A stretch of 64,000 nucleotides of DNA, taken from sequence record PQ850614.1, one strand, 5' to 3'. The notes beneath the pieces were generated by a model. The model had not been told where the DNA came from. It searched no databases and was given only the letters and a program-made list of their open reading frames with translations. Both the position numbers and the translations under genes were made by a program. The stretch is from Escherichia phage LorandFenyves_Bas91. Below are positions 1-64,000 of the stretch, piece by piece (positions within the stretch are counted from its first letter, which is position 1; each line of letters begins with the position of its first letter).

Positions 1-75
1 CTTGACACTATGCAGGTTGTTCAGAATTTGCTGAAGCGTGTAGAAGAGTTAGAAGCTCAACTGGCTGCTAAGTAA
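1..75 (+). CDS. 3' end of an upstream gene (partial), coiled-coil-like C-terminus
   Basis: Open frame entering the window and ending at TAA 73-75 (...LKRVEELEAQLAAK*). Confidence 0.3.
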   Translation, partial: LDTMQVVQNLLKRVEELEAQLAAK

Positions 76-169
76 AGGATTGCCCCTTCGGGGGCTTTTA
101 GAAGTTAAACTAGTGAATAGGTAATGAAACTAATATATCCCAAGAGGTTAATATATAGGAGACACTCAA

Positions 170-388
170 ATGAAAATGATGAAACAAGCTGCATATGGTT
201 TAATCTGTTTAGGTGCAGGTGTTGTGGTGTCAACCGCAGTTCCTGTAAGCGCAGTTCATCCACTAGTAACTGTCCCTGCTCCAGTAGAGAAGCTTAGCTC
301 TCAATGCAAGCAGAGAACAATTCAAAATAACCTAGTTGTTATTTGTCCTGATGCTGAATCTAACGCTCTAAGAAAGATACTACCTTAA
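170..388 (+). CDS. small membrane/secreted protein, possibly lysis-associated
   Basis: ATG with GGAG upstream; N-terminal hydrophobic segment; immediately precedes the endolysin gene. Confidence 0.4.
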   Translation: MKMMKQAAYGLICLGAGVVVSTAVPVSAVHPLVTVPAPVEKLSSQCKQRTIQNNLVVICPDAESNALRKILP

Positions 389-417
389 TTTAAAGGGACC
401 ACAAAAGGAGGTTAGAA

Positions 418-909
418 ATGGATAACGTCGCATTGCCACCTGTACAATTAAACTTAAGCCCAGCTGGAATGGAATTCATCATGAAGCATGAGGGTATGAG
501 AACAAAGGCTTATAAAGATTCCGCAGGTATCTGGACTATATGTGTAGGGGCTACGCGCGATATGAATGGTTATCCGGTTAGACAAGGATTAACGTATTCT
601 ATAGAGGATTGTCTAGCTCTGCTAGATAGAGACACACAAGACTCTGTTCGTGCTACTCAGAAGAACATAAAGGTTCCTTTACTAGTTCATGAGTTTGATG
701 CACTCACTTCTTTCAACTTCAACGTTGGCAGTGGTGCTTTGAGCACATCTAAGTTAAGGAAAGTAATCAATGGAGATGTTAAGGGAGACGTTTATTCCGA
801 ATTTCTTCGTTGGGATAAAATAACGGTCAAGGGAGAGAAGCAGAGAAGTCAGGGTCTTCATAATAGAAGAGTTGCAGAAGCTAATCTTTACACCGAAGGT
901 AAATATTAA
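418..909 (+). CDS. endolysin, GH24 (T4-lysozyme-like) muramidase
   Basis: AAAGGAGG RBS; HEG...AYKDSAGIWTICVG matches the E/D/T catalytic arrangement of T4-type lysozymes. Confidence 0.85.
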   Translation: MDNVALPPVQLNLSPAGMEFIMKHEGMRTKAYKDSAGIWTICVGATRDMNGYPVRQGLTYSIEDCLALLDRDTQDSVRATQKNIKVPLLVHEFDALTSFNFNVGSGALSTSKLRKVINGDVKGDVYSEFLRWDKITVKGEKQRSQGLHNRRVAEANLYTEGKY

Positions 910-921
910 TGGAGGTGCCTT

Positions 922-1725
922 TTGGCTATCGAAACTAATGCGGTAGTTATTACCGATTTAAACCCACTCTATCCTAGAGACAGGGATTACATCTACGAGG
1001 GGGCGGCTCAAATCCGCCTCATTAAACAAACATTACAGAATACATTCCCCAATGTTACAGAACCAGTTGATATTGATTCTGACACCTTTAAGATTATGTC
1101 AGAGAAGCTCAAGTTTACTGGTGATGCAATGGATGTTGGTGGTCTTATGATCAAGAACGTTACTCCTGGAACTGGCGACAAGGACGTTGTTACTAAAGGC
1201 CAGATGGAAGCGTTCATGAAGAACTGGATGGAGAATAAGCTCTATCGAATTGGTTCTTACTACATCACTGAAGAAGATATTAACCCCGGTGATTCTATCT
1301 CCTTAGGGTTTGGTTCTTGGGCTAAAGTGACTGGTGTCATTATGGGTACTGGTGTAGTAAACCCTGATGGTTCTGTCCCTAATGCTCAGAGAGTTGAGTT
1401 CCAAGCAGGTGGTACTGGTGGTCGTGTCTTCAACACCATTCGAACAGAGAACGTACCTTTGATGACAGTTAATGGCTCCAGCTTCTCCTTATCCAGTAAC
1501 ACCCACAGCCACAATATGGTATTTGGTCGTGGAGATGCTAGTGGTCATAACAGCTCGCCAAACTGGTATAGCCCGGGTGGTGGTTACAGCCAGAGAACTG
1601 ATAATGACACACATACTCATACAATCTCTGGTAGTGTAAGTCTTGGTCGTGATGATATCTCTCGTCAACCTATTAACACTTTGCCACCATTCAGAGCAGC
1701 TCACATTTGGAGACGTATTAGCTAA
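922..1725 (+). CDS. virion/tail-associated protein
   Basis: TTG start 5 nt after GGAGGT; G/S/T/H-rich C-terminus; lies in the structural operon. Confidence 0.5.
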   Translation: MAIETNAVVITDLNPLYPRDRDYIYEGAAQIRLIKQTLQNTFPNVTEPVDIDSDTFKIMSEKLKFTGDAMDVGGLMIKNVTPGTGDKDVVTKGQMEAFMKNWMENKLYRIGSYYITEEDINPGDSISLGFGSWAKVTGVIMGTGVVNPDGSVPNAQRVEFQAGGTGGRVFNTIRTENVPLMTVNGSSFSLSSNTHSHNMVFGRGDASGHNSSPNWYSPGGGYSQRTDNDTHTHTISGSVSLGRDDISRQPINTLPPFRAAHIWRRIS

Positions 1726-1734
1726 GGAGGAATT

Positions 1735-4700
1735 ATGGCGCTGTATCCAATAAAGTCGCTAGGTGCTGTAGGCGTTATCGCTGATCAGGCTCCGACAGAC
1801 TTAGCTCCTAATGCTTTCACTAATGCTATAAATGCTCGATTTGTTGAGCAGAGAGTATTTAAGACGGGGGGCAATGCCCCTCTTTCTTATGTAGACGAAG
1901 ATAAGGATTTAACCCCTCTGTCTTTCGTTTCTATGCCTTTCGATTATTATAGCGCAGGTAATAGCTTTCTTGTTGTAGGTACAGATAAGAAGTTATATAA
2001 ACTGACAGATGAAAGCTTGACTGATATTAGCCGTAAGGTTGCTACAGTCACCAAGAAGGCTTCTGCCTCAATTAAGATTTATCCAGTTGTTTCTCAGATC
2101 GTTCCTAAAGAATCAACTATCTCAATGAACTTCAATCAGACCAAGAATCTAGAGGTTTCTCTTCTCCCTGCCGATGCTAACAATACTGATCTTATTTGGG
2201 AGGTTAGTAATTCATCCTATGGAAGTGTTACGGTAGACCCTAGTGACTCCAAACTTGCTACTCTAACATCTTTTGAGAAAGAGGGTAATCTTGTAGTAAC
2301 TATCTCTACTGCCAATGAATCCGTAGTGGCTCAGATTGCTGTTAATATCATCGATGGTGATTCAGGCATCTTCTTGAGTCAAGATACTGTTACAATTCGT
2401 AAAGGAGGGACTACTACTCTCACGGCTGTTACTGGCAAAACCCCTGTAACTTGGTCCAGCAATAACGCTTCTATTGTATCTGTAACCCCTAACGCCAACT
2501 CTTTAACTGCTGTCATTACAGCGAATGGAGAAGGTAATGTAACAATCACTGCTGATAACGGGACTAAGACTGCTTCTTGTGAGATTGTTTCTATCCCTCA
2601 GATTGATAGTATCTCTTTAAGCCAGTCAGATGTTACTGTGAGTAGAGGTTCTCAGTATATTTTAACTGCCACCCTTTCTCCTGCTAACGCCCCTAATCAA
2701 AACATTACTTGGACCTCTTCTAACCCAAATATTGCAACAGTATCAGGGACTAGCACACAAGGGACAGTAAATGCTTTACTTGCTGGCTTTACTGAGATTA
2801 CAGCTACCACTGAAGAAGGTAATAGAGTTGCTGTCTGTACTGTACGTGTAGATTTAGCTGGAAGGACAATGAGAACAAGTGCTATGGCATTTGCTGCTCC
2901 TGTATCAGAGTCGGTAGAAACTCAAGATGAGGAAGTAGTAACTCCTCCTGAAAGTGAGGAAGTTGTTTATTTTGCTGAGCCTACATCTGGTATAGATACG
3001 TCAGGGATGTATGAAGGTAATAACTTCTATGACTACTCTAACGTGAATGATATTGAAGGTTTTGCAAGAGCTTCTTTACTGGCAACCCCTTTGTCATCTG
3101 TAACCTTAGATATTGTCAGCGCTTCTCTTGATGTTGGTGAAGAGATTGTCATTACAGCCACAGCTTCTCCAGAAGGTGAGTACTCTTATCAGTGGTCTGT
3201 TGATAAAACTGGTTATGTTTCTACAACTTCAGTTACTGGTAAATCTATCAAACTGGTTGCTCTTCGTAAAGGAGATATTAACGTAACATGTACTGTCAGT
3301 CAGATGACTCAGAAAGATTACGATGCTTTTGATGACTATCCTTGGTATCACGCTGTTATCTCTAACTGTGCAGTTGCTACAACTCACTATGAAACTCCTC
3401 AGGTAAAAGAATTCGAATCAGAATACTTTGTAGACCTTCCGGGGTGGGGTGAGCAAACAGTTGTTGATAATGATGGAAACCCTTCAGTCAAGAAGTTTAA
3501 CTGGAAATGTGAGAGAGTGAGATCTTTTAACAACCGTCTTTTTGCCCTGAATATGAGAGAGGCTAATGCTTCTGGTGTTACCACTAACTACCCGCTTCGT
3601 CTTCGTTGGTCTAACTTTGCCAATGAGAACAAGGCTCCTACACTGTGGGATGATTTTGCTTACGATCGTGTTGTGTCTTCGGACTTAGCTTCTAACATCG
3701 TAGGGCAGACTCAGGCTCTAGAGAATGGATATGCTGGTTACATTGATTTAGCTGACTCTAACGGCAGCTTGATTGATATCCTACCTCTTAAAGATTACTT
3801 GTTCGTTTATACAGAGTTTGAAACGTATATAGGTTCTCCGACTAATAACACGTACCAACCTCTAATGTTCAAGAAGCTCTTTAATGACTCTGGTATCCTT
3901 GCTCCTGAGTGTGTGGTTGAAGTAGAAGGTAGTCACTTCGTAGTTACTCAGAACGATGTAATCTTACACAATGGTGCAACCAAGAAGTCAATTGCATCTA
4001 ACCGTGTCAAGAACATGTTGATTAACGAGGTGTGTCTGGTTAACCCTCTAGCAACTCGAGTACACTTGCATCAGGATAAGAAAGAAGTTTGGGTTCTGTA
4101 CGTAGGTCCGGGAGAACCAAAAGAAAGCTTCGCTTGTACTAAAGCTGCTGTATGGAATTATGAGTTTGATACTTGGTCTTTCCGTACTATTCCATATGCT
4201 CAGTGTATCGGTCTTGTTGATCCTCCTGTTTTAGAAAGAGGTCCAATCTGGTCTGACTTCCAAGAAATCACTTGGGATGACCCATCTATTAAAGAACTTG
4301 TTTGGAGAAAGGATGCAACAAACTTCAGACAGAGGGTTACGATAGTAGGTTCGTTCTTGAGGGGATTCTATCAGGTGGATGTAGGTGCTCTTGACTATTT
4401 CTATGACAGGCTAAACGATGTTGTTATAGAGAAGCCTCTGGAAATGAGGTTGGAGAGGACTGGTATAGATTTTGATAATGTGACTAATGAGTGGAATCAG
4501 AAGCATATTAACAGGTTCCGGCCTCAGACAACCGGTTCAGGTATTTACATATTTGAAGCTGGTGGTAGTCAATTCTCAAATGAATATGGACACCCACACA
4601 CATCGAAGACTTATACAATTGGTGTTGACAGGCATGTCTCGGTGAGACTGAACCATCCATACCTTTTCTATAATGTTATAGATAATGATGTTAACAGTAA

Positions 4701-4752
4701 TGCTGCTATCAATGGTTTAACGATAGAGTTTGCTGTTGGCGGGCGGAGATAA
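1735..4752 (+). CDS. tail fibre/adhesin with tandem bacterial Ig-like (Big_2-type) domains
   Basis: AAGGAGG RBS; 1005 aa; several ~80-aa repeats of Big_2 character (e.g. SSNNASIVSVTPNANSLTAVITANGEGNVTITA); distinct C-terminal domain. Confidence 0.75.
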   Translation: MALYPIKSLGAVGVIADQAPTDLAPNAFTNAINARFVEQRVFKTGGNAPLSYVDEDKDLTPLSFVSMPFDYYSAGNSFLVVGTDKKLYKLTDESLTDISRKVATVTKKASASIKIYPVVSQIVPKESTISMNFNQTKNLEVSLLPADANNTDLIWEVSNSSYGSVTVDPSDSKLATLTSFEKEGNLVVTISTANESVVAQIAVNIIDGDSGIFLSQDTVTIRKGGTTTLTAVTGKTPVTWSSNNASIVSVTPNANSLTAVITANGEGNVTITADNGTKTASCEIVSIPQIDSISLSQSDVTVSRGSQYILTATLSPANAPNQNITWTSSNPNIATVSGTSTQGTVNALLAGFTEITATTEEGNRVAVCTVRVDLAGRTMRTSAMAFAAPVSESVETQDEEVVTPPESEEVVYFAEPTSGIDTSGMYEGNNFYDYSNVNDIEGFARASLLATPLSSVTLDIVSASLDVGEEIVITATASPEGEYSYQWSVDKTGYVSTTSVTGKSIKLVALRKGDINVTCTVSQMTQKDYDAFDDYPWYHAVISNCAVATTHYETPQVKEFESEYFVDLPGWGEQTVVDNDGNPSVKKFNWKCERVRSFNNRLFALNMREANASGVTTNYPLRLRWSNFANENKAPTLWDDFAYDRVVSSDLASNIVGQTQALENGYAGYIDLADSNGSLIDILPLKDYLFVYTEFETYIGSPTNNTYQPLMFKKLFNDSGILAPECVVEVEGSHFVVTQNDVILHNGATKKSIASNRVKNMLINEVCLVNPLATRVHLHQDKKEVWVLYVGPGEPKESFACTKAAVWNYEFDTWSFRTIPYAQCIGLVDPPVLERGPIWSDFQEITWDDPSIKELVWRKDATNFRQRVTIVGSFLRGFYQVDVGALDYFYDRLNDVVIEKPLEMRLERTGIDFDNVTNEWNQKHINRFRPQTTGSGIYIFEAGGSQFSNEYGHPHTSKTYTIGVDRHVSVRLNHPYLFYNVIDNDVNSNAAINGLTIEFAVGGRR

Positions 4753-4756
4753 CAAC

Positions 4757-4785
4757 AAGGGGCTTCGTGCCCCTTTTATTGTTTT
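4757..4785 (+). terminator. intrinsic terminator/attenuator hairpin
   Basis: AAGGGGC-TTCGT-GCCCCTT stem-loop followed by TTATTGTTTT, between the tail-fibre gene and the next start. Confidence 0.55.
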
Positions 4786-4795
4786 GGAGGAACTT

Positions 4796-5764
4796 ATGGG
4801 TGCAGGTGGTTTTCGTAAGAATACTGGTCGCAACAACACCACACTCCCGTACAACGTTGGGTTTCTCAATAATGTACAGGACACAGAAACATATAACGTA
4901 GCCGTGTATGATGAATTACAAAAAGTTAGCACAGCTACTAACCAAATGTTCCAAGCTATAGATGAAATTCACGAAGAGATTGATGTTCGTATTAAAGCTC
5001 TTAATGCAATGAATCTACAATTTGATGAGCTTGAGAATAGAATTACTACAGAGATAGAAACAGCTATTGCAGATATCCAAACACAGATGGGGAATCTCTC
5101 CACTGAAGATATTTGGGATAATTCTGTTCAACCTCCTGTAAAATTAGAAAGCACTGTATCTGGCTTTAAAACAAGTATTGAGGGTAACACAACTAAGATT
5201 CAAACGGTAGAAGGTATTGTCAATGACCAAGGTCAAGAGATTGCTTTAGTTCAGACAGAGATTCAAAATATTAATGGAAGCCTATCTCAGTATATGAAGC
5301 TCTCTGAGTATGAAGCTACGTGGGGTGTTAACTCTACAGTAAACGGAAGATATGCTGGGGTCAAGTTAACTAACAACGGAACAAACAGTCAATTCCAAGT
5401 AACAGCTAACAAGTTTATTGTTGGTGATGGCAGCTCTGGTAACACACCTTTTGTGTTTGAGGGTGGTAGGGCTAGAATGGAATTCGCTGACATAAAGAAC
5501 GTCAATATCACAACAGCTCAGATTGCTAACGCTAGAATCCAATGGGCACAGATCGATAACGTATCCATCTCCAATGCTCAGATTCAGAACTTGTCAGCGG
5601 ATAAGATTACTGCTGGCTCTATGTGGGGTTCTAACTGGAGACTTACTGTTGGTGGGGACTTTGTTATGGGTGGCACAGGTGGGGCACAATTGTGGATGAA
5701 TGGTAACAGAATAGACTTCTACGATGGAAGTGGTGCTCTGAGAATCAGGATAGGGAGTTGGTAA
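4796..5764 (+). CDS. tail fibre-like protein (coiled-coil N-terminus, repeat-bearing C-terminus)
   Basis: ATG at 4796 after GGAGG (the ORF track begins at an upstream TTG overlapping the previous gene); IxNAxIQ-type repeats. Confidence 0.6.
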   Translation: MGAGGFRKNTGRNNTTLPYNVGFLNNVQDTETYNVAVYDELQKVSTATNQMFQAIDEIHEEIDVRIKALNAMNLQFDELENRITTEIETAIADIQTQMGNLSTEDIWDNSVQPPVKLESTVSGFKTSIEGNTTKIQTVEGIVNDQGQEIALVQTEIQNINGSLSQYMKLSEYEATWGVNSTVNGRYAGVKLTNNGTNSQFQVTANKFIVGDGSSGNTPFVFEGGRARMEFADIKNVNITTAQIANARIQWAQIDNVSISNAQIQNLSADKITAGSMWGSNWRLTVGGDFVMGGTGGAQLWMNGNRIDFYDGSGALRIRIGSW

Positions 5765-5765
5765 T

Positions 5766-6797
5766 ATGGCATACGGAATATGGACACAACCAGTAGGGCC
5801 GGGGCCAGCAACCCCCGCTCCCTTATTTATTGATAGCGGAAGCACTTTCCCTCAGTTCAAGAATAGTATAAGAGGGAGTTTTAACTTTAATGGGGCTGGG
5901 AGATCTTTCCCTATTAGTGGATGGGATGGCAGTGGTCAGATAGTTATTGTTCCTACCGGTTCTTTATGCTGGCAATGGGAAGTCCCTCCTAACCTAGTTC
6001 CTGATGTTTATTGTGTGAATAATATCTACGTAGAAAACAGTTCCTCTTTTAGAGTTACTCTGAATCAGAACCCCGGCAGTAACCCCTTATTTGACTGTGG
6101 GTTCAACGTATATCAAATATGGCCTAGAGCGGATAGGAATTACGGAATTACCTTTTCTAACACAGCAGACTACTTCTCGATATCTGATAGTGGGGTCGTC
6201 GGTCAATGTATTTGGGCTTGGCAGGGGACCATAAACAATGCCCTTCAGATACCAAATATCGGTGGGTTCAATATGACCAATGCTGTTGTGTTTGCTAATT
6301 GGTCTGATGGAGGGATAGGACTATCTTATACCTCTGATGACAGGGTTATTCGTGTTTATCAGAACAGACCTTACATAAACGGCAACACTAACGAGGGTGG
6401 TTCTGTGTTTGCTAGAGTTGCAGTATTCTGCAATGGAGCAGGAGTTCCGGAACATAATGGAGGTTTGAATATTTATTCTCCGGGTACCACGCAATGTGTC
6501 TTCTCTACTAACAGAACACCTTTCACTGTGGATACTTTTATAGGCTCAGGAGGCGGTAACACTGGAATGGCATACCCTATGATACCTCTTACCTCTGGAA
6601 TAGGTGCGATAAAAGGCCAAGGCAGTGGATGGAGATATCAGCAAATGAGATCTCACACCATGAGTGGTTCTACGATAGGAACGGGCTATGGAAGGTATTT
6701 ATTTCAGTGGGATCAGAATTACGACCTAGGAGCTGATACTGTAGTTAATTTATCAGTTCCTGTAATAAATGCAGCTAAGGTTTTTGCTGGACTATAA
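5766..6797 (+). CDS. structural protein (tail fibre/tip-like), G/S/N-rich
   Basis: Tightly coupled to the preceding gene; beta-rich composition. Confidence 0.5.
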   Translation: MAYGIWTQPVGPGPATPAPLFIDSGSTFPQFKNSIRGSFNFNGAGRSFPISGWDGSGQIVIVPTGSLCWQWEVPPNLVPDVYCVNNIYVENSSSFRVTLNQNPGSNPLFDCGFNVYQIWPRADRNYGITFSNTADYFSISDSGVVGQCIWAWQGTINNALQIPNIGGFNMTNAVVFANWSDGGIGLSYTSDDRVIRVYQNRPYINGNTNEGGSVFARVAVFCNGAGVPEHNGGLNIYSPGTTQCVFSTNRTPFTVDTFIGSGGGNTGMAYPMIPLTSGIGAIKGQGSGWRYQQMRSHTMSGSTIGTGYGRYLFQWDQNYDLGADTVVNLSVPVINAAKVFAGL

Positions 6798-6809
6798 CAA
6801 GGAGATATT

Positions 6810-7592
6810 ATGGCAATTAAGATGGGTATTGAAGAACTAGACCCAATGGTTCAACAGGCTTCAAAGAAGTATGGGATTCCTGCTGCTTTGATTCATGCTG
6901 TAATCCAAAGAGAGTCTAGTGGTCGTCCTACAGTAGCCTCTGGAACTGGTCCTGTAGGCTTAATGCAGATCAGTAAAGGGTTGGCTAAAGACTACGGTTA
7001 CAAACTAGAAGACAGACTTGACCCAGCAAAGAATATTGATATGGGTGCTCGTTATATTCGAGATAACTTAAAGGCTTTTAATGGTGATGTTAAGAAAGCA
7101 ATGGTTGGTTATTCAGAAGGTATTGGTGGAGCTAAGCAAATGTTCGCTGGTAAAAAGGGATTTACACCTCAAGCCCTTGACTCAATGAACAACAAACACT
7201 TTCTTCCTTTCTATGGTGATGCAGCTTCTCAGATTGCTAACCCTATCGGAGCTTTGCAAGCTGTTCAACCAGTTAACCAATTTAGTCCGGATATTCTTGA
7301 TAGAGAGAAGGCTTCTCAAGCTCCAACTCAGGCAGAAATTGCTGCTTCTAAGACTGGTGCTTTAGGTGGTAATCCAGTAGAGTTTTACTCTGATGGGGCA
7401 CAAGAAGGGGAAGATCAGAAGCCTCAGCAGAACTTTGGTAATGCAGTATTAGGGGTAGCTGCTATGCTTGCTGGTAAACCTCCCACCTCTCAAACAGTTC
7501 AGAGGGCAAGTGCACCACATGCAGCAGGTTCTCAGTACAGCCCACAAACACAAGCAGTGCTCCGACGTCTGGCTAGCATTGGTATAAAGTAA
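6810..7592 (+). CDS. virion protein with lytic transglycosylase (SLT) domain
   Basis: AVIQRESSG...GLMQIS matches the SLT catalytic Glu-Ser and GLMQ motifs; position among internal virion genes. Confidence 0.75.
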   Translation: MAIKMGIEELDPMVQQASKKYGIPAALIHAVIQRESSGRPTVASGTGPVGLMQISKGLAKDYGYKLEDRLDPAKNIDMGARYIRDNLKAFNGDVKKAMVGYSEGIGGAKQMFAGKKGFTPQALDSMNNKHFLPFYGDAASQIANPIGALQAVQPVNQFSPDILDREKASQAPTQAEIAASKTGALGGNPVEFYSDGAQEGEDQKPQQNFGNAVLGVAAMLAGKPPTSQTVQRASAPHAAGSQYSPQTQAVLRRLASIGIK

Positions 7593-7611
7593 TAATCTTT
7601 AAGGAGGACTT

Positions 7612-8664
7612 ATGTCTTTATTTGGAAAATCAGCTTCTAGCAAAACCACAGTGGCCCCTTCCTCTCAGGTTGATGCCCTGCTGAAGCAGATTGTTGCTAA
7701 TGCTCAGAATATGCAGAACAACGATCCGGGATTCATCTCCCAACAGCTGGCTGGGTTTAATGGCAATCAACAAGGCGCTCTGAACAACTTAGCAGCTTCT
7801 ACTACTCAGAAGCAATTGGCTGATATGTACACGCCTCGTACACAGCAAGGGTTGGACCAATTAAACTCTCTTGCACAGCAGTATCAGAATATTGTCAACG
7901 GTGGTGGTCTAACTGCTGATGGTGTTAATAACTTCAGTAAAGGATTGAATAACTCAGCTCTTGCTCAAGCGACTAGTAAGGCAGCTTCCAATGTATCTCT
8001 AGGAAATGGTTCTGATTCAGGCTCTCTCCGTAGAGCTGCTGCTCAAGGTGCTGCTCTGAACAGTGCTAACACTAACCTAGCTCGTACTATTAGTGGCAAG
8101 AATATGGGAATCAGTGCTCTTCAACAAGACCAAAACTTCCAGAGGGGATTGCTTGGTGCTCAGTCAGGATTGGCTGGACAGAATCTCAACCTTGGTGCTC
8201 AAGGTGTTCAGGCAACCCAACAAGCTATCCAGAATCAACTCATGGCTGGTAATCTACAACAGCAACAAGCCCAAGCTCAAGCTGATATTAATTGGCAGAA
8301 TGCTATTGGCTCTCAACAGTATGGGTGGAATCAGCTTAACAACCAACTTAATGTATTAAATAGTGTAAGCCCAATGGCTGGGTACACGATTAAGAATGCT
8401 GCTCCGGGGGTTAATACTGGACAACAGCTCCTAGGTGCTGGTATCACTGGATTAGGTATTGCAGGGCGTATGGGTGCTTTCTCTCCTAATCAACAGACTC
8501 AGAATGCTTGGAGTTCCTATAACAACTCAGGTGGGCAATCTGGAATGGCTGGCCCTATGATTGGAGGTTCTAATCTTTCTCAACAGAGAGGTCAGTCTAA
8601 CTGGTTATCCACAGCAGGTAGTAATATCTTAGGTGGTGTTTTAGGGGCATTTGGAGCAAACTAA
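7612..8664 (+). CDS. Q/N/G-rich internal virion protein
   Basis: AAGGAGG RBS; low-complexity Q/N/G/A composition; operon context. Confidence 0.5.
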   Translation: MSLFGKSASSKTTVAPSSQVDALLKQIVANAQNMQNNDPGFISQQLAGFNGNQQGALNNLAASTTQKQLADMYTPRTQQGLDQLNSLAQQYQNIVNGGGLTADGVNNFSKGLNNSALAQATSKAASNVSLGNGSDSGSLRRAAAQGAALNSANTNLARTISGKNMGISALQQDQNFQRGLLGAQSGLAGQNLNLGAQGVQATQQAIQNQLMAGNLQQQQAQAQADINWQNAIGSQQYGWNQLNNQLNVLNSVSPMAGYTIKNAAPGVNTGQQLLGAGITGLGIAGRMGAFSPNQQTQNAWSSYNNSGGQSGMAGPMIGGSNLSQQRGQSNWLSTAGSNILGGVLGAFGAN

Positions 8665-8676
8665 AGGAGATTTGAT

Positions 8677-9645
8677 ATGGGACTTTTCGGAGGAGGGGGT
8701 AGTAAAACTACTTCCCAAATGATTCGCCCTGAATACATTCAACAGTATATTGACCAGCTTAACCAGCAGATCGGTAATACTAGTTCAGGAGATTATGTTT
8801 ATCGAGATAATGTAGGGTTTAATAATAATCAGACAGAGGCACTTAATAACCTAGCACAATCTGGCGCTTTGGGCACGCTCTCACAGCAATATATGGATGC
8901 AGCAGGTCAAGGCTTGGGCTATCTAGATAATGCCTATAAAGGCTATCAGAGCCTCTCTGGACAAGGTGGGATTACTGGAGAACAGATTGGTGCTCTCGCT
9001 GGTCAACTGTATGATGATGACGCTGTGCAAGCAGCCATTACAGCTAATAATGAACAGGTTCAACAAAACTTGGCACGTAATGCTCTTCCTCAGTTAGCTC
9101 AACAGTTTGCTGGTCAACAAGGTTCAGGTGCTCGTATGGCTAAGTCTTTTGCCCAAGGCGATGCTCTGAATCAGATGCAGGGCCAAGCAACAGATATCAC
9201 CAATAGTGCCTATAACTCGGCTATTAGCCAAGCTGAAAGCATCCTCTCTGGTAATAGACAGAATCAGGCAGCTGCTCTCTCTGGTCTTTCTAATATTGGT
9301 TCTAACCTTTCTAACCTAGGTCAGCAGGGTGCTAATTTGTCTCAACAGCAAATAATGAATCAATGGAATGCAGGGTTGCAGCAACAACAGCAACAACAGA
9401 ATGAATATGATAATGCCTACCAGAATGCTCAGAACGCAGCTAATTGGGGATGGCAAGATATCAATAACCAACTCGGTGCAGCAGGTGTACTTAACGGTGC
9501 TCTCGGACAAACTACAACTACTAAAACATCTGGTGGCAAAGGTGGTTTCCTTGGTGGAGCTATGAGTGGTGCAGCAGCTGGCTCTTCCTTTGGACCTTGG
9601 GGTGCATTAGCTGGGGGTGTAATCGGTGGGTTGGCTAGTACTTAA
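8677..9645 (+). CDS. Q/N/G-rich internal virion protein (compositional paralogue of the preceding gene)
   Basis: AAAGGAG RBS; same compositional type; poly-Q stretch; glycine-rich C-terminus. Confidence 0.5.
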   Translation: MGLFGGGGSKTTSQMIRPEYIQQYIDQLNQQIGNTSSGDYVYRDNVGFNNNQTEALNNLAQSGALGTLSQQYMDAAGQGLGYLDNAYKGYQSLSGQGGITGEQIGALAGQLYDDDAVQAAITANNEQVQQNLARNALPQLAQQFAGQQGSGARMAKSFAQGDALNQMQGQATDITNSAYNSAISQAESILSGNRQNQAAALSGLSNIGSNLSNLGQQGANLSQQQIMNQWNAGLQQQQQQQNEYDNAYQNAQNAANWGWQDINNQLGAAGVLNGALGQTTTTKTSGGKGGFLGGAMSGAAAGSSFGPWGALAGGVIGGLAST

Positions 9646-9658
9646 TTAGGAGATAAAT

Positions 9659-11308
9659 ATGCAACAGACAACTTACGCTCAGGTCAGAAGTCGTGACCCG
9701 AGAAATACTTTCTATGGTGTTAATCCGGGAGCGGCTTCGGCCTCTCCTTATATGGCTAGACCAACTCAGACAGCAGATATTTCTATGTATCAACGTCCTG
9801 CTGTACCTGCTGGGATTTCCTCTCTTGTAGGTCAAACTTCAGTAGATTATCAGAATATGTTGAATCCCGTTCAGAGTAATGGTCTTCCTTCTGATATCCC
9901 AAATGATGTACAACCTCAAGCACAACAGGCTGTAACTCTTCCTGAGTTTGAGAATCAAGAAACCATGCAAGCTGCTGGACTTTCTCCTTCTTCTATTCCT
10001 CCAGAATCAGAACCTCTTCCGGTAACACCTCCTACTAAACCGTTAGAAGCTGGTCCTATGGAGTTTACTCCTTCTCAGGTGGAACAGGCACAAGGTGTGA
10101 TTAATACTCTTGCTCAAGGACAAGACGCTGGTGATGGAATGACTGCTGCTACTCGTGCTAAAGATCAGGAACGCGTCAACAACGATATCTTGCAAGTTGC
10201 GAAAGCTAAAGACCCTTCGGAAGCTTGGAACAAACTACAGAAAGAACCATTCTATCAGAACTCTAGTTTCTACACAGGTTTGATGGGTGTAGGTCTTTCC
10301 ATTATGTCAGGTAAGTCTCCTATTGAAGCTTTCCAGATTGGTCAGGGAATGGCTAATCAAGATGAGACTAAGAAGCAACTGGAAGCTAACCGTGATGCTC
10401 TGATTGAACAAGGCTTCTCTCAAGACTCGATCGCAGCTGCTATTGCTAACGGAGACCCATCTCTACTGAAGATGAGAGCTGTAGACCCTGCTCAGAAAGA
10501 AGCGCTGTATGCTGCTCGTGAAGAACGACAAAATGCTGAATGGGATAGACGTCAACAGATTCAAGAGCAAACTATGCGTGAGCGTGCTGATGAAACTCGT
10601 CGTGCCGCTGAAGAAAGAGCTAACATGAACTTTGAACGTCAGAAAGAGTTGATTGGTTATCGTGATAAGGTTAAGGCTGAACGTGCTGAACAAGCTGCTC
10701 AGAGTTTTAACTTTAACCCGAAAGAAGTTCGTCTTGCTCAGAATACAGCTGAAGGTACGGTTGCTAAGCAGTGGGCAGAGAAAGGTGGCCTGTTTAACCA
10801 GTCTAACAAAGACTTGGATTTGGCTGACAAGGCTGTTAAGGATAAAGACTATCAGACAGCTCGTTCTGCTTACATGCAGGCTATCATGAACTCCGCAAGG
10901 GCTGAAATCGGTGCTACTCGTTCTCTTACCGAAGAAGACTTGGGGCACTTTGCAGAAGACCCATCAATCTTCGTTCGTGTTGGCAACAAGTTTGCACTGA
11001 AATCTGGATGGCGTCCTACTGATTCTGCTCTTGCTTATGCTCGTAAGCAAGCTAACGTTGGTCACACCTCTGCAATGAAAGGTGTTGCTGATGCTAAGAG
11101 AGCTACGATTGAAGCTTACATCGGTTCTGGTATGGATAAGAAGAGAGCTACTGCATTGGTTAACCGTGCAATCCCTTCTGGTGGTTTCTATGACCCTCTA
11201 GGTGTTTTCTCTGAACAAGCAGAAGAAGCAGTTGGTGGTGCAGCAACCAATCCTAAGCTTAATGGTGCTTTATCAGCTGTCGAAGACACTAGCTGGTTTA
11301 CTCAATAA
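9659..11308 (+). CDS. internal virion protein
   Basis: AGGAG RBS; 549 aa; P/Q-rich N-terminus and charged helical C-terminus. Confidence 0.5.
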   Translation: MQQTTYAQVRSRDPRNTFYGVNPGAASASPYMARPTQTADISMYQRPAVPAGISSLVGQTSVDYQNMLNPVQSNGLPSDIPNDVQPQAQQAVTLPEFENQETMQAAGLSPSSIPPESEPLPVTPPTKPLEAGPMEFTPSQVEQAQGVINTLAQGQDAGDGMTAATRAKDQERVNNDILQVAKAKDPSEAWNKLQKEPFYQNSSFYTGLMGVGLSIMSGKSPIEAFQIGQGMANQDETKKQLEANRDALIEQGFSQDSIAAAIANGDPSLLKMRAVDPAQKEALYAAREERQNAEWDRRQQIQEQTMRERADETRRAAEERANMNFERQKELIGYRDKVKAERAEQAAQSFNFNPKEVRLAQNTAEGTVAKQWAEKGGLFNQSNKDLDLADKAVKDKDYQTARSAYMQAIMNSARAEIGATRSLTEEDLGHFAEDPSIFVRVGNKFALKSGWRPTDSALAYARKQANVGHTSAMKGVADAKRATIEAYIGSGMDKKRATALVNRAIPSGGFYDPLGVFSEQAEEAVGGAATNPKLNGALSAVEDTSWFTQ

Positions 11309-11328
11309 GACCTAAGTCCTGCCTTCTA

Positions 11329-11337
11329 TAATGTATA
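11329..11337 (+). promoter_or_regulatory. TAATGTATA motif (candidate phage-sigma-dependent promoter element)
   Basis: Exact 9-mer about 39 nt upstream of the probable start at 11376; the same 9-mer recurs upstream of other genes. Confidence 0.5.
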
Positions 11338-11375
11338 TAGGGGGTAGGACATTTTTATTTATAAAAGGAGACGTT

Positions 11376-14300
11376 ATGGCTAACATTAAACCGTGGGAAG
11401 AAGCTTCCAAAGCTCCTGCGTATCTGAATGCCTCTCCGGAGCAACAAGCTCAAATGAGAGAACAATATAAGGCAGCAGGTGGCTCTATTCCTGAGGAACA
11501 ACCAGTAGCACAACCACAACAAGAAGAACGTGGTGCTATAGGTGAGTTTGCTCAAGGTGTGTCAAATGCTCTTCAATCTGGTGGTGCAAATATTGCAGCT
11601 AGTGCTGCTAAAGGTATTGGTGGTTTAGTTGAGATTGGTGAGAATCTAGCTGGAGCACAAACTAGTTATGGTAAGCGTATCCAAGAGAACTCTCAGAATC
11701 TTCTGAAAGAACGTATGGATAAGATTGAGGATGGGATTGGTAAAACTGTAGGTCAGTATGCTGGCGTTGCTGGTGATATTGGTATGACTGTTGCTAACCC
11801 ATTGGCTGCTGCTGCTATCATCGCAGGTCGTGAGACAGGTCGTGCATATGCAGACCAAACCCCTGAAGAGGGAGAAGATAAGTCTATTCTAGATGCAGCC
11901 TTAGTTGGTGGTGCTAACTATGCGGCTCAGAGAATCCTTCCGGGTGCTGTCGGTACAGCTGAGTCCACACTTGGACGTATTGTTCAGAACGTTGCTAGTA
12001 ACGCAGTGGCTGGTGCTAAAGGTGGTGCTCTTGTGGGTGCTGCTGAAGCTCAGAATAAGCACGGAGATGACACAACCTTTGCTAATGTATTAGAAGGTGC
12101 TATCGAAGAAGGTGCTATGGGTGCTGCATTCGGTGGTGCAGTTGGTGGGGTTCATGGTTTGATTAGCCGTCCGGATTCTGCTGTCTTCAAGAATACTCCA
12201 GAGTATGCGAAGACTGATATTGCTGCTGATGATGAACTAATTCGTAGTGCTAAGAATATTGATGAACTGAAAGAAGCTTACTCTAAAGCTGAAACTGCTA
12301 ACGCTGCTTCTGCTCTTAACCTTCTGGATGAGAATGGATTCCGTATTACAGATGCTGTTGCTGTAGATTCTCCTGCTGCTCAGCGTATTCTTAATACTGA
12401 CCAAGCTCGTGCTGAGAAAGCTGCTTCTGTTCAGAAAGAACATTCCAACATTCCGGGCCTTAATCCTTTAGCTTCTCCTGCTAAGACTCGTGGTAAAGCA
12501 TTTGCTGATAATGAGCACAACCAGAAGCAGGCTGTTGCTATGAAGGATGCAATGGCTGACTACACCAAAGACAACACGAAAGCTCTTACAGATGTTCTAG
12601 ATAACCTAGACCGTGAATTAACTTCTCTCCGAGCTTCTGGTGATTTTACTGGTAGTCCGATTGATATTAAGAATCGTACACAAGCTGACCGTGATTTCAT
12701 TGATGCTTACAAGACTTTCTACAATGAAGCAAATCGATTCAAAGCTCGTGATGGTGAAGACTTTAATAACTTTGTAGAGAAAGCTGCTGAACTACAGAAG
12801 ATGGCTGATAATGTTTCTCCAGAGATGAAGAAAGCTATTGGTGGGTTGAAGAAACTGAAAGGTATGCCTGAAGGTTTTAATCCTATTCAAGATGCTTATA
12901 CTCTGAACAATACAGCTAAATTCATGAGCAACCAAGATCGTGGTTGGACTTCCTTGACTGATGATGGATTCCGTGAAGCTTCTTCACCTAGTCTGGTAAT
13001 GAACACTCTTGGTGCTGCTAAGTATGCTCTGAATCGCTTCTCTTCTCAGCGTGCTCGTTCTCAACGTGTTAAGCAACAAGAATCTAACAGTGAAACTATC
13101 CGCTCTCTTGCTCGTGGTGATTTGGAAGTTGCTCGTGCTAAATCTACTGCTGATGAAGCTCGTGCTAAGATGGAAGAAGAACCAGTTGTTGATGACATTA
13201 AATTTAAGACGCAAAATGACGTGGAAACCGAACCGGTTCGGGAGCCTTCTTCTAGTACTGTGACGGAAGAAAATCTTCCTTCTTCTACTCCTCAAGAAAC
13301 CCCTCTCACAGCTCGTGATTTAGTTGCGCAAAGACGCGCTATCCGTCAGGCTGAACAGCGTCGCGCTGAAGAAGAGGCATTGGCTGCTCAAGAAGCTCCG
13401 GTCGAACAAGCTCCACAGGCTGAACCTCTCCCTGCTCGTAATCCTCTAGAGGAGCGTCGTGCAATGGAACAGCAACGTGCTCAAGAAGAGGCCGCACAGG
13501 CTCCAGAACCAACCGTAGAGGAACCAACAGTCAAAGCTGAGCCATTACCTGCTCGTGCTCCTAAAGCTCCTAAGGAAGCTGTACAGGACGTTAAACCGGC
13601 AAGTGGTGTAGAACGTTTAGCTGCTATGTCTAGTGCTGCTCGTCAGGCTACTAAAGATCGTGCAGAACGCTTTGCTCGTTCTCTGTACTCTAAGGCTGCT
13701 AAAGCTAAAGCTACTGCTGAAAACTTCTTGGCTTATAAAGGCGATCCTAAGGAACTGATGCGTCGTATTCGTCAGGAAGATAATGCTATCAACACTGAAC
13801 GTCATGAAGAAATGGCTCGTAACCAGCTGGCCTCTCAGCAAGGTATTGCTACTGCTAAGAACAACACTGTACGAACTAATTTTGCTGAATGGGTTAAAGA
13901 ACGTGGTCTGCCAGAAGACATTGCTACTAAGGCATTACGTGCTGAAGAGAAAGGTTTAGGTGGGAACGTAACTAACTTGGATAGTCTGAAACGTCGTGCT
14001 GAAAGGTTGTATCAGAAGCAGCGTGAGGATGAGTTTGATAGACTGTACCAACAAGCTCTAGAAGAGAACAAAGCTTTCGATAAGAAAGATGCTCCTAAAC
14101 TGGTTGATCAGAAGAAAGAGCTTCAGTCTGAGATTGATGCTTTGATTGATTCAGAACCTTTACGTCCTGCTCAGAAAGATGCTATGCGTAAGCTGATGAA
14201 TGACTTTGTAGATGGGAAGTTTAAATCTTCAGAGAAGGCTGGTAGGGAAGAGGCTTTGGAAGTTGGTCAGATGAAGGATATTTGGGATGGGTTTATTAAC

Positions 14301-15797
14301 ACCTACAACAGAGAAGTGAATGCCTTCAACAAAGCTAACAAGAACTCTCAGTACGAAGCTGCTGCTAAGCACTTACAGGCTCGTGAAGAACGTCTTGCTA
14401 CCCTCAGGAAAAAGGCTCAGGCTCGTTCAGATGCTAAGGCTGCTGTTGAGAATGAACGTAAAACTTTAGAGGCTATTGCAGCTCAGAAGAGTGAGATTGA
14501 GAAGATGATGGAAGGTTTACCTAAACCTGTTCGTGAGGCTCAGGAATCTCGTACATTGAAACAGTTGGCTGCTCACCATGATAAGAACTCTCCAGTTCCT
14601 CCAGAGAAGTTCCGTAGTTACATTGAACGTATCCACAACGCCGAGTCAGATTACCTTGATCGTCAGCGTCGTTTAACTGACGCAGAGGAAGATGCTCGTC
14701 AGGCCAAGTGGAACAAGATGTACGAGCAAGCGGAAGAGATGAACCGTAAGTTTGATGTGGACAAGAGAGTTAAGCGCAGTGAAGAGCTTAAAGCGGCCCA
14801 AGAGCGTGAGAATGACCTTATGGCAGTACAACGTCAACGTGATGACATTCATCGCCGCCTGATGCGTACTATGGAAGATAAGGGCATATCTAGAGAGGAT
14901 GCTGAAGCATTTGCTGGTTCCTATATGGACAACCGTTATGCACTTCTTGAGAAGCCTATGACTCCCACTGAACATCAGAATGCTCGTTCTCGTATCGAAG
15001 CTGATGTTGAGAAGTTTGCTAAGAAGTACGAATCAATGACTCCTATCGAGAAAGAGATTGTTAAGGTTACTGGAGATACTGAAGGTAAGCTTGATAACTT
15101 GGATGCGGATACTAGGAAGGCTATTGAGGAGGCTCAGAAGGTTGACTCTGATATTAAGAAACTGCAAGAGGAGGAGTTGGAGATGGAGAAGATTCGTTCT
15201 GCTCTGCCTGATGATGAAAGATCTCAAGCAAATTCTGATATCTTGGAAAGCATTAAACAACAGGAAGAGGTCTTTGCTGATAAAGTAGAGAAAGCTTTCT
15301 TGAGTGGGAAGAGCTTGGATGAGTTGGCTAGTGTGGCTGAAGTTTTAGACAGGGTTCATGGTGCAGATAAGGCTGGTAACAACCGTCGCTTTGTACGTGC
15401 ATTGCAGACTGCTGCTGAAAACAAGAAGAAGTATGGTGATAATCCAGTAGCTTGGTTTAGTGCTGATGATTACTCTGCCATTGCTAAACTTGGTGCTTCT
15501 TCCGCAGGTGGTAACAAATCCAGAGCACTGGAGAAGATCTTTGGTTCTACAGCTGAACAGGCTAAGAGTAAGTTGCTTGGTAGGGATGATGTAGCGAAGA
15601 TGAGACGTGTAATTGAAGAGAACCCTGATATTAAGATTCCTTCTTACAAGACAACGAATCGTACTGAGTACTTGCAGTTCTTGGAGAAGTTTAATGACGA
15701 AGGGAAGCCTAAGATTAAACGTGGCTCATTGTCAGAGAAGCTTGAACGCAGTAAGCGTCAATCGAGACTCCGTGTAAGAGTTCGACCTAAGGAGTGA
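11376..15797 (+). CDS. large internal virion/ejection-type protein (~1470 aa)
   Basis: ATG at 11376 after AAAAGGAG (track start 11331 lies inside the promoter motif); Gly/Ala-rich N-terminus, long E/R/K/A-rich coiled-coil centre. Confidence 0.6.
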   Translation: MANIKPWEEASKAPAYLNASPEQQAQMREQYKAAGGSIPEEQPVAQPQQEERGAIGEFAQGVSNALQSGGANIAASAAKGIGGLVEIGENLAGAQTSYGKRIQENSQNLLKERMDKIEDGIGKTVGQYAGVAGDIGMTVANPLAAAAIIAGRETGRAYADQTPEEGEDKSILDAALVGGANYAAQRILPGAVGTAESTLGRIVQNVASNAVAGAKGGALVGAAEAQNKHGDDTTFANVLEGAIEEGAMGAAFGGAVGGVHGLISRPDSAVFKNTPEYAKTDIAADDELIRSAKNIDELKEAYSKAETANAASALNLLDENGFRITDAVAVDSPAAQRILNTDQARAEKAASVQKEHSNIPGLNPLASPAKTRGKAFADNEHNQKQAVAMKDAMADYTKDNTKALTDVLDNLDRELTSLRASGDFTGSPIDIKNRTQADRDFIDAYKTFYNEANRFKARDGEDFNNFVEKAAELQKMADNVSPEMKKAIGGLKKLKGMPEGFNPIQDAYTLNNTAKFMSNQDRGWTSLTDDGFREASSPSLVMNTLGAAKYALNRFSSQRARSQRVKQQESNSETIRSLARGDLEVARAKSTADEARAKMEEEPVVDDIKFKTQNDVETEPVREPSSSTVTEENLPSSTPQETPLTARDLVAQRRAIRQAEQRRAEEEALAAQEAPVEQAPQAEPLPARNPLEERRAMEQQRAQEEAAQAPEPTVEEPTVKAEPLPARAPKAPKEAVQDVKPASGVERLAAMSSAARQATKDRAERFARSLYSKAAKAKATAENFLAYKGDPKELMRRIRQEDNAINTERHEEMARNQLASQQGIATAKNNTVRTNFAEWVKERGLPEDIATKALRAEEKGLGGNVTNLDSLKRRAERLYQKQREDEFDRLYQQALEENKAFDKKDAPKLVDQKKELQSEIDALIDSEPLRPAQKDAMRKLMNDFVDGKFKSSEKAGREEALEVGQMKDIWDGFINTYNREVNAFNKANKNSQYEAAAKHLQAREERLATLRKKAQARSDAKAAVENERKTLEAIAAQKSEIEKMMEGLPKPVREAQESRTLKQLAAHHDKNSPVPPEKFRSYIERIHNAESDYLDRQRRLTDAEEDARQAKWNKMYEQAEEMNRKFDVDKRVKRSEELKAAQERENDLMAVQRQRDDIHRRLMRTMEDKGISREDAEAFAGSYMDNRYALLEKPMTPTEHQNARSRIEADVEKFAKKYESMTPIEKEIVKVTGDTEGKLDNLDADTRKAIEEAQKVDSDIKKLQEEELEMEKIRSALPDDERSQANSDILESIKQQEEVFADKVEKAFLSGKSLDELASVAEVLDRVHGADKAGNNRRFVRALQTAAENKKKYGDNPVAWFSADDYSAIAKLGASSAGGNKSRALEKIFGSTAEQAKSKLLGRDDVAKMRRVIEENPDIKIPSYKTTNRTEYLQFLEKFNDEGKPKIKRGSLSEKLERSKRQSRLRVRVRPKE

Positions 15798-15804
15798 TAA
15801 AAGA

Positions 15805-15840
15805 AAAGCCCCAACCGAAAGGAAGGGGCTTTATTTGTTT
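15805..15840. terminator. bidirectional intrinsic terminator at the convergence point
   Basis: AAAGCCCC...GGGGCTTT hairpin with T-runs on both strands, between the last plus-strand and last minus-strand genes. Confidence 0.65.
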
Positions 15841-16156
15841 CTAAGTTTTAAAAACCATCAAATTCGTCATACATCCCAATTCTCTTCAGAAGTCTGGATG
15901 TTCATCTTTAAAGCATCCTGAGATACCCCCATAGAACCAATCTGATTTACTTCCAAGGATAACAACTTCTTCATTCATATACCCTCCTAGATTGTGTTTA
16001 TAAAATTAGTAAGTTTCTCTTCACTTTCATCAAAAGCTTTTCCAGCTGCTTCCATCTCCCAAGTATCGGCATTGTCAATAAAGCTCTGAGCTTCTAATAG
16101 GTCGTGGATTAAGTCGAAGAGTTTATTTTTATCTGCTTGTGTGATCATGTCAGTTC

Positions 16157-16384
16157 CTAGATTAAATCGTAATACTGAATAATGTCAGAGAGTTTGAACT
16201 CTCGAATCTCATCTTTCTCTACATCTATCGCTGTCATAATCCAACAAGGTTTACCACCATTATGAAAACGGGAGCTAGCAACGGAGGTTCGGAGTGGAAT
16301 AACGGACCGGTCAGCAACCTCGCCTCTCCAATTGCGATAGCGAAAGCGAAGCACTTGTTGCGTAGATTTTTGATCATCACTCAT
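16157..16384 (-). CDS. hypothetical protein
   Basis: Internal ATG (MSDDQK...) overlapping the upstream stop; the longer track ORF overlaps the HNH gene. Confidence 0.35.
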   Translation of the reverse strand: MSDDQKSTQQVLRFRYRNWRGEVADRSVIPLRTSVASSRFHNGGKPCWIMTAIDVEKDEIREFKLSDIIQYYDLI

Positions 16385-16778
16385 TTCCTTTTTTGAATTG
16401 TTTTCTTGCATCATTCTCTTCTTTTGTTTTAATCTTATGACAAGGGTCTTTACACAGAACCTGAAAACCTTCTTTCTCACACAGAGCACGAGAGATGATT
16501 TCATCCCAAGTTGCTTCATGATCTAAGGGAACTATAGGCTCTATGTGGTCAATAGCCATATCCTTTACAGGGTGGTCAGAACCACACATGGCACACTTAA
16601 AGTGCATTGCCAGTCTGCCTGTCTTTGGATTAATCTTCTGCTCTGTCTTGGCGTCTGCTAGTGCATCGAACATGGGCTTCCACTTTCTAGTCAGAGAACG
16701 AATCCCTGACTTGATGAAAGAGTTGTAACGAGCTTCAGTCCACATTCCACTACAGCGAGTCTTCTCAGACTTCGCCAT
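16377..16778 (-). CDS. HNH endonuclease
   Basis: DHIEPI...CHKIK HNH-type motif with Cys-rich N-terminal region. Confidence 0.6.
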   Translation of the reverse strand: MAKSEKTRCSGMWTEARYNSFIKSGIRSLTRKWKPMFDALADAKTEQKINPKTGRLAMHFKCAMCGSDHPVKDMAIDHIEPIVPLDHEATWDEIISRALCEKEGFQVLCKDPCHKIKTKEENDARKQFKKGNE

Positions 16779-16944
16779 AATCAGCTTCTTCCCAAACTCG
16801 TTTGTTTACACGATGGCTTACTTTACCCTCACGAGGAATACGACCAGTCCGCTGATCAAACAGTTGATGTTTAATCTTTTGGTCTTTACGAGATTCACGA
16901 TTGGAGGAGTTTTCATCATATGAACGATAATCAAATTTACCCAT
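16765..16944 (-). CDS. small basic protein (59 aa)
   Basis: ATG-initiated ORF below the track threshold filling the gap before the exonuclease gene. Confidence 0.3.
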   Translation of the reverse strand: MGKFDYRSYDENSSNRESRKDQKIKHQLFDQRTGRIPREGKVSHRVNKRVWEEADYGEV

Positions 16945-16957
16945 TATAATATCCTTA

Positions 16958-17776
16958 TTACCAAGATTTATCTAACCATGTCCAGTCGAACAGGTCTTCC
17001 GGAGTCTGACCAACAAAGAGAAGCCGAGCATTCTCGAGCATCTTCTCTTCATCTTCAGTATCGAACTTCTTATAATATTCCATTCGTACTATATGATACA
17101 TGGTCCACTTATCTGTAACACCAGCCAACAGTTTAGCTGCTGCTTTCTTCCCTATTCCTTGACGTCGAAGCTGGAGCTTACCACCCCACATAACTTCTTT
17201 ACGTTCTCCGCATCCGGGGATATTATCTGTACCGTCTCCAACCAGCATCTGATAGAAGAAATTTTGCCATGAAACTAAATCAGACACGTAGTGAGGGGGA
17301 ACCTCTTTCTGTCTTTCTCCACAAGCCCAACGATAATGCCATCCGGGAGTTATCAACAAATCTTTGTCTCTAGTACAGATGATAGTGTTCTTATCTCTGC
17401 GTTGCCTTTCAGCTAGTGCATCATCAGCCTCTCTCCCAAATACGTCTATGTATTCATATTTACCTTTAATGTAATCACCAACGTTTTGCCAGTGAAAAGG
17501 TCTTTCTCCGGGAGGTCTATTTGCTTTGTAGTCTTGCTGCTTAGCAACATCAAAACGGAAGTTACCACCTTCGCTGAAGTAGAACACAACCTTACTACAA
17601 CCTGAGCGAGCTATGATTGTATCAATCTTGTACTGAAGTCGTTCAATCATGAAATTGTAGTCAACTGGAACACGTCCTGTGTCAAGGAAGGGATGCTCCT
17701 GAGTAAGAGCACCCACTTCATATCGAAGAACGTCAGCATCCACTATAGCTACTTCAGGGAGCTTAACGTCTTCCAT
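16958..17776 (-). CDS. 5'-3' exonuclease (T7 gp6-like, FEN-family)
   Basis: DYKANR, TRDKDL and GDGTDNIPG motifs align by eye with T7 gene 6 exonuclease. Confidence 0.8.
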   Translation of the reverse strand: MEDVKLPEVAIVDADVLRYEVGALTQEHPFLDTGRVPVDYNFMIERLQYKIDTIIARSGCSKVVFYFSEGGNFRFDVAKQQDYKANRPPGERPFHWQNVGDYIKGKYEYIDVFGREADDALAERQRRDKNTIICTRDKDLLITPGWHYRWACGERQKEVPPHYVSDLVSWQNFFYQMLVGDGTDNIPGCGERKEVMWGGKLQLRRQGIGKKAAAKLLAGVTDKWTMYHIVRMEYYKKFDTEDEEKMLENARLLFVGQTPEDLFDWTWLDKSW

Positions 17777-17777
17777 A

Positions 17778-18304
17778 TTATTCTCCTAACAGCTTACGGA
17801 TTTCATTACGGAAGTTATCATACTCTTCAGGGTATTCAAACCCACATTCGAGAAGAGCGTAGTGAACAACCTTCAACAAATCCTGAGCCTTATTCTTATC
17901 CTTGTGTCGATAAGCATATTTGATCATGTTGGTTTGTTGGAAGTTCAACTGAGGGTTTGCATGGTAAAACTCAACAGGTTGAATGATTTTAGATTCAGGG
18001 TTATAATGTGCACCACCAACCATAGTGTCTAAAGCTGGACTCCTTTTGCTGGTTTGTTCAGTTGTAGCTTTAAAGCTGACTACAGGAACAGAGGAATAAA
18101 TTGGATACGCTTCACCTACTGGTGGTTTTACTATCAATCTTTTCATTGCAAATCGAATTTCTGTATCAGCGGAACATGAAGAGATTTCTTCAACAGATTT
18201 ACGATAACTGTCAATAACTGCACGTAGCATAGAGACTGTCTTAGTCTTCTCTTTTAATTTCTCTGTTAGTACAATAACTTCTGCTTTTTTGGATTCAAAC
18301 TCGT

Positions 18305-18314
<10 letters not shown>
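17778..18314 (-). CDS. hypothetical protein (DUF3310-like C-terminus)
   Basis: C-terminal GGAHYNPE...NMIKYAYRHKDK...DLLK pattern resembles a phage-specific domain of unknown function (from memory). Confidence 0.45.
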
Positions 18315-19800
<1,486 letters not shown>

Positions 19801-19801
<1 letters not shown>

Positions 19802-20061
19802 TATTTTATTCCACGTTCTTTCAGAGCTTCTAACAATCCATTGTGATTGGCAGCACATTCTGTGTACTGGTCCTGATACCACTCCAACGTAGTGGCTAGT
19901 GCTTTTCCTTGAGCACTTTCTAAAAGAGGTAGGTCAACCCTACATTCAGCTTTTAGGTTTGTTGGTAAGGGCATTGATTGCCTGCTGTTGTCGCTCATTG
20001 AACAAGCTGACAAACTCATCGCTAGCGCAGACATTATAAAAAACTGGTTTAGTTTTCTCAT
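19801..20061 (-). CDS. lipoprotein, candidate outer-membrane spanin
   Basis: Internal ATG gives MRKLNQFFIMSALAMSLSAC (signal peptide plus LSAC lipobox); reading frame overlaps the 3' part of the next gene. Confidence 0.45.
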
Positions 20062-20296
20062 AATGCATCTCTTTATAAATAGTTTCCGTGTTCTTCTTCC
20101 AGTTAGATAAACCGGTAAGAACCCTCTGAGCAACTTCATCAGCTGCCCTACTTCTTTCAATCTCTAACTCTTGCTGGTGCTTCTCTTTGTCCAGATTACT
20201 GCTGTCTGTTTGGTACTCGTTAAACTTCATACCACCAAAGAATACAAGAGCTGAGAAAACGATAAACCCTAAGTTATCACTTAATGTGTTTTGCAT
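19946..20296 (-). CDS. candidate inner-membrane spanin (N-terminal TMD plus periplasmic helical domain)
   Basis: ATG at 20296 just past the terminator; LGFIVFSALVFFGG TMD then charged helical region; overlapped by the lipoprotein ORF. Confidence 0.45.
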   Translation of the reverse strand: MQNTLSDNLGFIVFSALVFFGGMKFNEYQTDSSNLDKEKHQQELEIERSRAADEVAQRVLTGLSNWKKNTETIYKEMHYEKTKPVFYNVCASDEFVSLFNERQQQAINALTNKPKS

Positions 20297-20304
20297 GTTG
20301 TCTC

Positions 20305-20332
20305 CAACGAAAAAAGCCACCCGGAGGTGGCT
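20305..20332 (-). terminator. intrinsic terminator after the SSB gene
   Basis: AGCCACC-CGGA-GGTGGCT hairpin followed on the minus strand by TTTTTT. Confidence 0.6.
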
Positions 20333-20353
20333 AAGCTATAACAAGGAGAGTTA

Positions 20354-21100
20354 TTAGAACGGGCTAGAGTCGTCATCTTCATAAGTAGAAGCTGGTTCTT
20401 TGTCAATCGTAGGGATTGAAGGAGTAGCTTCTTTCTGCTCTGTTTCAGAAGCACGAGTAATTTCACGACCAGCCAGAGGCATGTTCTTAGCGTCATTAGC
20501 TTGAGTAAGCAGGTTGCGCTGGAACGGGAACATCAGTTGATAGGATGCTACGTTCTCATCGGTTTCAGCATACGGTTCGAAAAATACCAGAGGGCTACGA
20601 GCTTCACCAACTGCTGCACGATATTTGGTTGGGATTGGAGAAATGGTTTTGATGGAGTTTTTAACTTCACCAGCTTTGTTAGTGTAAGAGTTAACCAGAA
20701 TGTTAACAGGCTGACCTAACAGCACATCCTTGAACCAAGACAGATCACCTTTCAGTGCTTGAATACTTGGGTCAATCATCTTGCAAAGATCAAGAATACC
20801 AGAGTTCTTAGCTCGTGGGTTTACATCATAACTCTTGAACTGGCAAGCCGGACGTGGTTCTAATGCCTTACCATCGGAATCTTTACCAGTAGCATCAACA
20901 CCAATCAGCTCGAAAGCCAAATCCATACGGAAAGCCGGATTCTTAGGAGTTACTGCTTTGGTCTTCGGGTCAATCCAAGGGTCACGATTGTGAACACCCA
21001 AACCTACTACACGAACGATACGTGCTTCGTATTCACCATCAGGGATTACATCGTAGTTGGATTTACGGGAAGCAGTTGCGATAGTTGGAATCATAGACAT
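20354..21100 (-). CDS. single-stranded DNA-binding protein
   Basis: 248 aa ending in the acidic tail EDDDSSPF (acidic C-terminus ending in Phe, as in SSB and T7 gp2.5). Confidence 0.6.
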   Translation of the reverse strand: MSMIPTIATASRKSNYDVIPDGEYEARIVRVVGLGVHNRDPWIDPKTKAVTPKNPAFRMDLAFELIGVDATGKDSDGKALEPRPACQFKSYDVNPRAKNSGILDLCKMIDPSIQALKGDLSWFKDVLLGQPVNILVNSYTNKAGEVKNSIKTISPIPTKYRAAVGEARSPLVFFEPYAETDENVASYQLMFPFQRNLLTQANDAKNMPLAGREITRASETEQKEATPSIPTIDKEPASTYEDDDSSPF

Positions 21101-21159
21101 ATTTTAATTTCCTTATTTAATTTGAAAGATTGTTGCTCTCTTTGAGCGGTTATGTATAG

Positions 21160-21168
21160 TATACATTA
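21160..21168 (-). promoter_or_regulatory. TAATGTATA motif upstream of SSB
   Basis: Exact 9-mer on the minus strand ~60 nt upstream of the SSB start; a near-copy faces it on the plus strand. Confidence 0.45.
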
Positions 21169-21231
21169 CGCTTATACCGATAAGAGTACTATATAATATA
21201 AGTATCTTTGGTAGTAGATATAACACACTAG

Positions 21232-21240
21232 TAATGTATA
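21232..21240 (+). promoter_or_regulatory. TAATGTATA motif, plus orientation (antisense to neighbouring genes)
   Basis: Exact 9-mer in the 400-bp AT-rich intergenic region upstream of SSB. Confidence 0.35.
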
Positions 21241-21516
21241 TATTGTATAGCTGATAAAGTTATTGCAGGCTTGTATATTGGGCAATTCACAGAATCCCTT
21301 GCAAGTACCGAAGGGCAGGAGCCACCTGCGAGATAAAAATAGAGAATTAAGGAATCCTTGATTTAGGTTGTAGGGACTCCTAGGGACTTTGATTCTCTAT
21401 TTAAAAGAATATTAATTACTTATTACCTAAATAATTAACTAACTTACTTAAACCAAATTCAAGAATAATAGATAAAAAGATTATTCCTAAGAAAGCTAAA
21501 AAGTAAAGGATATAAG

Positions 21517-21699
21517 TTACCATTCAAGTAAACCTTTAAAGTTAGTTTGTTCTACTATCCTCTGATAATGAAGATTAGAATCAGCTTGTTTCTTTAACAT
21601 CTCATTATATTGATCTCTGATAGAGTCTTTATAAACTACAGGTTCTTTAAATACTGAGATCTTCTTTTTCTCAGAGTTCAGAGGTATATTTTCTTTCAT
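21517..21699 (-). CDS. hypothetical small protein
   Basis: 60-aa ORF; overlaps the next gene's 3' end. Confidence 0.3.
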   Translation of the reverse strand: MKENIPLNSEKKKISVFKEPVVYKDSIRDQYNEMLKKQADSNLHYQRIVEQTNFKGLLEW

Positions 21700-22153
21700 A
21701 TTCCACTCTATTTTTAGTTGCTTCTTCTAAAGTATCAAAAGACCCTAAGTACTTAGTTCTACCCTTAATTGAGATGTTTGATATGTATTTACCCTTTCTG
21801 TTTAGATAAACACCTTTTACACCAGAGGTGTTATTAATGTTCAACCCTTTATTCCAAGAGTTTACTTCATTATTAACTTCCCTTAGATTAGAGATAGAGT
21901 CATTTGAAGGGTTTCTATCAATATGGTCTATCTGATCTTCAGGTAAATAACCCTTAGCAGAGTACCAAATCACATGATACCTGTACACTTGATGGCCTTT
22001 AATCCTTATCAGGCATCTTCCGTCTTTTCTGATAGACCCTACTTCCATTCCTTTCCTACATTTTGTCCCGTTATGAACCTTCCAGAAAACTTTCCCAGAA
22101 GATAAATCACAATCAAAATATTTGTCAAGGAGTTCCTCTATCATATCAAACAT
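21671..22153 (-). CDS. HNH homing endonuclease with AP2-like DNA-binding domain
   Basis: YHVIWYSAKGYLPEDQIDHIDRNPSNDSISNLREV (HNH) plus SGVKGVYLNRKGKYISNISIKGRTKYLGSFDTLEEA (AP2-like). Confidence 0.65.
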   Translation of the reverse strand: MFDMIEELLDKYFDCDLSSGKVFWKVHNGTKCRKGMEVGSIRKDGRCLIRIKGHQVYRYHVIWYSAKGYLPEDQIDHIDRNPSNDSISNLREVNNEVNSWNKGLNINNTSGVKGVYLNRKGKYISNISIKGRTKYLGSFDTLEEATKNRVEYERKYTSEL

Positions 22154-22356
22154 CCATCACAGGTAAGATCTCCGAGAAGGGACAGTGATAACAAACGAGA
22201 CTGCTCATCGCTATACAGTTGATCAATCTCTTCTTTAAGTTTTGCCAACTCAATGAAATTGATAAGTTGACCATGTTCAAGACAGTCTGTTTTTAGTATA
22301 AATAAAACTTCAGCGTCTGTTGAATCTTCACTTGAATATTTATCAATGTATTCCAT
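22141..22356 (-). CDS. hypothetical protein
   Basis: Coding-like ORF in tight operon context. Confidence 0.35.
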   Translation of the reverse strand: MEYIDKYSSEDSTDAEVLFILKTDCLEHGQLINFIELAKLKEEIDQLYSDEQSRLLSLSLLGDLTCDGCLI

Positions 22357-22358
22357 TT

Positions 22359-22580
22359 TTATGCCACATCTCCTTGTTTGTTGTTAATAACATCCAGTGC
22401 TGTATACGCTTTACCTGTTCCTAAGTATTCTAGAACTGGAGGACTCTTCTTTTCTTCAGCGACTACATAAGGTGTGATCTTCCCTTTCAGTACAGCCTGA
22501 GATGCTTTAGCACTGTCTTCAGATATGTGAATAGTAGTAAGCCCTTTCTTTCCAATTCTATAAGTGTGAACCCAAATCAT
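22359..22580 (-). CDS. hypothetical protein
   Basis: Coding-like ORF in tight operon context. Confidence 0.35.
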   Translation of the reverse strand: MIWVHTYRIGKKGLTTIHISEDSAKASQAVLKGKITPYVVAEEKKSPPVLEYLGTGKAYTALDVINNKQGDVA

Positions 22581-22777
22581 ACTTCTTCCTTATATTCCCA
22601 ATTTCTTTCATAATACCCAGAGTTGTAGTTTAGGGCGCACCTCTCGGCCTCTTCTATGTCGTCAGTGTTTAGGATATTTACCCATCCTCCAACTTCATCA
22701 AAACCTTCTTCTACTTCGTTAACCCATACACTATACTTTTTCATCGAGAAGTTCTTCCCCAATCTTTTACATAGCAT
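22577..22777 (-). CDS. hypothetical protein
   Basis: Coding-like ORF in tight operon context. Confidence 0.35.
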   Translation of the reverse strand: MLCKRLGKNFSMKKYSVWVNEVEEGFDEVGGWVNILNTDDIEEAERCALNYNSGYYERNWEYKEEV

Positions 22778-22913
22778 CGACCGTTAACCCACTTTGTCTC
22801 TGACTTAAATTCTTGAGACAATCTCACTTCACAGTCTTCTCTACTGGCATCTCCTCCGATATCAATCAGATACAGGAATAGAGCTATACCTAAAGCCCAA
22901 AGAATTATCTTCT

Positions 22914-23306
22914 TCATCGAATCACCAAAGGCTCTTCAGAGTACACAGGAGCGGCTATTTCTACAGGAGGTGCTGCCCTAAGGTCATTAAGTCTTACGCC
23001 CTTCAGCATACCGTCTAGGTGGTCCTTTTTGGGGATTCCAACAGGGAAGTCGTCAATCCAGATATCTACAAAGAAACCTAGCTGTCGGCATACCTCATCC
23101 TTCTGGACACCATTACAAAAGATGATAGGAATCTGCAAACACTCTGCATCAATCTTGATGTCATGATTATCGTACCCATTAGGCTCTGCAAAGCGATAAG
23201 TTACAAAGCGTACATCATAGCCCTTTTCTTGCATTAATGCCACCACAGAGCGCCACAGCTTTTTATCTGAGGTGTAAGTGTCATCGTAATCTAAACCAAT
23301 ATTCAT
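22914..23306 (-). CDS. HAD-superfamily-like phosphatase/nucleotidase
   Basis: ATG at 23306 after AAAGGA; N-terminal MNIGLDYDDT fits HAD motif I (DxDxT). Confidence 0.45.
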   Translation of the reverse strand: MNIGLDYDDTYTSDKKLWRSVVALMQEKGYDVRFVTYRFAEPNGYDNHDIKIDAECLQIPIIFCNGVQKDEVCRQLGFFVDIWIDDFPVGIPKKDHLDGMLKGVRLNDLRAAPPVEIAAPVYSEEPLVIR

Positions 23307-23319
23307 GTCAAATCCTTTA

Positions 23320-23347
23320 GACAAGAAAAGCCGCCCGAAGGCAGCTT
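23320..23347 (-). terminator. intrinsic terminator (UUCG-loop hairpin)
   Basis: Minus-strand RNA AAGCUGCC-UUCG-GGCGGCUU followed by a U-run; same hairpin core as at 52577. Confidence 0.55.
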
Positions 23348-23538
23348 CTTATTTAACTGTTCACTTTAGCTTCAAGTGTTTCGTTTTCAATACTCAAGTC
23401 AATCACTACACCAGTAAGCTCAACGACTGCTTGGCGAAGGGCATCTTTACCCATAGAGTGTACTTGAGATAAGAAGAAAGCTTTACCTTCTTCAGTGGAT
23501 AGGGTTTCTTTTAATTCAGAAGCAGTCATTGATATTCC

Positions 23539-23733
23539 TTATGTTATGTTATAAATTCGCATGATTGTACCACCATTGGCTTCAATAGCAGCAACCATTT
23601 GGTTTCGTTCTTCATCCGTGTAAACTAACACACTTCTAAACTCACCTGTTGCATCAGTATAAAGGATGTTATATTTCGGAGGTGGCTTACGGTAAATACC
23701 TTCCATCACTCTTTCTCCTCTCGCTCTTTCCAC
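23539..23733 (-). CDS. hypothetical protein
   Basis: Coding-like ORF. Confidence 0.35.
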   Translation of the reverse strand: MERARGERVMEGIYRKPPPKYNILYTDATGEFRSVLVYTDEERNQMVAAIEANGGTIMRIYNIT

Positions 23734-23889
23734 AGTTCGGCTAGCTCTAGATAGAACTCAGCCTCATCAGGACGACCTTGTTCATTACAGATGGCGCTCT
23801 GACGATAACACCAATCCGATGGCATCTCTTCCACTTCAATCTCCTTGTTACGAACCAATCAATAAGAATAGTTCATTCGTCTTATTTAT

Positions 23890-24084
23890 TCACTCTACCA
23901 ATGCAGGTACTTCTATCCTTTTAACTGTGAATGTCTTGTTTGGAAACTTTCGAACTAGCTCTGCTGCTTTGGTTATTGCTAAGTTCTCTGTCTCAAAGAT
24001 ACACAGTTGACCATTTAATGCTACGAGAGTGGAGCCACCGCTGAAGACGGCCCAAGATTCATAATAACCACGAACACTCATCAC
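23890..24084 (-). CDS. hypothetical protein
   Basis: Coding-like ORF. Confidence 0.35.
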   Translation of the reverse strand: MMSVRGYYESWAVFSGGSTLVALNGQLCIFETENLAITKAAELVRKFPNKTFTVKRIEVPALVE

Positions 24085-24449
24085 TCAACCTCGATACTAT
24101 ATAGAGTTTTCAGTGTATCTTTAATCCAAGCCCGTCGTTTTGGATTCTTATGATGTGCCCCGTTTTCCCTATCTCTAAAATACTGATCACATCCGAATGG
24201 GTATGTTGGGTCCAAAAACTTTTCTTGATTAAACATATTCTTCATGTCGTCAATATCTAAATGCTTTGTGAAATAGTAATACCTCTTATAACAGCGAAAG
24301 TTGAAGCATAATCCGTGATCTTCACTAAACCATTTTGGATAAATTCCAGTCTTAGTTATTTCATAATATTGGAGGAGGAAATCCTCCATCCCCCTCTCTT
24401 TAGCTAAACATCTCAATGTTCTGTAGATGATATTGGTTTCTTTCATCAC
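24081..24449 (-). CDS. hypothetical protein
   Basis: 122-aa ORF directly downstream of the polymerase gene. Confidence 0.4.
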   Translation of the reverse strand: MMKETNIIYRTLRCLAKERGMEDFLLQYYEITKTGIYPKWFSEDHGLCFNFRCYKRYYYFTKHLDIDDMKNMFNQEKFLDPTYPFGCDQYFRDRENGAHHKNPKRRAWIKDTLKTLYSIEVE

Positions 24450-24454
24450 TCACC

Positions 24455-26299
24455 TTAGTGTGTATGCATCCAGTTAAGTCCAATCTGACAATCAGATGCC
24501 AGAGGACATTCCATATTCAGATACTCGCCAGCTTTCTTAACACAAAGCTCGGTGTGCTCTTTGAGTTTCTGTACATCATTACGGTTTACTGAGAATTGAC
24601 CTTCATCGTGCATATCAATTACCTTAGCACAACGAACCTTATCTTTCTCAATCCACTTGTTAAGGAACATCATAGCATATTTCATAACAACAGCACCAGC
24701 ACATTGCAGGAGTGTGTTAAGGGCTTTATGAACCATAACCTTACCAGTGGCATCCCGTCTCATTGTAATCTTACGACCATCAACTCCAATCAAGTATCCT
24801 TGAGCAGCTTTCTCTGTCATACGATCAATGAGGATTGCAATACATGGATTCTCTGCCAAGAAACGTGCTCGCATCACTGAACCTTCGTCAGCCCCACCAC
24901 CTACAATTGAACCAAGCTTAGCGTCGCCAGCACCATAGTTAAATGCATAGATAAACGTCTTAGCGTTGTCACGAGTAGGAAGACCAGCAAGTTTCTGGTT
25001 GTGGGAGTGGATATCACCTTCAAGGAGAATATCACGATACATAATAGCAGAAGCTAAACCACGTTCTGCCAGAGCTTTCTTAGCTGGGTTGTTCTCTTCG
25101 ATTGCCTCAGCAAGCATATCCCTACACTCTTTAATGAGGTAGTGAGCGAGCATACGAAGTTCAAGTCCAGAACCATCATACCCTAAGAATACTTCTTTAC
25201 CAGCGGGTATGTAATATTTGTAAGCGCCTACAGGTTTGTCTTTCTTCCCCGGCTTACCTTTCTCGTAAATTACGTTAGTACCTTTTCGTATATAACAACC
25301 ATCAGGAACAACGTTAGTAATAACGAAAGGACGAGAGTGATCACTGTCTGAGTTATAGTCAGACTCAAACAAACTGCGACACTCGTGACCAAACAGACCA
25401 CGGGAGGGAATATTAACCACGATACGATGTTTGAATCGAAAAGTCGGCGTAGCGCAGCTGTTAGCTTCTGCCGAAAGTTTACCATCTTCGCGTTCCTTTG
25501 CTATGAGTCCACTGATAAGACCTAGCCTGTGAGCCGCTACAACGCGTCTCTTAAGCAAACTTCCGACACTCCCTAGCTCACCCCCTAACCCTTCTTCAAG
25601 AGTCTCCTCGAGGTTTGTAGGAGCTGTAGGCCACTTGTTTGATGTGGCTAGTGCTTTCTTAATCTCATCAAACGTTACAGGATTACGGCGATTAGGGTTC
25701 AACCCCAAACCAAATACGTAAGCCTTCATGTAATTCTTAGTCTTAAACCTGAAATGCTTTTCTAAGAACTTCTTAATATCAGCGTCAACCATCTCGGCTG
25801 TCTGCTTCTGCTTAGCATTGCCTCGCATCCAAGCAGTATACCATGCTTGGTATGTTCCATACTTTCTCATATCTTTCTTAATTTCGAAAGTATTCCAAGG
25901 CTTCTTAGATACGTTAAACTCTGGAGGAAGAAAGCCCTCATCCATAAGAGCTTCTTTAACTCGTGCATCTTTCGATGGGTCAAAGTCTACGTATTCGACA
26001 CAGGTGAAAGCTCCACCAATATCTTCTCTCTTCAGCCCAACCCTATCACAATAGGCTTGAGGCCACTTCTGTAAAGCTCCAGACTTCTTAAATGGCTTCA
26101 TGTAAGTAGAGCCATCTAATCTCATCTTAGGTAAGAGAGGAATCAACTCTCTGTCAATATTAACAATAATCTCTTTAAGGAGGTGAACATACCACCGAGC
26201 ATTTCTTCGGTTGAAACTCACTCCGTGCTTTGCTTGCTTAGAGATTATATCAGCGACAGTCATCTCTGTCAAAAATGGAAGAGCGTCCGGGTTGCTCAC
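24455..26299 (-). CDS. DNA polymerase, family A polymerase domain
   Basis: Motif A (GYDGSGLELRMLAHY), motif B (RDNAKTFIYAFNYGAGDAKLG) and motif C (VIDMHDEGQF) all present. Confidence 0.9.
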   Translation of the reverse strand: MSNPDALPFLTEMTVADIISKQAKHGVSFNRRNARWYVHLLKEIIVNIDRELIPLLPKMRLDGSTYMKPFKKSGALQKWPQAYCDRVGLKREDIGGAFTCVEYVDFDPSKDARVKEALMDEGFLPPEFNVSKKPWNTFEIKKDMRKYGTYQAWYTAWMRGNAKQKQTAEMVDADIKKFLEKHFRFKTKNYMKAYVFGLGLNPNRRNPVTFDEIKKALATSNKWPTAPTNLEETLEEGLGGELGSVGSLLKRRVVAAHRLGLISGLIAKEREDGKLSAEANSCATPTFRFKHRIVVNIPSRGLFGHECRSLFESDYNSDSDHSRPFVITNVVPDGCYIRKGTNVIYEKGKPGKKDKPVGAYKYYIPAGKEVFLGYDGSGLELRMLAHYLIKECRDMLAEAIEENNPAKKALAERGLASAIMYRDILLEGDIHSHNQKLAGLPTRDNAKTFIYAFNYGAGDAKLGSIVGGGADEGSVMRARFLAENPCIAILIDRMTEKAAQGYLIGVDGRKITMRRDATGKVMVHKALNTLLQCAGAVVMKYAMMFLNKWIEKDKVRCAKVIDMHDEGQFSVNRNDVQKLKEHTELCVKKAGEYLNMECPLASDCQIGLNWMHTH

Positions 26300-26315
26300 T
26301 TTATACTCCTTTAAA

Positions 26316-26738
26316 TTATTGGTAAAGTAAATCTGTAAATGCTTGGTTATCTTCTACTACATTCAACATGGTAGCTTCATCACTATAAGCCCTAACCGTC
26401 CCGTTGACAACTGTCCAAGGAGGAGGTGGAGGTGGTGTATGGTTAGCCCTAGCTTCACGAGGTTGCTCTCGTACTAAATGAGCCACAACCCTTTGGTTAG
26501 CGACTTCTTCTCTTTCTCTAATAGCTCTCTGGATATAGGCCAGCTTCATGCCCCAAGCTTCTTCAAACTCTTGAGGATGCTTATCACTGATAACCACATA
26601 CTGACGTTCAGAAATACCAGAGCGAATCTCTGATAATAATTCATGGAACAAATCTAGTTCGTGCTCAGTGAGATTCATTTCAATATCATCCCACTTTAGA
26701 ACTAGGAAACGGTTTTGGTGTCTAGCTGGTAATGGCAT
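26316..26738 (-). CDS. hypothetical protein
   Basis: 140-aa ORF with poly-proline tract. Confidence 0.4.
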   Translation of the reverse strand: MPLPARHQNRFLVLKWDDIEMNLTEHELDLFHELLSEIRSGISERQYVVISDKHPQEFEEAWGMKLAYIQRAIREREEVANQRVVAHLVREQPREARANHTPPPPPPWTVVNGTVRAYSDEATMLNVVEDNQAFTDLLYQ

Positions 26739-26741
26739 AAC

Positions 26742-27026
26742 TCAACCTCTTGGGAATGGCATCAAAAATTCCACAGCAGATTTAATTTCACTATTGATTC
26801 TTGAATCACGATAAGAGATAAACTTACCTTTGCTATCACGTAACATCACATGAGTTCTGGCTGTTTTGTGAGGGAGTAGTGTGACACTAGTTGGGATAGT
26901 ATCAATCCCTACAGCGTATTTGTCAATAGTCTTACTTTCAGCCAACAGATAAGACCAAGTACGCGGTTTCTTCTCCGGGCGGTTGGGGTATGTGTCTCGA
27001 ATCTGTACCATAGCTAACTTATTCAT
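26742..27026 (-). CDS. hypothetical protein (tandem paralogue of the next gene)
   Basis: Shares ...TART.V.LR...GKFISY...FPxG with 27028-27282. Confidence 0.45.
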   Translation of the reverse strand: MNKLAMVQIRDTYPNRPEKKPRTWSYLLAESKTIDKYAVGIDTIPTSVTLLPHKTARTHVMLRDSKGKFISYRDSRINSEIKSAVEFLMPFPRG

Positions 27027-27027
27027 A

Positions 27028-27282
27028 TTAAACTCCTTTAGGGAATGGAATGAGATTTTCTACTGCAACACGGAAAGATTTTTCTACGTTCTTATTCTTA
27101 TAAGAGATAAATTTTCCATCAGCTCCGCGAAGGAGTACGTTAGTGCGAGCTGTTTTTGGGTTAATCTCAATCATCCGTTCGATGATCTTGTTTGATTTGT
27201 TGTGGTGGTTAGTGAAAGTCCACTTAACAACCTTGCCATCTCTGGTTACATCAAAAATATTTACGATTTTTACAATAGACAT
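27028..27282 (-). CDS. hypothetical protein (tandem paralogue)
   Basis: See 26742-27026. Confidence 0.45.
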   Translation of the reverse strand: MSIVKIVNIFDVTRDGKVVKWTFTNHHNKSNKIIERMIEINPKTARTNVLLRGADGKFISYKNKNVEKSFRVAVENLIPFPKGV

Positions 27283-27350
27283 ACTTATTACCTAGGAAGT
27301 TTAGTTTGGTTTATATAAAAGAAAAGGCCACCCATTTGGGTAGCCTTATA

Positions 27351-27668
27351 TTACGATGAGCTTAAAGCTCCTTTGCGTGCTCCAGCTGCTTTTCCAGCTC
27401 GATCACCACTTTTGCCGCCGTTTGAACGGTTTGAGCTGACTGATTCAACACGTAAGTTGCTTGACGCATTAGAGCCTCCAGACTTGACAGCTCGTTTGTG
27501 TCCAACGTCTTTACCTCTGACAGCAGCTTTTCCATCGCGCTTTTCAACGATGCGACGTGCACGGTGGCGCTGAGCATCTCCGCTCTTGCTCCCAACGCCT
27601 GTCTCACCACGGGCAATTGCGGTACGTCTTTCTTGTGCATAATCTCTCTTTCCTACATGGTCTGCCAT
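27351..27668 (-). CDS. basic G/K/R/S-rich low-complexity protein (possible nucleic-acid binder)
   Basis: AAGGAG RBS 7 nt upstream; TAATGTATA motif ~40 nt upstream; chosen over the overlapping alternative frame 27362-27640. Confidence 0.5.
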   Translation of the reverse strand: MADHVGKRDYAQERRTAIARGETGVGSKSGDAQRHRARRIVEKRDGKAAVRGKDVGHKRAVKSGGSNASSNLRVESVSSNRSNGGKSGDRAGKAAGARKGALSSS

Positions 27669-27704
27669 TTAGAACTCCTTAATATATCAGTGTACACTAA
27701 GGAG

Positions 27705-27713
27705 TATACATTA
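27705..27713 (-). promoter_or_regulatory. TAATGTATA motif
   Basis: Exact 9-mer on the minus strand ~40 nt upstream of the 27668 start. Confidence 0.5.
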
Positions 27714-27724
27714 TAAGTTACTGT

Positions 27725-28462
27725 TTAAGCTTTCTTTTCCATTGCTTTAACAATCGCCTTACAGAAACCAGAACGAACAATATCATCCGATTCACCGTCT
27801 ACAATCTCAGCAAACTCATACAGATCATGTTCATCAATAAAGTTGGTAGCCCAAGTAAGACCACTCTCACGACCACGCATATCATGCTGGTTAGTATCAC
27901 CCATGCAGAACAGCTGAGAGGTTTCTCCCAATCGAGTCATGATTGAGAAGGCTTCATCTTTAGTGGTGTTCTGGAACTCATCAACAATAACAATAGCATC
28001 ATTGAAAGAACGACCACGGAGATATTCCAGAGGTACGAACTCAATGTTGCTATTACCAAGTTGGCATTCATAGAACCCCTTACCATATCGCTGAGTGATA
28101 ACATCAATGATAGGCATCAGGTATGGTTCAAACTTCTCACGCATTCCTCCCGGAAGTAACCCAAGAGAGTTGCCCATGCCAACCGAAGGGCGACTCAGAA
28201 TGATCTTCTGAATCTTACCACTCTTCAGTGCATCAATAACCGTGGAAGTGATTACAAAGGTCTTACCACAGCCCGCAGGAGCGTCTGTGAACACAACTTG
28301 TTTAGTCTTAATAGCATTGAGTAGCTCAGACTGAAACTGGTTCTGAGGGACTACAGGCTTTGCTAAAAGCACCTCTTCATACTCTCGCTTACCTTTACGA
28401 GTAACAAGTGCTTCCCGACGAAGGTCTTTCCGTGATTCTTTCCGTGATTGACGACGACTCAT
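27725..28462 (-). CDS. phoH: PhoH-like ATPase
   Basis: Walker A APAGCGKTF; LSRPSVGMGNSLGLLPGG; VIVDEFQNTT...GDTNQHD match PhoH conserved blocks. Confidence 0.8.
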   Translation of the reverse strand: MSRRQSRKESRKDLRREALVTRKGKREYEEVLLAKPVVPQNQFQSELLNAIKTKQVVFTDAPAGCGKTFVITSTVIDALKSGKIQKIILSRPSVGMGNSLGLLPGGMREKFEPYLMPIIDVITQRYGKGFYECQLGNSNIEFVPLEYLRGRSFNDAIVIVDEFQNTTKDEAFSIMTRLGETSQLFCMGDTNQHDMRGRESGLTWATNFIDEHDLYEFAEIVDGESDDIVRSGFCKAIVKAMEKKA

Positions 28463-28644
28463 TTACGCTCTCCAATTTCTTCGTAATGACACTCAGTAGT
28501 TAAGCAGTCTTTACAGATTGCTGTATAAACCCTGACGTTAGTAAATCGTTTATTCTTCCCTTTGGTTGGAGAGCCTTTGGCAAGCTCTCTGATAACCTTG
28601 TTACTTAAATGAAGGTTTGTTCCTTCACATCTAGAGCACTTCAT
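28459..28644 (-). CDS. small zinc-ribbon protein
   Basis: CxxC...CxxC spacing in 61 aa. Confidence 0.4.
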   Translation of the reverse strand: MKCSRCEGTNLHLSNKVIRELAKGSPTKGKNKRFTNVRVYTAICKDCLTTECHYEEIGERK

Positions 28645-28960
28645 GGTTCATATCTTTATGAATCCTGTAAACAGCTGTCGCCATACAAGCAACAGCCTCA
28701 TTATGTGGGAGGTGCATTCCTGTAGAACCATCCCAATCTTTGAACTCAGCGTCAAAGACTCCGGTAGGCTCTGGATACAGAGCTTGCAGCTCCACTAGAT
28801 CATTAGCAACTTGTTGCCATTTATCATCAGACCAGATAGGGTCATCCAACCAGTAATACAAATAGGAATGGATGATCAATTGCCTTCTATACCGATTGAT
28901 TACTTCAGCTGGACTTATCTCACTTCCATTTGAAGTCCTAAATGTATTACCGTCGATCAT
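28631..28960 (-). CDS. hypothetical protein
   Basis: 109-aa ORF. Confidence 0.4.
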   Translation of the reverse strand: MIDGNTFRTSNGSEISPAEVINRYRRQLIIHSYLYYWLDDPIWSDDKWQQVANDLVELQALYPEPTGVFDAEFKDWDGSTGMHLPHNEAVACMATAVYRIHKDMNHEVL

Positions 28961-29163
28961 TATGAAAATTTCCGTTCTGTTAAAAAGTATATAACTTCAC
29001 CATCCGGAGACCGAACTTTCTCTCCGTTTACCAACTTCTTGGCGTCTTCATATGAAGAACAATCTAAAGCAGGGTTATCAGGTGTTGGTTTCCTTAGGAA
29101 ATATTTCCAAGTCCAACGCTCTCCGTCATCGTCTTGGCAGTCAAGAGTCCACAAAGTTTTCAT
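28960..29163 (-). CDS. hypothetical protein
   Basis: 67-aa ORF. Confidence 0.35.
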   Translation of the reverse strand: MKTLWTLDCQDDDGERWTWKYFLRKPTPDNPALDCSSYEDAKKLVNGEKVRSPDGEVIYFLTERKFS

Positions 29164-29408
29164 TTCACAACCTTAAATTTGAATGTTGTTGGGTGATAAT
29201 AGTGCAACCTGTTAATGGTGTGCTTTGTTTCAAGATATATCCTACAAGAGTGACACATGACATGAGACAGACCAGTCACAGAGTTGGGTTTGAAGTTGGC
29301 GATAGGCTTCTCTTTCTTACAGAAGCTACAGACTTTCTTTTCCATCTTTTCTCCAGTGATCAACGAATTGCTGAAACACTTTACGGTCAAATGTGAAATT
29401 ACGAGCAA
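29160..29408 (-). CDS. small Cys-rich (zinc-binding-like) protein
   Basis: CSFCKK...CHSCR pattern. Confidence 0.4.
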   Translation of the reverse strand: MLVISHLTVKCFSNSLITGEKMEKKVCSFCKKEKPIANFKPNSVTGLSHVMCHSCRIYLETKHTINRLHYYHPTTFKFKVVK

Positions 29409-29559
29409 TTCCGCATTCTCTAAAAGTGGCAGGCATATAATCTACATCACCTTCAGATGTATGATCATAGACTTGAATAAGCTTTTTAATCTTATCCTTC
29501 TCTCTTCGAGGAAGCATCCTAAATGCCTCCTGAATATCTGTAATGTGTTTGATTTTCAT
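29326..29559 (-). CDS. hypothetical protein
   Basis: 77-aa ORF. Confidence 0.35.
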   Translation of the reverse strand: MKIKHITDIQEAFRMLPRREKDKIKKLIQVYDHTSEGDVDYMPATFRECGIARNFTFDRKVFQQFVDHWRKDGKESL

Positions 29560-29708
29560 CAGAAATTCCTGCTAATCCTCTGAGTTGTGGGAACAGCAAT
29601 ATTCACATACTCCACAACAAGGGCAAATTTCTACACTTGGGTCGTATGCATCATCAACTGTCATCCCACACTTAGTGCAGAACACATCATCATCTTCCTC
29701 TTCCAATA

Positions 29709-30365
29709 TTAACTCTCCAAAGTTTTCTTCAGGGCTGCCCATGAGATTGGGTAAAGTTTAGCCATCTCTTCATCCAGAGATTGAGCAAACACTCGAACTT
29801 CGTATTGAGCGTGAGAGGAGAGTCGCTGACGACACAACTCAAACCAGCCATATAAAGAACCAGTCCACACCCACTCAGTGATCATTCCCTGAGGAAGAAC
29901 AAATCGGGCTTGCTCTGGTGCAACGAATTCGATTAACTTGTCATATGCTGCTAGAGAAGCTTCATATGCATCGTTAATCAACATTAATGCTTCAGCTCGT
30001 TCTCCATCGATGAGTTGAACCCCTGAACCTGCATGGAGGTCCGAAGGTCTCGCAAAAATCTCTTTAGGGATGAAGACTTCAACTGCTCCATCTTTATACC
30101 GCCGGGACATTTCGTTCCACGAGAATCCAACCTGATGCTTGCCCAACTGTCTCGCAATTGCGATAGGTGCTTTGCATCGGAAACTGACTTGCGGGTGTCG
30201 GAATGGGGTAACATGCTTCTCTCTTGCGAGGAAGTTGATGAGACGTTCATCACGTTCATTTAAATCACCTTCACGGGTTACGCCAAAGGAAACTCGAGCT
30301 GCGTTTACTACGCTACGATCACTTCCCATAGCTTCGATTAATGTTGCTTGTAGTTGTTCATTCAT
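29709..30365 (-). CDS. thyX: flavin-dependent thymidylate synthase (ThyX-like)
   Basis: HVTPFRHPQVSFRCKAPIAIARQ...KHQ...SWNEMSRRY resembles the ThyX RHR...SxxxSxRY signature region. Confidence 0.65.
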   Translation of the reverse strand: MNEQLQATLIEAMGSDRSVVNAARVSFGVTREGDLNERDERLINFLAREKHVTPFRHPQVSFRCKAPIAIARQLGKHQVGFSWNEMSRRYKDGAVEVFIPKEIFARPSDLHAGSGVQLIDGERAEALMLINDAYEASLAAYDKLIEFVAPEQARFVLPQGMITEWVWTGSLYGWFELCRQRLSSHAQYEVRVFAQSLDEEMAKLYPISWAALKKTLES

Positions 30366-30380
30366 CCGTGAATATCCTTA

Positions 30381-30656
30381 TTACTTATTGCTCAGGGCTG
30401 TGTCCAAAAATGCTTTCAGGTTTGCTTCGGTCTGCATACCAGAGAGGCTGTAGTGTGCACCACTGTTACGGTCAGGCACAACAAAAGCAGGGATGCTTCG
30501 TACACCATACTTAACAGCTTGCTCACGACCATCACCTTCAAGGATGTTAATCTCTTCCACTTCTACATCAAACTCCTTAACAACCTTCTCAAAGGTAGGA
30601 GCCATTGCTTTACATGGAGCACACTGATCACTATAAAACTTAATTACTTTAGACAT
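30381..30656 (-). CDS. thioredoxin
   Basis: CAPC active site; KYGVRSIP and LKAFLD parallel E. coli TrxA blocks. Confidence 0.8.
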   Translation of the reverse strand: MSKVIKFYSDQCAPCKAMAPTFEKVVKEFDVEVEEINILEGDGREQAVKYGVRSIPAFVVPDRNSGAHYSLSGMQTEANLKAFLDTALSNK

Positions 30657-30664
30657 GTAAATCC

Positions 30665-30844
30665 TTATGCGGTCAGGAGGTGAAGCAGGAACGGGATAAC
30701 AACAGCTACGATAACCATGATAGTTGATGCTGTTTGAATCTCACCTTTCTTATCAGGAGTTTCTTCAATAAGCTTACCAGAAGCCCAATAAATACCACCA
30801 CCAATAAAGATAGCCCAAATACCCCATACGATTGCTGATAACAT
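30665..30844 (-). CDS. small two-TMD membrane protein (59 aa)
   Basis: AAGGA RBS; two hydrophobic helices; preferred over the overlapping alternative-frame ORF 30706-30978. Confidence 0.35.
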   Translation of the reverse strand: MLSAIVWGIWAIFIGGGIYWASGKLIEETPDKKGEIQTASTIMVIVAVVIPFLLHLLTA

Positions 30845-30904
30845 ATATCTATATCCTTATAAATAAGTTCGCCCCACCTCGGGTTAGGAGACAGGGCGGA
30901 GGTT

Positions 30905-31516
30905 TTAGTAAGACACATCACCACTTGAATGGGACATGTTGCTCTTGACGAAGTAGCAATACTTGCCAAGACCTTCATTAATTTCTTGAAGCATACTCTG
31001 ATCGACAGGGTAAGTGGCTAAATCGCCATCAAACTCATCCATCTTCTCAATAATACACATCAAGGTCATGCACATATCAGAGAGCATACCGTCCATGTCT
31101 AGATCAGCATTACCCTCTGAGAACCAAGCATGAGAGAGGTAGTTAGCTGCTGTAGCATCCACTTTAACACAGTGATAACGCATACGTTCAGCAATACGAT
31201 CTCCTACTTGTCGTGCGTAATTTTCCAACTCATCAAACATACCATGAACACCCTGAAATCCTGCACCAGAGACATTCCAGTGGTAGTTTTTAGCTTTGAT
31301 ATGCAAGAGTTCCATATTAGCTTGTAAGCAGCTCAGGATGTGTTCTAGGCTGTTTCCGCTAATCATACCCTGCATCGTTTCAAGGCGAGAGATTGAAAGC
31401 TCTGACCGATCTAACATATTATAGTCGGCACGACCAATATCAGGTAAATCAAAGACATTCTTATGCATTTGGGTTTTCTCCATCAAGTTCAACTGAGTTA
31501 GCAACGTTACGTGCAA
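30905..31516 (-). CDS. Dps-like (ferritin-superfamily) protein
   Basis: KNYHWNVSGAGFQGVHGMFDE...DRIAERM and C-terminal YFVKSNM parallel Dps conserved blocks; exact start uncertain. Confidence 0.55.
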   Translation of the reverse strand: MHVTLLTQLNLMEKTQMHKNVFDLPDIGRADYNMLDRSELSISRLETMQGMISGNSLEHILSCLQANMELLHIKAKNYHWNVSGAGFQGVHGMFDELENYARQVGDRIAERMRYHCVKVDATAANYLSHAWFSEGNADLDMDGMLSDMCMTLMCIIEKMDEFDGDLATYPVDQSMLQEINEGLGKYCYFVKSNMSHSSGDVSY

Positions 31517-39712: not shown

Positions 39713-41743
39713 TTAACCTCTATTCAATGAACATTTAGGGGAATTACAATAAACTTGATTCATAGAACCAAGCGTACAACTTTCAGCATCGCGCCACGGA
39801 ATCTGCTTAAAACACTCTGAGCAGTATCCGAGGGTTGACCACATGGCTTTGGTGAAGTCAGTGCTTCGGTTTCCGTCGAAGCTGACAACAGTTTTGCGGA
39901 GAGCTGTTCGTGATTCAGGAAACACACCTGCTTTCTCAGCAGGTTCCTCCTTTTTTGGCTTAGTTGAGATTGCAAAAATACTGTTGCTACGTTTCTCAAC
40001 ATAAGCATCAACAACATCCTCCAGAGTGATGCCTGTCTGTTTCGCTGAGGAAGGTAATACAGTCATACGACCAATCATTTCTTCAGTTACACGTAAAGCA
40101 AATTCAGGACGACGGGCGTTTGTTGTATCTGTTGCTTTAATCCATACATAACCATCTTTGATCGTAGCATTAGATACTTTCTTCTTTACTTCTACAGCGC
40201 AGACTTTACAGATATCTTCTCCACGAAGACGACTAAGCTCATCATCGAACTCATTCTCTGTTTTAACTTCACCACAGATTTCACAAACACCAATAGGAGT
40301 CTCCTCCTCTTCTTCCTCTTTAGGTTTAGTCAAACCTTCCAGACATTCAGGATGCCAGTAGCACTGATATGCGAAGACTGCTTTAGGTGCATCCTTCCAG
40401 TCAATGTGCTTGTCACAACCACCACAATCACCATGAGAGTGTGCTTCCCAGAATTTACGAGTGATAGTAACGCCATTCTTGTTGACGAAACTATCATTCA
40501 TATCAAAAGGGATATCATCATCGAAGTCAGCAGTAGTTGACTCAGGCTCCTTTTTCTCCAGAGACGGGTCAACAAAACGACCTGCTGTGATCACTAAACG
40601 AACCATAGCATTAACTTCGGAGATGCAGGATACTGTCCCACGGTAAACAATTTTAGGGTCTTTCAGTGCGTCCTGATAAGCCTTAATGTCTACGTTATGA
40701 ACATCACCTTCGATGTATTCTTGAGATTTCTCATCGTAGATATAGCCAATCATCTTACCACGAGAAGGAACAGCACCAGCAGTCGCATAAGGAACAAACT
40801 CATGTGGTGTGATTTCCACAGTCATATCGCGGCGGATATCAATGTTTCGATCGCTTGCGATTTTGTTTTGACTTACCACTGCGTTTCTTCGACGAACGTC
40901 TGCCGCTGTCACACCCGGCTTCGTGTCGTAAGGATTGCTTGTATTGCTTTTTGAGGAACTTTGATAGTTGCTTTGGCTGTAGTTGTTCGAGTAATAACTG
41001 CCCCAACGATTGGCTACCGTAAAAACCGGAAGCTCGTGGGCGACCTCTTCAACCAGAGTCATGCTGTTGTTTGACATATCAAAGATATATTCTGTACCAA
41101 CTTTACATTCAAAATGCTCGTCAATACGGTTCTTATGGGACTTAGAACGCTTCAGAATCCACATCAACATATCTTCTTCAGAAGCACCAAACCAATCTCT
41201 GTTACAACGTGCGAGATGGAAAGGACGCTCTTCGTTACGAATGATATGAAGGCGGTTATCAGAAGCATCATGCCAGATTAAGGTGAAAGCACCATCCAGC
41301 TTTTGAATAGTCTCTGCTGCACCAATAGTGTTAATAGAGTGGCAGATGTTCTCACTGTCTACCTCGAAGTTTTTGCTGTCAGGTAACAGATCTTGGTCCA
41401 TCAAGGTTCCATTATGAACCAGAGTGATGTTACCATGTTGGAAAGGATGGGCGTTCTTGGCGTTAACTGCACCTTTCGTTGCATGACGACTGTGACCAAC
41501 AATCCATGAAGGTGCTACAGTGTAAGCTGTTTCACCAGTGGTGTGCTTCTTGTACTCATCTTGTAGGATGAATGCGAAAGAAGGAAGAGCTTCTTTATAA
41601 GTGAAGACTTCCTTAGTACTTTTACGCTGACCAAAGATACCGGAGGAATGTTGTCCTCGGAATACTCCAGCATAAAAGAGTTGGTTAAATACGTCTAAAT
41701 CAGTGCTTGACAGATTACCGCCAGCTAATACGATGCCACAAAT
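39713..41743 (-). CDS. class-II (Ntn) glutamine amidotransferase domain protein with Cys-rich C-terminal region; probable ATT start
   Basis: Frame is open ~340 nt upstream of the track start and encodes (start)CGIVLAGG...GHSRHATKGAVNAKNAHPF (GlmS-like). The only codon between the upstream stop and Cys is ATT, with AGGTGG ~8 nt upstream. Confidence 0.65.
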   Translation of the reverse strand: MCGIVLAGGNLSSTDLDVFNQLFYAGVFRGQHSSGIFGQRKSTKEVFTYKEALPSFAFILQDEYKKHTTGETAYTVAPSWIVGHSRHATKGAVNAKNAHPFQHGNITLVHNGTLMDQDLLPDSKNFEVDSENICHSINTIGAAETIQKLDGAFTLIWHDASDNRLHIIRNEERPFHLARCNRDWFGASEEDMLMWILKRSKSHKNRIDEHFECKVGTEYIFDMSNNSMTLVEEVAHELPVFTVANRWGSYYSNNYSQSNYQSSSKSNTSNPYDTKPGVTAADVRRRNAVVSQNKIASDRNIDIRRDMTVEITPHEFVPYATAGAVPSRGKMIGYIYDEKSQEYIEGDVHNVDIKAYQDALKDPKIVYRGTVSCISEVNAMVRLVITAGRFVDPSLEKKEPESTTADFDDDIPFDMNDSFVNKNGVTITRKFWEAHSHGDCGGCDKHIDWKDAPKAVFAYQCYWHPECLEGLTKPKEEEEEETPIGVCEICGEVKTENEFDDELSRLRGEDICKVCAVEVKKKVSNATIKDGYVWIKATDTTNARRPEFALRVTEEMIGRMTVLPSSAKQTGITLEDVVDAYVEKRSNSIFAISTKPKKEEPAEKAGVFPESRTALRKTVVSFDGNRSTDFTKAMWSTLGYCSECFKQIPWRDAESCTLGSMNQVYCNSPKCSLNRG

Positions 41744-41794
41744 TTTCTAATCCACCTGAAGGGTAAACCCTTTCATCTAATTAACCTTTAAATT

Positions 41795-41815
41795 GTGCCC
41801 CTTTATCAGAGGCAC
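41795..41815 (-). terminator. hairpin after the amidoligase gene (weak terminator)
   Basis: GTGCC...GGCAC stem with a weak T-run on the minus strand. Confidence 0.3.
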
Positions 41816-41822
41816 CCATTGA

Positions 41823-42926
41823 TTACAGCGCTTGCTCTAACTGATTTTCCAGATGGTCTGGAATGTACCCTGTGATATTGCTATCACTGTGACCAGACTC
41901 ACGTAGTAAGTCAAAAATAGCACGAATACGTTGTTCTGGAGCGTGTCTTACTTGAGATAGGTCTGCTGTACGAAGCATAACCAAAATCTCTTGATACAAG
42001 TTGTTAGCGTTCCCTCGAACATATCCAAGGAATCCATAGAAGTCTGACATAAGACGTAAGTCAACAAGAACCTCTCCGTTGGAGTTGGTTCGACGTAAAC
42101 GAATACGACCAGACTGTTCTACTTCATGAGAACGGCAATACAAAACATCACGGGCCATACAATACCCTGAATGCAAATCAGATTCATCCAGATTGTAATC
42201 CAGAGGAAGGTAAGGAAGCATTGGGGCAAATCGTACAGTATTTAAGTGCTCAATAAACTGATCATTGCTCATATCTGCGTTATCTAAAGCCAGCTTCTTC
42301 AACATCAAGAAGCGGTTAACCAGATTGAGAAGTTGACCACGTTTCCACTTAGGCTCACTGATACGGAACTCAATTGAACCGTATTGGGCAAGTGGCAGAA
42401 GGTTCAGAGATGTATATTTATCCCATGAACGAACCAGACGGTTGAAGAATTCTTCACCATCGTAGTTAAATGCGTCAGAGGCATTCATTACCTGTGCTTG
42501 TACCACTGCAAACGCAGGGCAGAAATTGCTACGGTAACGATGGTAGCCTGAACACTTGAACAGCATCTTTTCATAGAAGGTCCAAGCAAGGATGGTCTTC
42601 TTGAGGATATTACTATCAGCATCCCTCATATCCATATGAACGTGAGTAGAGCAACGCCAAGTCCCCTCGGCGTGCGATTCAGCTACTGCTTCACTCAGGT
42701 TGTTGATAGCGTCTAACAACTCCTGTCCGTTGTAAGGTCGTGAACATACCATTTCACAACCGTTACGCAGGGAACCATCCTCTGTGCAATCCCACATATC
42801 TGCTTCGATATGTTCAGAACCTTCGAGTTCAAGCTCAATACCGACACCGCACTGAAGTGCAATTGAACTATGCGCCTCAGTTAAACGACCTTCTCGATAT
42901 CCAAAAGTTTGCGCTACAGTTGTCAT
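41823..42926 (-). CDS. amidoligase (glutamine-synthetase-like fold)
   Basis: GVGIELELEG, EDGSL..GCEMV and STHVHMD resemble carboxylate-amine ligase motifs. Confidence 0.55.
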   Translation of the reverse strand: MTTVAQTFGYREGRLTEAHSSIALQCGVGIELELEGSEHIEADMWDCTEDGSLRNGCEMVCSRPYNGQELLDAINNLSEAVAESHAEGTWRCSTHVHMDMRDADSNILKKTILAWTFYEKMLFKCSGYHRYRSNFCPAFAVVQAQVMNASDAFNYDGEEFFNRLVRSWDKYTSLNLLPLAQYGSIEFRISEPKWKRGQLLNLVNRFLMLKKLALDNADMSNDQFIEHLNTVRFAPMLPYLPLDYNLDESDLHSGYCMARDVLYCRSHEVEQSGRIRLRRTNSNGEVLVDLRLMSDFYGFLGYVRGNANNLYQEILVMLRTADLSQVRHAPEQRIRAIFDLLRESGHSDSNITGYIPDHLENQLEQAL

Positions 42927-43540
42927 AACGAATCCACCAACGTAATATTATAATTGCTAAGGTTTTCAGAAATGTGATGAAAGTGTTCCAGAAGTCGCAT
43001 CGGTTGCTGACCGTAAGAGTCACGAGGTGCTTCCAGATCTACTTGTCCTACCAGTGCACCTTTATAATGCACTTTACCATCTGTAGGATTGATGTAAATA
43101 TAACGAGTAACCAATCCATCAAATTCAGGATTGAACAGACTGTAAACCATTTCACCAGAGATCGAACGACCAATCCCCGGAGCGTTTCGAATCTTGTTAC
43201 CCATCAAACCCTTCGCTCTCTGACGAACAGGATTGATATGAGTCCAGCTTACAGTGTTACCGTTATGGAACAGATAACCAACATCAGGTGATTCAAGAAT
43301 CAAGGTTGGGTCGAACACTGGAATATTCATCGTAGTGTTTCGGAGATTCCCATGCTCGTTCTTGTACCACTGCTCTACAACAAAATACAGAGCCTGTTCT
43401 GCTTCATGCGAGAAGTCATCGCTGCGGAAGTTACCGCTCTGCTCAACACCAATCACAAAACACGGAAGGTTGATATTGCCTGCTCGTTTAGCAATCCATG
43501 TACCATTATAGTAATGAGAAAAATCAGCTACTAAGCTCAC
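42923..43540 (-). CDS. hypothetical protein (amide-ligase cluster)
   Basis: 205-aa ORF translationally coupled to neighbours. Confidence 0.45.
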   Translation of the reverse strand: MSLVADFSHYYNGTWIAKRAGNINLPCFVIGVEQSGNFRSDDFSHEAEQALYFVVEQWYKNEHGNLRNTTMNIPVFDPTLILESPDVGYLFHNGNTVSWTHINPVRQRAKGLMGNKIRNAPGIGRSISGEMVYSLFNPEFDGLVTRYIYINPTDGKVHYKGALVGQVDLEAPRDSYGQQPMRLLEHFHHISENLSNYNITLVDSL

Positions 43541-43549
43541 GATAACCTC

Positions 43550-44356
43550 TTATGCTACCTGAAGGAGTTTGATCTGCTGGTCAGCTTCTTTAACGTTGTT
43601 CCCGTTAATGATTTCATGAAGCTTCTCAATCGGAAGGCGAGAGTGCAATGCCATCAGAGTGGACATATCACACTGCTGAACAACCTTGTCAACCTGATCG
43701 TAAACAAACTTACGGTTTTCACGATCACTAATCCAGAAGTTAGACAGAGAACGGTATTCAATACCATAGTCTTTATAACGGATTGCAGATGCTTTACCGT
43801 AGAGTTCTTTACGGCGAGTATCTTTGTCCATAATTACTGCTGGGAGAGACAGGAAGTAGTCACACAGCACACCCAGCATCATCTGAGTTTGCAGAGTGAT
43901 ATCCAAAGCACCAACTACGCCAAGATGTACGTGACCACCGGCAGTACGAAGTCCCTTATTCTGAGAAGTCGGGGATGGGTTTTTCTGACCAGTGAAGGCG
44001 TTGAAATCAGGAGTGCACCCGAAGATGAACGCTGATTCATTAAAGGTCTTCATCTCTTCTTCAGTGAAGATGTGAGAGCTAACACCCGGAGCTGTTTCCA
44101 TGTCCAGTTTGTTCAGGACATTATTGGTGAGATCAATACCACGTTGCATGTTATCGTTAAACGCTTCAAAACCGCTCTGTGGGTCAATATCAAACTCAGC
44201 CAGTACGTTGTCCTCTTGGAGACGAACATCCTTAGCCAGAGCGATCTTATCGTCCTTAGAGCAGCCTAATAAACCGGCTACAGAAGTGATGATACCATTG
44301 CTAGTACGAACAAACATTTCAGGGTCAGAGCCGATAAGGAATTTGCGCTTAGTCAT
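43550..44356 (-). CDS. second putative amide ligase (COOH-NH2 ligase-like)
   Basis: N-terminal FLIGSDPEMFV and RTAGGHVHLG resemble the ligase motifs of the neighbouring gene; assignment from memory. Confidence 0.4.
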   Translation of the reverse strand: MTKRKFLIGSDPEMFVRTSNGIITSVAGLLGCSKDDKIALAKDVRLQEDNVLAEFDIDPQSGFEAFNDNMQRGIDLTNNVLNKLDMETAPGVSSHIFTEEEMKTFNESAFIFGCTPDFNAFTGQKNPSPTSQNKGLRTAGGHVHLGVVGALDITLQTQMMLGVLCDYFLSLPAVIMDKDTRRKELYGKASAIRYKDYGIEYRSLSNFWISDRENRKFVYDQVDKVVQQCDMSTLMALHSRLPIEKLHEIINGNNVKEADQQIKLLQVA

Positions 44357-45320
44357 TATAATACTCCACTAGTTCAGAAAAGAGAGATGAGATTGTGTTA
44401 CCAACTTCTTCAAGAGTAAGACCGGAATCTGCTCCAGTTCTTTGAATCAGTCGGGCTGTAAAGTTTTGTACTGTAATGTTTCCCAACTTGTCGTCTATTG
44501 CTTCACGTTTGTGACCATAACAGTTGGACCAGAGTCTTAACCACTCTGACATTGTTTCATACTCGTCCGGGTCTTGATCTTTAGCACGAGCAAATCTTCG
44601 TAAGGCATCTTGGTTATGGTTACGAACATAACCATTCTCGTTGTCGCCAACACCGAAGGGGTTTTGAACCCATACTTGCTTCGTGTATTCATCAGAGTCT
44701 ACAACCAAAGGAAGGAATGCTGCTGCTGACATATTGTTGTTAATAACAATAGAGGTGCTCTCGCTACTCCCATTGGCTCTTCCTCGTTGAGACCATCCAC
44801 CGAAGAAGTCACGACCCAACCCAGCTAACACTAGAGCGATGCCGATGCGTTTACGCTTCAGCCACTCTTCCCTGTCTTCAATTCCTTCTGCTAGGAAATC
44901 CATTCCACGATATTGCCCTTCCAGAATACTACGAAAGAGCATAAGTCCTGTGAAGATCTGATCTGCTGGATGCTCACGAAGGTTGACAGCAACACTATTC
45001 GCTGAAGTGATCGTAAATACGTCACGATAGCAAGACATGGAGTTCATAATGTCTGCTGTTTCAACCAAGTTCTTTTCAATATCAGATGCAACATGACCGT
45101 GAAAAGAGTGAGTCCAGTAATTCAACATCTCCAGTTGCAAGTTGATATCACGGTTGAAGCGACGATAACGCCCTTCTTCCGAGATAACTTCACCATTAAT
45201 GTCATTTACACACTGGCCTTGCATGTAGTTGTGGATACCGAAGCACCCACGACCTAAGAACTTCTGTTCCCCTAAATCCTGTTGAAGATTAAGAGGTACG
45301 ATCGTTGTGGAGATTGACAT
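44349..45320 (-). CDS. hypothetical protein (amide-ligase cluster)
   Basis: 323-aa ORF. Confidence 0.45.
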   Translation of the reverse strand: MSISTTIVPLNLQQDLGEQKFLGRGCFGIHNYMQGQCVNDINGEVISEEGRYRRFNRDINLQLEMLNYWTHSFHGHVASDIEKNLVETADIMNSMSCYRDVFTITSANSVAVNLREHPADQIFTGLMLFRSILEGQYRGMDFLAEGIEDREEWLKRKRIGIALVLAGLGRDFFGGWSQRGRANGSSESTSIVINNNMSAAAFLPLVVDSDEYTKQVWVQNPFGVGDNENGYVRNHNQDALRRFARAKDQDPDEYETMSEWLRLWSNCYGHKREAIDDKLGNITVQNFTARLIQRTGADSGLTLEEVGNTISSLFSELVEYYND

Positions 45321-45330
45321 AACTAACCTT

Positions 45331-46527
45331 TTATTTTCCTAAAAATAATCCGCTCATAATACCATCCCACTCAGAGGACGGAATCACTGAATACTCCGAA
45401 CTTTGGTCCAGAGTTCCGCTACTGAATCGCTGAACAATATTATAAATATTGAACATATCTTTAGTCTCAGCGCGATAAGCGTAGACTAATCTGTCAGCTG
45501 TTCTTTCATCTTTAGATACCCGACGAGCAAAGGTAACCAGAAGGTTGTCACCTTTGAGTATTTCTGACTCATCTTTTACTAGATCAGGGTGCATAACCGG
45601 CAAGAACATTGAGTTGTTCACTCGTAACTCTGCTGTTTCATCATTCTCATAATGAATCCATTTAAAATCTTCATCACGAAAGTGACCGCATCCATCTCTG
45701 TATGACTGTTGACGCCAAGGCACTTGAAATGCTTCAGCGTATTTATCAGCCATGCCAACCGTAAATAGTGACGCTGGGAAAATACAAGCATCCCAATCGT
45801 TACCAACCAGAGTTGCTTTCTTTTCGCTCAAGAGGTTAGTGTAAGTGCTAACCATTCGTGAGTAAACATAAGCCTGAAGGATTGTCCAGCCTTCAACCAA
45901 CCATTTATGGAGGAAGGTTTCAACTTGACTCTCTTCATCTTCACAATAGAAGGTTCGGTCTAACATCAAATAGAACAGACAACGATCAGCAGGGATATTC
46001 TCAGTTGCTACCCCCATAAAACCTTTATCGTGCCAGCGTAAACAGGAGGGACGATCTTTGTCCACAAATGCTTCCATAGCTTCCAGTACAGCACGAGGTG
46101 TGGTTCGGTGTTCAGGGTTTTTGTCGTTCCAACGTTCGATGTTATTTTTAGGAGGTGTGTCTTCATCTTCATATGAACACCAACTCAAAGCTTCAGCTAC
46201 GTGCTTTTCATCACGCCAACGTCTAAAGCCTAACATCTTCATATGAGTTCCAGAGTTCCAGATATGCTTAATACTGCTCATATCCATCTCTCGACTTAAT
46301 AAGAACTCTTCCCCATCAGCACTACGAACGTTAGCATCTTCATGCCACACTCGAACGTGCATGTTCCATCCATGAGTTGCCTCATACATGTTAGGGTCGA
46401 AGTAGTCATCATCTTCGTCGTCTTCATCAACGCCACCATTATAGTTGCGAAGCTGAAGGAACCCATAACAAGGAGGGTTGACCGTTAAAACATTACCTTC
46501 AGTATCTTCTAATGTTACTGGAAACAT
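45331..46527 (-). CDS. hypothetical protein (amide-ligase cluster)
   Basis: 398-aa ORF with acidic insert. Confidence 0.45.
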   Translation of the reverse strand: MFPVTLEDTEGNVLTVNPPCYGFLQLRNYNGGVDEDDEDDDYFDPNMYEATHGWNMHVRVWHEDANVRSADGEEFLLSREMDMSSIKHIWNSGTHMKMLGFRRWRDEKHVAEALSWCSYEDEDTPPKNNIERWNDKNPEHRTTPRAVLEAMEAFVDKDRPSCLRWHDKGFMGVATENIPADRCLFYLMLDRTFYCEDEESQVETFLHKWLVEGWTILQAYVYSRMVSTYTNLLSEKKATLVGNDWDACIFPASLFTVGMADKYAEAFQVPWRQQSYRDGCGHFRDEDFKWIHYENDETAELRVNNSMFLPVMHPDLVKDESEILKGDNLLVTFARRVSKDERTADRLVYAYRAETKDMFNIYNIVQRFSSGTLDQSSEYSVIPSSEWDGIMSGLFLGK

Positions 46528-46538
46528 TATACCAACCT

Positions 46539-46901
46539 CTATTGGTTTTTAATCAACTCAATCGACTTACGGATATAAAGAATATCTCGGAAGTTTCGAT
46601 AGTTGTTCATAAATTGGTGCTTCTGGAAAGTAGCTTCTTCCAGCGCTTTCTTTGCTTCTGCGTAGCTTTTACGGGCAAGATGTACAACCCGTTCTGGTAA
46701 CATGTTTGCATGACGGATGACATACTTGTGAGCTTTCATGTTGCTTTGCTCACGAGCAATCTTACCTTTAGCAACTTTGATACCATTTGCAATCCAAGCA
46801 AGTTCTTGCTCAAGCTCATCGTTGGACATTCCACCGAGGTTTGATGCAACCTTGTTCAGAGTTTCAATATTAACGTTGCCCTTGATGGGACGTGTATTCA
46901 T
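46539..46901 (-). CDS. hypothetical protein
   Basis: 120-aa ORF. Confidence 0.4.
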   Translation of the reverse strand: MNTRPIKGNVNIETLNKVASNLGGMSNDELEQELAWIANGIKVAKGKIAREQSNMKAHKYVIRHANMLPERVVHLARKSYAEAKKALEEATFQKHQFMNNYRNFRDILYIRKSIELIKNQ

Positions 46902-47073
46902 ACTTACTCCTGTTGTTTACACTCGTCAATAACCCACTGATAAGTGGATTGCCCAGAAAAGAAACACTGAATAAATCCAGATGTTCTCTGCGTTACCAGT
47001 GCTAGTGCACAAATCACTATCGCTGCTGCTAGCAGTTTTAAATCTAATTTAGACATATTCCCTCTCGTTGAAT

Positions 47074-47100
47074 TTAAAAAAGGACTCTCCGAAAAGAGTC
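47074..47100 (-). terminator. intrinsic terminator
   Basis: GACTCT-CCGAAA-AGAGTC hairpin followed on the minus strand by TTTTTT. Confidence 0.5.
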
Positions 47101-47162
47101 AAGCTTTAAATACAAAAAGATATTACCCAATATCTGTGGATAACCTGCTCTTAAAATATCTA

Positions 47163-47213
47163 TCCGACGGATGTTCGAGGGATGTTCCTCTCCCTAGCAT
47201 CGGCCCCATACGG
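47163..47213. repeat. conserved intergenic element, copy A
   Basis: CGGATGTTCGAG-(hairpin)-CTCTCCCTAGC flanked by a closing stem and a second hairpin; counterpart at 53183-53229. Confidence 0.6.
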
Positions 47214-47282
47214 GAAATATATTAAGATTAGGTTAGTTGAGTCAGAATAACTCATATAGCCCTCCGAAGAAGGCTATAGATG

Positions 47283-47750
47283 TTACTCTATCTTAACTGA
47301 AGGACAATACTTCTCTTTCTTGCTGCGATACATAACAACAATCCAGTTTGAATCACGACGCTCTTTCTTACGTCGTTTCTTTTCAGCACGAGTTTCATAT
47401 GTGCTAGTTCGGTGGTCACGGTATATTCCACGAAGTTCATAAAATGCCCAACCACCACCAAACACTACACCAGCCAAAGCAGCCAAAGATGAGGCACCAA
47501 GAGCAGGGGCAGCGAACCATGTCCACCAGTCAAAGGTTGACACGTCGTTGTGCCCGAGGAGTGTCCCACCTACTCCAGTAAGTGCCGCACATATAACAGA
47601 TAAGAATCCAGACAGTATAACAAAACGCAAAACTGTTCGCCAGAAGTATTCACAAAAGTTAGTCATGTTGTCCCAATAGGAATCAGAGAGACTTGACGTA
47701 GCTTTGTTGAATCTGTGCAACCATCCGTTCTTATTAACCTTAATCATCAT
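47283..47750 (-). CDS. membrane protein (two TMDs, basic C-terminus)
   Basis: Hydrophobic helices VLRFVILSGFLSVICAALTGV and WFAAPALGASSLAALAGVVFGG. Confidence 0.4.
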   Translation of the reverse strand: MMIKVNKNGWLHRFNKATSSLSDSYWDNMTNFCEYFWRTVLRFVILSGFLSVICAALTGVGGTLLGHNDVSTFDWWTWFAAPALGASSLAALAGVVFGGGWAFYELRGIYRDHRTSTYETRAEKKRRKKERRDSNWIVVMYRSKKEKYCPSVKIE

Positions 47751-47980
47751 TCGCCTTTCTTAGCACGATCTTTGGCAGTTTTACCGGTGCGAATGCGATG
47801 GGAAACGTTAACCAGAGTGCCACCATCAACTACGGTAACGCTCTTGTTTTTAGCCAGATCGAACACAGTTTTCTCCGTGCCACCCAAGCGAATTTGCTTA
47901 GGCTCACTGAAGGTTTGGGTTGATTTGGATTGGAACTGGAACGGTTGACGGATTGCATCAATTGCACTTACTTTAGACAT
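47747..47980 (-). CDS. hypothetical protein
   Basis: 77-aa ORF. Confidence 0.35.
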   Translation of the reverse strand: MSKVSAIDAIRQPFQFQSKSTQTFSEPKQIRLGGTEKTVFDLAKNKSVTVVDGGTLVNVSHRIRTGKTAKDRAKKGE

Positions 47981-48040
47981 AGGGGAAATTCCTTAAAAAG
48001 TCATGGCTGCGTAGAGGGAATTCCCTACGCAAATTGGGCC

Positions 48041-48070
48041 GCCCACAGAGAGGCGTCATAGTACTAAAAG
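48041..48070. repeat. conserved element with TAGTACTA palindrome, copy 1
   Basis: ACAGAGAGGCGTCATAGTACTAAAAGGAGG; 18-nt identity with 55307-55324; preceded by a hairpin. Confidence 0.55.
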
Positions 48071-48199
48071 GAGGAGAGAAGAGGGCTTATTTAGCTACCT
48101 TTTTCTGTCCGTTTACGAACCAGATAATTGAACCGTCAGGCTGTCGTTGACCGAAGCCTTTCTGGTTAATCATATCGTCATAAGAATATGCTTTACGTC

Positions 48200-48460
48200 T
48201 CATTTGTTTTCCTGTGGAGTTAAGATAATTTCAGCTTTACTAAACTTCTCACCAACAACCATATCACCAGAGATGACACGCAGTTCTCCAGTGCCTAAGT
48301 TAACAGCTCCAGCAGGTTGACAGCCCCTGCTCTTAGCTGTAAGCATATAAATCTTTTGATCCTTACATTCTTGGAGTGTGAATACGTCAGCCATGCTTAG
48401 GTCTTTAACATGGAGGATTATTTCCTCCTTGCTTTTAACTTTAATGTGAATAGTGCTCAT
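48200..48460 (-). CDS. small protein, member of an expanded paralogous family
   Basis: Shares a loose GD.F...[FYW]...(C/V)VNL..G pattern with at least seven other small ORFs. Confidence 0.4.
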   Translation of the reverse strand: MSTIHIKVKSKEEIILHVKDLSMADVFTLQECKDQKIYMLTAKSRGCQPAGAVNLGTGELRVISGDMVVGEKFSKAEIILTPQENK

Positions 48461-48462
48461 GA

Positions 48463-48708
48463 TTACTCCTGAACCACTGACATACGAATCACTTCAACTG
48501 GGGCATCACTTTTCATAACACCTAATACACCAGTAAGAAGATTAACTGTCGTAATCCAACCATCTTCTACAGAGATTTTGTTGGACACATTATTGACACG
48601 GATGTAATACTGAGGGGATGCCGTTCCTCTCTGAACTACGAAAGGGTTTCCGGGAATAATTGTAGCCAGTGAAACCGTGTTATCTTTAATCTTTGGGATG
48701 ATCTTCAT
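48463..48708 (-). CDS. small protein, expanded family member
   Basis: See 48200-48460. Confidence 0.4.
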   Translation of the reverse strand: MKIIPKIKDNTVSLATIIPGNPFVVQRGTASPQYYIRVNNVSNKISVEDGWITTVNLLTGVLGVMKSDAPVEVIRMSVVQE

Positions 48709-48959
48709 TTAGAGTCCTTAATAACGTTAGCTTCAACCTTAACAGGAATAACAGAGATACCCTCTACCGGAGCACTTAGGAATCCATCTTCTAGATTGAC
48801 ACACACAACTCGATCTCGTGCAACTTCTACCCAATCAGTGCATTCCGCAGTACAAACCATATGCACTACACCGTCTTCTTTCAATCTAAAGGTATCACCC
48901 TTCTTCAGAGTGCGGAGCTTTGCCGTCTTGATGGTTTTGTTCAACTCGTTAACTTTCAT
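48705..48959 (-). CDS. small protein, expanded family member
   Basis: LKKGDTFRLKEDG...VVCVNLEDGFL. Confidence 0.4.
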   Translation of the reverse strand: MKVNELNKTIKTAKLRTLKKGDTFRLKEDGVVHMVCTAECTDWVEVARDRVVCVNLEDGFLSAPVEGISVIPVKVEANVIKDSK

Positions 48960-48967
48960 ATTGATTC

Positions 48968-49279
48968 CTATTTAAGTTTGAGGCTAATATTAAGGTGCAT
49001 ACATGCCCTGTTCTGTACAGCAGCATAACTTCTACCGAGCATGTCAGCCATTCTCTGAATAGACATGAACCCAGCATTACGGATAAGGAACTGGTCTTCT
49101 TCTTCAGACCACTTAACTCGGATTGAAGCTCTTGATATTCCGAACTTAGTGCAAGCTGTGTTAACAGCATTCTCCGTTACATTCATAATCTGAGCAACTT
49201 CTTGAACCGAGTACTCTTTGATCAATCTCCGAAGATTTTCAATCTGCATCGGAGTCCATATAGTTCTTCGTGCTTTCAT
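48968..49279 (-). CDS. DNA-binding protein with two HTH-like repeats (putative regulator)
   Basis: ATG at 49279 after GGAGGA; two repeats of an E.A..M.V....V..R.....I-type helix-turn-helix pattern. Confidence 0.45.
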   Translation of the reverse strand: MKARRTIWTPMQIENLRRLIKEYSVQEVAQIMNVTENAVNTACTKFGISRASIRVKWSEEEDQFLIRNAGFMSIQRMADMLGRSYAAVQNRACMHLNISLKLK

Positions 49280-49710
49280 ACATCCTCCAATTAAACATTT
49301 ATATAAGACTTGCTTAGATAAAGATTCAATAAAATAGGGGGAGGGGACGAATCCTCCCATATCCTATTAATTAAGTTTGCATGTAAGATCTAACAATCGG
49401 TTGCCTTTGTAGGAATAGGTGTAAAGCCAATCCAGCACTAAACTCCCGCCCCCTTAGTGGGCTGGGTTATTAAAGGGTAACGCCCTTATGGGCTAGTTAC
49501 ATGAATGTTAGTTTGATAGGAGATCTGAAGTCCTATCTCAAAGGACTCTCGTAAGAATCCTTCACGATATTACTTATTCATTTTTCGTCGGCTATCTCTC
49601 CAAGCCAACCAAGTGTAGGTTTTCAACTCTTCTAAACTTTCTGGAGTGAATAGGTATTCTTTGAAGGTGTCACTAAACCACTCTAAAAATTCTTCAGTCA
49701 TAATAACATC

Positions 49711-49956
49711 TCATTTCTTAGGTAGAATAATATCCCACAGCCATGCCCACAAAATAAGTGATATAAAAATCACAGCAATGATGGGCCATAGAAAAACTAT
49801 AATTGCTATCTTTGATAAGTTTGGTTCGTTATCCCACCCTCTGAACTCGATACTGCCCTTTACATCAAGATATCTTACCAGAGCTGAAACTATCACAATA
49901 CCTATCAGGTAAACAATCAAGACACTAACAGGACTGATCACAAGGTTGATCTCCAC
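49711..49956 (-). CDS. small integral membrane protein
   Basis: 81 aa, two to three hydrophobic helices. Confidence 0.45.
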   Translation of the reverse strand: MEINLVISPVSVLIVYLIGIVIVSALVRYLDVKGSIEFRGWDNEPNLSKIAIIVFLWPIIAVIFISLILWAWLWDIILPKK

Positions 49957-50107
49957 ATGTTTTACAAATCACTGGTGAATAACTACAGGCAGGATATACT
50001 GACACACCATCAAACGTTTCACACCTACAATCAGGGCACTCACCATTGGATTCCATGTCATCATCATCATACACTTCTCCACCACCATAACAGCTCATAT
50101 GAACTCC

Positions 50108-50329
50108 TTAGTAAACTAAACCTATAGCCTTTGCATCAGGCTGAGGGACTACTTTTGCACTAGGGCGATAGCCATCCACTGAGCCATTCCAAAGATTGAC
50201 ACAGGTGATATACCCATCGTTCAAGTAGTCTGTTTTAATCCAGAAGTGTTTATCATGACCAAAAATACTTCCGTTTGGCAGAGTGGACAGCTCAACGGTT
50301 TTAAGCGACTGCTTAGAGTCTAGTTTCAT
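50108..50329 (-). CDS. small protein, expanded family member
   Basis: LPNGSIFGHDKHFW...ITCVNLWNGSV. Confidence 0.4.
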   Translation of the reverse strand: MKLDSKQSLKTVELSTLPNGSIFGHDKHFWIKTDYLNDGYITCVNLWNGSVDGYRPSAKVVPQPDAKAIGLVY

Positions 50330-50336
50330 AATAACC

Positions 50337-50585
50337 TCAATTATCGTAGCATGTATTCCAATACATGTAGTTAACGTACGTTCTCGGTTTGATTCCGTAC
50401 ATGATGAAGTGAGTCTTCTTAATCCTTTCCTTCAGCGTGTAATAAAGGCCATCACTGAAGTTACCAATCTTTACTTGGAAGCGTAAGGAGCGAGCATCCA
50501 TTCGAAGCATAGAGATTAGCTGTACCCTACTACCTCCAGCCATCTCTTCAAGAAGCTTCTTTGTATTCCAATAATGAGCTGTCAT
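50337..50585 (-). CDS. hypothetical protein
   Basis: 82-aa ORF. Confidence 0.35.
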   Translation of the reverse strand: MTAHYWNTKKLLEEMAGGSRVQLISMLRMDARSLRFQVKIGNFSDGLYYTLKERIKKTHFIMYGIKPRTYVNYMYWNTCYDN

Positions 50586-50586
50586 A

Positions 50587-50868
50587 TTACCACTCCTTAC
50601 CGGTTGTTGTTACAGAACCACCACACCACTGCGCATCGGATAAGGTTTTAGTCTCCTCATCTACTGCTGCACCATTCAGGCATGAGATACCACTGTAACG
50701 CATATCAATTTCACCAGAAGGAACCTTCTCGCCCTTATGCCAGCGAGAAACACAAACACCTTCCACTGCTACTGCACACCATCCATCAGGACGGCTCTGT
50801 ACGCAGCCTGTAAGGGCCACACAGACAAGGAAGATACAGATTAAGGATATTACACCACCCCAACTCAT
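50587..50868 (-). CDS. lipoprotein (Cys-rich)
   Basis: Signal peptide with lipobox LTGC. Confidence 0.45.
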   Translation of the reverse strand: MSWGGVISLICIFLVCVALTGCVQSRPDGWCAVAVEGVCVSRWHKGEKVPSGEIDMRYSGISCLNGAAVDEETKTLSDAQWCGGSVTTTGKEW

Positions 50869-51013
50869 AACTACCTCCTATTTGATTTGGTGGACTATCT
50901 GGAATCGAACCAGAAGCTCACTAAGAAAGTAATTCCCACTGTTATAAAAGCACTTGCCTCAACAGGGATACACTAACTCTGGTGCCGTACCCATACTAGC
51001 CCTTGTTTAAAAT

Positions 51014-51089
51014 TGGTCGGGACGGAAGGATTCGAACCCTCGTAAGGCGAGTTAGAAGCTCGCTGCCTGTTCCACTAGACTACGCCCCG
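51014..51089 (-). tRNA. tRNA-Arg (anticodon UCU), CCA encoded
   Basis: Hand-folded cloverleaf: acceptor CGGGGCG/CGTCCCG, D-stem GTCT/AGGC, anticodon stem GCGAG/CTCGC with loop CTTCTAA, T-arm GAGGG-TTCGAAT-CCTTC, discriminator A plus CCA. Confidence 0.85.
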
Positions 51090-51502
51090 ATAGATTTGAA
51101 ACCGTTATACTTACCTGCACATGATCTGTTACAAAAAGAATTTGCATATTTAACATTTCGCTTTTCTTTTTCAAAAGATCTTCCACAATAAGAGCAAACA
51201 ACTGAAATCATTGTTCTTCCAGTAGTTGCTTCTAATGTTGACTTCTTTCTGTGATTTTCTATGGAAAGTATCTGAAGATTAGATATGTCATCATTAGTTT
51301 TATTTCTGTCAATATGATCAACCTCCTCGTCTTCAGTTAGGTACCTGCCTATGTGACAAGACATTAAATATCTTGCGTAAGAAATGGTTGTCCTCTCCGT
51401 GTCGGTATTATACAAATCAACACGCTTCCTACCATCTCTGCTTGTTCTTAAGTAGCCCAATCGCCAGTCATTAACGAAGGGGTATTCTAACTCTATCTTC
51501 AA
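51080..51502 (-). CDS. HNH endonuclease (start uncertain)
   Basis: EVDHIDRNKTNDDISNLQILSIENHRKK HNH motif; track 3' end overlaps the tRNA by ~10 nt. Confidence 0.55.
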   Translation of the reverse strand: MKIELEYPFVNDWRLGYLRTSRDGRKRVDLYNTDTERTTISYARYLMSCHIGRYLTEDEEVDHIDRNKTNDDISNLQILSIENHRKKSTLEATTGRTMISVVCSYCGRSFEKEKRNVKYANSFCNRSCAGKYNGFKSIGA

Positions 51503-51536
51503 AACCCCTCCATTGAGCTAAGGGTGCTGAGTTTGT

Positions 51537-51788
51537 TTAACTAAAGATACGCAAGGCCACATCGTGACCGATATGACCGGGAACTTTATGCTGTTCTATT
51601 TTCAAACAGCGCTTACAGACACGAGATACACGAGACTCTTTTCTCTCGACTGGAGTGTCTTTAGCGTGAGTGATTTGAAGGTTTTCAGTGATCACCCACT
51701 CGTGTTTACATCCAGAATCTTCGGGCTTTTTCTTACGAAAGAACATAACACCCCTTAGATCAGATCTGTTTTCTTGTGCAGACCACAA
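51537..51788 (-). CDS. small Cys/His-rich protein
   Basis: GCKHEW...VCKRC pattern shared with two neighbouring small ORFs. Confidence 0.35.
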   Translation of the reverse strand: MWSAQENRSDLRGVMFFRKKKPEDSGCKHEWVITENLQITHAKDTPVERKESRVSRVCKRCLKIEQHKVPGHIGHDVALRIFS

Positions 51789-51928
51789 ACTTTACAGCGA
51801 GAGTAGATACGCAACCCTTGTCGCTCTCTGTCAGTAAGTTTATTTGTGATCGTCAGTTCATAAGTAGAAAGATCTTCCCACTCATGGAAATGAAAGAAGC
51901 GTTTGAACCATTTGATCATAATGATTCC

Positions 51929-52150
51929 TTAGATTACATCACGATGACTAACATCACCACACACCTTACACTGAATAACGTAACGTGTGCCCTTGTCATT
52001 ATTCCCATCTGAATCTGTATAGACCAGAGGGCGAGTATCAATAATCTTCCAATCATGACAATGAAAGACACGCTTTAGCCACTTGAACATATTAACCTCA
52101 AGCACAAGCAGGGAGTGTGATGATCTTATACTTACCATCAAACTCTCCAA
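51929..52150 (-). CDS. small Cys/His-rich protein
   Basis: Internal MFKWLKRVFHCHDW...CKVCG; paralogue of a 54-aa ORF at ~51755-51919. Confidence 0.35.
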   Translation of the reverse strand: MESLMVSIRSSHSLLVLEVNMFKWLKRVFHCHDWKIIDTRPLVYTDSDGNNDKGTRYVIQCKVCGDVSHRDVI

Positions 52151-52349
52151 ATAAACCTAAGAATGTAGGACTGTAAGTACCAGTACAAACAAACTCATCA
52201 AACAATGCGTTATAGCTAGGCTTAATCTTCCAAGCCCATACATAACCCATCTTGTCAATTGCAATGTAACGAGTGTTCAGAGGAACAGTCATTATTACAC
52301 CATCAACTTCGATCACTTTAGTTATTGGTGCAGCTTGAAAGTTTTTCAT
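52098..52349 (-). CDS. hypothetical protein
   Basis: 83-aa ORF. Confidence 0.35.
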   Translation of the reverse strand: MKNFQAAPITKVIEVDGVIMTVPLNTRYIAIDKMGYVWAWKIKPSYNALFDEFVCTGTYSPTFLGLFGEFDGKYKIITLPACA

Positions 52350-52564
52350 ACTTTACCTTTAATGAAAATGTCATTACCACATACACAGCATGAACGAACA
52401 ACAGTAGCGCCGCGCTGAACGATACGAACCTCTTCTTTAACCAGATTGACACGAGCACTACAACAAGGAGAGTTAACATAAGAGTAACCAGCTTGTGTAT
52501 TCTTGATTGTTTGCTTAGACATTTGAGCTTCCTCTTGTTAGTTTAAGTAAGAGCTGACCCTTAA

Positions 52565-52596
52565 TTAAAACAACAAAGGCCGCCCGAAGGCAGCCT
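52565..52596 (-). terminator. intrinsic terminator (UUCG-loop hairpin)
   Basis: Minus-strand RNA AGGCUGCC-UUCG-GGCGGCCU followed by UUUGUUGUUUU; same core as at 23328. Confidence 0.55.
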
Positions 52597-52600
52597 CTCT

Positions 52601-52852
52601 TTATTGACTAACACCACGAATCAGATGATTCTGTAGCATTTCATCTTCTGCATTATACAGGAATGCAAACATCAACTCCTTAGCCACATCTCTTGAGCAA
52701 TTAAGACACTTAGAGATTTGCGTTAGTTGCATGTTGCGTTCTGTGTGTTCCATCAAGGCAATGCGAATGATCTCTCGCATACCTATCACATGGGTTGTCT
52801 TAACCGGCATAGGTCCAATTGCCTTGTTTGTTACGGATGGCTGACATTGCAT
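52601..52852 (-). CDS. hypothetical protein
   Basis: 83-aa ORF; a 46-aa ORF overlaps its 5' end in another frame. Confidence 0.4.
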   Translation of the reverse strand: MQCQPSVTNKAIGPMPVKTTHVIGMREIIRIALMEHTERNMQLTQISKCLNCSRDVAKELMFAFLYNAEDEMLQNHLIRGVSQ

Positions 52853-53182
52853 GAATCCAGAAGCCTTCCAGTTTCAGAGCACCATTAGCTACTGCATCCA
52901 TACGTTCAGGGCGGTTCATACGTTTGGTTGATACTTTCATACCTATCTCTCTTTGTTAGTGGAGGCATTATTGCCAGTTGATATAAGGGATAGCCCTAGT
53001 CAGTAGACTAATCCTGACCGCGTACTCATTGCCGACCTTCTCTGCCTAAGAGTTCAGGTTCTAGAGCTATCTCTTATTCCAACTGGTGAAGACTCCCTAC
53101 CCCTAGGAAGTCTCCTGAATCCCAAACCAATACGTACCCCTACATATCGGAAAGTCTTTCGAAAATTAACAGGTTTTAGTCT

Positions 53183-53229
53183 AACACCGGATGTTCGAGC
53201 AAGCTCTCCCTAGCGGTGTGGCATATGCC
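53183..53229. repeat. conserved intergenic element, copy B
   Basis: ACACCGGATGTTCGAG-CAAG-CTCTCCCTAGC-GGTGTG plus GGCATATGCC hairpin; counterpart of 47163-47213. Confidence 0.6.
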
Positions 53230-53298
53230 TGAATTAATAAGTTAATGAGGAACACCCTCACATAGCCCTCTGATAAACACAAGGGCTATAAGTCGGTG

Positions 53299-53517
53299 TT
53301 ACTTTTGGGATAAACACAGATCAGGGCGTGGCATAACAGTGGTTGATAGACCGAAAACTTCAACAGAACCACTATTCAGATTAGCGGCCTTGCACAAACC
53401 ATCAGGAGTTTTATCTTCTAACATTAGCCAGAAACGTCTATCGTAGGAGAAAACATCACCACTTTTAACATCTTCTGCATTTGCATATTTAGGATAATCA
53501 ACTACTTTAATTTCCAT
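53299..53517 (-). CDS. small protein, expanded family member
   Basis: VKSGDVFSYDRRFW...LCKAANLNSGSV. Confidence 0.4.
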   Translation of the reverse strand: MEIKVVDYPKYANAEDVKSGDVFSYDRRFWLMLEDKTPDGLCKAANLNSGSVEVFGLSTTVMPRPDLCLSQK

Positions 53518-53527
53518 CTACTTACCC

Positions 53528-53746
53528 TTATTGGTTGATGGTTAGGTGAACTAGCTTATTCACATGAGCGAAGTTAGGTAGGATTTGCATTTCATTATTG
53601 AAGATATTAAAACAACGAACCCCGCCCTCTACAGCATAAGCAGATTTCTGAAACAGACTACCTCCCCACACAAATACATCATGTGTTTCAAGAGATCGTA
53701 ACTGAACAGCCTCGTCAACAACCTTCTTTTCAATGTTCATAATCAC
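53528..53746 (-). CDS. small protein, expanded family member
   Basis: LETHDVFVWGGSLF...VRCFNIFNNEM. Confidence 0.4.
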   Translation of the reverse strand: MIMNIEKKVVDEAVQLRSLETHDVFVWGGSLFQKSAYAVEGGVRCFNIFNNEMQILPNFAHVNKLVHLTINQ

Positions 53747-53997
53747 TTCCGATTAGTAATAACAACGTCATGAAGAAGAACAACCTTGCTTTTCGAGCTG
53801 AGCTTAAGGACTTGCTTGTTTGTTAGACTAAGGACGACACAACCACCATCAGAAGGCTTAGTCTCCTCGACCTGCGATCTAAACAGGTGAACAACCATGT
53901 AGAAATCTGCTCGTGTTTCCCTGATTTGGAATACATCTCCAAGTTTGAGATCACCAACACACAAAGACGGTTCATTTACTTCAAGATTAATCTTCAT
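53743..53997 (-). CDS. small protein, expanded family member
   Basis: LKLGDVFQIRETRADFY...GGCVVLSLTNKQV. Confidence 0.4.
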   Translation of the reverse strand: MKINLEVNEPSLCVGDLKLGDVFQIRETRADFYMVVHLFRSQVEETKPSDGGCVVLSLTNKQVLKLSSKSKVVLLHDVVITNRK

Positions 53998-54250
53998 CTT
54001 TAACCTCTACCTCTACGTTGGTTATGTGGAGATCGTTACGAACTTGGCAGACCTCATTTCGGTTAATAGGGACAAGCTTTCCATAGACCACATCAACGCA
54101 TTTAACATGATAATCAGATGTTGAGTCTGTTCTGATATAGAGTTTTTCTCGGAAAGAAAACAAAACTCCCGGCCTCATGTTATTTAAACGAAGGTGATGG
54201 CCTGTTTCTTGGATATTAACTTTCACTGTTGATCTCCTGCTGTTTAGCAA
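53987..54250 (-). CDS. small protein, expanded family member
   Basis: MRPGVLFSFREKLY...VKCVDVVYGKL. Confidence 0.4.
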   Translation of the reverse strand: MLNSRRSTVKVNIQETGHHLRLNNMRPGVLFSFREKLYIRTDSTSDYHVKCVDVVYGKLVPINRNEVCQVRNDLHITNVEVEVKDED

Positions 54251-54512
54251 TAGCTACTCGCAAGTCTTCATTAGCACGAGCAAGGCGTTTAACTTCATGA
54301 TCAAGGCTGATAAGGCGCTTGTTTCTGTCTTCAACTTGCATAATAAGATCGTTGAGTGTTACTTTAACTTTCTCATTATACATCTCATCTACTCGGACAA
54401 GAGATTTATACATTCTCTCCCAGCTTGCTGCTTTGTTTCTTAGGATAATAAATCCTAGAACGCTGATAGTTAAACAGATTACAAAAAGGAATTTATATAC
54501 TTCTAAAGTCAT
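54216..54512 (-). CDS. bitopic membrane protein (N-terminal TMD plus coiled coil)
   Basis: FLFVICLTISVLGFIIL followed by a charged helical segment. Confidence 0.4.
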   Translation of the reverse strand: MTLEVYKFLFVICLTISVLGFIILRNKAASWERMYKSLVRVDEMYNEKVKVTLNDLIMQVEDRNKRLISLDHEVKRLARANEDLRVAIAKQQEINSES

Positions 54513-54711
54513 ATTATTTACCCTTTATCAGAGATTAAAAGTAATATTATTTAAGTAAGTTATATTTAGTAAATTTATTTTCTAAGAAATTTTCAAAGGG
54601 TCTATATACAGAGCATTACCCATAGTCCCAGAATACTGCCATCTTTTTCAATAAATTTACTAAGTGGTTGGTTTATAAAGGAATTTAGTTTGTTAAATCT
54701 GGCACTAGAGA

Positions 54712-55101
54712 TTATTCCCTAGAGCTATTATCGAACACTAAATCACCACAATACATAGGATTGGCATACCATTTTGGCACCCCTTCGCTCTTACTCTGAA
54801 AGTAAGTCCCACTATAAAGCGGAACATAATTCTTCGTAAGGGCACGTTTAGCTAGCCGCTCGCTTTCTCCAATGGCTTGCTTAGTCATCGGATTTTTATC
54901 ACGAATCAGCTTTACATAACGTTTATAAGGTTTCTCCTGTTTTAATAGTACCGAAATCCACTCAAACTGGTTCTTTTGTCTTATCACCTGTTCAGCGGTC
55001 AGTTTTCGTTGGGCCATTCTATTTATCACGGTATCCGCAACTAAAGCCTTACATGCGGTTGGCTGATTCCCTGCCTCATAATAAATAGTCAATGTCAACA
55101 T
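54712..55101 (-). CDS. cell-wall hydrolase (SleB/CwlJ-type domain)
   Basis: LTIYYEAGNQPTACKALVADTVINRMA...NQFEW parallels the IYxEA...VAxVVxNR...QFxxW pattern. Confidence 0.6.
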   Translation of the reverse strand: MLTLTIYYEAGNQPTACKALVADTVINRMAQRKLTAEQVIRQKNQFEWISVLLKQEKPYKRYVKLIRDKNPMTKQAIGESERLAKRALTKNYVPLYSGTYFQSKSEGVPKWYANPMYCGDLVFDNSSRE

Positions 55102-55144
55102 TAGCTGTGCCGTTGTTATCAGAACTTGATACCTCCTGTTTTAC

Positions 55145-55176
55145 GGGCATAAAAAAGCCCCAGCCGTAGCCGGGGC
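55145..55176 (-). terminator. intrinsic terminator
   Basis: Minus-strand RNA GCCCCGGC-UACG-GCUGGGGC followed by UUUUUU. Confidence 0.6.
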
Positions 55177-55290
55177 AAACCTGAAAGCAACACATGACCG
55201 TTGCTATAAATACACTCGCAAATGCACTTATAGCAACGCAAAAAGCCGCTCAAAGGCGGCTATGCGGAAGCTTCAAATGGGGAGAGGGCA

Positions 55291-55324
55291 CGACGCTACA
55301 GAAAGAGCGTCATAGTACTAAAAG
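55291..55324. repeat. conserved element with TAGTACTA palindrome, copy 2
   Basis: GACGCTACAGAAAGAGCGTCATAGTACTAAAAGAGG; hairpin GACGCT-ACAGAAAG-AGCGTC overlaps the conserved core. Confidence 0.55.
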
Positions 55325-55341
55325 AGGGGGCTATATTCCTA

Positions 55342-55785
55342 CTACTTAACCCTTGCCTCTTTGATGGGGTCAATGTATTTTTCAACGCCCCACTTGTGTT
55401 TACTATCTGCGTAGAAAACATCAGGTGCACACTGGCTTGTCTTAGGGAAAGCCTGCGGGTCTTTCGTGCTACCCTTAAACTTCTGTTTACCACGGGTGCG
55501 ACCATTACAGAAGATTTCTAACTTCTTCTCTTCTTCTGTTTTAGCGCCCCCGCTCTGTAACAAAGAACGTTTATGATCAGCTAATAACAACGCATCAGCA
55601 CGATGGACACGATGGCCTACACGTTTTGCCACACTGGAAGGAACATGGGATTCAGCCTCAGCCTTTGCAGCACGACGTTTTAAACTACGCTTACTAACGT
55701 GATTAGCTGCCTTCGGTTTCTCTTTCTCTAGTTCAGAGATAGCAAAACAACGCCCGCCCTTCATGCTGATTTTAGATTTAGCCAC
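55342..55785 (-). CDS. basic (K/R/A-rich) protein
   Basis: 147-aa ORF; the overlapping ORF 55296-55505 is considered spurious. Confidence 0.45.
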   Translation of the reverse strand: MAKSKISMKGGRCFAISELEKEKPKAANHVSKRSLKRRAAKAEAESHVPSSVAKRVGHRVHRADALLLADHKRSLLQSGGAKTEEEKKLEIFCNGRTRGKQKFKGSTKDPQAFPKTSQCAPDVFYADSKHKWGVEKYIDPIKEARVK

Positions 55786-55854
55786 AATCTTATTCCTTTT
55801 AGTGATAAATTATATCGGGCAAGCCCATCAAGGTGACAGGCTTGAACAAATAAC

Positions 55855-56064
55855 TTAATCGAGTAAACTAAATGACTTCCAACTGCGTAGCAGGATTGTA
55901 CCATCATCCATAGCCACGCATAACTTTAACAGCTTCTTGTTAGCACTACTCACCGTTGTAATTCGTCCGGTTGTACATTTACCTTTATTGCTATAAAGAT
56001 ACACTACACGACGACCTAACAGACGAGAGGGAGCTTTCTTAAACTCTGAAATATTAGTGATCAT
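55855..56064 (-). CDS. small protein (possibly related to the expanded family)
   Basis: 69-aa ORF. Confidence 0.35.
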   Translation of the reverse strand: MITNISEFKKAPSRLLGRRVVYLYSNKGKCTTGRITTVSSANKKLLKLCVAMDDGTILLRSWKSFSLLD

Positions 56065-56285
56065 AATGCTTGATACCTTTGAATATGTTCAATACGGGTG
56101 GATTGAGCAAATGACGCTTTAACAGCCATTTTCCTAACTTCTTCTTTACGCTGGTTAGTGTGTACAGTATCCCAATGATTGTTATCACGTTGGCGCTGTA
56201 ATATCTTACTACATTTGCGATGGTTTCCCGTGCTGCGATGTTTCTCGCAAATAGGACACTTGCCAAAATTATTACTGAATATCAT
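56061..56285 (-). CDS. small basic Cys/His-containing protein
   Basis: CPICEKH...HRKC pattern; preferred over the overlapping frame 56054-56266. Confidence 0.35.
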   Translation of the reverse strand: MIFSNNFGKCPICEKHRSTGNHRKCSKILQRQRDNNHWDTVHTNQRKEEVRKMAVKASFAQSTRIEHIQRYQAL

Positions 56286-56509
56286 TTTCTCAATCCCAAC
56301 TTTCTTAAGATACGGCCTAACGTTGTTTCTTGCGTGATAATATAGCTGATCGCTTCACGTTCCAATGTTTCAATCTTCATTGGTGACGGATACCATTCAC
56401 CGGTAATAACACATTTACATTCAACGCCATACTTTTTAGATAGGCGGTAATGTTGACCGTTGACAAGATTCCGATAAATCGTGGTATGCGTAATTAACAT
56501 GATCATCAC
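56282..56509 (-). CDS. hypothetical protein
   Basis: 75-aa ORF. Confidence 0.4.
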   Translation of the reverse strand: MMIMLITHTTIYRNLVNGQHYRLSKKYGVECKCVITGEWYPSPMKIETLEREAISYIITQETTLGRILRKLGLRK

Positions 56510-56611
56510 CTTTGATTAGATTCTTTGATTAATGCACTGAATCAATGCACTGATAAAAGAAAAGGCGCTACCCGTTAAGATAGCGCCTTATGTTTATTCA
56601 AATTGTCTTAC

Positions 56612-57511
56612 TTATGCCGCCTGACGTGCCGCCATAATTTCAGCCGCTTTACGCAATACTTCTTCCTCTTCTGCTTTCGCCGCTTGTTCGGTACGGGTAG
56701 CAACCGTTGAAGAGATACGACCGCGCAGACTTTCTAACTTCTCCTGCATAGCTGCAACAGTCTTTTCCATTTCATCAGCATATGAATCGAGTGATTCTAA
56801 TTCCTTGCTTGATGCGTTCATCAGGTAGTTATCAGAGATCGCTACCGTTGAGGCCGTGACTTTCTTGATGAGTGAATCAAAGGACTTTTTAACCTTGCCT
56901 ACTTCTTCACTTAAGGCAATGGTGTTATCACTAGTTGCGCCGTTGCGCTCATCAGCCAGTAATTTGGCTTCAATACGGATTGCATTCAAGCGTTCAACCA
57001 AAGCGTAAATATCTTGGTTAAAATCTTCCTTGTTTTTCGCCGGAATTTGCAGGTGTGCCGCCACGTTGTCATTACAACCCTTGTAAAAGTTAGGATTATC
57101 GACTTCAATTTCACGGCCTAAAGCAAAGTTTTCGAAAGCGTTTGACCAGCGAGCGCGGTTTTGTTCCATTTTGGTTTTAATTTGCGCTTCTTTCGCGTCT
57201 TCTTTAGCTTTCGCCTCACCTTCCAGATTAATCCACTTTTTACGACCATTTGCCGCATCGGTGTTAAACTTGATAGGAGTTAAGAAAGTAATTGCGGTAG
57301 CGATAACATCCATATCACGGAAACGTTCGGTTAACAGGAAGTCAACCGCCGCCTGCAATACATCTAACTTCTTACCATTACTGCGGAAGTGCTGTAAGTG
57401 CCCTAACAGGAAGTTAGAAACATCTTGTTTGATCGCCGCGTTATTGCTACGAATGTTGTTAGCCAGTGCATTAAAACCGGATTCGTTAACCAGAGTAAAG
57501 ATTTTAGCCAT
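56612..57511 (-). CDS. early protein with coiled-coil C-terminal half
   Basis: ATG at 57511 after AAAGGTGA; first gene downstream of the ORF-free promoter region. Confidence 0.5.
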   Translation of the reverse strand: MAKIFTLVNESGFNALANNIRSNNAAIKQDVSNFLLGHLQHFRSNGKKLDVLQAAVDFLLTERFRDMDVIATAITFLTPIKFNTDAANGRKKWINLEGEAKAKEDAKEAQIKTKMEQNRARWSNAFENFALGREIEVDNPNFYKGCNDNVAAHLQIPAKNKEDFNQDIYALVERLNAIRIEAKLLADERNGATSDNTIALSEEVGKVKKSFDSLIKKVTASTVAISDNYLMNASSKELESLDSYADEMEKTVAAMQEKLESLRGRISSTVATRTEQAAKAEEEEVLRKAAEIMAARQAA

Positions 57512-58433
57512 AATATTCACCTTTCAATTGTAAGGGCGCTATTGCCCCGCTCTCTATGAGCTTGTTTAAGTCACTATTAACTTATCTCTAACCACTCACT
57601 TTTTAAGTAGTTACAGGTAAGCGAGGCGGTCTTATCAGGAGTTAACCTTGCCGCCTCCTTATCCGTGATGTTTCATCTGGTATCTTTAATTAGTCGCTAT
57701 AAACGAAGCCGACCTGATAGCGATGATCAATCATCACAATAAGGCAGTGCGTCCGACTCTAATTAGTTACGTTATTGTAACCGTCGGCAATATCGTTTAC
57801 TTTGCTTTCGCTCTCGCCTATCCTTTTGTATCAACTCTCAATCGCTAGTCATCGCCCACTACGGGATACTATTGCGAAAGAGTCATTGACCGTCTAATGT
57901 TCCGACGTTTTATATCTTTCGGCAAGTTTACTACATAAACCGACTATGTACTTTCATCATAAGATGAATCTCAAGCCGTTCACATCGTAAACGTTCACAC
58001 TAAACCTTATTGTTAAATAGCAATTTGCCACTTTTTAACCACTCCCCGCCGCTCTCAATTGAGCGTTAATTCGTCGGGATTGCCTACCCTGATTAACTTC
58101 TTTCACCGTAGCACCGTTTTAGCGATGACCGCCGCTACCCTTAACCGTGGGCGATTAGCTTAAGTCTTTGCGTGTACTCGATGAATCCGTTTTATCAGTG
58201 GTGACGTTTCCAGTAAGGGAATGTAAGATTGTTTTCTCTGATAGTTTAGAGAATCTTACACCGTTTTATCTGGTATGTTATCTGATGGTTATTATCATCT
58301 AACATATTCAACCGATATAGGAGAATGTTTAAATTATTAAAGAGCGGTAAATCTGTCAGTGTGCTTTCTCACACTACGCAACTGTTAGCCGTTGTTACGC
58401 TTTCCTTAAGCGGTGATTTGCTTAAGTGTGCTC

Positions 58434-58462
58434 ATTATGAATCATGTTGTTTTCGCTGTCAA
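58434..58462 (-). promoter_or_regulatory. sigma70-type promoter (TTGACA-N17-CATAAT) with A-tract UP element
   Basis: Minus strand reads AAAAAAGTGG-TTGACA-GCGAAAACAACATGATT-CATAAT-GAGCA. Confidence 0.6.
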
Positions 58463-58919
58463 CCACTTTTTTAATCTTTTTCGTCGTTCCCGCTATTGGG
58501 AGGATATATCAATCAGCTTTATTTGATTGAAGACTAAGCGGTGATGCTTATCTTATGATTCATATTGTTAAAGAGCGGTTACTACATTTACAGCTTAACA
58601 CATCGTGTTAGCTTGTCAACTCTTTTTATCATCTTCTTTTAATTCCTTTCCCTTGTCTCGCGTGAATCTATGCGAAAGGGCAAGATGATAAGTCTGATTT
58701 GTCTTTTAGGAATCTAGTGCGCTTTCAAGCATTGACCATTTGAAAGTATCGAACAAATGAGGCTTATTTTGTTGCTCATCGTCCGCCTGTTCACGTATGA
58801 ATCAGGAATCAATTCTAGTGGTCAACTAAGCGCCTTATAGTAATGACGTTCCCGCCACCTGTAAGACAAATCATATTTTTAAAGAGCTGGATGTTTCACG
58901 TCATCGCTGACTTATGCTC

Positions 58920-58948
58920 ATTATGTATCAGGCTTTTTCTAGTGTCAA
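58920..58948 (-). promoter_or_regulatory. sigma70-type promoter (TTGACA-N17-CATAAT) with A-tract UP element
   Basis: Minus strand reads TTGAAAAAGAGTA-TTGACA-CTAGAAAAAGCCTGATA-CATAAT-GAGCA. Confidence 0.6.
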
Positions 58949-59045
58949 TACTCTTTTTCAAGTATTTTCACTTTCTAGCCTGATTTTTAAAGAGCGGGGC
59001 AATTTCTTGCCTTGTATGTTTTACATCGTACCCGATGAAATGAAG

Positions 59046-59054
59046 TATACATTA
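59046..59054 (-). promoter_or_regulatory. TAATGTATA motif at the upstream edge of the ORF-free region
   Basis: Exact 9-mer on the minus strand. Confidence 0.4.
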
Positions 59055-59227
59055 ATCAGATGAGGTTGCAATAGGGTAAAGCAAATTATTTTAAACTTTT
59101 TTTGAAAGGTGGGAAGTATAAGAGAATGCGCGCGGGATAACATACGCAAAACAGGCTGTAAATCACTTTCTAACGTCCTGTAAGCCATTCTAACGAGCTA
59201 AAAGGGAGTAAGGTATACAATCACCTT

Positions 59228-59257
59228 AGAAAAGAAAAAAGCCTCATAGTGAGGCTT
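59228..59257 (-). terminator. intrinsic terminator
   Basis: AAGCCTC-ATAGT-GAGGCTT hairpin followed on the minus strand by TTTTTTCTTTTC. Confidence 0.6.
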
Positions 59258-59333
59258 ATAGGAAGGATTTAAAGCATCAGATAAATTATGACCATAGGCA
59301 TGACTACGGCACAATAAAGAAGAAAGATTAAGC

Positions 59334-59699
59334 CTATGGATTTACACATTGACCGTTACCGGATGCCATTTCATTCATGGACTCATCAAAGAGCGTCAAC
59401 GATGAGCGCATCAAGTGATCCACCGTAATTTGTTTACCGGTAGTTTCATTTACCAGTTGAATAGTTTTAGCGTATGATTGTACATGTTCAAAATCATCAA
59501 CATGCAAAATAATAACTTTAGGTGACTGTTTACCAGTTTCATAGTTTTCTATCAAATAGGTGCACTGTAAACCGTCAACCATATCAGGGGAGAATGTTGC
59601 AGCCTTTACACTACCCATAGCCGATAGCAGGACACCTAACAGGAGAACAACCAGAAAGAAGCCTACAACCGTTTTAACGACGAATTTAATAAACCACAT
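59334..59699 (-). CDS. membrane-anchored/secreted protein
   Basis: N-terminal hydrophobic anchor FFLVVLLLGVLLSAMG. Confidence 0.45.
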   Translation of the reverse strand: MWFIKFVVKTVVGFFLVVLLLGVLLSAMGSVKAATFSPDMVDGLQCTYLIENYETGKQSPKVIILHVDDFEHVQSYAKTIQLVNETTGKQITVDHLMRSSLTLFDESMNEMASGNGQCVNP

Positions 59700-59794
59700 A
59701 GCAATAAACCTTTAGTTAGAAAACGTAAGAATACATCATATCAGTAATGAACAGCAGGAAGGTCGCACCAAACAAGCAACGCCAAAAATAATCA

Positions 59795-60073
59795 CTATTC
59801 ATCGTTGCTATTCTCGCCAAAAAATGCTACGCTAATCTGTTCCACTTCTTCCAGCGACAGGAGAATCCCGCGTTGGGCTAAATACTTCCCAACAGTTAGA
59901 TAATCTTGCACTAAGCAGACAATAGGAAAGCGGATAGTTTGTATCTCACCTTTGGAAAGAAAAGACAAATAACCAACGTCGGTTGATTCATCAAAGGATA
60001 GTGTAACGCCACCGTAATTATGCGTAGCAATTAACGCAATAGTTTCATTTCCCATAACGTTTCCAATCCTCAT
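59795..60073 (-). CDS. hypothetical small protein
   Basis: 92-aa ORF. Confidence 0.4.
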   Translation of the reverse strand: MRIGNVMGNETIALIATHNYGGVTLSFDESTDVGYLSFLSKGEIQTIRFPIVCLVQDYLTVGKYLAQRGILLSLEEVEQISVAFFGENSNDE

Positions 60074-60275
60074 AATGATTAACTAGTGCCTGATAATCGT
60101 CAGATGATAACTCACCGCCTAAATAGGCAACGGTTATGCGTGCTTTGTATTCTGACAAACTGCATAGCGCGGGAGCGGATAACCTGCTTTCGCCATAACA
60201 TCCTAGCACTTCAACGATACAACCGTTTAAAGATACTGATTTATTAATCACGATATGGTTAGCCATTAATATCAT
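60045..60275 (-). CDS. hypothetical small protein
   Basis: 76-aa ORF overlapping neighbours by short junctions. Confidence 0.4.
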   Translation of the reverse strand: MILMANHIVINKSVSLNGCIVEVLGCYGESRLSAPALCSLSEYKARITVAYLGGELSSDDYQALVNHYEDWKRYGK

Positions 60276-60522
60276 CCTTAATTAGCCCATGATTGAGCAG
60301 GTTAGCCAGTGATAAGCCACCGTCAAAATAAACAGAACGAAAATCAGCGCGGGTAATTTCAAGGCCAGCAAACTTCAACCAGTTTTTAGCTGATTGAAAA
60401 TCCATTTTGCAAAAAGTAATAATAGGAACAGTAAGCTGACCATCGAGCGTATTAAACATAATAGCGGTATCGCCAATAAAACAAGAAAAGCCACTAGATA
60501 ATCTAATTTCTTTAATAGCCAT
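60259..60522 (-). CDS. hypothetical small protein
   Basis: 87-aa ORF. Confidence 0.4.
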   Translation of the reverse strand: MAIKEIRLSSGFSCFIGDTAIMFNTLDGQLTVPIITFCKMDFQSAKNWLKFAGLEITRADFRSVYFDGGLSLANLLNHGLIKDDING

Positions 60523-60558
60523 TATTTATACTCCCAAAAGATTGGCAAATTAATTTAT

Positions 60559-61431
60559 TCACTTACTAGCCTTAATACAGTTGGCTAAATTAACGTGAAC
60601 GGTATAAACAGCGTTATCAGCGTTATTGTAAACAGTCGTGGCGATCATCGACTCATTGATCGGGCCATAGCTAACAAGGTTAGTAACGGCTTTAACGTCT
60701 TCATAACGTTGTACAGTGCCGAAAGTCACCATATCCGCATCGTTATCAGTACGCTTAAGCACTAAATCACTGTTAGGCTGATTATCTAACGTTTTAGATT
60801 GAAAGAGAACGCCATCATTAGTAACGTTGCTAAATTTCATCTTTAGCACGATATTATTGCCGTCACTATCCGCACCGTTGCAAATCATCCAACCCTTATT
60901 GATGGAACTAGAGAAGACACTAGCGGCATCAGTTGCAGGAGCAGGACTAGCGATAGCCTTATCAGAAAGAGATGTGACCAGTGCACTAACACCAATAGCT
61001 GCAACCAGTGCATAACTTGCCAGATTAACAGACTTCATAATCTTACTTGCAACAGTAGGCTTGATTGGCTGTTTCTTGTTTTTCTTATTCCATGCTTCAA
61101 CCATGACAGACAAGCGGGATAATTCAGCTTTCACATCGCGGCATGACTCAGGCCAATCCTTCTGATTCCAGCTATCTAAATTTGCTTGAATGTAGCAATT
61201 AATAGCGTCCTGCATATCGGTAAAACCGTTCTCTTTGAACGTGCTTTCATCTTCACACTGTAAAGCGTTCGCAGTAGAGTTAATGATCAAGCAAGCCAGC
61301 ATTACAGAGTTTTTGAATCCTTTACGTGCACTTTCGTTTTCCATCCACGCATCAGGACTACCAACGGTTAAGCCTAAAGAGGAAAGGCTTTCGTTTGCTT
61401 TGTTCAAGTGGTTAATTGCTACTTTAGACAT
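60559..61431 (-). CDS. bitopic membrane protein (cytoplasmic N-domain, one TMD, periplasmic C-domain); first early gene
   Basis: AAGGAA RBS; TMD SYALVAAIGVSALVTSL; sigma70-type promoter ~40 nt upstream. Confidence 0.5.
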   Translation of the reverse strand: MSKVAINHLNKANESLSSLGLTVGSPDAWMENESARKGFKNSVMLACLIINSTANALQCEDESTFKENGFTDMQDAINCYIQANLDSWNQKDWPESCRDVKAELSRLSVMVEAWNKKNKKQPIKPTVASKIMKSVNLASYALVAAIGVSALVTSLSDKAIASPAPATDAASVFSSSINKGWMICNGADSDGNNIVLKMKFSNVTNDGVLFQSKTLDNQPNSDLVLKRTDNDADMVTFGTVQRYEDVKAVTNLVSYGPINESMIATTVYNNADNAVYTVHVNLANCIKASK

Positions 61432-61475
61432 TTGATATTCCTTCTGGTTGATGAAAACTACAAACTACACTCGCA

Positions 61476-61503
61476 ACTATATATTAAAGGAAAAGGCTGT
61501 CAA
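61476..61503 (-). promoter_or_regulatory. sigma70-type promoter (TTGACA-N16-TATAGT)
   Basis: Minus strand reads GAAAATAAATGG-TTGACA-GCCTTTTCCTTTAATA-TATAGT; shares GGTTGACAGC with the 58462 promoter. Confidence 0.55.
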
Positions 61504-61620
61504 CCATTTATTTTCTAACTTTCTTGCATCCTACTGAAAACTAAAGGAATTTAATTTACTAAACTTTCTATACTCAGGGTATCAGCTTACTAGCTATTGT
61601 TACTTTATAACACCAATTCT

Positions 61621-62070
61621 ACGGGCAGCAGACCAACAGACCAGGACACGGGGAGCATACAACCGCAGGACAGACCACGGGGAAATATAGCAAGATAGTG
61701 CGGTAATAATATACCACTTAAATAATTGTATAACTCAAACATCAAAGACGTTCGTACTTCGTACTCACAAAGGCACGCTGAAAAAGAAAGTAATAAAAGA
61801 AACAATTAAAAGAAATACAATCATCCACTTAATTAATACATATATCATTATTGCACTCATAATCATTACTATTGAAACTATTATCAACGTAACTATGGGG
61901 AGCTGAACGGTAACAATACGGTATTATTAGACCTGTTATTATCACGCCTTAACAGACCGTTATCAGAGTATAGCCTTTCTCTCACTCTTTAAAGGGGAAC
62001 TAAATAAACGGGTAGCTAATGTATTGGGTAGTATACACGGGGAAATAATTACGGGGAGTAGGCACGGGGA
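61621..62070 (+). repeat. array of direct heptamer repeats (C/T)ACGGGGA(A/G)
   Basis: Exact ACGGGGA at ~61648, 61677, 62037, 62051, 62064 (and 62294), all same orientation, plus degenerate copies. Confidence 0.65.
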
Positions 62071-62521
62071 ACGCTGGAACGTTGAAAGGGAAGGTAAAGG
62101 CATTGCCAATAACCCTTTTTTAAATGAGGACTCCCCCTTTTTAGGAAACGCGCGGCGAGCGGCTAGCCCCATTAGGTCAAATCAGAATTTTAAACTCTTA
62201 TATATAAGGTTGAAAGAGAACTTATGTGGAAAATTAAGTTAATCATTAAGCAATTCAAATGTGATCATGAGTACTATCGGATACGCAAAGCTTACGGGGA
62301 TGAAAGAGTTCACACCCTTTATAAGTCCACTTGGAGATGTAGTAAATGTGGTAAGCTTAAACACAGCACATGGATGGATAGGCCTTAACGTGACATGGCC
62401 TTTATGGGGGTGCCTTTATGACAAGCCCTTTACTTCAGCGTACACGGGTTGTTGGTATGGGGTGGCCTTTACGGGTTAGATATGCCTAGCCCTTTATACT
62501 CTTATTCAGAGGAGAAGAATT

Positions 62522-62776
62522 ATGAATTTAGTATTAGACTTTCTATCAGAGATGGTGCCTCGGTTTAGAACGGAGACATACGCTTTCGTGGTCAATAGTG
62601 ACTCTGAAGAAGGGATGGAAGCTACATGCTTAGGTCGTCTTGTTGATTTAGATGATGAAACAGATTTCGATATTACAATTGATGTAAGTAGTTTTGGTTG
62701 GCTCTTCTTCAGAGCATTCCGCACTTACAGAAAAGAAACATACAAAGATTACAGCAAGGGAGATACAAATGAATAA
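62522..62776 (+). CDS. small acidic protein
   Basis: GGAGAAG RBS; 84 aa, D/E-rich. Confidence 0.45.
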   Translation: MNLVLDFLSEMVPRFRTETYAFVVNSDSEEGMEATCLGRLVDLDDETDFDITIDVSSFGWLFFRAFRTYRKETYKDYSKGDTNE

Positions 62777-63401
62777 TTTAATCCAAGCGATGGACCTTAA
62801 CGAGTACAATTCACAGCTATGTCGTTCTGGTTGTAGCTTACAGCATTTAGAAACTATGGGAAATGTTTCAGGATTGGCTGTACAAGATTTATATAGTGGA
62901 AGTATTCTTAAACCAACTATTACGGAGAAGAAAGATATGATGAGTTTAGTAGAACAATACCGTGGACTTCAAGTCGGTACTATTGGTGATAAATATGAGA
63001 ACTACTACAAAGATCGCTCAAAAGTACTTGAAGAAGTTGCACGGGCTAAGCCTTCTACTCTGGAGGTAGTTGAATATGAATCTACTAAACATGATCACCT
63101 CCCTGATTATGCTCGCGCAATGATTGAGATGATTGAAGAAGCTGAATATGAAATGCTCCATGATTACATTACCTCCAAAGATGAATGGCATCGTGATGTT
63201 CGAATCGAAGAAGATGGTACAGAAACAATTACGTGGATTCACAAGAGTGAGTTAGTAGACGACGCACTGCGAGACTACGAAAAATTTTTGGTCGACGGCT
63301 CTATTCTTTTAGAGGAAGAGAAGGGTGCAGAACTTCCGTGGGAAGGTGAGACGATTGCTCTAGGTAAGATGTTTAACCTGTCCGTTGGTGATTGTAAGTA
63401 A
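62769..63401 (+). CDS. hypothetical protein
   Basis: ATG at 62769 after AAGGGAG (track start 62694 overlaps the previous gene); 210 aa. Confidence 0.45.
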   Translation: MNNLIQAMDLNEYNSQLCRSGCSLQHLETMGNVSGLAVQDLYSGSILKPTITEKKDMMSLVEQYRGLQVGTIGDKYENYYKDRSKVLEEVARAKPSTLEVVEYESTKHDHLPDYARAMIEMIEEAEYEMLHDYITSKDEWHRDVRIEEDGTETITWIHKSELVDDALRDYEKFLVDGSILLEEEKGAELPWEGETIALGKMFNLSVGDCK

Positions 63402-63457
63402 TATTTGCCTCCGTTGGGAGGCTTTTTGTGTTGTTGATAATGTAGAAGGAGTATAAA

Positions 63458-63931
63458 ATGTTTGGAGAAAACGGAGAACTCACGCCTGCACAGGTAGCTG
63501 AGATTACAGGAAGATTACCCGGAGTAACGGAAGAACTCGAAAGCCGTGGTATGAACCCAAGCAATGGGAAGTTTCAAAAGGGAAATAAATTCGGACGACC
63601 CAGAGGTAGTAGAGGTAAACTGACACAATTAATGTTGGACCGTGTTGCTGCAAGTCATTTGTCTCCTGATGAAGTGTTAATTCAAATTTACGAAGATCCT
63701 AATATTCCACCTGATCTTAGATTCAAGGCTGCATCAAAAGTTGCAGATCTGGTATATCCTAAGGCGGCCTCTGTTGAAGTTAAGATTGAGGAAGAGAATG
63801 TAATCAACGAAGAATCATTGAATGCACAAATCAAGGACTTCTTGACTGGAGCACTTGGTATCGACGTTATGCCTCCAGAAGAAGACAACTCTGAGGACGC
63901 TGAAAAGGGGGAGGAAGCGGACGAGAGTTAA
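63458..63931 (+). CDS. hypothetical protein (basic N-terminus, acidic C-terminal tail)
   Basis: GAAGGAG RBS; KGNKFGRPRGSRGK then PEEDNSEDAEKGEEADES. Confidence 0.45.
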   Translation: MFGENGELTPAQVAEITGRLPGVTEELESRGMNPSNGKFQKGNKFGRPRGSRGKLTQLMLDRVAASHLSPDEVLIQIYEDPNIPPDLRFKAASKVADLVYPKAASVEVKIEEENVINEESLNAQIKDFLTGALGIDVMPPEEDNSEDAEKGEEADES

Positions 63932-64000
63932 GTAAAGGAAAGAAGGGGAGGTTCTTTGACGAAGGGACTTTCCCTTTTCTATTTTTAAACTGGAGGAAGC

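Follow-up and report, generated by a model that had tools for sequence, protein, structure and literature searches.

An overlapped gene pair far from the holin and endolysin genes of Escherichia phage LorandFenyves_Bas91 is very probably a two-component spanin of the phiEco32 type

The closest described counterpart of the locus analysed here is that of phage phiEco32, whose entry in SpaninDB (Kongari et al. 2018, PMC6139136) reads 'Phieco32 ovl -1 35417 35768 35272 35533 ... 116'. The same survey places PhiEco32 in the 15-member 'JH2' family of i-spanins and in a four-member o-spanin group (NJ01, ECBP2, KBNP1711 and PhiEco32), and its tables give the phiEco32 i-spanin a helix content of 61% and no Pepcoil coiled coil. 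Two other arrangements described there are relevant to this locus: the T4 spanins pseT.3/pseT.2 are unlinked to holin and endolysin, and spanin genes that overlap in T5 are separated in Shivani and phiR201 by a gene for a GIY-YIG homing endonuclease. In the phiEco32 genome itself the late genes form a rightward cluster and the early and middle genes a leftward one, with the genes for DNA polymerase, nucleotide metabolism and the sigma factor in its middle part, and six promoters dependent on gp36, the phage sigma factor (consensus tAATGTAtA), have been mapped upstream of genes 6, 13, 26, 40, 58 and 68 (PMC8948821, PMC4331800).

Within the window (the whole 64,000-nucleotide stretch that was analysed), the 1.6 kb around the pair are 97.8% identical at the nucleotide level to phiEco32 and 95-98% identical to dozens of other Kuravirus (Gordonclarkvirinae) phages. 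Genes follow the phiEco32 order phi32_40-39-38-37-36, which are annotated there as a 248-aa protein of unlabelled function, an 'Rz-like spanin', a 57-aa hypothetical protein, an Appr-1-p processing/macro domain protein and an RNA polymerase sigma factor, respectively. Once the offset of 15472 nt between the phiEco32 record and the window is subtracted, the SpaninDB boundaries of the phiEco32 pair fall on window positions 20296, 20061 and 19801, with the same overlap. The pair is thus the same locus as phi32_39/phi32_38: the i-spanins are 97% and the o-spanins 96.5% identical, and the 351-nt i-gene, the 116-nt overlap, the Shine-Dalgarno sequence, the hairpin upstream and the neighbours (gene 40 on one side, the macro-domain and sigma factor genes on the other) are all shared. 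The differences amount to a few amino-acid substitutions, such as LSAC here in place of MSAC in phiEco32.

Annotations of other relatives point the same way. In phage Paul, annotated by the Center for Phage Technology, the i-spanin has a transmembrane domain at residues 8-23 and the o-spanin a LipoP SpII cleavage site at 19/20; ShigP1 carries explicit i-spanin and o-spanin labels at the homologous site, and o-spanin labels also occur in IMEP8 and VTCCBPA_211. The published announcement of the Paul genome says nothing of lysis genes. The Shine-Dalgarno sequence of the i-spanin gene is identical to the one given for KBNP1711 (Kongari et al. 2018 table, PMC6139136). The sequence-only reading, which took these genes for an overlapped inner/outer-membrane spanin pair, agrees both with this earlier curation and with the sequence-level features that could be tested; the pair was already known and catalogued, and the observation is correct but ordinary. 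We consider it very probable that the pair encodes the two-component spanin of the phage, a Kuravirus podophage of the phiEco32-like kind. Coordinates of the pair, of its presumed expression signals and of the lysis genes are collected in Table 1.

Table 1. Positions in the window of the overlapped gene pair, nearby expression signals and the lysis genes.
Feature	Position	Strand	Details and evidence
Holin-family gene	170..388	plus	phrog_11161 holin, E 4.8e-50
Endolysin gene, T4-lysozyme-type muramidase fold family	418..909	plus	Phage_lysozyme PF00959, E 3.7e-32; phrog_7, E 4e-46
o-spanin gene, full-length version of phi32_38	19801..20061	minus	ATG start, 86 aa
Overlap of i- and o-spanin genes	19946..20061	minus	116 nt, by coordinates
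i-spanin gene, phi32_39 homolog	19946..20296	minus	ATG start, 116 aa, 351 nt
Shine-Dalgarno region of i-spanin gene, TTGGAGACAAC then ATG	20297..20305	minus	sequence; RBS annotated in Paul
Terminator-like hairpin, AGCCACC-TCCG-GGTGGCT then TTTTTT	20309..20332	minus	pattern scan; terminator annotated there in Paul
Promoter motif, exact TAATGTATA	21160..21168	minus	motif search; consensus of gp36-dependent middle/late promoters; the gene-40 homolog (20354-21100) begins about 60 nt downstream

The two genes have the layout of the overlapped class of spanins: they are adjacent, and the o-gene starts inside the i-gene in another reading frame and ends beyond it. This is the layout that had been noticed for a lipoprotein frame with the lipobox LSAC. 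The o-gene opens with an ATG 235 nt from the start of the i-gene, uses the +1 frame and runs on for 145 nt past the i-gene stop, so that the overlap contains the C-terminal 38 codons of the i-spanin together with the +1-frame codons for the o-spanin signal peptide and the first mature residues. The o-gene ends in a TAA whose final A also opens the ATG of the macro-domain gene that follows (PF01661, E 8e-11). The Shine-Dalgarno sequence before the o-gene start is weak (AAAGAGATGCATT then ATG).

The product of the i-gene starts MQNTLSDNLGFIVFSALVFFGGMKFNEYQ, and its most hydrophobic 15-residue window, with a Kyte-Doolittle mean of 2.2, comprises residues 9-23 (LGFIVFSALVFFGGM), which bears out the N-terminal transmembrane domain proposed from the letters; both genes lie on the minus strand, which had not been given. 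The remaining 85-90 residues are polar, 31% of them charged, and include a single cysteine, Cys89 (NVCASD). The N-terminus preceding the helix (MQNTLSDN) is net negative and a lysine follows the helix, so the positive-inside rule lends no support to an N-in/C-out topology; a negative i-spanin N-terminus was likewise flagged for NJ01 by Kongari et al. (2018 table, PMC6139136). A single-sequence AF2 model has helices at residues 4-20, 34-76 and 83-111, with low confidence (mean pLDDT 55.7), and the C-terminal domain is predicted to be periplasmic and mostly helical. The protein matches PHROG 1152, 'Rz-like spanin' (phrog_1152, E 3.9e-37), and tblastn recovers its family from 412 phage records; these include FelixO1-like myophages in which an i-spanin and an overlapping o-spanin are annotated and whose i-spanins are 31-32% identical to the one here.

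The product of the o-gene starts MRKLNQFFIMSALAMSLSAC, followed by SMSDN, and has the elements of a PROSITE PS51257-type lipoprotein signal: a positive n-region, an uncharged h-region and the lipobox LSAC ending in Cys20. The lipobox that had been noticed thus bears up under prediction, and its Paul homolog is annotated with a LipoP SpII score of 18.0. The signal peptide is 19 residues long (MRKLNQFFIMSALAMSLSA) and is followed by Cys20 with serine at +2. A residue other than aspartate at +2 leads to outer-membrane sorting by Lol, and because this residue is serine, the o-spanin would be sent to the outer membrane. Its mature domain of 67 residues contains two further cysteines and three prolines. 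At least one periplasmic cysteine, for intermolecular disulfide bonds, is present in 507 of 528 two-component spanin systems, and such residues are found on both sides here: one in the C-terminal domain of the i-spanin and, apart from the lipidated cysteine, two in the mature o-spanin. The o-protein matches phrog_2425, an unnamed family labelled 'unknown function' (E 2.8e-26), and more weakly phrog_456, 'Rz-like spanin' (E 0.002), and it occurs in 108 records, including Proteus phages and the annotated O-spanin of Yersinia phage P778. Neither protein gave anything above threshold in Pfam and NCBIfam scans, neither matched a defence-system model (PADLOC), and a PDB sequence search found no relative.

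A lipobox pattern does not by itself identify a lipoprotein gene, and we rejected it as stand-alone evidence: the window holds three open reading frames with such a pattern, shuffled 64-kb copies hold about two each, and one of the three real matches is a homolog of a cytoplasmic COOH-NH2 ligase. The same background rate would fit the alternative that only the 116-aa membrane protein is real and that the lipoprotein frame is a chance frame with a chance lipobox, or is unexpressed. This alternative also draws on the weak Shine-Dalgarno sequence before ATG 20061 and on the many GenBank records that annotate only a 57-aa frame lacking the signal peptide, but it is at odds with the way in which the sequence varies among relatives. 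In an alignment of the pair from the window and 11 relatives, the variable sites of the i-only part are distributed 47/25/12 over i-frame codon positions 3/1/2 (chi-square p = 1e-5), and those of the 145-nt o-only stretch 38/19/6 over positions 3/1/2 of the o frame (chi-square p = 4e-6). Pairwise Nei-Gojobori estimates for the o-only stretch, from four relatives of intermediate divergence (L009, L010, L014 and L015), give a pN of 0.09-0.18 against a pS of 0.73-0.83 in the o frame, whereas in the other two frames pN is about equal to or greater than pS. For the i-spanin, pN/pS is 0.03-0.28.

Within the overlap the density of variable sites is half that of the rest of the pair (19% vs 39%, Fisher p = 5e-5), as expected where two constraints are superimposed. 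There the constraint falls on the i frame (pN 0.03-0.04, pS 0.28-0.42); the changes are taken up by the o frame (pN > pS), whose codons in this part specify the signal peptide. The start methionine, the lipobox cysteine and both other cysteines of the o-protein, along with the cysteine of the i-protein, are kept in 15/15 relatives examined, and the overlapped lipoprotein persists even in an 88-kb contig from IMG/VR, where the identity of the i-spanin is down to 48%. Judged by these substitution patterns, both frames are under purifying selection. It is for its conservation across relatives, and not for its lipobox pattern, that we take the lipoprotein frame to be a real gene, and the o-spanin frame is the only credible lipoprotein frame in the 64 kb.

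A natural experiment in three relatives also speaks against a chance frame. In KM01, E20-1 and AnnaHegner_Bas87, an HNH endonuclease gene (phrog_99, E 5e-57 in KM01 and 2e-44 in Bas87) stands in place of the former overlap; in KM01 the insertion measures about 530 bp, and an 18-nt stretch is found on both of its flanks. The i-spanins split in this way are homologous to the one here and have a diverged C-terminus with a stop of their own (FNQRQKEAERVLKSKE or FNERQQQAAEALKLKN vs FNERQQQAINALTNKPKS). The corresponding o-spanins keep the lipobox and the mature domain and have a different n/h-region (HIKKKLLSCTGILLAFSLSAC or MLTKKKQKSCLVILLASSLMAC), supplied by the 3' end of the HNH gene read in a second frame. 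Wherever the HNH gene has removed the old signal peptide, a new one with a lipobox has thus taken its place, and together with the substitution pattern this leaves the chance-frame explanation extremely unlikely.

In Bas87 the i-spanin coding sequence is annotated as joined across the insertion, and a group I intron was considered for KM01, E20-1 and Bas87. We rejected it: no Rfam intron is found there at E values up to 1, the split i-spanin has its own stop, and farther downstream the o-spanin begins with a start codon and a signal peptide that belong to it. The sequence instead argues for a free-standing endonuclease gene with a target duplication. SU10-type phages have a different HNH gene, located between gene 40 and the i-spanin gene. 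The split pairs show the same kind of event as that described for T5 and Shivani/phiR201, with an endonuclease gene between i- and o-spanin; they differ in that the endonuclease of KM01, E20-1 and Bas87 is of the HNH type, and in the window the pair is overlapped and unbroken. The HNH split adds a new case to a phenomenon already known, and as evidence from nature for a need of the lipoprotein it is good.

The pair lies 18.9 kb from the endolysin gene and on the opposite strand. Downstream of the endolysin, in which no N-terminal membrane signal is evident, the plus strand continues with tail and structural genes, and there is no contiguous holin-endolysin-spanin late cassette of the lambda type. 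The sequence-only reading had placed the pair in an early/middle module far from the endolysin: this position stands, but the anomaly that it implied does not, since such a location is normal and published for Kuravirus and has a precedent in T4.

By the phiEco32 gene order, gene 40 lies on one side of the pair and the sigma factor gene on the other, which places the pair in the P40 transcription unit, and the P40-type promoter TAATGTATA likely feeds transcripts to the spanin genes. The pair may be counted as middle class, an assignment made for the cluster as a whole from secondary descriptions of phiEco32 rather than from gene-level data. Between the stop codon of the gene-40 homolog and the Shine-Dalgarno sequence of the i-spanin gene lies the terminator-like hairpin, which ends about 5 nt before the latter and has a predicted RNA folding energy of -19.5 kcal/mol (z -3.2). 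Because there is no room for a promoter between the hairpin and the i-spanin gene, read-through would set the level of the spanin, macro-domain and sigma factor genes, which is probably lower than that of gene 40. With this hairpin directly upstream of the i-spanin gene, the level and timing of spanin expression are uncertain. A predicted fold also pairs GGAGA of the Shine-Dalgarno sequence with an upstream CUCUCC, an observation to which we give little weight.

The location of the pair, beside host-takeover and replication genes instead of holin and endolysin, would also suit a different function, in which a membrane protein and a lipoprotein act in mid-infection in superinfection exclusion or receptor masking, in the manner of T5 Llp or Cor, and the outer membrane is broken by other means. 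The family of the o-component, phrog_2425, carries no functional label that would contradict this, and our literature search turned up no experimental test for members of these i- and o-spanin families. However, the i-protein family is annotated as spanin in unrelated phage groups, Kuravirus and FelixO1-like phages among them, and in every case a lipoprotein gene overlaps its gene, and the o-component matches the P778 O-spanin and, weakly, phrog_456. The strict pairing of the two genes persists despite the HNH insertion, the conserved periplasmic cysteines follow a pattern typical of two-component spanins, and the spanins of T4 likewise lie outside the lysis cassette. Nor is there any other spanin candidate, either adjoining the endolysin gene or elsewhere in the 64-kb window. 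On this evidence we regard a role outside lysis as very unlikely and retain the spanin assignment.

The architecture and signals of the pair suggest that it would disrupt the outer membrane at lysis, by a mechanism that we model on lambda Rz/Rz1 (summarised in PMC6139136). The pair would be transcribed leftward in the middle cluster, from the P40-type promoter and/or by upstream early transcripts, through the hairpin and together with the macro-domain and phage sigma factor genes. The i-spanin would sit in the inner membrane in N-in/C-out orientation with its C-terminal domain in the periplasm. In the o-spanin, Cys20 would receive the lipid and signal peptidase II would remove the signal peptide, after which Lol would carry the protein to the outer membrane. 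The C-terminal regions of the two proteins would bind each other across the periplasm, and the conserved cysteines, a single one in the i-spanin and a pair in the o-spanin, may form the disulfides of homodimers. Such complexes would remain inert within the peptidoglycan mesh until the holin releases the endolysin, and after degradation of the murein they would complete lysis by fusion or disruption of the two membranes. Because peptidoglycan breakdown is needed for their action, synthesis of the spanins ahead of the late lysis genes would be harmless.

The unlinked position in the middle cluster implies that spanins need no co-regulation with holin and endolysin, as already documented for T4 and for this phage group. 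One can go further and suppose that Kuravirus spanins are truly middle-class, made well ahead of holin and endolysin by way of read-through at the hairpin and along with the phage sigma factor gene, with attenuation rather than the late lysis programme setting their dosage and timing, and that the 116-nt overlap is a recurrent target of HNH homing, which has turned overlapped pairs into separated ones whose o-spanin signal peptide comes from the 3' end of the endonuclease gene; to us the case for this combined reading is evenly balanced. Both of its parts extend known themes, namely the unlinked spanins of T4 and the GIY-YIG genes in the T5/Shivani comparison. The practical yield concerns annotation: many GenBank/RefSeq records of phiEco32-like phages present the o-spanin as a 57-aa hypothetical protein without signal peptide, or omit it, and confirmation of the full 86-aa lipoprotein frame aids the annotation of Kuravirus genomes for phage therapy, with little consequence beyond annotation.

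Compared with the best-known spanins, the pair resembles lambda Rz/Rz1 in combining a predicted type II inner-membrane protein with a small lipoprotein of the outer membrane, for which the same DNA is read in the +1 frame, in having periplasmic cysteines in both proteins and in an expected action that follows those of holin and endolysin. It has no detectable sequence similarity to Rz/Rz1, and it differs in architecture: Rz1 is fully embedded in Rz, whereas the o-gene here passes the end of the i-gene, an overlapped arrangement like that of P2 lysB/lysC. The mature o-spanin, with 3 Pro in 67 aa, lacks a penta-proline stretch, and the lambda genes lie in the late lysis cassette, whereas the pair here is about 19 kb from holin and endolysin on the other strand. 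The T4 proteins pseT.3/pseT.2 belong to other sequence families, are encoded in a separated architecture and include an i-spanin without a periplasmic cysteine, but they come close to the present pair in size, at 117 and 83 aa compared with 116 and 86 aa.

In addition to the promoter motif upstream of the homolog of phi32_40 (gene 40), the gp36 promoter consensus TAATGTATA has four further exact copies in the window, one of which, at 21232 (+), shares the same intergenic region and points in the opposite direction. With up to one mismatch allowed, the window contains 20 copies and shuffled sequence 19.5; because this is no excess, only copies that are both exact and well placed are taken as meaningful. 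The gene-40 homolog has a gp36-type promoter of its own as well as a terminator, as would be expected of a highly expressed gene. Its product ends in an acidic tail (...TYEDDDSSPF), which resembles the C-terminal tips of single-stranded-DNA-binding proteins; the E. coli SSB ends in ...DDDIPF. Between this gene and the i-spanin gene lies a strong terminator-like hairpin, which may, by attenuation, leave the genes for the spanins, the macro-domain protein and the sigma factor less expressed than gene 40, and the predicted fold also pairs the i-spanin Shine-Dalgarno sequence GGAGA with an upstream CUCUCC at ~20345-20349. Further downstream, a sigma-70-like promoter match that falls in the 3'-terminal part of the macro-domain gene, a short distance before the sigma factor gene (18694-19341), could allow first expression of the phage sigma factor to depend on host RNA polymerase.

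Features in the window and in loci of relatives (L-numbers; coordinates are positions within each locus)
Feature	Location	Strand	Details
Sigma-70-like promoter match	window 19360-19389	-	TGGACA, 18-nt spacer, TATAAT; 11/12
Exact consensus copy	window 21232-21240	+	
Exact consensus copy	window 11329-11337	+	
Exact consensus copy	window 27705-27713	-	
Exact consensus copy	window 59046-59054	-	
Gene-40 homolog	window 20354-21100	-	248 aa; phrog_6599 (unknown function)
Strong terminator-like hairpin and T-run	window 20309-20332	-	directly 5' of i-spanin Shine-Dalgarno
57-aa version of o-spanin	window 19801-19974	-	
57-aa version of o-spanin	L003 4002-4175		
57-aa version of o-spanin	L004 1002-1175		
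57-aa version of o-spanin	L014 1588-1761		
Overlapped spanin locus	L012 2477-2978		IMG/VR contig IMGVR_UViG_3300013023_000001, 87,959 bp
HNH endonuclease gene, phrog_959	L004 1556-1969		SU10; between gene-40 homolog and i-spanin
HNH homing endonuclease gene	L005 1089-1627		KM01; i/o-spanin overlap site
HNH homing endonuclease gene	L006 1157-1615		E20-1; i/o-spanin overlap site
HNH homing endonuclease gene	L013 1128-1478		AnnaHegner_Bas87; i/o-spanin overlap site

In many GenBank and RefSeq records, including those of phiEco32 (phi32_38), SU10 and IME267, Met30 is taken as the start of the o-spanin, which is thereby listed as a hypothetical protein of 57 aa without signal peptide or lipobox. 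Separately, product names of genes near the locus are off by one in the KM01 record.

The more distant relative (L012), whose i-spanin is 48% identical to that of the window, still carries a homolog of gene 40, the spanin pair in its overlapped form and the gene for the sigma factor. Other small genes replace the macro-domain gene, and two additional ORFs lie in the interval from gene 40 to the i-spanin. That same interval holds an HNH gene in SU10, as opposed to the hairpin alone in the window; judged by alignment length, phages CHD5UKE1, FH3 and 1-6af carry the same insertion.

A distinct HNH gene separates the spanin pair of KM01, E20-1 and AnnaHegner_Bas87 at the site where the two genes overlap in the window. 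The Bas87 record joins its "Rz-like spanin" CDS over this gene in the style of an intron (Bas87_0030, L013 655-1547), but this is probably an artefact of the annotation, since Rfam detects no group I intron and the ORF upstream of the HNH gene ends at its own stop. In all three phages, the i-spanin has a diverged C-terminus and keeps its own stop, and the lipobox and mature domain of the o-spanin are preserved behind a new signal-peptide N-terminus, encoded in another frame by the 3'-terminal part of the HNH gene. The arrangement is analogous to the T5/Shivani case, in which the endonuclease is of the GIY-YIG type (Kongari 2018).

Follow-up and report, generated by a model that had tools for sequence, protein, structure and literature searches.

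Does an Escherichia phage encode a mini-ferritin of the Dps family and, if so, what would such a protein do in the course of infection? The question is raised by a minus-strand open reading frame at 30905..31516 of the 64,000-nucleotide stretch of Escherichia phage LorandFenyves_Bas91 that we analysed as a whole (PQ850614.1; hereafter the window). An initial annotation, made from the sequence alone, had read it as a Dps-like ferritin-fold protein and had offered three possible roles, namely protection of replicating DNA from oxidative damage, sequestration of iron and compaction of DNA. The open reading frame is present; read from its TTG start it specifies 203 aa, and it holds both strings that had been likened to Dps, HWNVSGAGFQGVHGMFDE...DRIAERM and YFVKSNM.

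The source phage is a Kuravirus of the phiEco32/SU10 type. Over 8 kb of sequence surrounding the gene, dozens of Escherichia Kuraviruses match at 95-99% identity, with CHD5UKE1 the best at 98.9%; the protein itself has the same sequence as SU10 gp67 (100% identity) and shares 96.8% of its residues with phiEco32 gp67. The Dps identity of the gene is already known and no discovery of ours: the GenBank record of phiEco32 (EU330206) has labelled gp67 'DNA-binding protein; member of the Dps family' from 2008 onwards, and the SU10 and Privateer papers also discuss it, the former describing CDS67 as a Dps-domain protein and as one of a few genes common to all five C3 phages then sequenced (PMC4281155). 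In phiEco32, SU10 and their relatives its kinship with Dps has been on record for more than 15 years, and for the most part our analysis leaves that picture unchanged. Our additions are modest: a check of the ferroxidase ligands, doubt about the DNA-binding label, an altered pore, a gp68-Dps(-NrdD) cassette and an 'integrase' mislabel.

The mislabel concerns sister genomes. Many Kuravirus GenBank/RefSeq records (e.g. NC_070983.1, NC_070989.1 and KP308307.1) call this Dps gene 'integrase', and others call it 'hypothetical protein'. The identity of a tyrosine or serine integrase was rejected, as Ferritin is the sole Pfam match even at E ≤ 10 and neither the PDB nor the PHROGs returned an integrase match. 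The 'integrase' label is an annotation error, and it could wrongly suggest lysogeny or a temperate lifestyle in phages considered for therapy.

The extent of the gene had to be corrected. The reading frame proposed at first holds, but its start does not, as translation almost certainly begins 48 nt further inside, at ATG 31468, giving a Dps-family coding sequence at 30905..31468 (minus strand) whose product has 187 aa, a mass of 21.2 kDa and a pI of 4.77. A GGAG stands 8 nt upstream of this ATG, which is also the start in the phiEco32 and SU10 GenBank records. From this start, the first 8 nt of the coding sequence are shared with the end of the upstream gene (31461..31790), stop codon included. 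Longer reading frames from TTG 31516 or ATG 31483 were dropped, the ribosome-binding site, the GenBank starts and the 21.2 kDa mass all favouring ATG 31468. Downstream starts, which would remove the N-terminal extension, were dropped as well: homologues with as little as about 52% identity still conserve residues 1-9 (MHNNxFDLP) as protein sequence, so that the N-terminus of the phage Dps is translated, and no more than 8 nt of the gene lie within the upstream one. Selection on the gene is visible in a comparison with the 82%-identical SU7 homologue, where, with dS saturated, dN/dS is 0.05 over the whole gene, 0.024 over the core and 0.20 over the N-terminal 44 codons. The phage Dps gene is under strong purifying selection.

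Profile, sequence and fold searches agree on the family, and the gene product is very probably a member of the Dps mini-ferritins. The resemblance to Dps goes far beyond chance: Pfam PF00210 (Ferritin) clears its gathering cut-off of 24.5 bits with a score of 30.4, PHROG 3636 matches at E 3.8e-55, and among the 60 PDB sequence matches listed all but one are Dps-type or ferritin-like, the best being Bacillus anthracis Dlp-2 (1jig; E 2.6e-9). In the reverse direction, a profile built on the phage clade retrieves thousands of Dps-annotated proteins. One hit of 1156 aa, P0124, with 20 matched stretches, was discarded as a tandem-repeat artefact. The AF2 model of the monomer, computed from a 111-sequence alignment, has a pLDDT of 86.8 overall and above 90 over the core; its helices (41-65, 71-98, 125-146 and 154-176, with a short BC helix at 107-112) form a four-helix bundle that has no fifth (E) helix. 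The 1jig structure superposes on this model with an rmsd of 1.2 Å over 138 columns, and the best 50 Foldseek matches in the PDB are all Dps-type dodecamers, two of them the Dps-like PA4880.

Membership of the family is to be distinguished from orthology with its best-known member. The NCBIfam Dps equivalog NF006975 scores 34.8 bits, far below its cut-off of 114, and with equivalog scores so far under the cut-offs the phage protein is not an orthologue or equivalog of the characterised E. coli Dps. Two other ferritin types were considered and dropped. For a 24-mer ferritin or bacterioferritin, the best 50 fold matches are of the 12-mer Dps type and the fifth helix is missing; for a bacterioferritin-type intrasubunit site, which calls for Glu and Glu-x-x-His motifs on helices A-D, the sequence offers a single E-x-x-H (E53..H56), and the clade does not keep it, the position being H, Y or R.

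The active site of a Dps is shared between subunits, and its residues could be placed by homologue alignment at codons 63-94 (31187..31282, minus strand). In an alignment with the E. coli Dps sequence, K60, H63, W64, H75, D79, D90 and E94 correspond to K48, H51, W52, H63, D67, D78 and E82 at a constant offset of +12. None of the 111 aligned homologues departs from H63, W64, H75, D90 or E94, and 106 of them have D or E at position 79; the same five are invariant in a 16-member clade that reaches down to 48% identity. All five ligands (H63, H75, D79, D90 and E94) are thus in place at exactly the spacing of E. coli Dps, and the predicted intersubunit di-iron ferroxidase set is complete. The initial annotation had named the ferroxidase residues and a profile search as the points on which its Dps reading could fail; since the ligands are conserved and the profile searches return Dps mini-ferritins and not some unrelated helical bundle, that reading stands.

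That a Dps is unusual phage cargo, as was first supposed, is borne out by a survey in which homologues were found in 138 of 50,697 phage records, about 100 of the 138 being Kuravirus-like. BFVD gave 17 matches at E ≤ 1e-3. The phage proteins form a small and discrete clade, a search of 1.84 billion proteins having given 7 representative clusters at E ≤ 1e-30, and the match to E. coli Dps is among the weakest of the PDB matches listed (E 0.16); on these two grounds a recent capture from the host is ruled out. Within the prolate C3 podophages the gene is core. The searchable literature yielded mentions in genome papers and no biochemistry or genetics of a phage Dps, and the Privateer paper states that the function of its Dps homologue was not verified (PMC7881722).

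The conservation of the catalytic residues does not extend to the predicted pore. A negatively charged pore of the ferritin-like three-fold kind, through which Fe2+ enters, is usual in the family without being strictly diagnostic of it. The ferritin-like three-fold pore region maps to codons 146-157 (30997..31032, minus strand), which comprise the helix C-D loop and the start of helix D and were aligned with pore mutants of Mycobacterium smegmatis Dps2. At the position of Y153, all of the 71 cellular Dps homologues compared have Asp, whereas the long-form clade has Tyr, Cys or His; P154 is invariant in the clade, and D156 takes the place of the canonical Thr. Just outside these codons, S158 aligns with the M. 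smegmatis Dps2 gate residue D138 and is Ser or Asn in the clade. Acidic residues are still found near the pore region (D147, D149, D156, E162 and E165), and helix C carries a conserved Met/Cys-rich run, D-M-C-M-T-L-M-C. Judged from the alignments, the catalytic site is intact while the ferritin-like pore appears to have been remodelled. Because the canonical pore Asp residues are replaced, the route or the kinetics of iron entry may differ from those of other Dps proteins.

The N-terminus departs from the family in another respect. Codons 1-44 (31337..31468, minus strand) include about 30 residues of clade-specific extension, delimited by the alignment and the AF2 model and lying outside the PHROG profile, with conserved FDLP and S-x-x-R-L-(D/E)-x-M motifs and a helix predicted with low confidence by AF2 at residues 18-37. 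This region is acidic: residues 1-44 contain 4 K/R and 7 D/E. At the C-terminus, K/R are absent from residues 176-187. A flexible Lys/Arg-rich tail, the element that mediates DNA binding in Dps of the E. coli type, is thus wanting at both ends, and the net charge is -14 per subunit.

These features bear on whether the protein acts mainly by binding and compacting DNA, coating or condensing phage or host DNA in the manner of E. coli Dps. The family name and the GenBank 'DNA-binding protein' annotation would speak for it, as would the short-form relatives of 7-11, Privateer, GAP52 and BUCT695, whose basic N-termini (MLGARPKR, MKQILTARPGSKRKAG) resemble the DNA-binding tails of Dps proteins. The GenBank label, however, is based on homology alone, and the Kuravirus protein has a pI of 4.77, a strongly negative net charge, an acidic N-terminus and a C-terminal tail free of K/R. 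Several solved Dps proteins that have no basic tail fail to bind DNA. Since the extension is acidic and not basic, the 'DNA-binding' label is doubtful for the long-form protein, and direct binding through a basic tail appears unlikely from its composition. We accordingly regard a mainly DNA-compacting protein as unlikely, and of the three roles offered in the initial annotation DNA compaction is the least supported.

The genes around gp67 offer a further line of evidence. On the minus strand the order is three tandem small paralogues, a promoter, gp68, Dps, a hairpin, gp66, thioredoxin and ThyX. The gp68-like protein (31461..31790; 109 aa, phrog_10984 by PHROG match) is a predicted SH3/Tudor-like β-barrel, although its AF2 model has a pLDDT of 67.5 and the Foldseek matches are to generic barrels of this kind, none at E ≤ 1e-3; Pfam, NCBIfam and PADLOC gave no match. 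It forms with Dps a conserved overlapping pair that is translationally coupled, Dps being the second gene. The gp68-like gene is co-conserved with Dps across the C3 podophages (Gordonclarkvirinae, Grimontviridae and Lahexavirus). In Privateer, GAP52, BUCT695 and LAh_6 it immediately precedes Dps, its end overlapping or adjoining the Dps start; in Salmonella 7-11 the gp68-like gene adjoins thioredoxin.

A predicted dual promoter of the pair lies at 31828..31873 (minus strand), identified by motif match and by an SU7 promoter annotated at the same place. It comprises a sigma-70-like TTTACT-16-TATGAT and, 7 nt further, AAATGTATATA, which is the motif of the phiEco32 gp36 sigma factor with one mismatch. 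The promoter at this site is the first middle promoter according to the SU10 paper (PMC4281155), and the gp68-Dps pair is predicted to be the first middle transcription unit, at the head of a middle operon devoted to replication and nucleotide metabolism. At the other end of the pair, 7 nt past the Dps stop, folding gives a terminator-like, G+C-rich hairpin of 11 pairs (30870..30898, minus strand). The 60-nt gap between Dps and gp66 accommodates a second, A+U-rich hairpin (within 30845..30898, minus strand) that overlaps the ribosome-binding region of gp66. A 66-nt stretch holding both hairpins folds at -18.5 kcal/mol (z -2.3), and the sequence of the hairpin region is 100% identical in phiEco32 and SU10.

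Downstream of the hairpins is gp66 (30665..30844, minus strand), a small hydrophobic protein of 59 aa (phrog_9296) that lies between Dps and the thioredoxin. The latter (30381..30656, minus strand; Pfam PF00085, E 2.1e-13) belongs to the same conserved module and is followed by the flavin-dependent thymidylate synthase ThyX (29709..30365, minus strand; Pfam PF02511, E 1.4e-43). The neighbourhood of thioredoxin and ThyX had been remarked on from the outset, and both genes are indeed just downstream of Dps on the same strand.

Three other features of the region may be recorded in their own right. Directly upstream of the gp68-Dps promoter, three paralogous open reading frames of 65-69 aa (phrog_4939) are arranged head to tail on the minus strand at 31863..32072, 32072..32281 and 32281..32478; phiEco32 has three such genes, and in SU10 a fourth small open reading frame is annotated. 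At 28631..28960 (minus strand) a protein of 109 aa is limited to domain Ia, the N-terminal, NAD+-binding part of NAD-dependent DNA ligase (Pfam Nlig-Ia, E 2.6e-34), without adenylation or OB domains. At 33022..34386 (minus strand; alternative start GTG 34440) is a nucleotidyltransferase of 454 aa (phrog_12715), with a weak match, below the Pfam cut-off, to the head domain of poly(A) polymerase and CCA-adding enzymes (E 0.0024).

The strict conservation of the overlapping gp68 partner allows for a reading in which the Dps fold has been repurposed, together with gp68, as a shell with a task unrelated to iron, such as the sequestration of another metal or the binding of a host factor. The substitutions in the pore, the clade-specific extension and the conserved Met/Cys-rich helix C would all suit such a shell. 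The invariance of every ferroxidase ligand across the clade is nevertheless hard to explain without iron chemistry, and no defence or anti-defence model was matched, so that we consider repurposing very improbable. A role in defence or anti-defence as such was dropped, PADLOC having given no match.

In relatives of the Kuraviruses the pair has yet another neighbour, the anaerobic ribonucleotide reductase NrdD. The gene order is Trx-gp68-Dps-NrdD in GAP52 and gp68-Dps-NrdD in BUCT695, and in LAh_6 Dps is close to nrdD and nrdG. Privateer has Trx-gp68-Dps followed by a remnant of the NrdD ATP-cone, and in 7-11, too, such a remnant comes after Dps. The remnants are free-standing, of about 98 aa (5398..5694 of locus L003, from Privateer, and 5411..5710 of locus L004, from 7-11), and they match the first ~90 residues of NrdD, apparently the ATP-cone, with 45-52% identity to full-length phage NrdD; whole NrdD genes occupy the matching place in other relatives (3957..6089 of locus L007 and 3959..6052 of locus L005).

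Such an arrangement invites the view that the phage Dps is chiefly a store or donor of iron for iron-dependent enzymes, above all the ancestrally adjacent reductase, rather than an antioxidant. Its position directly upstream of nrdD in GAP52 and BUCT695, its closeness to nrdD and nrdG in LAh_6 and the ATP-cone remnants of Privateer and 7-11 all fit. The Kuraviruses, however, have lost NrdD entirely, having neither the full gene nor a remnant, and yet keep their Dps under strong constraint; in the window itself tblastn found no NrdD, GrcA or ATP-cone, so a function linked to NrdD cannot account for the retention of Dps in this phage. A scan of neighbouring genes identified no iron-dependent enzyme, ThyX being a flavoenzyme. 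We therefore think it quite improbable that supplying iron is the chief role.

The role that we favour, and that we hold to be probable though by a measured degree, is the detoxification of Fe2+ and H2O2 by the mini-ferritin during phage replication. Like every solved Dps, gp67 would assemble into a dodecameric shell, as its fold indicates and as do ligands able to form a site only across a dimer interface. Fe2+ would be oxidised, preferentially with H2O2, at H63, H75 and D79 of one subunit together with D90 and E94 of its two-fold partner, and the resulting Fe3+ would be stored inside the shell. Fenton chemistry would in this way be suppressed while phage DNA is replicated and while redox-sensitive enzymes of nucleotide metabolism are at work, namely ThyX and thioredoxin here and the anaerobic ribonucleotide reductase in relatives. 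A Dps of the phage's own makes sense because phages of the phiEco32 type take over host transcription, so that the stress-induced dps gene of the host would be unreliable. Lytic infection in another phage-host system induces host dps, catalase and peroxiredoxin (PMC7354516). SU10 gp67 is made in infection, having been detected by mass spectrometry in a PEG-concentrated sample with 35.8% coverage and 6 peptides (PMC4281155).

Another reading is that the protein travels with the particle. In that case it would be virion-associated cargo, inside the prolate head or bound to the particle, delivered with the genome or stabilising it, and targeted there by the N-terminal extension or by gp68. The Privateer homologue was detected in virions purified through CsCl step and equilibrium gradients (PMC7881722), and the gene is core to the prolate C3 podophages; to this may be added Dps-fold domains in BFVD that are fused to proteins annotated 'prohead protease' from uncultured Caudovirales. 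The SU10 sample, on the other hand, was merely concentrated with PEG and also contained polymerase, sigma factor and PhoH (PMC4281155), while the analysis of purified SU10 virions and ejection in the cryo-EM paper lists gp20-24, gp67 being absent from its text and supplements. The gene, moreover, lies in the middle replication module and not in the late structural module, and an iron-loaded 12-mer could conceivably co-band with phage in CsCl. Taking both sides together, we are strongly inclined to doubt that gp67 is virion cargo.

The fusions deserve mention in themselves. In the BFVD entries A0A6J7XDU5, A0A6J7WPK9 and A0A6J7WIS1, Dps-fold domains lie inside much longer proteins annotated 'prohead protease', a hint that in some phages a Dps domain may be directed to the inside of the capsid. 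A bolder extension, to which the Privateer virion proteomics and these fusions both point, would have the Dps and the invariably coupled, SH3-like gp68 of prolate C3 podophages form a phage-specific nanocage associated with the capsid or the packaged genome, to which the extension and pores of the Kuravirus protein would be adapted, in place of bulk detoxification of cytoplasmic iron. We offer this as a speculation that is itself quite unlikely to be correct, and the detoxification of iron and peroxide during replication is the reading that we carry forward. An intact and constrained catalytic site, a missing DNA-binding determinant, an altered pore and the company of gp68 and, ancestrally, of NrdD together make gp67 a compact and testable case of phage-encoded control of iron and peroxide chemistry during replication.

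Comparison with known systems places the protein more exactly. The gp67 proteins of phiEco32 (ABY52868.1) and SU10 (AIF71819.1) are encoded by the same gene, at the same position, with the same start codon, neighbours and downstream hairpin, and there is no material difference between them and the gene studied here. A second circle is formed by the short-form proteins of Grimontviridae and Lahexavirus (Salmonella 7-11, Proteus Privateer, Cronobacter GAP52, Aeromonas BUCT695 and LAh_6), which belong to the same clade at 32-44% identity. They have the same gp68-like partner upstream and the same module of thioredoxin and nucleotide metabolism, but they are only 144-156 aa long, have short basic N-termini, keep Asp or Asn at the canonical pore position and are followed by NrdD or its ATP-cone remnant; the Privateer protein was found in purified virions.

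Among solved structures, the closest Dps dodecamers are B. anthracis Dlp-2 (1JIG), Bacillus subtilis MrgA (2CHP) and M. smegmatis Dps2 (2Z90). They share with the phage protein the four-helix bundle and the BC helix (rmsd 1.2-2.3 Å over about 140 residues, at 22-26% identity), and their ferroxidase ligands and adjacent Trp are identical to those of the phage. The phage protein differs from these dodecamers in its N-terminus, which is longer by about 30 residues, and in a C-terminal tail of 10 residues, and its pore differs from that of M. smegmatis Dps2 in having S158 for D138, Q161 for H141 and Y153 for the invariant Asp. E. coli Dps (1DPS) has the same fold, with ferroxidase ligands at identical spacing, but its sequence match is very weak, extending over 40 residues at the E value given above and ranking among the weakest PDB matches listed, and its Lys-rich, DNA-binding N-terminal tail contrasts with the acidic N-terminus of the phage protein. 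Pseudomonas aeruginosa PA4880 (8W1E), which is among the fold matches, has the Dps subunit fold and forms a dodecamer. Its identity to the phage Dps is 14%, and its published description gives it bacterioferritin-type intrasubunit di-iron centres, unlike those of Dps (PMC11150526). The phage Dps has kept the canonical intersubunit ligand set.

Follow-up and report, generated by a model that had tools for sequence, protein, structure and literature searches.

A probable AUU start codon in a weak-start module at the glutamine amidotransferase gene of phiEco32-type phages

Two AUU start codons are confirmed in Escherichia coli, those of infC and pcnB, and AUU, AUC, AUA, and CUG initiate translation at about 1-2% of the level of AUG (bioRxiv 10.1101/063800). 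At the thrS-infC junction, which reads UAA GGU AUU, about half of the initiation has been ascribed to reinitiation (PMC3592434). The infC gene is autoregulated through the discrimination that its own product, IF3, exerts against AUU. In Enterococcus faecalis, an experimentally supported ATT start attenuates the expression of ebpA (PMC4447247).

The gene compared here with these systems encodes a predicted glutamine amidotransferase (GATase) in the window, the whole 64,000-nucleotide stretch of Escherichia phage LorandFenyves_Bas91 that was analyzed. The window is phiEco32-like Kuravirus DNA, and its GATase gene corresponds to phi32_83. Judged from sequence comparison, the phiEco32-type gene probably starts at AUU (41741-41743), within a weak-start module. 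As in infC, the AUU is combined with a Shine-Dalgarno (SD) sequence, an upstream stop codon lies 3 nt before it (UAA GGU AUU versus UAG AAA AUU), and the weak codon is conserved among relatives. Unlike for IF3, no connection with initiation is known for the phage enzyme, and the upstream reading frame of the phage has just nine codons and is missing from most other family members. The ebpA case is similar in that the rare ATT was replaced by a downstream ATG in annotation and is read as keeping expression low. It concerns a single bacterial gene, for which neither a family-wide pattern nor a hairpin module is described, and its start is supported by experiment, whereas the phage start is predicted from sequence comparison.

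Class II amidotransferases carry their catalytic cysteine as the first residue of the mature protein, after an initiator methionine or a cleaved propeptide. The PurF enzymes of Bacillus subtilis and plants shed their propeptides autocatalytically, so that a propeptide route exists in principle. Like the phage enzyme, they have an Ntn glutaminase domain and require a free Cys1, and an in-frame extension of 12 residues is encoded by four related phage lineages. In the window, however, the extension is broken by a conserved TAG, and in the phage family the codon before the cysteine is start-capable. Hairpins that abut an SD sequence can act as translational operators, as in phage T4 gene 43, where a small stem-loop ends directly 5' of the SD that serves the controlled gene. 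The GATase leader is built alike, with the difference being that the sequences of its stems and loops change from lineage to lineage. This makes a common sequence-specific protein ligand unlikely, and no protein is known to bind the hairpin.

Start site and encoded amidotransferase

Read on the minus strand, the start region is ...CAG GTG GAT TAG AAA ATT TGT GGC ATC GTA..., with TAG-AAA-ATT-TGT at 41749-41738. The features of the frame are as follows.

39713..41743, minus strand: whole GATase coding sequence as predicted, phi32_83 homologue, 676 codons including ATT, stop at 39713-39715
41747-41749, minus strand: in-frame TAG, three codons before the cysteine
41744-41746, minus strand: AAA codon between TAG and ATT
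41741-41743, minus strand: ATT, proposed initiation codon (AUU), abutting the catalytic cysteine codon on its 5' side and kept in 98 phage records
41738-41740, minus strand: TGT, codon of the predicted N-terminal nucleophile Cys1 of the mature enzyme, a cysteine invariant in alignments A1 and A2
41402..41404, minus strand: in-frame TTG chosen by ORF finders and gene callers, giving a 563-residue product without the catalytic cysteine

Just AAA and ATT stand between the in-frame TAG and the cysteine codon, with no ATG, GTG, or TTG among them, and the earlier note was right to call ATT the sole codon available before the cysteine. Its estimate that the ORF track misses about 115 N-terminal residues also holds, the exact figure being 113 when the mechanical ORF list opens the frame at TTG 41404 instead of ATT.

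The predicted gene product consists of an Ntn-type (class II) glutamine amidotransferase domain and a C-terminal region of about 450 residues with unassigned function. Pfam GATase_6 (55 bits, cut-off 27) and GATase_7 (27.4 bits, cut-off 25) match at residues about 76-193, and PHROG 4736 covers residues 2-517 with a profile that puts Cys at position 2. A single-sequence search of the PDB with the N-terminal domain gave no match; the profile search that was needed matches the glutaminase domains of GlmS, PurF, and AsnB. The alignment with human GFAT1 starts at query residue 1, and the cysteine pairs with GFAT1 residue 1/2. In an hhalign comparison with E. coli GlmS, residues 81-193 are aligned and the N-terminus is unaligned. 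The glutaminase motifs R-x-x-T, NAHP, HNG, and DSE are retained, and GHSRHATKG, NAHPF, VHNGTL, and VDSEN pair with HTRWATHG, NAHP, VHNGII, and ETDTE of GlmS. R85 and T88 (the glutamine-binding Arg/Thr of the GlmS/PurF glutaminase site), N110 and G111 (the oxyanion-hole Asn-Gly), and D128 are invariant in alignment A1. C1, G2, V4, R28, G29, H31, G34, and K49 are invariant as well, and the N-terminal 113 residues are under protein-level constraint. No Pfam family matches the C-terminal 445 residues at E <= 0.01, and the PDB profile matches are confined to the glutaminase domain. An identity as GlmS, given by RefSeq ('L-glutamine-D-fructose-6-phosphate aminotransferase') and by the PHROG product name, is unsupported, as no C-terminal pair of SIS domains was found.

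Use of TTG 41404 or another internal codon would yield a protein that lacks Cys1 and glutaminase activity. TTG is a canonical start codon and is the choice of gene callers, both in database cluster P0001 (Kuravirus, 211 member sequences) and in the SU10 table (63.8 kDa). Against this, the frame stays open over the 113 codons that precede the TTG, and these are conserved at the protein level, with invariant catalytic-domain residues from Cys1 onward, and the TTG itself falls in the middle of the Ntn fold, within the conserved HNGTL-x-DQ segment. Every homologue with an ATG start opens with Met-Cys, and the truncated P0001 carries no precomputed Pfam domain. Such an internal start is hardly credible.

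The bare ATT call is not new, because GenBank records already draw the coding sequence from it. phiEco32 gene 83 (ABY52884 / YP_001671828) and SU10 gene 85 have 97-98% nucleotide identity to the window gene, and phi32_83 in EU330206 (2008) and SU10_085 in KM044272 start at the same ATT with the same extent. Most other records of the clade, in contrast, give a 'hypothetical protein' or a downstream start. The clusters with a wrong N-terminus are those of Kuravirus (211), Suseptimavirus (73), Bas89-like phages (49), BUCT695, FBPa8, and Asterion. Since gene callers disallow ATT and ATC, the catalytic cysteine is cut off or a spurious upstream start is picked. The protein was detected by SU10 proteomics (PMC4281155), but the spectra were searched against the 63.8 kDa truncated model, and the data are thus silent on the N-terminus. 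Full-text searches for phiEco32 or amidotransferase, with Savalia 2008 and Iyer 2009 outside their coverage, found no discussion or experimental test of the ATT start.

The codon before the cysteine across relatives

The earlier note had offered two branches, a rare non-canonical start or a sequencing error that hides an ATG. The rarity of ATT starts is all that speaks for an error in sequencing or assembly. The same ATT recurs in 98 phage records, which many laboratories produced on many platforms, and it is also seen in 5 contigs of IMG/VR and 7 metagenome contigs. About 96 genomes of Kuravirus, Suseptimavirus, and Nieuwekanaalvirus that were sequenced independently have it, as does the Aeromonas phage BUCT695, and an error is refuted. 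Of the 98 phage records that match a 69-nt stretch over the start, 68 are identical to it and 28 differ by a single mismatch. ATT and the 48 nt upstream of it are invariant in about 96 Gordonclarkvirinae records, and the N-terminal domain diverges to 82-84% amino-acid identity.

Non-canonical ATT also occurs in P0017, P0023, P0056, and P0061, as in BUCT695, and ATG-TGT stands at exactly this position in Privateer, GAP52, SE131, Aeromonas 4_4572, Pseudoalteromonas HP1, and Pantoea TacPo2. The alignment of homologues that had been suggested as a check thus shows ATT kept in close relatives and ATG at the same codon in distant ones. Among 150 unique members, taken from two IMG/VR samples and cultured phages, the codon before the cysteine is ATG (98), ATT (32), ATC (10), TTG (9), or GTG (1), and no other. 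AUU or AUC is used by about 28% of these members and by about 38% in one subfamily sample. Leucine codons before the cysteine are TTG in 14 of 14 cases, including five extra ones from Logan contigs, and ATA is never found (0). The uniform TTG places the restriction at the codon level and not at the amino-acid level. In most ATT/ATC members the frame is interrupted by a stop codon 2-20 codons upstream, and no canonical start follows it before the ATT or ATC.

Two controls were considered. Cellular GlmS, which is under the same Met-Cys constraint, starts with ATG in 80 of 80 species. In phiEco32, gene 83 has the sole ATT and the sole non-canonical start among 128 annotated genes. A neighbor-joining tree with Fitch parsimony counts about 28 start-codon switches in the family, a rough upper estimate from a noisy tree. 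The non-canonical branch is supported by the homologue comparison, PHROG 4736, the codon restriction, and the phiEco32 and SU10 annotations.

By analogy to near-cognate initiation, AGGUGG would direct initiation at the AUU with initiator fMet-tRNA. Deformylase and methionine aminopeptidase would subsequently take off the methionine and expose the nucleophile Cys1, as expected for an Ntn amidotransferase.

Shine-Dalgarno sequence, hairpin, and leader reading frame

Several elements are found between the amidoligase gene and the ATT.

41752..41757, minus strand: Shine-Dalgarno sequence AGGTGG, 8 nt upstream of ATT
41759..41772, minus strand: leader hairpin AAGGG-TTTA-CCCTT, 3' end one base from the SD
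41747..41776, minus strand: nine-codon leader ORF ATG AAA GGG TTT ACC CTT CAG GTG GAT TAG (MKGFTLQVD*)
41777..41794, minus strand: conserved motif AATTTAAAGGTTAATTAG, adjoining the leader ORF on its 5' side, with TTTAAATGT(A/T)AA there in relatives
41795..41815, minus strand: predicted stem-loop GUGCCUCU/AGGGGCAC, in the intergenic stretch that separates the leader from the amidoligase gene

For the AGGTGG that was noted earlier at about 8 nt upstream, the distance to the A of ATT is exactly 8 nt. It is invariant in Kuravirus-type leaders, except for AGGCGG in BUCT695. The mean SD duplex energy is -8.5 kcal/mol for ATT/ATC, -9.3 kcal/mol for TTG/GTG, and -6.3 kcal/mol for ATG leaders (Mann-Whitney p = 1.5e-9, with leader clusters taken as independent). 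Across six leader variants the pairing of the leader hairpin stays at 100%, with a single compensatory change from G-C to A-U. A hairpin that abuts the SD is present in 17 of 33 ATT/ATC, 6 of 81 ATG, and 1 of 10 TTG/GTG leader clusters. Its enrichment in ATT/ATC leaders (Fisher p = 5.6e-7; shuffle null with a mean of 2.8 and a maximum of 8) is calculated, like the SD statistic, by counting leader clusters as independent despite their shared ancestry. In other lineages the hairpins take the same position with different stem and loop sequences. In the whole FBPa8 genome, among the 6-bp hairpins listed, the arrangement of hairpin, SD, and start is seen by inspection at the GATase leader only, and the 25-mer of the Kuravirus leader occurs once within the window.

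The local hairpin alone is supported, as the folding energy of the whole leader is no better than that of shuffles (z -1.5 to +1.2). An Rfam search of the leader gave chance-level matches far below the gathering scores. An alternative hairpin that would sequester the SD, GGUUUACC/GGUGGAUU, fits the six leader variants with no compensatory change and is weakened in BUCT695. BUCT695 is a distant phage, though its leader is nearly identical to that of Kuravirus, and a homing endonuclease remnant adjoins it. This near-identity may reflect lateral transfer beside the remnant and not purifying selection alone.

As far as can be judged from the leaders, the same family in many phages repeatedly uses weak starts (ATT, ATC, TTG) behind a hairpin and a strong SD. 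The conserved module would consist of a small hairpin, 1-2 nt, a strong SD, about 6 nt, AUU/AUC/UUG, and UGY, and it recurs in many phage lineages. The AUU would be a deliberately weak start that is probably IF3-sensitive, and the most likely role of the module is to keep the enzyme at a low level or at one that is conditionally regulated. Only tentatively can the hairpin, strong SD, and AUU/AUC/UUG be read as a translational control module under selection, either for efficient near-cognate initiation or for synthesis that tracks the host initiation state (e.g., IF3). This reading is based on AUY codons that are kept with no reversion to AUG, on covarying stems, and on the homing endonuclease that is sometimes adjacent.

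The leader ORF starts at ATG 41774-41776 in the frame of the GATase gene, harbors the hairpin and the SD, ends 3 nt before the ATT, and is unique in the window. With its stop placed as in thrS/infC, reinitiation is a possible contribution, and ribosomes that terminate on the leader ORF may add to initiation at the AUU. In a stronger form, the AUU would be used mainly by ribosomes that end the leader ORF at UAG, de novo binding of 30S subunits would be minor, and the leader ORF would be the control point. The stop, 3-nt gap, and AUU have a geometry identical to that of thrS-infC (PMC3592434), and the position of the SD inside the leader ORF means that a terminating ribosome would leave it exposed. 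An ATG that sits one base from the hairpin on its 5' side recurs in Kuravirus, BUCT695, P0017, P0059, and the four fused lineages described below, with the frame and end of the following ORF varying among them. Most leaders with hairpin, SD, and AUY, however, have no upstream ATG (e.g., FBPa8, O4, Asterion, L067, L085, L185), and AAGG, a possible SD for the Kuravirus leader ATG, is absent in BUCT695. Should the TTTAAATGTAA-like motif be a promoter, the leader ATG may also fall at or before the point where transcription begins. Reinitiation as the main route is therefore considered unlikely.

The motif concerned (41777..41794) resembles the phi32_gp36 promoter element tAATGTAtA (PMC8948821) and, if this likeness is meaningful, is a putative promoter. 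A sigma-70 and terminator scan of the minus strand upstream of the GATase gene found nothing relevant. The intergenic stem has another sequence in EK010-type phages that is still complementary (GGGCGC/GCGCCC); as a terminator, the stem-loop failed the T-run criterion of the scan.

The leader frame also bears on the propeptide route, in which translation would start at the leader ATG, read through the TAG at low frequency, and yield a 12-residue propeptide (MKGFTLQVD-X-K-I) that is autocatalytically removed as in B. subtilis-type PurF. The shared frame fits this route, and in P0023, P0025, P0056, and P0061 a TAT (Tyr) replaces the TAG, so that the leader ORF runs into the GATase (MKGFTLQVDYKI-C...). 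The fused ORF, MK(G/E)(F/L)(T/A)LQVDY(K/S)(I/L)-CGIV..., encodes the 12-residue extension; an uninterrupted ORF from a canonical start through the propeptide to the cysteine is present in these four lineages and absent in the window. Autocatalytically cleaved N-terminal propeptides occur in many GPRATases (PMC7056826), and UAG readthrough and AUU initiation are both low-efficiency events. The TAG is nevertheless kept in about 98 records, and the window contains no suppressor tRNA for it, the sole tRNA there being tRNA-Arg(TCT). The corresponding upstream ATG of P0017 lies in another frame, with an in-frame TAG six codons before the cysteine, and most ATT/ATC members of the wider family lack an in-frame upstream start. 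The last residue of a propeptide would be free at the codon level, and the restriction of the codon before the cysteine therefore speaks against this route. Moreover, the compensatory change in the hairpin causes a Gly-to-Glu replacement in the leader, which points to a constraint on the RNA rather than on the peptide, and the leader ATG of BUCT695 has no SD. Propeptide formation by readthrough is possible but less likely than a start at the AUU, and for the window gene we regard it as very unlikely.

Neighboring genes and significance

The genes around the GATase gene are the following.

41823..42926, minus strand: Amidoligase_2 protein, phi32_84 homologue (Pfam PF12224; PHROG 7469)
43550..44356, minus strand: phiEco32-like COOH-NH2 ligase type 2, phi32_86 homologue (Pfam PF14395)
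39477..39710, minus strand: DUF7195 small protein directly downstream of the GATase (Pfam PF23825)
38067..39269, minus strand: ATP-grasp (RimK-like) ligase, phi32_80 homologue (PHROG 2599, E = 1e-189; GenBank annotation)
36946..37365, minus strand: gamma-glutamyl cyclotransferase-like protein (GGACT/AIG2), phi32_77 homologue (Pfam PF06094, 63.6 bits)

The stop codon of the phi32_84 homologue (TAA, 41823-41825) lies 79 nt before the ATT. The DUF7195 gene is syntenic with the GATase gene in every relative examined, and the phi32_80 homologue has a weak Pfam match to Dala_Dala_lig_C that is below the cut-off.

For annotation, the case shows that gene callers blind to ATT and ATC lose the catalytic cysteine, and the truncated Kuravirus cluster is left with no Pfam domain. 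For translation, a family with AUU/AUC starts, a covarying hairpin, and a stronger SD is a natural comparative data set on weak start codons, which bears on how such starts come to function or on why they would be favored. If the module indeed serves control, no larger natural set of AUU/AUC-initiated bacterial-type genes than the GATase family would be known, and start-codon discrimination could readily be studied in it. For phage biology, the GATase gene sits in the unexplained amidoligase/ATP-grasp/GGACT cluster of phiEco32-like phages, and tight control of the GATase level would hint that the activity of the enzyme is dose-sensitive.

Start site of the gene 83 amidotransferase

Gene 83 encodes a class II (Ntn) glutamine amidotransferase (GATase) whose catalytic Cys1 must be the first residue of the mature enzyme. 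The minus strand reads TTAG ATG AAA GGG TTT ACC CTT CAG GTG GAT TAG AAA ATT TGT GGC ATC GTA TTA GCT, which bears out the earlier note's description of an ATT directly before the Cys codon with AGGTGG ~8 nt upstream.

41752-41757, minus strand: AGGTGG, Shine-Dalgarno (SD) sequence, 8 nt between its end and the A of ATT
41747-41749, minus strand: in-frame stop TAG, from the sequence
41741-41743, minus strand: ATT, proposed start, from the sequence
41738-41740, minus strand: TGT, Cys codon, from the sequence

Between the in-frame TAG and the Cys codon, ATG, GTG, and TTG are all absent. The frame comprises 676 codons counted from ATT and is opened at TTG 41404 in the mechanical ORF list to give 563 aa, so that 113 N-terminal residues are lost; the note had rightly seen this truncation but put it at ~115. 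The 113 residues are conserved at the protein level (C1, G2, and V4 are invariant in the alignment), and position 2 of the PHROG 4736 profile falls on the Cys. The expected amidotransferase domain with Cys first is present: Pfam finds GATase_6 (55 bits, cut-off 27) and GATase_7, and the alignment with human GFAT1 begins at query residue 1. Compared as a profile with the PDB, the N-terminal domain matches the glutaminase domains of GlmS, PurF, and AsnB and keeps all of the RxxT, NAHP, HNG, and DSE motifs.

The region is 97-98.5% identical to phiEco32-like coliphages (Kuravirus, Gordonclarkvirinae). With a 69-nt query over leader and start, 68 of 98 phage records are 100% identical and 28 carry one mismatch; in the variants read (EK010, Bas89, EP335), it falls on the wobble position of the Gly codon that follows Cys. 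The N-terminal domain of Suseptimavirus-type relatives diverges further, to an amino-acid identity of 82-84%. All more distant homologues (Proteus phage Privateer, Cronobacter GAP52, Salmonella SE131, Aeromonas 4_4572, Pseudoalteromonas HP1, Pantoea TacPo2) have ATG-TGT at the same position. A sequencing error hiding an ATG, one of two options in the note, is rejected by the identity of the start region, exact or with one mismatch, in 96 of 98 records; the ATT is real as sequence. The other option, a non-canonical start, agrees with the homologue alignment, where ATT is conserved in close phages and ATG occupies the same codon in distant ones. Judged from these comparisons, ATT 41741-41743 is very probably the initiation codon.

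An out-of-frame TTG (41739-41741, minus strand) lies within ATT-TGT and opens an 8-codon ORF (41715-41741, minus strand; TTG TGG CAT CGT ATT AGC TGG CGG TAA). It has the same SD as the AUU and could compete with it.

Start codons and translation signals across the family

Two IMG/VR searches with N-domain alignments, together with cultured phages, gave 150 unique sequences, in which the codon before Cys is ATG (98), ATT (32), ATC (10), TTG (9), or GTG (1) and no other. A subfamily of ~45-50 kb podophage-like contigs holds 38 ATG, 20 ATT, 10 ATC, 9 TTG, and 1 GTG. In most ATT/ATC members, the frame is closed by a stop 2-20 codons upstream, and no canonical start intervenes. ATT precedes Cys in Pseudomonas phage FBPa8, Klebsiella phage Asterion, and Aeromonas phage BUCT695; cultured-phage contigs of 50,509 bp and 49,639 bp have ATC and TTG, and their enzymes and that of FBPa8 are ~90% identical. 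Of five further Logan contigs with a Leu codon before Cys, all use TTG; P0004 is called from the TTG itself, and P0025, P0011, P0082, and P0059 are given an N-terminal extension by gene callers. Leu is thus TTG in 14/14, Ile only ATT or ATC, and Val only GTG, and the restriction therefore acts on initiation-capable codons and not on amino acids. No family member has ATA before Cys; this is understandable, since ATA followed by TGY would give rise to an ATG in another frame. As one control, cellular GlmS must likewise start with Met-Cys and has ATG in 80/80 gammaproteobacterial species; as another, ATT is unique to gene 83 among the 128 annotated phiEco32 genes (recomputed: ATG 112, GTG 13, TTG 2, ATT 1). 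An NJ/Fitch tree gives ~28 start-codon switches, a rough upper estimate.

The translation signals vary with the start codon. Mean SD/anti-SD duplex energies are -8.5 kcal/mol for ATT/ATC, -9.3 for TTG/GTG, and -6.3 for ATG. Leaders were collapsed into 124 clusters (<80% identity) and scored for a hairpin of >=5 bp that borders the SD with its 3' end; such hairpins occur in 17/33 ATT/ATC, 6/81 ATG (with A/T-rich stems), and 1/10 TTG/GTG clusters. With members and leader clusters taken as independent of shared ancestry, the duplex is stronger in weak-start than in ATG members (Mann-Whitney p = 1.5e-9), and the hairpin association gives Fisher p = 5.6e-7 (shuffles: mean 2.8, maximum 8, versus 17 observed).

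41759-41772, minus strand: hairpin of the window leader, AAGGG/CCCTT stem, 1-2 nt before the SD

Stems in other lineages are AACCTC/GAGGTT, AAAGCC/GGCTTT, GAACCT/AGGTTC, GTAGCC/GGCTAC, ACGACA/TGTCGT, and CCTGA/TCAGG, and the arrangement does not vary: stem-loop, 1-2 nt, GGAGGAT or AGGTGGAT, ~6 nt, ATY, TGY. Covarying hairpins before a strong SD are found in the window and in leaders L100 (258-272), L103, L067, L085, L082, L086, L185, L274, and L275, where they accompany ATT, ATC, or TTG starts of the family. Among relatives of the window protein, P0004 (61% identical) has CAGGGGC-TGT-GCCCCTG with a TTG start, P0017 (45%) has ACAAGGC-GAT-GCCTTGT with an ATT start, and P0007, P0016, and P0018 (56-44%) have an ATG start and no hairpin. 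The Kuravirus leader occurs once in the window; by inspection of the 6-bp hairpins listed for the FBPa8 genome, the hairpin/SD/start architecture is found only at the GATase leader. The mechanism, including fMet removal, IF3 sensitivity, hairpin function, and reinitiation at AUU, is inferred.

The leader ORF and other possible routes to an N-terminal Cys

41747-41776, minus strand: leader ORF, nine codons (MKGFTLQVD*) from ATG to TAG, in the GATase frame and enclosing hairpin and SD

In P0023, P0025, P0056, and P0061 (38-42% identity to the window protein), TAT stands where the window has TAG, and the gene calls read MK(G/E)(F/L)(T/A)LQVDY(K/S)(I/L)-CGIV.... Because the leader ORF is fused to the GATase in these relatives and many PurF-type enzymes autocatalytically cleave off an N-terminal propeptide (PMC7056826), translation from the leader ATG with TAG readthrough and propeptide self-cleavage exposing Cys has to be weighed. 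It is highly improbable. The TAG is kept in ~98 genomes, and the window holds no suppressor tRNA.

51014-51089, minus strand: tRNA-Arg(TCT), sole tRNA in the window, not a suppressor, also annotated in phiEco32

P0017 has its upstream ATG in a different frame and a TAG six codons before Cys, and across the wider family an upstream start is lacking altogether in most members. The codon directly before Cys is moreover confined to ATG/ATT/ATC/TTG/GTG. The sole informative substitution pair in the leader, GGG/ACC to GAG/ACT, maintains hairpin pairing by compensation while replacing Gly with Glu, which indicates constraint at the RNA level.

Ribosomes terminating at the leader UAG might also reinitiate at AUU, which we consider unlikely. 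In its favor, the distance from stop to AUU has the same geometry as the UAA GGU AUU of the E. coli thrS-infC junction, where about half of initiation proceeds via reinitiation (PMC3592434).

The leader of BUCT695 differs from that of the window at 2/36 positions, and the enzymes share 35% identity overall and 54% in the N-domain. Two lineages, L282 (1009-1497) and L283 (1-292), carry an intact gene for an HNH-HTH homing endonuclease immediately upstream of the GATase, and a degenerate remnant occupies this site in BUCT695 (L017 2304-2502); the window has neither. Because of this adjacency, lateral transfer by co-conversion is as good an explanation of the leader similarity as strong selection, and the endonuclease may explain lateral spread of the leader.

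Upstream elements, protein, and annotation

A conserved A/T-rich motif (41777-41794, minus strand) lies just upstream of the translation signals, as AATTTAAAGGTTAA in Kuravirus and TTTAAATGT(A/T)AA in relatives, at equivalent positions in L006, L008, L017, and L278-L282. The motif is similar to tAATGTAtA, the phi32_gp36 promoter element, but the six gp36 promoters that have been mapped do not include one for gene 83 (PMC8948821). Between the amidoligase stop and the leader lies a stem-loop (41795-41815, minus strand) whose stem has another sequence in EK010-type phages yet keeps its complementarity (GTGCC/GGCAC versus GCGC/GCGC); lacking a T-run, it is no typical intrinsic terminator.

The gene cluster comprises a COOH-NH2 ligase type 2 (PF14395), Amidoligase_2 (PF12224), the GATase, DUF7195, a RimK-like ATP-grasp enzyme, and GGACT. 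A role in cell-wall modification for amidoligase plus GATase was suggested by Iyer et al. 2009, as cited in PMC10580990. Neither a SIS domain nor any other Pfam domain was found in the C-terminal 445 residues (39716-41050, minus strand), and the RefSeq/PHROG name "L-glutamine-D-fructose-6-phosphate aminotransferase" is therefore unsupported. This region repeats Cys-rich motifs, W-x(4-6)-G-x-C-x2-C-x3-I-x-W-x-DA (e.g., WEAHSHGDCGGCDKHIDWKDA and MWSTLGYCSECFKQIPWRDA), that are shared by the BUCT695 protein, and also has a CxxC...CxxC pair; the motifs look like zinc-binding modules.

The bare ATT call is not new, as the founding GenBank record draws it so. The extents of phi32_83 (EU330206 and its RefSeq copy) and SU10_085 (SU10 record) correspond exactly to 39713-41743 and are thus annotated from the same ATT. 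No published discussion or test of this start was found in a search that did not cover the two most relevant papers. In SU10 proteomics, 9 peptides identified the protein (PMC4281155), but the 63.8 kDa model used is the 563-aa TTG version, so the data say nothing about the N-terminus. In FBPa8 (ON857932), Asterion (PV891806), and BUCT695 (NC_070977), the CDS is annotated from a downstream start. Gene callers and annotators do not accept ATT or ATC as a start and therefore systematically cut the protein short or lengthen it from a GTG within the SD (clusters P0001, P0002, P0003, and P0074); in the Kuravirus cluster alone, 211 member sequences are truncated, and the cluster has no Pfam hit on record. 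What appears to be new is that the ATT of gene 83 is one case of a weak-start module that recurs across a family of phage enzymes. The module affects annotation and may be of interest for the study of start-codon selection.

Follow-up and report, generated by a model that had tools for sequence, protein, structure and literature searches.

The 64,000-nt stretch of DNA analysed here (the window) belongs to a phiEco32-like podophage (Kuravirus) with its early genes on the minus strand. The window contains exactly two occurrences of the sequence CGGATGTTCGAG-N-CTCTCCCTAGC, at 47168–47198 (copy A) and 53188–53214 (copy B) on the plus strand, compared with an expected count of 0.00 in 100 shuffles of the window, which bears out the shared two-copy sequence described in the first-pass annotation. 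The genes and the element RNA are encoded on the minus strand, and folding of that strand revealed a common architecture in both copies: a P0 hairpin (3 bp, RUAU loop), then P1 (6–7 bp), joined to P0 by 0–1 nt, followed by a 7 × 7 internal loop (5′-CUAGGG[A/C] opposite [G/A]AACAUC-3′) and a short hairpin, P2. The core is about 55 nt long, and P1, the loop and P2 together provide about 17–19 stacked positions in the fold. The core of copy A (47159–47217, minus strand), identified by a match of 83.4 bits (E = 1e-21) to the covariance model R1, by the minimum-free-energy fold and by its sequence, comprises P0 (CCC-GUAU-GGG, 47205–47214), P1 (CCGAUG/CGUCGG, 47198–47203 paired with 47164–47169), the internal loop (CUAGGGA at 47191–47197 opposite GAACAUC at 47170–47176) and P2 (GAGG/CCUC, 47177–47190), with AUAGA 3′ of the core. 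The core of copy B (53179–53232, minus strand; R1 match of 54.9 bits, E = 3e-13, with fold and sequence) comprises P0 (GGC-AUAU-GCC, 53220–53229), P1 (ACACCG at 53214–53219 paired with CGGUGU at 53184–53189), the internal loop (CUAGGGA at 53207–53213 opposite GAACAUC at 53190–53196) and P2 (GAG-CUUG-CUC, 53197–53206), with UAGA 3′ of the core. The closing stem previously described around the inner hairpin is therefore present in both copies as stated. The inner hairpin does differ between the copies, but the earlier reading GAGC..GCTC for copy B would require a sterically impossible 2-nt loop; the following hairpin differs too, and its copy B form, given as GGCA-TA-TGCC, is better read with the AUAU loop of P0.

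The repeated unit is larger than the core: its start is the upstream gene's stop codon (GUAAC..., within the hairpin H1), and it extends through the core. The ATAGCC...GGCTAT hairpin noted near each copy occurs exactly twice in the window (47256–47277 and 53262–53289; 0.07 expected), at a distance of 43 nt (copy A) or 33 nt (copy B). As RNA it forms the apical stem (AUAGCC/GGCUAU) of H1, a stable hairpin without a U-tract at the stop codon. In module A, H1 (47243–47290, minus strand) starts at the stop codon (TAA, 47283–47285) of a 155-amino-acid gene and has the lower stem GUAAC/GUUAU. In module B, H1 (53251–53300, minus strand) starts at the stop codon (TAA, 53299–53301) of a 72-amino-acid gene and combines an identical apical stem with a lower stem, AACACC/GGUGUU, that is compensatory relative to A; C-G, U-A and U-G variants of this lower stem occur among B copies. 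In module A only, a 95-nt three-way junction (47141–47235, minus strand) encloses P0 and P1/P2, its outer stem pairing UAACCU..UCUUAA..AUAUUU with AGAUAU..UUAAGA..AGGUUA. Single-sequence folds of the junction gave z scores of −2.8 (window), −1.6 (SU7) and −2.5 (7-11), and RNAalifold recovered 25 pairs, with compensatory change in 8. An outer stem around core B appeared in SU7 single-sequence folds, yet was unsupported across B copies. TTATCCACA (47135–47143, minus strand), a perfect DnaA-box consensus, overlaps the outer stem on its 3′ strand, and GGUUAUCCACA is invariant across all A modules, those of 7-11-like phages included. TTATCCACA can alternatively be read as a stem followed by U and CCA, a possible resemblance to tRNA-like RNAs.

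Located 65 nt downstream of core A, the intrinsic-terminator-like T_A (GACUCUUUUCGGAGAGUC plus CUUUUUU; 47074–47100, minus strand) directly precedes the next gene (start 47056) and is conserved in SU7 and 7-11, the records of both annotating a terminator there. Downstream of core B lies a structured leader (52997–53150, minus strand) containing two hairpins with UA-GGGG-UA tips (53127–53150 and 53088–53115, minus strand). A 67-nt stretch of this leader (52997–53063) shares about 80% identity with the leader between nutL and gene 24 in P22-like phages, and includes a long hairpin and a uORF (MSTRSGLVY, 53000–53029, minus strand). The leader feeds a 46-amino-acid phi32_112 homologue (52800–52940, minus strand) and a 69-amino-acid HTH-like phi32_111 homologue (52601–52810, minus strand), followed by the terminator-like hairpin T_B (52575–52598, minus strand), which lies about 580 nt downstream of core B and is conserved in SU7. 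The 46-amino-acid protein has a basic N-terminus (KVSTKRMNRPER) and no family annotation, and neither small protein matched any characterised family. As candidate partner proteins, these gp112-like and gp111-like products have no informative family, and their occurrence across genomes does not follow that of the element. Small open reading frames across the cores (28–33 amino acids) are not conserved; by inspection, the copy B frame from the P0 AUG ends at the UAG of the loop.

The proposal that conserved structure with varying sequence marks a functional RNA was much strengthened by relatives. Among 20 distinct element sequences from related phages, 98.1% of 258 stem cells were paired, compared with 85.4% after shuffling and 36–51% when the partners were slid; P1 was paired throughout (100%), with three of its six pairs changed on both sides. 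Reading the opposite strand lowered pairing from 98.1% to 91.1%, owing to 19 G-U cells, and since these wobbles fit the minus strand alone, the asymmetry points to a minus-strand RNA. A covariance-model search of related genomes placed the element at the syntenic position in every relative possessing it. Taken together, these data demonstrate a structured RNA domain, encoded in cis and carried on the polycistronic early mRNA that this phiEco32-like phage transcribes leftward. The 20 sequences show no variation at 12 of the 14 internal-loop bases or in the first 3 bp of P2, whereas the flanking module sequence is just 69–73% identical between Kuravirus and 7-11. The two variable loop bases covary (A..G 24, C..A 11, A..A 3, C..G 0) and have switched in each of three lineages, which suggests that they form a non-Watson–Crick pair. 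From this pattern of base substitutions, we infer that the internal loop is probably a stack of non-canonical pairs, beginning beside P2 with tandem sheared G.A/A.G, and that it may resemble a specific recognition surface. Such strict invariance argues for a partner more specific than RNase III requires.

Two copies were present in every genome region examined from the Gordonclarkvirinae, and one in 7-11-like Salmonella phages; the element was not found in the examined parts of GAP52, PKM.Hi.22.6 and APT65. At the equivalent junction of PKM.Hi.22.6 and GAP52, the element and T_A are both missing. Module A acts like a portable cassette set between flanking genes that are not homologous, and module boundaries coincide with gene-content breakpoints; in LAMP and ManiMatter, another gene lies upstream of B and homology begins at the stop codon. 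Pattern matches outside the clade, in IMG/VR and metagenomes, amounted to four distinct sites, spread over seven contigs (L014/L016/L030/L032/L033, L035 and L044); these contigs are unrelated, the matches do not pair P1, and they look like chance, which we estimated would by itself yield roughly one match in IMG/VR and a few among the metagenomes. A related-locus search using the upstream membrane protein returned two already-known genomes and nothing more. Rfam 15 at gathering thresholds reported tRNA-Arg alone across the whole window, as did ARAGORN (51014–51089). At E values up to 10, Rfam 15 gave one meaningless 13-bit match in the A region and none in the B region, and the tRNA model found nothing at the modules.

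In the published account, the early promoters all lie at the start of the early cluster, the early region is a single long multi-gene transcript from few strong promoters, and gp79 is a middle-gene product (PMC8948821). Consistent with this, our promoter scans placed strong sigma-70 promoters only at 58.4–61.5 kb and found no strong sigma-70 site between T_A and 39.1 kb; the first strong promoter of the phi32_69-90 block is at about 39.1 kb, near the far end of the block. No gp36-type site was found on the minus strand from 54 to 32 kb, nor any TAATGTATA-like site (the tAATGTAtA element of gp36 promoters) in the modules. A T7-type promoter (conserved −17 to −1 before TAGGGAGA) was also rejected, as the 17 nt upstream of CUAGGGAGA differ between A and B, and is further disfavoured by the literature consulted, in which phiEco32 depends on the host RNA polymerase and a phage polymerase goes unmentioned. 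With early promoters only at the cluster start and no strong promoter from T_A to 39.1 kb, read-through would be needed, and the authors of the published account state for 7-11 that an antitermination strategy 'remains to be defined' (PMC8948821).

We tentatively propose that the element may be a nut/put-like recognition RNA governing read-through of T_A and T_B. The elongating host RNA polymerase would recognise the nascent element RNA, either by direct contact in the manner of HK022 put or by way of a small protein of phage or host origin, comparable to lambda N acting at nut. The modified complex would pass T_A, which follows copy A, and T_B, which lies beyond the two small genes downstream of copy B, letting the right-end early promoters express the genes beyond, including the phi32_69-90 block. 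In support of this idea, the element is structured on the minus strand, has a largely invariant loop and lies upstream of the conserved T_A and T_B, and it is absent together with T_A from PKM.Hi.22.6 and GAP52; the P22-like homology of the leader downstream of B offers a positional analogy with nutL. Like the lambda and P22 nut sites, which serve N-dependent processive antitermination, the element is present in two copies per genome in early transcripts and has conserved unpaired bases on a covarying stem. Copy A follows the order of lambda cro-nutR-tR1 (gene stop, site, terminator), and copy B that of nutL-N (site, leader, small early genes, which in this phage look regulatory). However, the modules have neither boxA (CGCUCUUUA-like) nor a boxB hairpin (GNRA-like pentaloop), the 7 × 7 internal loop replacing the 5-nt hairpin loop, and R1 had no match in the nutL regions of P22-like phages (L008 and L009). 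Moreover, no N-like arginine-rich protein was identified, and the element lies kilobases from the promoters. Unlike in the nut systems, strong terminator-like hairpins (56589–56562 and 55176–55157) also lie upstream of copy B, between it and the early promoters, so something else must already handle those.

HK022 putL and putR are likewise two related early-operon copies with two adjacent stem–loops separated by 0–1 nt, the second of which contains internal non-canonical pairs including G.A and C.A (PMC9378689). Put, a protein-independent antitermination RNA that binds the β′ zinc-binding domain, acts in cis on the transcribing polymerase, as the element would by analogy. By contrast, the element is shorter (about 55 nt, versus about 70 nt for put), and its P0 is only 3 bp, with no sign of a triple helix. 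With filters off, R1, which is built from the present element and not from put, reached at best 8.3 bits (E = 0.4) in HK022 24000–32000, at an implausible site. Also weighing against read-through control, 7-11-like phages manage with one copy, PKM.Hi.22.6 apparently keeps its gp112-like gene though it is element-free, and gp79, which extends into the polymerase's RNA exit channel (PMC12276001), could alter termination on its own without an RNA site. That the core is a self-sufficient E. coli RNA polymerase-binding RNA, a second and structurally unrelated class of put-like processive antiterminators, or else a new aptamer class, seems distinctly unlikely.

The main rival to the read-through reading is a site for endonucleolytic processing or stability, at which RNase III, another host enzyme or a phage nuclease would cut in or beside the internal loop; we consider it possible, if rather doubtful. 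Long early mRNA would then be split as in T7, leaving H1 as a protective 3′ hairpin of the upstream mRNA. The T7 RNase III sites (R0.3–R1.3) are likewise repeated intergenic arrangements of stem, internal loop and stem just past stop codons, in a long host-polymerase transcript from few strong promoters. The element resembles them in being intergenic, directly after a stop codon and a stable U-tract-free hairpin, and in its early transcription unit (PMC8948821). The processing reading also draws on the 17–19 stacked positions of the core, RNase III sites having about two turns of mostly double-stranded RNA. However, R1 found nothing in the T7 early region, and the R1.1 loop differs by eye; there are two sites only for about 55 genes, and the element has the additional H1 and P0 and a much stricter loop. 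RNase III needs neither 12 invariant loop bases nor a fixed 3-bp RUAU P0 and a fixed P1 length, and as a candidate for this enzyme the core is surpassed by the long hairpin within the P22-like stretch of the B leader. Processing would also leave unexplained the joint absence of the element and T_A in GAP52 and PKM.Hi.22.6. The RNase III role raised in the first-pass annotation is neither supported nor excluded, and the element lacks similarity to the T7 sites.

A riboswitch-like aptamer that binds a small molecule or ion and tunes downstream genes, in copy A via T_A, would account for the compact fold, for invariant unpaired bases flanked by covarying stems and for the copy A order of aptamer-like junction and then terminator, and the fixed P0 and P1 lengths would let the RUAU loop dock on the internal loop. 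We nevertheless regard it as improbable: in four lineages (window A, SU7, 7-11 and pSal), no antiterminator fold arose with the 5′ strand of the outer stem blocked and the terminator still formed, copy B has no nearby expression platform, and no Rfam riboswitch family matched the modules at E values up to 10. There is similarly little likelihood that module A, from H1 to T_A (about 215 nt), is a stable trans-acting non-coding RNA, either derived from the 3′ UTR or a transcript of its own, with B a paralogous fold inside a leader. The module is wholly structured, ends in a good terminator and is portable between non-homologous flanking genes, and its lone weak sigma-70 match (CTGACT-18-TATATT, 9/12; 47245–47216) could be read as a promoter. 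However, these hexamers are not conserved (A2 of the −10 is lost in LAMP and SU7, and the spacing differs in 7-11), a start there would leave out the 5′ arm of the outer stem, a stem with compensatory changes, and copy B lacks its own terminator.

The T4-type PeSL cassettes, reported by Arbiol and colleagues in 2010, are said to be promoter-early stem–loops that mediate modular gene shuffling. Like them, the element forms a conserved intergenic cassette led by a stem–loop, with edges at gene-content breakpoints (as upstream of B in LAMP and ManiMatter); unlike them, it has no conserved promoter, and its structured core combines an invariant internal loop with compensatory stem changes. A DNA-level role, as such a joint for recombination and gene shuffling or as single-stranded hairpins for replication priming or DnaA-dependent loading, would suit the perfect, invariant DnaA box beside core A and the tolerance of DNA hairpins for G-T wobbles and sheared G.A pairs, but is highly improbable, because the window shows no enrichment of DnaA boxes (7, against 7.75 expected), which also argues against a box cluster or origin, copy B has none, the box beside A is only half within the predicted stem, and recombination alone explains neither compensatory stems around an invariant loop nor the strand asymmetry of pairing.

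Even as a processing site or protein operator, the element is well supported as a new RNA motif, with an unusual 7 × 7 loop of probable non-canonical pairs. It also corrects annotation: in some records, small open reading frames (Bas94_0087, for example) are annotated over the element. Through its gp36 sigma factor and gp79, phiEco32 serves as a model of how a phage takes over host transcription. In the published scheme, early promoters lie at the right end of a leftward cluster spanning tens of kilobases with several terminator-like hairpins, and part of the middle genes have no identified promoter. If the core were a self-sufficient RNA or aptamer, it would supply the missing means of taking early transcription past T_A and on into the phi32_69-90 block, including gp79, and would explain the expression of the promoterless 'middle' genes in phiEco32-like phages. 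A clade-specific conserved fold just before conserved terminators is a concrete and easily mutated candidate for the missing antitermination step.

Both conserved strings of the element, separated by a short variable joint, occur in the window only at 47168–47198 (copy A) and 53188–53214 (copy B), with 0.00 occurrences expected, and the ATAGCC...GGCTAT hairpin described beside each copy is likewise present exactly twice, which bears out the first-pass annotation of a two-copy unit. Folded as minus-strand RNA, the two cores (47159–47217 and 53179–53232) share one minimum-free-energy structure: from 5′ to 3′, a hairpin (P0), a stem directly after it (P1), a symmetric 7 × 7 internal loop in which 5′-CUAGGGA-3′ faces 5′-GAACAUC-3′ in both window copies, and a hairpin (P2). 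P0 invariably carries an RUAU loop on three base pairs, and the length of P1 stays at 6–7 bp; given this fixed geometry, we speculate that P0 could pack alongside P1 and contact the internal loop. The folding energy of the core alone is unremarkable (z of −0.3 and −1.0, single-sequence folding), so the case for structure rests on comparison between genomes rather than on thermodynamics.

A covariance model derived from 12 distinct copies, R1, was run on every related locus retrieved. R1 found exactly two copies in each Gordonclarkvirinae genome region searched (Kuravirus; SU7 and EK010 of Suseptimavirus; EP335 of Nieuwekanaalvirus). The 7-11-like phages of Salmonella (7-11, SE131 and pSal-SNUABM-01) have just one each, of type A. 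R1 gave no match in the examined parts of GAP52, PKM.Hi.22.6 and Aeromonas phage APT65 or in those regions of P22-like phages, HK022 and T7 that were searched. Pattern scans of IMG/VR and a metagenome collection recovered the same clades and, beyond them, only a handful of hits on unrelated contigs that look like chance. Across 20 distinct sequences, standard pairs occupy 98.1% of stem cells, compared with 85.4% in column shuffles and 36–51% with slid partners; an alignment fitted to the model biases these counts towards structure, but compensatory differences are also visible in the raw, unmodelled sequences. Pairing in P1 is 100%; both partners have changed in three of the six pairs, and the outermost pair occurs as four pair types, upholding the earlier claim that structure is kept while sequence varies. 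Because independent change events are few (A versus B, Kuravirus versus 7-11-like and some within lineages), we regard this comparative evidence as phylogenetically good but not overwhelming. Nineteen stem cells are G–U wobbles that become A–C mismatches when the opposite strand is read, lowering pairing to 91.1%. The element is therefore RNA, or strictly speaking a single strand in this orientation, and shares the polarity of the genes.

Twelve of the 14 internal-loop positions, the first three P2 pairs and the closing G–C pair of P1 are invariant, within modules whose surrounding identity between Kuravirus and 7-11-like phages is only 69–73%. The two variable positions abut P2 and covary: A..G is found in 24 distinct contexts, C..A in 11 and A..A in 3, and C..G never occurs. 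The combination has switched among the A copies of Kuravirus, among B copies and inside the 7-11 group. Isostericity allows A.G, A.A and C.A to replace one another in trans Hoogsteen/sugar-edge (sheared) RNA pairs. From this interchange and the invariant neighbouring G and A, we infer that the loop next to P2 forms a tandem sheared 5′-GA-3′/3′-AG-5′ motif running into more non-canonical pairs. The AACAUC of the loop 3′ strand recurs at the 5′ base of H1, the hairpin at the stop codon upstream of each core, where it overlaps the stop codon (47282–47277 and 53300–53295; AACACC in window B), and in this window also in the P2 loop of copy A (47186–47181). In copy B, the 3′ strand of H1 reads GGUGUUC, complementary to GAACAUC in the loop, and an alternative pairing is conceivable.

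The repeated unit exceeds its earlier description: each module starts at the stop codon of whichever gene lies upstream. The apical stem of H1 is invariant (AUAGCC/GGCUAU), whereas its lower stem differs in a compensatory way between modules (GUAAC/GUUAU in A versus AACACC/GGUGUU in B), with C–G, U–A and U–G variants among B copies. In LAMP and ManiMatter, a different gene (a gp116 homologue) lies upstream of module B and homology begins exactly at the stop-codon AAGUAAC (L023 10814–11115 and L028 7581–7882). Both are shortened genomes in which the module edge behaves as a recombination joint; the ManiMatter record carries a 33-aa ORF, Bas94_0087, probably spurious, across the B core.

In module A, a long outer stem is predicted to close a three-way junction around the core. 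The junction recurs on folding (z of −2.8 in the window, −1.6 in SU7 and −2.5 in 7-11), and RNAalifold gives 25 pairs, 8 with compensatory change; no equivalent outer stem was supported in the B copies. Further along module A, on the minus strand, follow GGUUAUCCACA, invariant across all A modules including those of 7-11-like phages, a small AU-rich hairpin and the terminator-like hairpin T_A (47100–47083) with a U-tract, directly preceding the next gene. In PKM.Hi.22.6 (L019 12790–12840) and GAP52 (L054 25835–25890), the equivalent junction has a stop-codon hairpin without the element and without T_A; between this hairpin and the ribosome-binding site of the next gene, PKM.Hi.22.6 has only AACUAACCU, which is how the A outer stem begins. 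This looks like clean loss or gain of the cassette. Beside core A, TTATCCACA (47135–47143, minus strand) is a perfect DnaA-box consensus, and 36 of the 42 nt around it match sequence immediately preceding E. coli nrdD in 399 genomes, lying in the orientation opposite to nrdD (L057 2501–2542). The box can alternatively be read as a stem followed by U and CCA, resembling a tRNA 3′ end.

Downstream of module B on the minus strand lie, in order, a leader of roughly 330 nt, two small genes and the terminator-like hairpin T_B (52598–52575). SU7 conserves both terminator-like hairpins, T_A and T_B, and 7-11 conserves T_A. Within the leader are a pair of hairpins tipped with GGGG and a stretch that shows homology to the gene-24 leader of P22-like phages. 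The hairpins (53127–53150 and 53088–53115) are consecutive, with UA-GGGG-UA tips (GUAGGGGUAC, CUAGGGGUAG) and covarying stems, and echo the core-loop CUAGGG. The homologous segment (52997–53063) has about 80% identity over 67 nt to BTP1 (L008 1501–1567), in the leader that runs from nutL to the N-like gene 24 in the P22-like phages BTP1, L, ST64T and ST104. Both contain a Shine–Dalgarno-like sequence and the first codons of a short upstream frame, MSTRSGLV, which spans 9 codons in the window (53029–53000) and 24 in BTP1, where overlap of its stop with the N start (ATGA) suggests translational coupling to N.

Searches for known classes returned no Rfam match at E up to 10 and no tRNA-like call at the element, and R1 revealed no similarity to put, nut or T7 RNase III sites in the regions searched. 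Promoter readings were rejected: the T7-like look of CUAGGGAGA is misleading, as the sequence preceding it varies from one copy to the other; no gp36 consensus occurs; and the one weak sigma-70 match is not conserved. Short ORFs across the element are not conserved either, and a coding reading was also rejected. At these positions the public-record feature tables inspected list nothing, hypothetical proteins or a terminator. The motif thus appears in neither Rfam 15 nor the inspected annotations, and the two primary phiEco32 papers may already mention the repeats; we rate the element as a new structural variant of cis-acting RNA elements in phage early operons.

The window is from a phiEco32-like podophage of the genus Kuravirus, with 46800–53600 sharing 97% identity with Escherichia phage vB_EcoP-CHD5UKE1 and 91.5% with phiEco32. 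The genes around both copies lie on the minus strand in the early cluster, which is transcribed by host sigma-70 RNA polymerase from a few promoters (PMC8948821; PMC4281155), with every early promoter at the cluster start (PMC8948821). Promoters for gp36 have been mapped ahead of genes 68, 58, 40 and beyond, and gp79 is a middle-gene product (PMC8948821); its gene lies downstream of T_A. Scanning the window placed strong sigma-70-type promoters at 61503, 58948 and 58462 (minus strand) and, in agreement with these published statements, detected no gp36-type site on the minus strand from about 54 to 32 kb and no strong sigma-70 site from T_A to 39.1 kb, so transcription of the block past T_A appears to depend on read-through. 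Strong terminator-like hairpins (56589–56562, 55261–55244 and 55176–55157, minus strand) also lie between the early promoters (58.4–61.5 kb) and copy B; these hairpins, all within 54800–56600, imply either that the early cluster comprises several transcription units or that read-through is needed already before the first element. A tRNA-Arg gene (anticodon UCU; 51014–51089, minus strand), conserved in relatives, sits between the copies.

By analogy, we tentatively propose that the core serves as a nut/put-like recognition RNA, enabling transcription to pass the terminators that follow: the core RNA would be recognised, the elongation complex modified and the terminators after each copy read through. 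We favour this reading because the arrangement repeats that of lambda (stop codon, site and terminator at copy A, like cro–nutR–tR1; site, leader, small genes and terminator at copy B, like nutL–N) and because of the homology of the B leader to that of P22 gene 24. However, unlike nut, the element contains no boxA or boxB, and no N-like partner was found. The terminator-like hairpins upstream of copy B are a further weakness, as is the reach of gp79 into the RNA exit channel (PMC12276001), which could provide an antitermination route needing no RNA site. The main rival, a nuclease processing and stability site, is only slightly less probable, suiting T7-like operon logic and the position after H1 but leaving the strict loop conservation and the coupling with T_A unexplained. 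A riboswitch, for which no switching fold was found, is improbable, and equally so a released non-coding RNA, given that no promoter is conserved there and module B has no terminator. A DNA-level role is very improbable: one DnaA box is invariant, but there is no DnaA-box cluster and no enrichment of such boxes in the window. Some other function takes the rest of the probability. The element offers a testable handle on an open point of phiEco32 and 7-11 transcription.

Follow-up and report, generated by a model that had tools for sequence, protein, structure and literature searches.

The early region of Escherichia phage LorandFenyves_Bas91, a phiEco32-like coliphage (Kuravirus), carries a set of short open reading frames whose products share a loose GD.F...NL..G pattern. 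Such faint likeness raises two questions: do these proteins form a true family, and what might so many versions of one small protein do in the infected cell? We addressed both in the window, by which we mean the whole 64,000-nucleotide stretch of sequence record PQ850614.1 that was analysed. An earlier note had listed nine frames, eight as members of an expanded paralogous family and 55855-56064 as a possible ninth; all nine are present on the minus strand with unchanged coordinates.

Eight divergent homologues in the early region

Pairwise identity among the in-genome paralogues is just 12-29% and most pairwise phmmer comparisons give E > 0.001, as might be expected if the resemblance were compositional or accidental, or if the frames were non-functional relics and no real family existed. 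The closest pair, p4 and p5 (Table 1), reaches E = 1.4e-8, and an iterative HMM seeded with these two recovered exactly eight of the 399 six-frame ORFs in the window that encode 40 aa or more. A second, independent HMM was built from 79 distant non-Kuravirus proteins and contained no Kuravirus sequence. The eight ORFs alone matched it (E 6e-21 to 3e-10); the next of the 399 ORFs followed at 0.72. In terms of E, at least ten orders of magnitude lie between the eight and everything else in the window, and the model also separates them from shuffled controls, the best value across 20 shuffled ORF sets being 0.03. In hhalign (run with -norealign for family queries) each of the eight sequences aligned to the distant-only profile over 63-72 columns with a probability of 96.8-99.2%. 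The eight ORFs thus have an alignable core, and therefore their similarity is not compositional. They are true, if very divergent, homologues, and the multiple alignment and HMM building that the note had proposed as a check bear out its eight-member family.

Table 1. Family genes and upstream promoter-like sites in the window
Feature	Position	Strand	Product (aa)	PHROG	phiEco32 counterpart	Distant-only HMM E	hhalign probability (%)	Remark
p1	48200..48460	-	86	12612	gp95	7.9e-12	96.9	most divergent copy; AGGAG upstream of ATG
p2	48463..48708	-	81	7431	gp96	1.2e-12	97.3	AAGGA upstream; dN/dS 0.08-0.35
p3	48705..48959	-	84	7832		1.6e-12	97.4	stop overlaps p2 start (ATGA)
p4	50108..50329	-	73	6570	gp104			singleton 'hub' copy, nearest to family consensus
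p5	53299..53517	-	72	6570	gp113	9.3e-16	98.2	
p6	53528..53740	-	70	33163		2.7e-10	97.2	probable start ATG at 53740
p7	53743..53997	-	84	9955	gp114	9.3e-11	96.8	
p8	53987..54226	-	79	16423	gp115	9.2e-14	97.1	likely start GTG at 54226; alignment begins at residue 10
promoter-like site	61503-61476	-						near-consensus sigma-70; 11/12 matches, consensus scan only
promoter-like site	58948-58920	-						near-consensus sigma-70; 11/12 matches, consensus scan only
promoter-like site	58462-58434	-						near-consensus sigma-70; 11/12 matches, consensus scan only

The frame 55855-56064 does not belong to this group. It scored an E of about 1 with the HMM and an hhalign probability of 0.5%, it falls into a PHROG of its own (14815) without cross-hits, and its product has a pI of 10.2 compared with 4.9-9.2 in the eight. 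The other small early ORFs of the window concealed no further members (hhalign probability at most 1.6%).

Are the eight genes functional? All of them are preceded by a Shine-Dalgarno motif, and their gene-wide dN/dS (NG86) has a median of about 0.19, indicating purifying selection. They are real and functional genes. Orthologues are kept across dozens of phages. This, together with the hhalign probabilities, the distant-only HMM and the same predicted fold in the two paralogues that were modelled (see below), leaves the idea of chance similarity or relic ORFs with a negligible likelihood; the HMM, hhalign and dN/dS results refute it. Two starts were moved on the strength of orthologue N-termini and Shine-Dalgarno motifs. 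Translation of p6 probably begins at the ATG and not at the GTG of the ORF ending at 53746, as its orthologues begin MNIEKK; that of p8 likely begins at the GTG, which has AGGAG 7 nt upstream and fits orthologues beginning MKVNIQ, and not at the TTG of the ORF ending at 54250.

The genes are arranged as a tandem cluster of three, a tandem cluster of four and one singleton. Upstream of the array lie promoter-like sites which, to judge from their match to the consensus, would drive leftward early transcription. This layout agrees with the early promoters of SU10 and phiEco32, and in SU10 the early genes comprise CDS 69-125 (PMC4281155). The array lies downstream of the sigma-70-like sites and inside an early block of the SU10 type, so its assignment to the early region stands.

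A small barrel with a conserved core and a free surface

The pattern that first drew attention to these genes is real. Column statistics for 111 sequences, numbered according to p4, revealed conserved columns at G20, D21, F23, Y/W/F30, C/A/V43, V44, N45, L46, G49 and L/V51, with F23 invariant. The core motifs G-D-x-F and (C/A)-V-N-L-x-(T/N)-G are accordingly present in the eight ORFs, as are an aromatic position in strand 2 and a conserved Val late in the sequence. Conservation is confined to the hydrophobic core and the turns, whereas alternating positions are near-random; the same statistics contain no conserved polar triad or residues of catalytic type.

Structure prediction, also suggested in the note, was run on p4 and p1. 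Both AF2 models are five-stranded SH3-like barrels (pLDDT 81.8 for p4 and 84.5 for p1), the common barrel being supplemented in p1 by paired N- and C-terminal strands. Relatives in BFVD superpose with TM values of 0.7-0.88. p7 differs in that the loop joining strands 2 and 3 is longer by an insertion of about 10 aa. The topology matches the solved class of SH3-like small beta-barrels (KOW, Tudor, Sm and similar). In contrast to other SH3-like barrels, the family proteins (about 70-90 aa) stand alone, the first strand beginning at the N-terminus itself (M-K-I), and have turns of their own, G-D-x-F and V-N-L-x-T-G. No sequence-level relationship links them to TDRD2, Spt5 KOW, the uL2 C-terminal domain, the UvrD/PcrA C-terminal Tudor domain, CarD, FeoA or the VapX antitoxin.

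A fold of this kind suggests small nucleic-acid binders of the KOW, Tudor, Sm or cold-shock-like type whose targets would be RNA or DNA of the phage or the host; they might, for instance, chaperone RNA, regulate translation or serve as accessory replication or transcription factors. The nearest solved folds, EF-P/eIF5A domain I, the uL2 C-terminal domain and Spt5 KOW, are indeed RNA or ribosome binders. Moreover, a protein of Tenacibaculum (Bacteroidota) has a SprT-like protease domain followed by five lysine- and arginine-rich copies of the domain. Proteases of the SprT/Spartan type use DNA-binding modules, and these fused copies are a hint of nucleic-acid binding in some relatives. A review of jumbo phages (PMC7824862) also describes small proteins with an SH3 fold, akin to those in nucleic-acid-binding toxins, that are encoded beside phage DNA polymerases.

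Several observations nevertheless make a nucleic-acid role unlikely for the copies studied here. Their net charge is only -2 to +2, and the distant stand-alone members have a median pI of 5.0, with 76% below 6; proteins so near neutral or acidic do not look like general nucleic-acid binders. What is conserved is core and turns, with no basic or aromatic surface patch among the conserved positions, and eight or more divergent, fast-turnover copies are hard to square with a housekeeping role. Homology to EF-P/eIF5A domain I (PF08207), which Foldseek and visual inspection had raised, was rejected: the hhalign match, 15 columns long and out of register, had a probability of 6%, 30 column-shuffled controls reaching at most 1.3%, and Pfam EFP_N matched 1 of 81 members with E = 0.17. 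The lysine-bearing PGKG loop tip of EF-P corresponds in the family to a variable, often acidic loop.

A large family scattered over unrelated phages

The note had described an expansion within one phage. This part of the claim fails, because the family extends throughout the phages and each copy in the window has a nearer relative outside the genome than among its seven in-genome paralogues. By these comparisons the copies are old lineages and not recent local duplicates. The breadth of the family is easily missed: a first word-index search returned only Kuravirus orthologues and a second 16 proteins, and an exhaustive search was needed to reveal 1048 cluster representatives (50% clustering). 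Among the members are N4 gp21 (family HMM E 6e-18), PaP3 ORF65 (2e-10) and LUZ24 gp7 (1e-10), which are like the Kuravirus copies in size, fold and non-structural early or middle context but occur as one copy each, compared with 8 to 11 in Kuraviruses. The same context was found in Klebsiella phage Seu621, a Vibrio phage and a Proteus phage, and an unrelated IMG/VR contig contains a tandem triplet of family genes. A literature search on N4 gp21 and the Kuravirus paralogues yielded nothing relevant.

In PHROGs the family is split into at least eight separate families (6570, 7832, 7431, 8365, 16423, 9955, 12612 and 33163), all labelled 'unknown function'. Every paralogue of the window matches one of them strongly (E 1e-23 to 1e-51), and single distant relatives match several Kuravirus PHROGs at once. 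Judged by these matches, the eight PHROGs form one superfamily. No similarity was found to curated families in Pfam and NCBIfam, to the defence models of PADLOC or to PDB sequences. The family is thus large, unnamed and mostly phage-borne, and it occurs across many unrelated phages.

The domain is also found within giant Ala/Gly/Pro-rich proteins of 1920-3223 aa, which embed 1 to 6 copies and show no recognisable Pfam or PDB domains. That these are mis-called fusions of small-ORF arrays was rejected because the units lack a start Met and lie within continuous Ala/Gly/Pro-rich sequence. IMG/VR yielded no match for P0262, one of the giant proteins, or for the two-domain protein P0123. The embedded copies resemble in their modular logic the polyvalent proteins of phages and mobile elements described by Iyer et al. 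2017 (PMC5512222), which are multidomain, whereas the window proteins stand alone. Since the words 'barrel', 'Tudor', 'KOW' and 'SprT' are absent from that paper, it appears not to describe such a domain.

Turnover and possible roles in infection

Kuravirus relatives possess 3 to 11 copies, phage LAMP only 3, and alleles are replaced slot by slot. The p3 slot of phiEco32 and NJ01 holds an allele with only 26-28% identity; p6 is missing in phiEco32 and present in NJ01; p7 exists in two allele classes, about 55% and 93% identical. Median identity to eight relatives is 68% for the family copies compared with 94% for neighbouring early genes, dS is 0.81 compared with 0.30, and dN/dS exceeds that of the neighbours (p = 3.6e-4). 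Copy-number flux, allele replacement and divergence together amount to accessory, fast-turnover behaviour. The term 'diversifying', used in the note, is therefore apt as a description of turnover. For classic positive selection or an arms-race signature, gene-wide dN/dS, being below one, gives no support.

The note had also spoken of takeover proteins. If this is understood as classical host shut-off, each protein would inhibit an essential host process. The position behind predicted sigma-70 promoters and the small size, typical of many known shut-off proteins, are consistent with such a role, and the wider early region of Kuraviruses does contain a gene for a host-RNA-polymerase inhibitor, gp79 (PMC12276001). 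The only assayed member of the family argues otherwise. When 13 early proteins of LUZ24 were tested in P. aeruginosa PAO1, growth was inhibited only by gp4, gp6, gp9 and gp11 (PMC4635203); gp7 had no such effect, a result for one protein in one host. Scores with the family HMM cover gp7 and its neighbours gp8 and gp10, the neighbours at E about 4. Furthermore, slots are lost or swapped between close relatives, down to the 3 copies of LAMP, which is atypical for conserved essential targets, and divergence is far above that of neighbouring early genes. Shut-off is consequently not favoured, and we consider it very unlikely.

Because core and turns are fixed while the surface is free and residues of catalytic type are lacking, the proteins can be read as non-enzymatic binding modules. 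Each gene would encode a stand-alone, single-domain SH3-like (KOW/Tudor-type) five-stranded beta-barrel, transcribed early by host RNA polymerase from the predicted sigma-70 promoters, and the two tandem clusters may be translationally coupled. A rigid hydrophobic core with the tight turns G-D-x-F and V-N-L-x-T-G would serve as a scaffold on which exposed residues vary almost freely, so that each copy could have its own partner in the infected cell. The likeliest partners would be host proteins that the cell can do without, for example immunity or stress factors, and the modules would act as accessory host-modulating or anti-defence factors, not as lethal shut-off proteins. We give this reading, an early set of small binding modules with different host targets, a probability of about 0.5. 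Several observations weigh against it: the hint of nucleic-acid binding from the basic SprT-fused copies, the negative searches of curated families, the gene-wide dN/dS below one, and the DNA modification proposed for restriction-modification resistance (see below). In addition, tblastn with the family consensus found no homologues on plasmids, anti-defence leading regions included.

A bolder version would be a modular anti-immunity toolkit, in which one mini-barrel is re-specified at its surface and each paralogue neutralises a different defence or stress protein. We regard this as doubtful. Resistance of Kuraviruses to defence systems is documented, so far without explanation; the BASEL authors attribute resistance to restriction-modification to a proposed DNA modification and not to inhibitor proteins. 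If the toolkit were true, the 8 to 11 Kuravirus copies would explain the broad resistance of the group to restriction-modification and other defences, and the giant, injected-type proteins would use this binder in cis through their embedded copies.

Small early ORFans are the largest pool of phage unknowns and the usual origin of host-takeover and anti-defence proteins. Merging at least eight PHROGs, N4 gp21, PaP3 ORF65, LUZ24 gp7 and about a thousand metagenomic clusters provides a single annotation handle with a defined fold and signature. At present the eight copies are good candidate host-binding factors, not yet the discovery of a mechanism. Kuraviruses offer a natural study system, with 3 to 11 copies, natural presence/absence variation and availability in BASEL; PTXU04, the phage of the CRISPRi-ART paper, is grouped by the BASEL paper with Xuquatrovirus and not with Kuravirus. 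Should the copies be dispensable or redundant, this would help genome engineering of therapeutic Kuraviruses. If they are target-specific binders, nature would have provided in them a compact scaffold from which inhibitors of bacterial proteins could be evolved.

The family of eight small early genes

Over its full length the window matched Escherichia phage vB_EcoP-CHD5UKE1 at 97%. Some 100 further phiEco32-like podoviruses matched at 80-97%; phiEco32, the reference, is classified in Gordonclarkvirinae, Kuravirus. The nine small ORFs which an earlier note had grouped by a loose motif, the ninth tentatively, were all present on the minus strand. Identity between pairs was only 12-29%, and a single pair, p4 and p5, was significant by itself (phmmer E = 1.4e-8), p4 being the hub with weaker links to the remaining copies. 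Out of 399 ORFs (40 aa or longer) from all six frames, an iterative HMM seeded with this pair recovered exactly eight (p1 to p8; see table). An HMM built only from 79 distant non-Kuravirus proteins gave E-values between 6e-21 and 3e-10 for these eight, with the next ORF at 0.72 and the best match in 20 shuffled ORF sets at 0.03. Compared singly with this profile by hhalign, each sequence gave a probability of 96.8-99.2% over 63-72 columns. Because these three independent tests agree, the similarity is real and the eight ORFs are, as had been proposed, a genuine paralogous family. The proposed motif also coincides with conserved columns (G20, D21, F23, Y30, C43, V44, N45, L46, G49 and L51 in p4 numbering). 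The ninth ORF does not belong, since it failed all three tests (HMM E ~1, hhalign probability 0.5%); it is assigned to a separate PHROG and encodes a strongly basic protein. No hidden members were detected among the other small early ORFs of the window.

Coordinates of the family and of features discussed in the text (L, loci of related phages or genomes; P, proteins from the exhaustive profile search)
Feature	Coordinates	Strand	Remarks
p1	48200-48460	minus	most divergent copy
p2	48463-48708	minus
p3	48705-48959	minus
p4	50108-50329	minus	hub copy
p5	53299-53517	minus
p6	53528-53740	minus	start revised
p7	53743-53997	minus
p8	53987-54226	minus	start revised
Ninth ORF	55855-56064	minus	separate conserved early protein; PHROG 14815; pI 10.2; 83-94% identity in relatives
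tRNA-Arg(TCT)	51014-51089
HNH-endonuclease-like ORF	51080-51502	minus	140 aa (EVDHIDRNKTNDD...N); adjoins tRNA-Arg(TCT)
Second paralogue set	51537-51788, 51755-51919, 51929-52150	minus	spans 51537-52150
98-aa neighbour (window counterpart)	54216-54512
phiEco32 gp98	L001 2462-2692		family member, E = 1e-7
phiEco32 gp109	L001 5350-5574		family member, E = 5.5e-5
IMEP8 record	L011 7752-7985		labelled family member
NJ01_132 record	L007 1479-1697		labelled family member
PaP3 ligase cluster	L014 32292-39596
Tenacibaculum MAG protein	L016 6001-7437		bacterial SprT-like metalloprotease, then five lysine-rich (basic) family copies
P0124, P0135, P0139, P0246, P0262			Ala/Gly/Pro-rich giants, 1920-3223 aa; 1 to 6 embedded domain copies

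Shine-Dalgarno-like motifs accompany all eight genes. Two starts should be moved, that of 53528-53746 to the ATG at 53740 and that of 53987-54250 to the GTG at 54226, which has AGGAG upstream. On the leftward strand the genes are arranged as two tight clusters, with stops and starts overlapping or nearly abutting, and one singleton; terminator-like hairpins separate the gene groups. Upstream are sigma-70 promoter-like sites at 61503, 58948 and 58462, each with 11 of 12 consensus positions. These sites and the agreement of the layout with the early unit of SU10 and phiEco32 (CDS 69-125; PMC4281155) bear out the assignment to the early region.

Two other features are found between the clusters. 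None of eight related phages had a counterpart of the HNH-endonuclease-like ORF, which is therefore probably a mobile homing endonuclease that inserted next to the tRNA gene. Three further ORFs make up another, smaller set of paralogues with the common pattern 'W(F/L)KR.FH.H.W ... C(K/R).CG', zinc-ribbon-like in appearance; this set is poorly conserved (39-59% identity among relatives).

Distribution outside the window

The family ORFs correspond to phiEco32 gp95-97, gp104 and gp113-115, whose annotations all read 'hypothetical'. Two further phiEco32 members, gp98 and gp109, have no counterpart in the window, and p6 is missing from phiEco32. A word-index search returned Kuravirus orthologues only; when 1.84 billion representatives were searched exhaustively with a profile (E <= 0.001), 1048 proteins were obtained. 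The majority were stand-alone proteins of 69-87 aa with the signature M-K-I ... L..L..G-D-v-F ... F/Y-Y-M/I-k-T-D ... C-V-N-L-x-T-G-x-L ... V, and two-domain proteins also occurred. Members from cultured phages include N4 gp21, PaP3 ORF65 and LUZ24 gp7, as well as proteins of a Klebsiella Mydovirus, Vibrio phages of ~130 kb, Proteus and Cronobacter C3-type phages and Pseudomonas ZC03, each annotated as 'hypothetical'.

Five giant proteins carry embedded copies, often preceded by a 'dP.aW' motif, which are genuine domains and not fused small ORFs. No Pfam or PDB domains were recognisable in these giants, which may be injected or polyvalent-type proteins. The SprT-like fusion from a Tenacibaculum MAG, also among the 1048 proteins, has a Crocinitomicaceae homologue with a single weak copy; it represents a cellular use of the scaffold, probably for nucleic-acid binding.

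The family had no match in Pfam, NCBIfam, PADLOC or PDB sequences, a plasmid search gave no homologues, and a literature search found no paper describing it. In PHROGs it is spread over eight or more families of 'unknown function', and distant members link these to one another. Some members bear the public labels 'endolysin' or 'putative two-domain glycosyltransferase' (IMEP8, NJ01_132 and BFVD entry A0A7L4XW47 from EcoN5), names which our analysis does not support; a 98-aa neighbour bears the public label 'DNA helicase'. An amidoligase, glutamine amidotransferase and COOH-NH2 ligase cluster is common to PaP3 and Kuraviruses (L006-L012), and in both it adjoins small early genes.

Copy number, turnover and selection

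Kuravirus-like phages carry 3 (LAMP), 7, 8, 9, 10 or 11 (EP335) copies, with 9 in phiEco32 including gp98 and gp109. Outside this group a region showed one or two clear copies (two to four in Proteus 3H10_20); one IMG/VR contig had three in tandem, and a Grimontviridae phage had seven. One slot is often filled by very different alleles, as for p3 (26% versus 85% identity) and p7 (55% versus 93%). Against eight relatives, median amino-acid identity was 68% for the family and 94% for 23 other early genes; comparisons below 70% identity made up 57% and 15%, respectively. Each window copy scored better with an outside relative than with any of its seven in-genome paralogues, so the copies are old lineages and not recent tandem duplicates. 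The expansion suggested earlier is thus real and its turnover fast, but it is phage-wide and ancient rather than specific to one phage or recently amplified.

Median dN/dS was higher in the family than in its neighbours (0.19 versus 0.10; p = 3.6e-4), a value at which the genes are nevertheless constrained and functional. dS was also much higher (0.81 versus 0.30). This indicates that recombination has shuffled old alleles, and speaks against a simple burst of positive selection. The term 'diversifying' therefore fits the quick replacement of alleles but not the mode of selection, which is purifying.

Fold and probable role

AlphaFold2 models of two copies, the hub p4 (pLDDT 81.8, core above 90) and the most divergent p1 (84.5), showed the same small five-stranded barrel; in p1 the N- and C-terminal strands were additionally paired together. 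Foldseek against PDB was consistent with the barrel and ranked EF-P/eIF5A domain I first (best E 0.027, TM ~0.5). Homology to this domain, considered in view of a visual likeness of the motifs, was rejected, as hhalign gave a probability of 6%, out of register, and Pfam EFP_N matched one of 81 members (E = 0.17). The family can therefore be placed only at the level of fold.

Residues that are conserved are either hydrophobic and buried or located in turns; the exposed positions come close to random, and no conserved catalytic-type residue occurs in the family columns. Window copies are near neutral and distant stand-alone copies mainly acidic (median pI 5.0), which argues against a general nucleic-acid-binding role; the basic copies fused to SprT nevertheless suggest that such binding is within the reach of the scaffold. 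LUZ24 gp7, the sole assayed member, was one of 13 early proteins that were expressed in P. aeruginosa; four of these inhibited growth, and gp7 did not (PMC4635203, Table S2). This result, the flux in copy number and the persistence of LAMP with three copies make the takeover role suggested earlier improbable in the sense of host shut-off. Together with the residue pattern and charge they favour another reading, namely that the family probably consists of binding modules which are non-lethal and individually dispensable, differ in their targets, and act as accessory factors in host modulation or anti-defence.

According to the BASEL study, Gordonclarkvirinae show a remarkable resistance to restriction-modification and to the other defences tested, with no known inhibitor; its authors suggested DNA modification as the explanation (PMC11990801). 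We infer that the family is among the candidates for contributing to this resistance. The family is uncatalogued, has a common fold and a role that is putative only, and can readily be tested.
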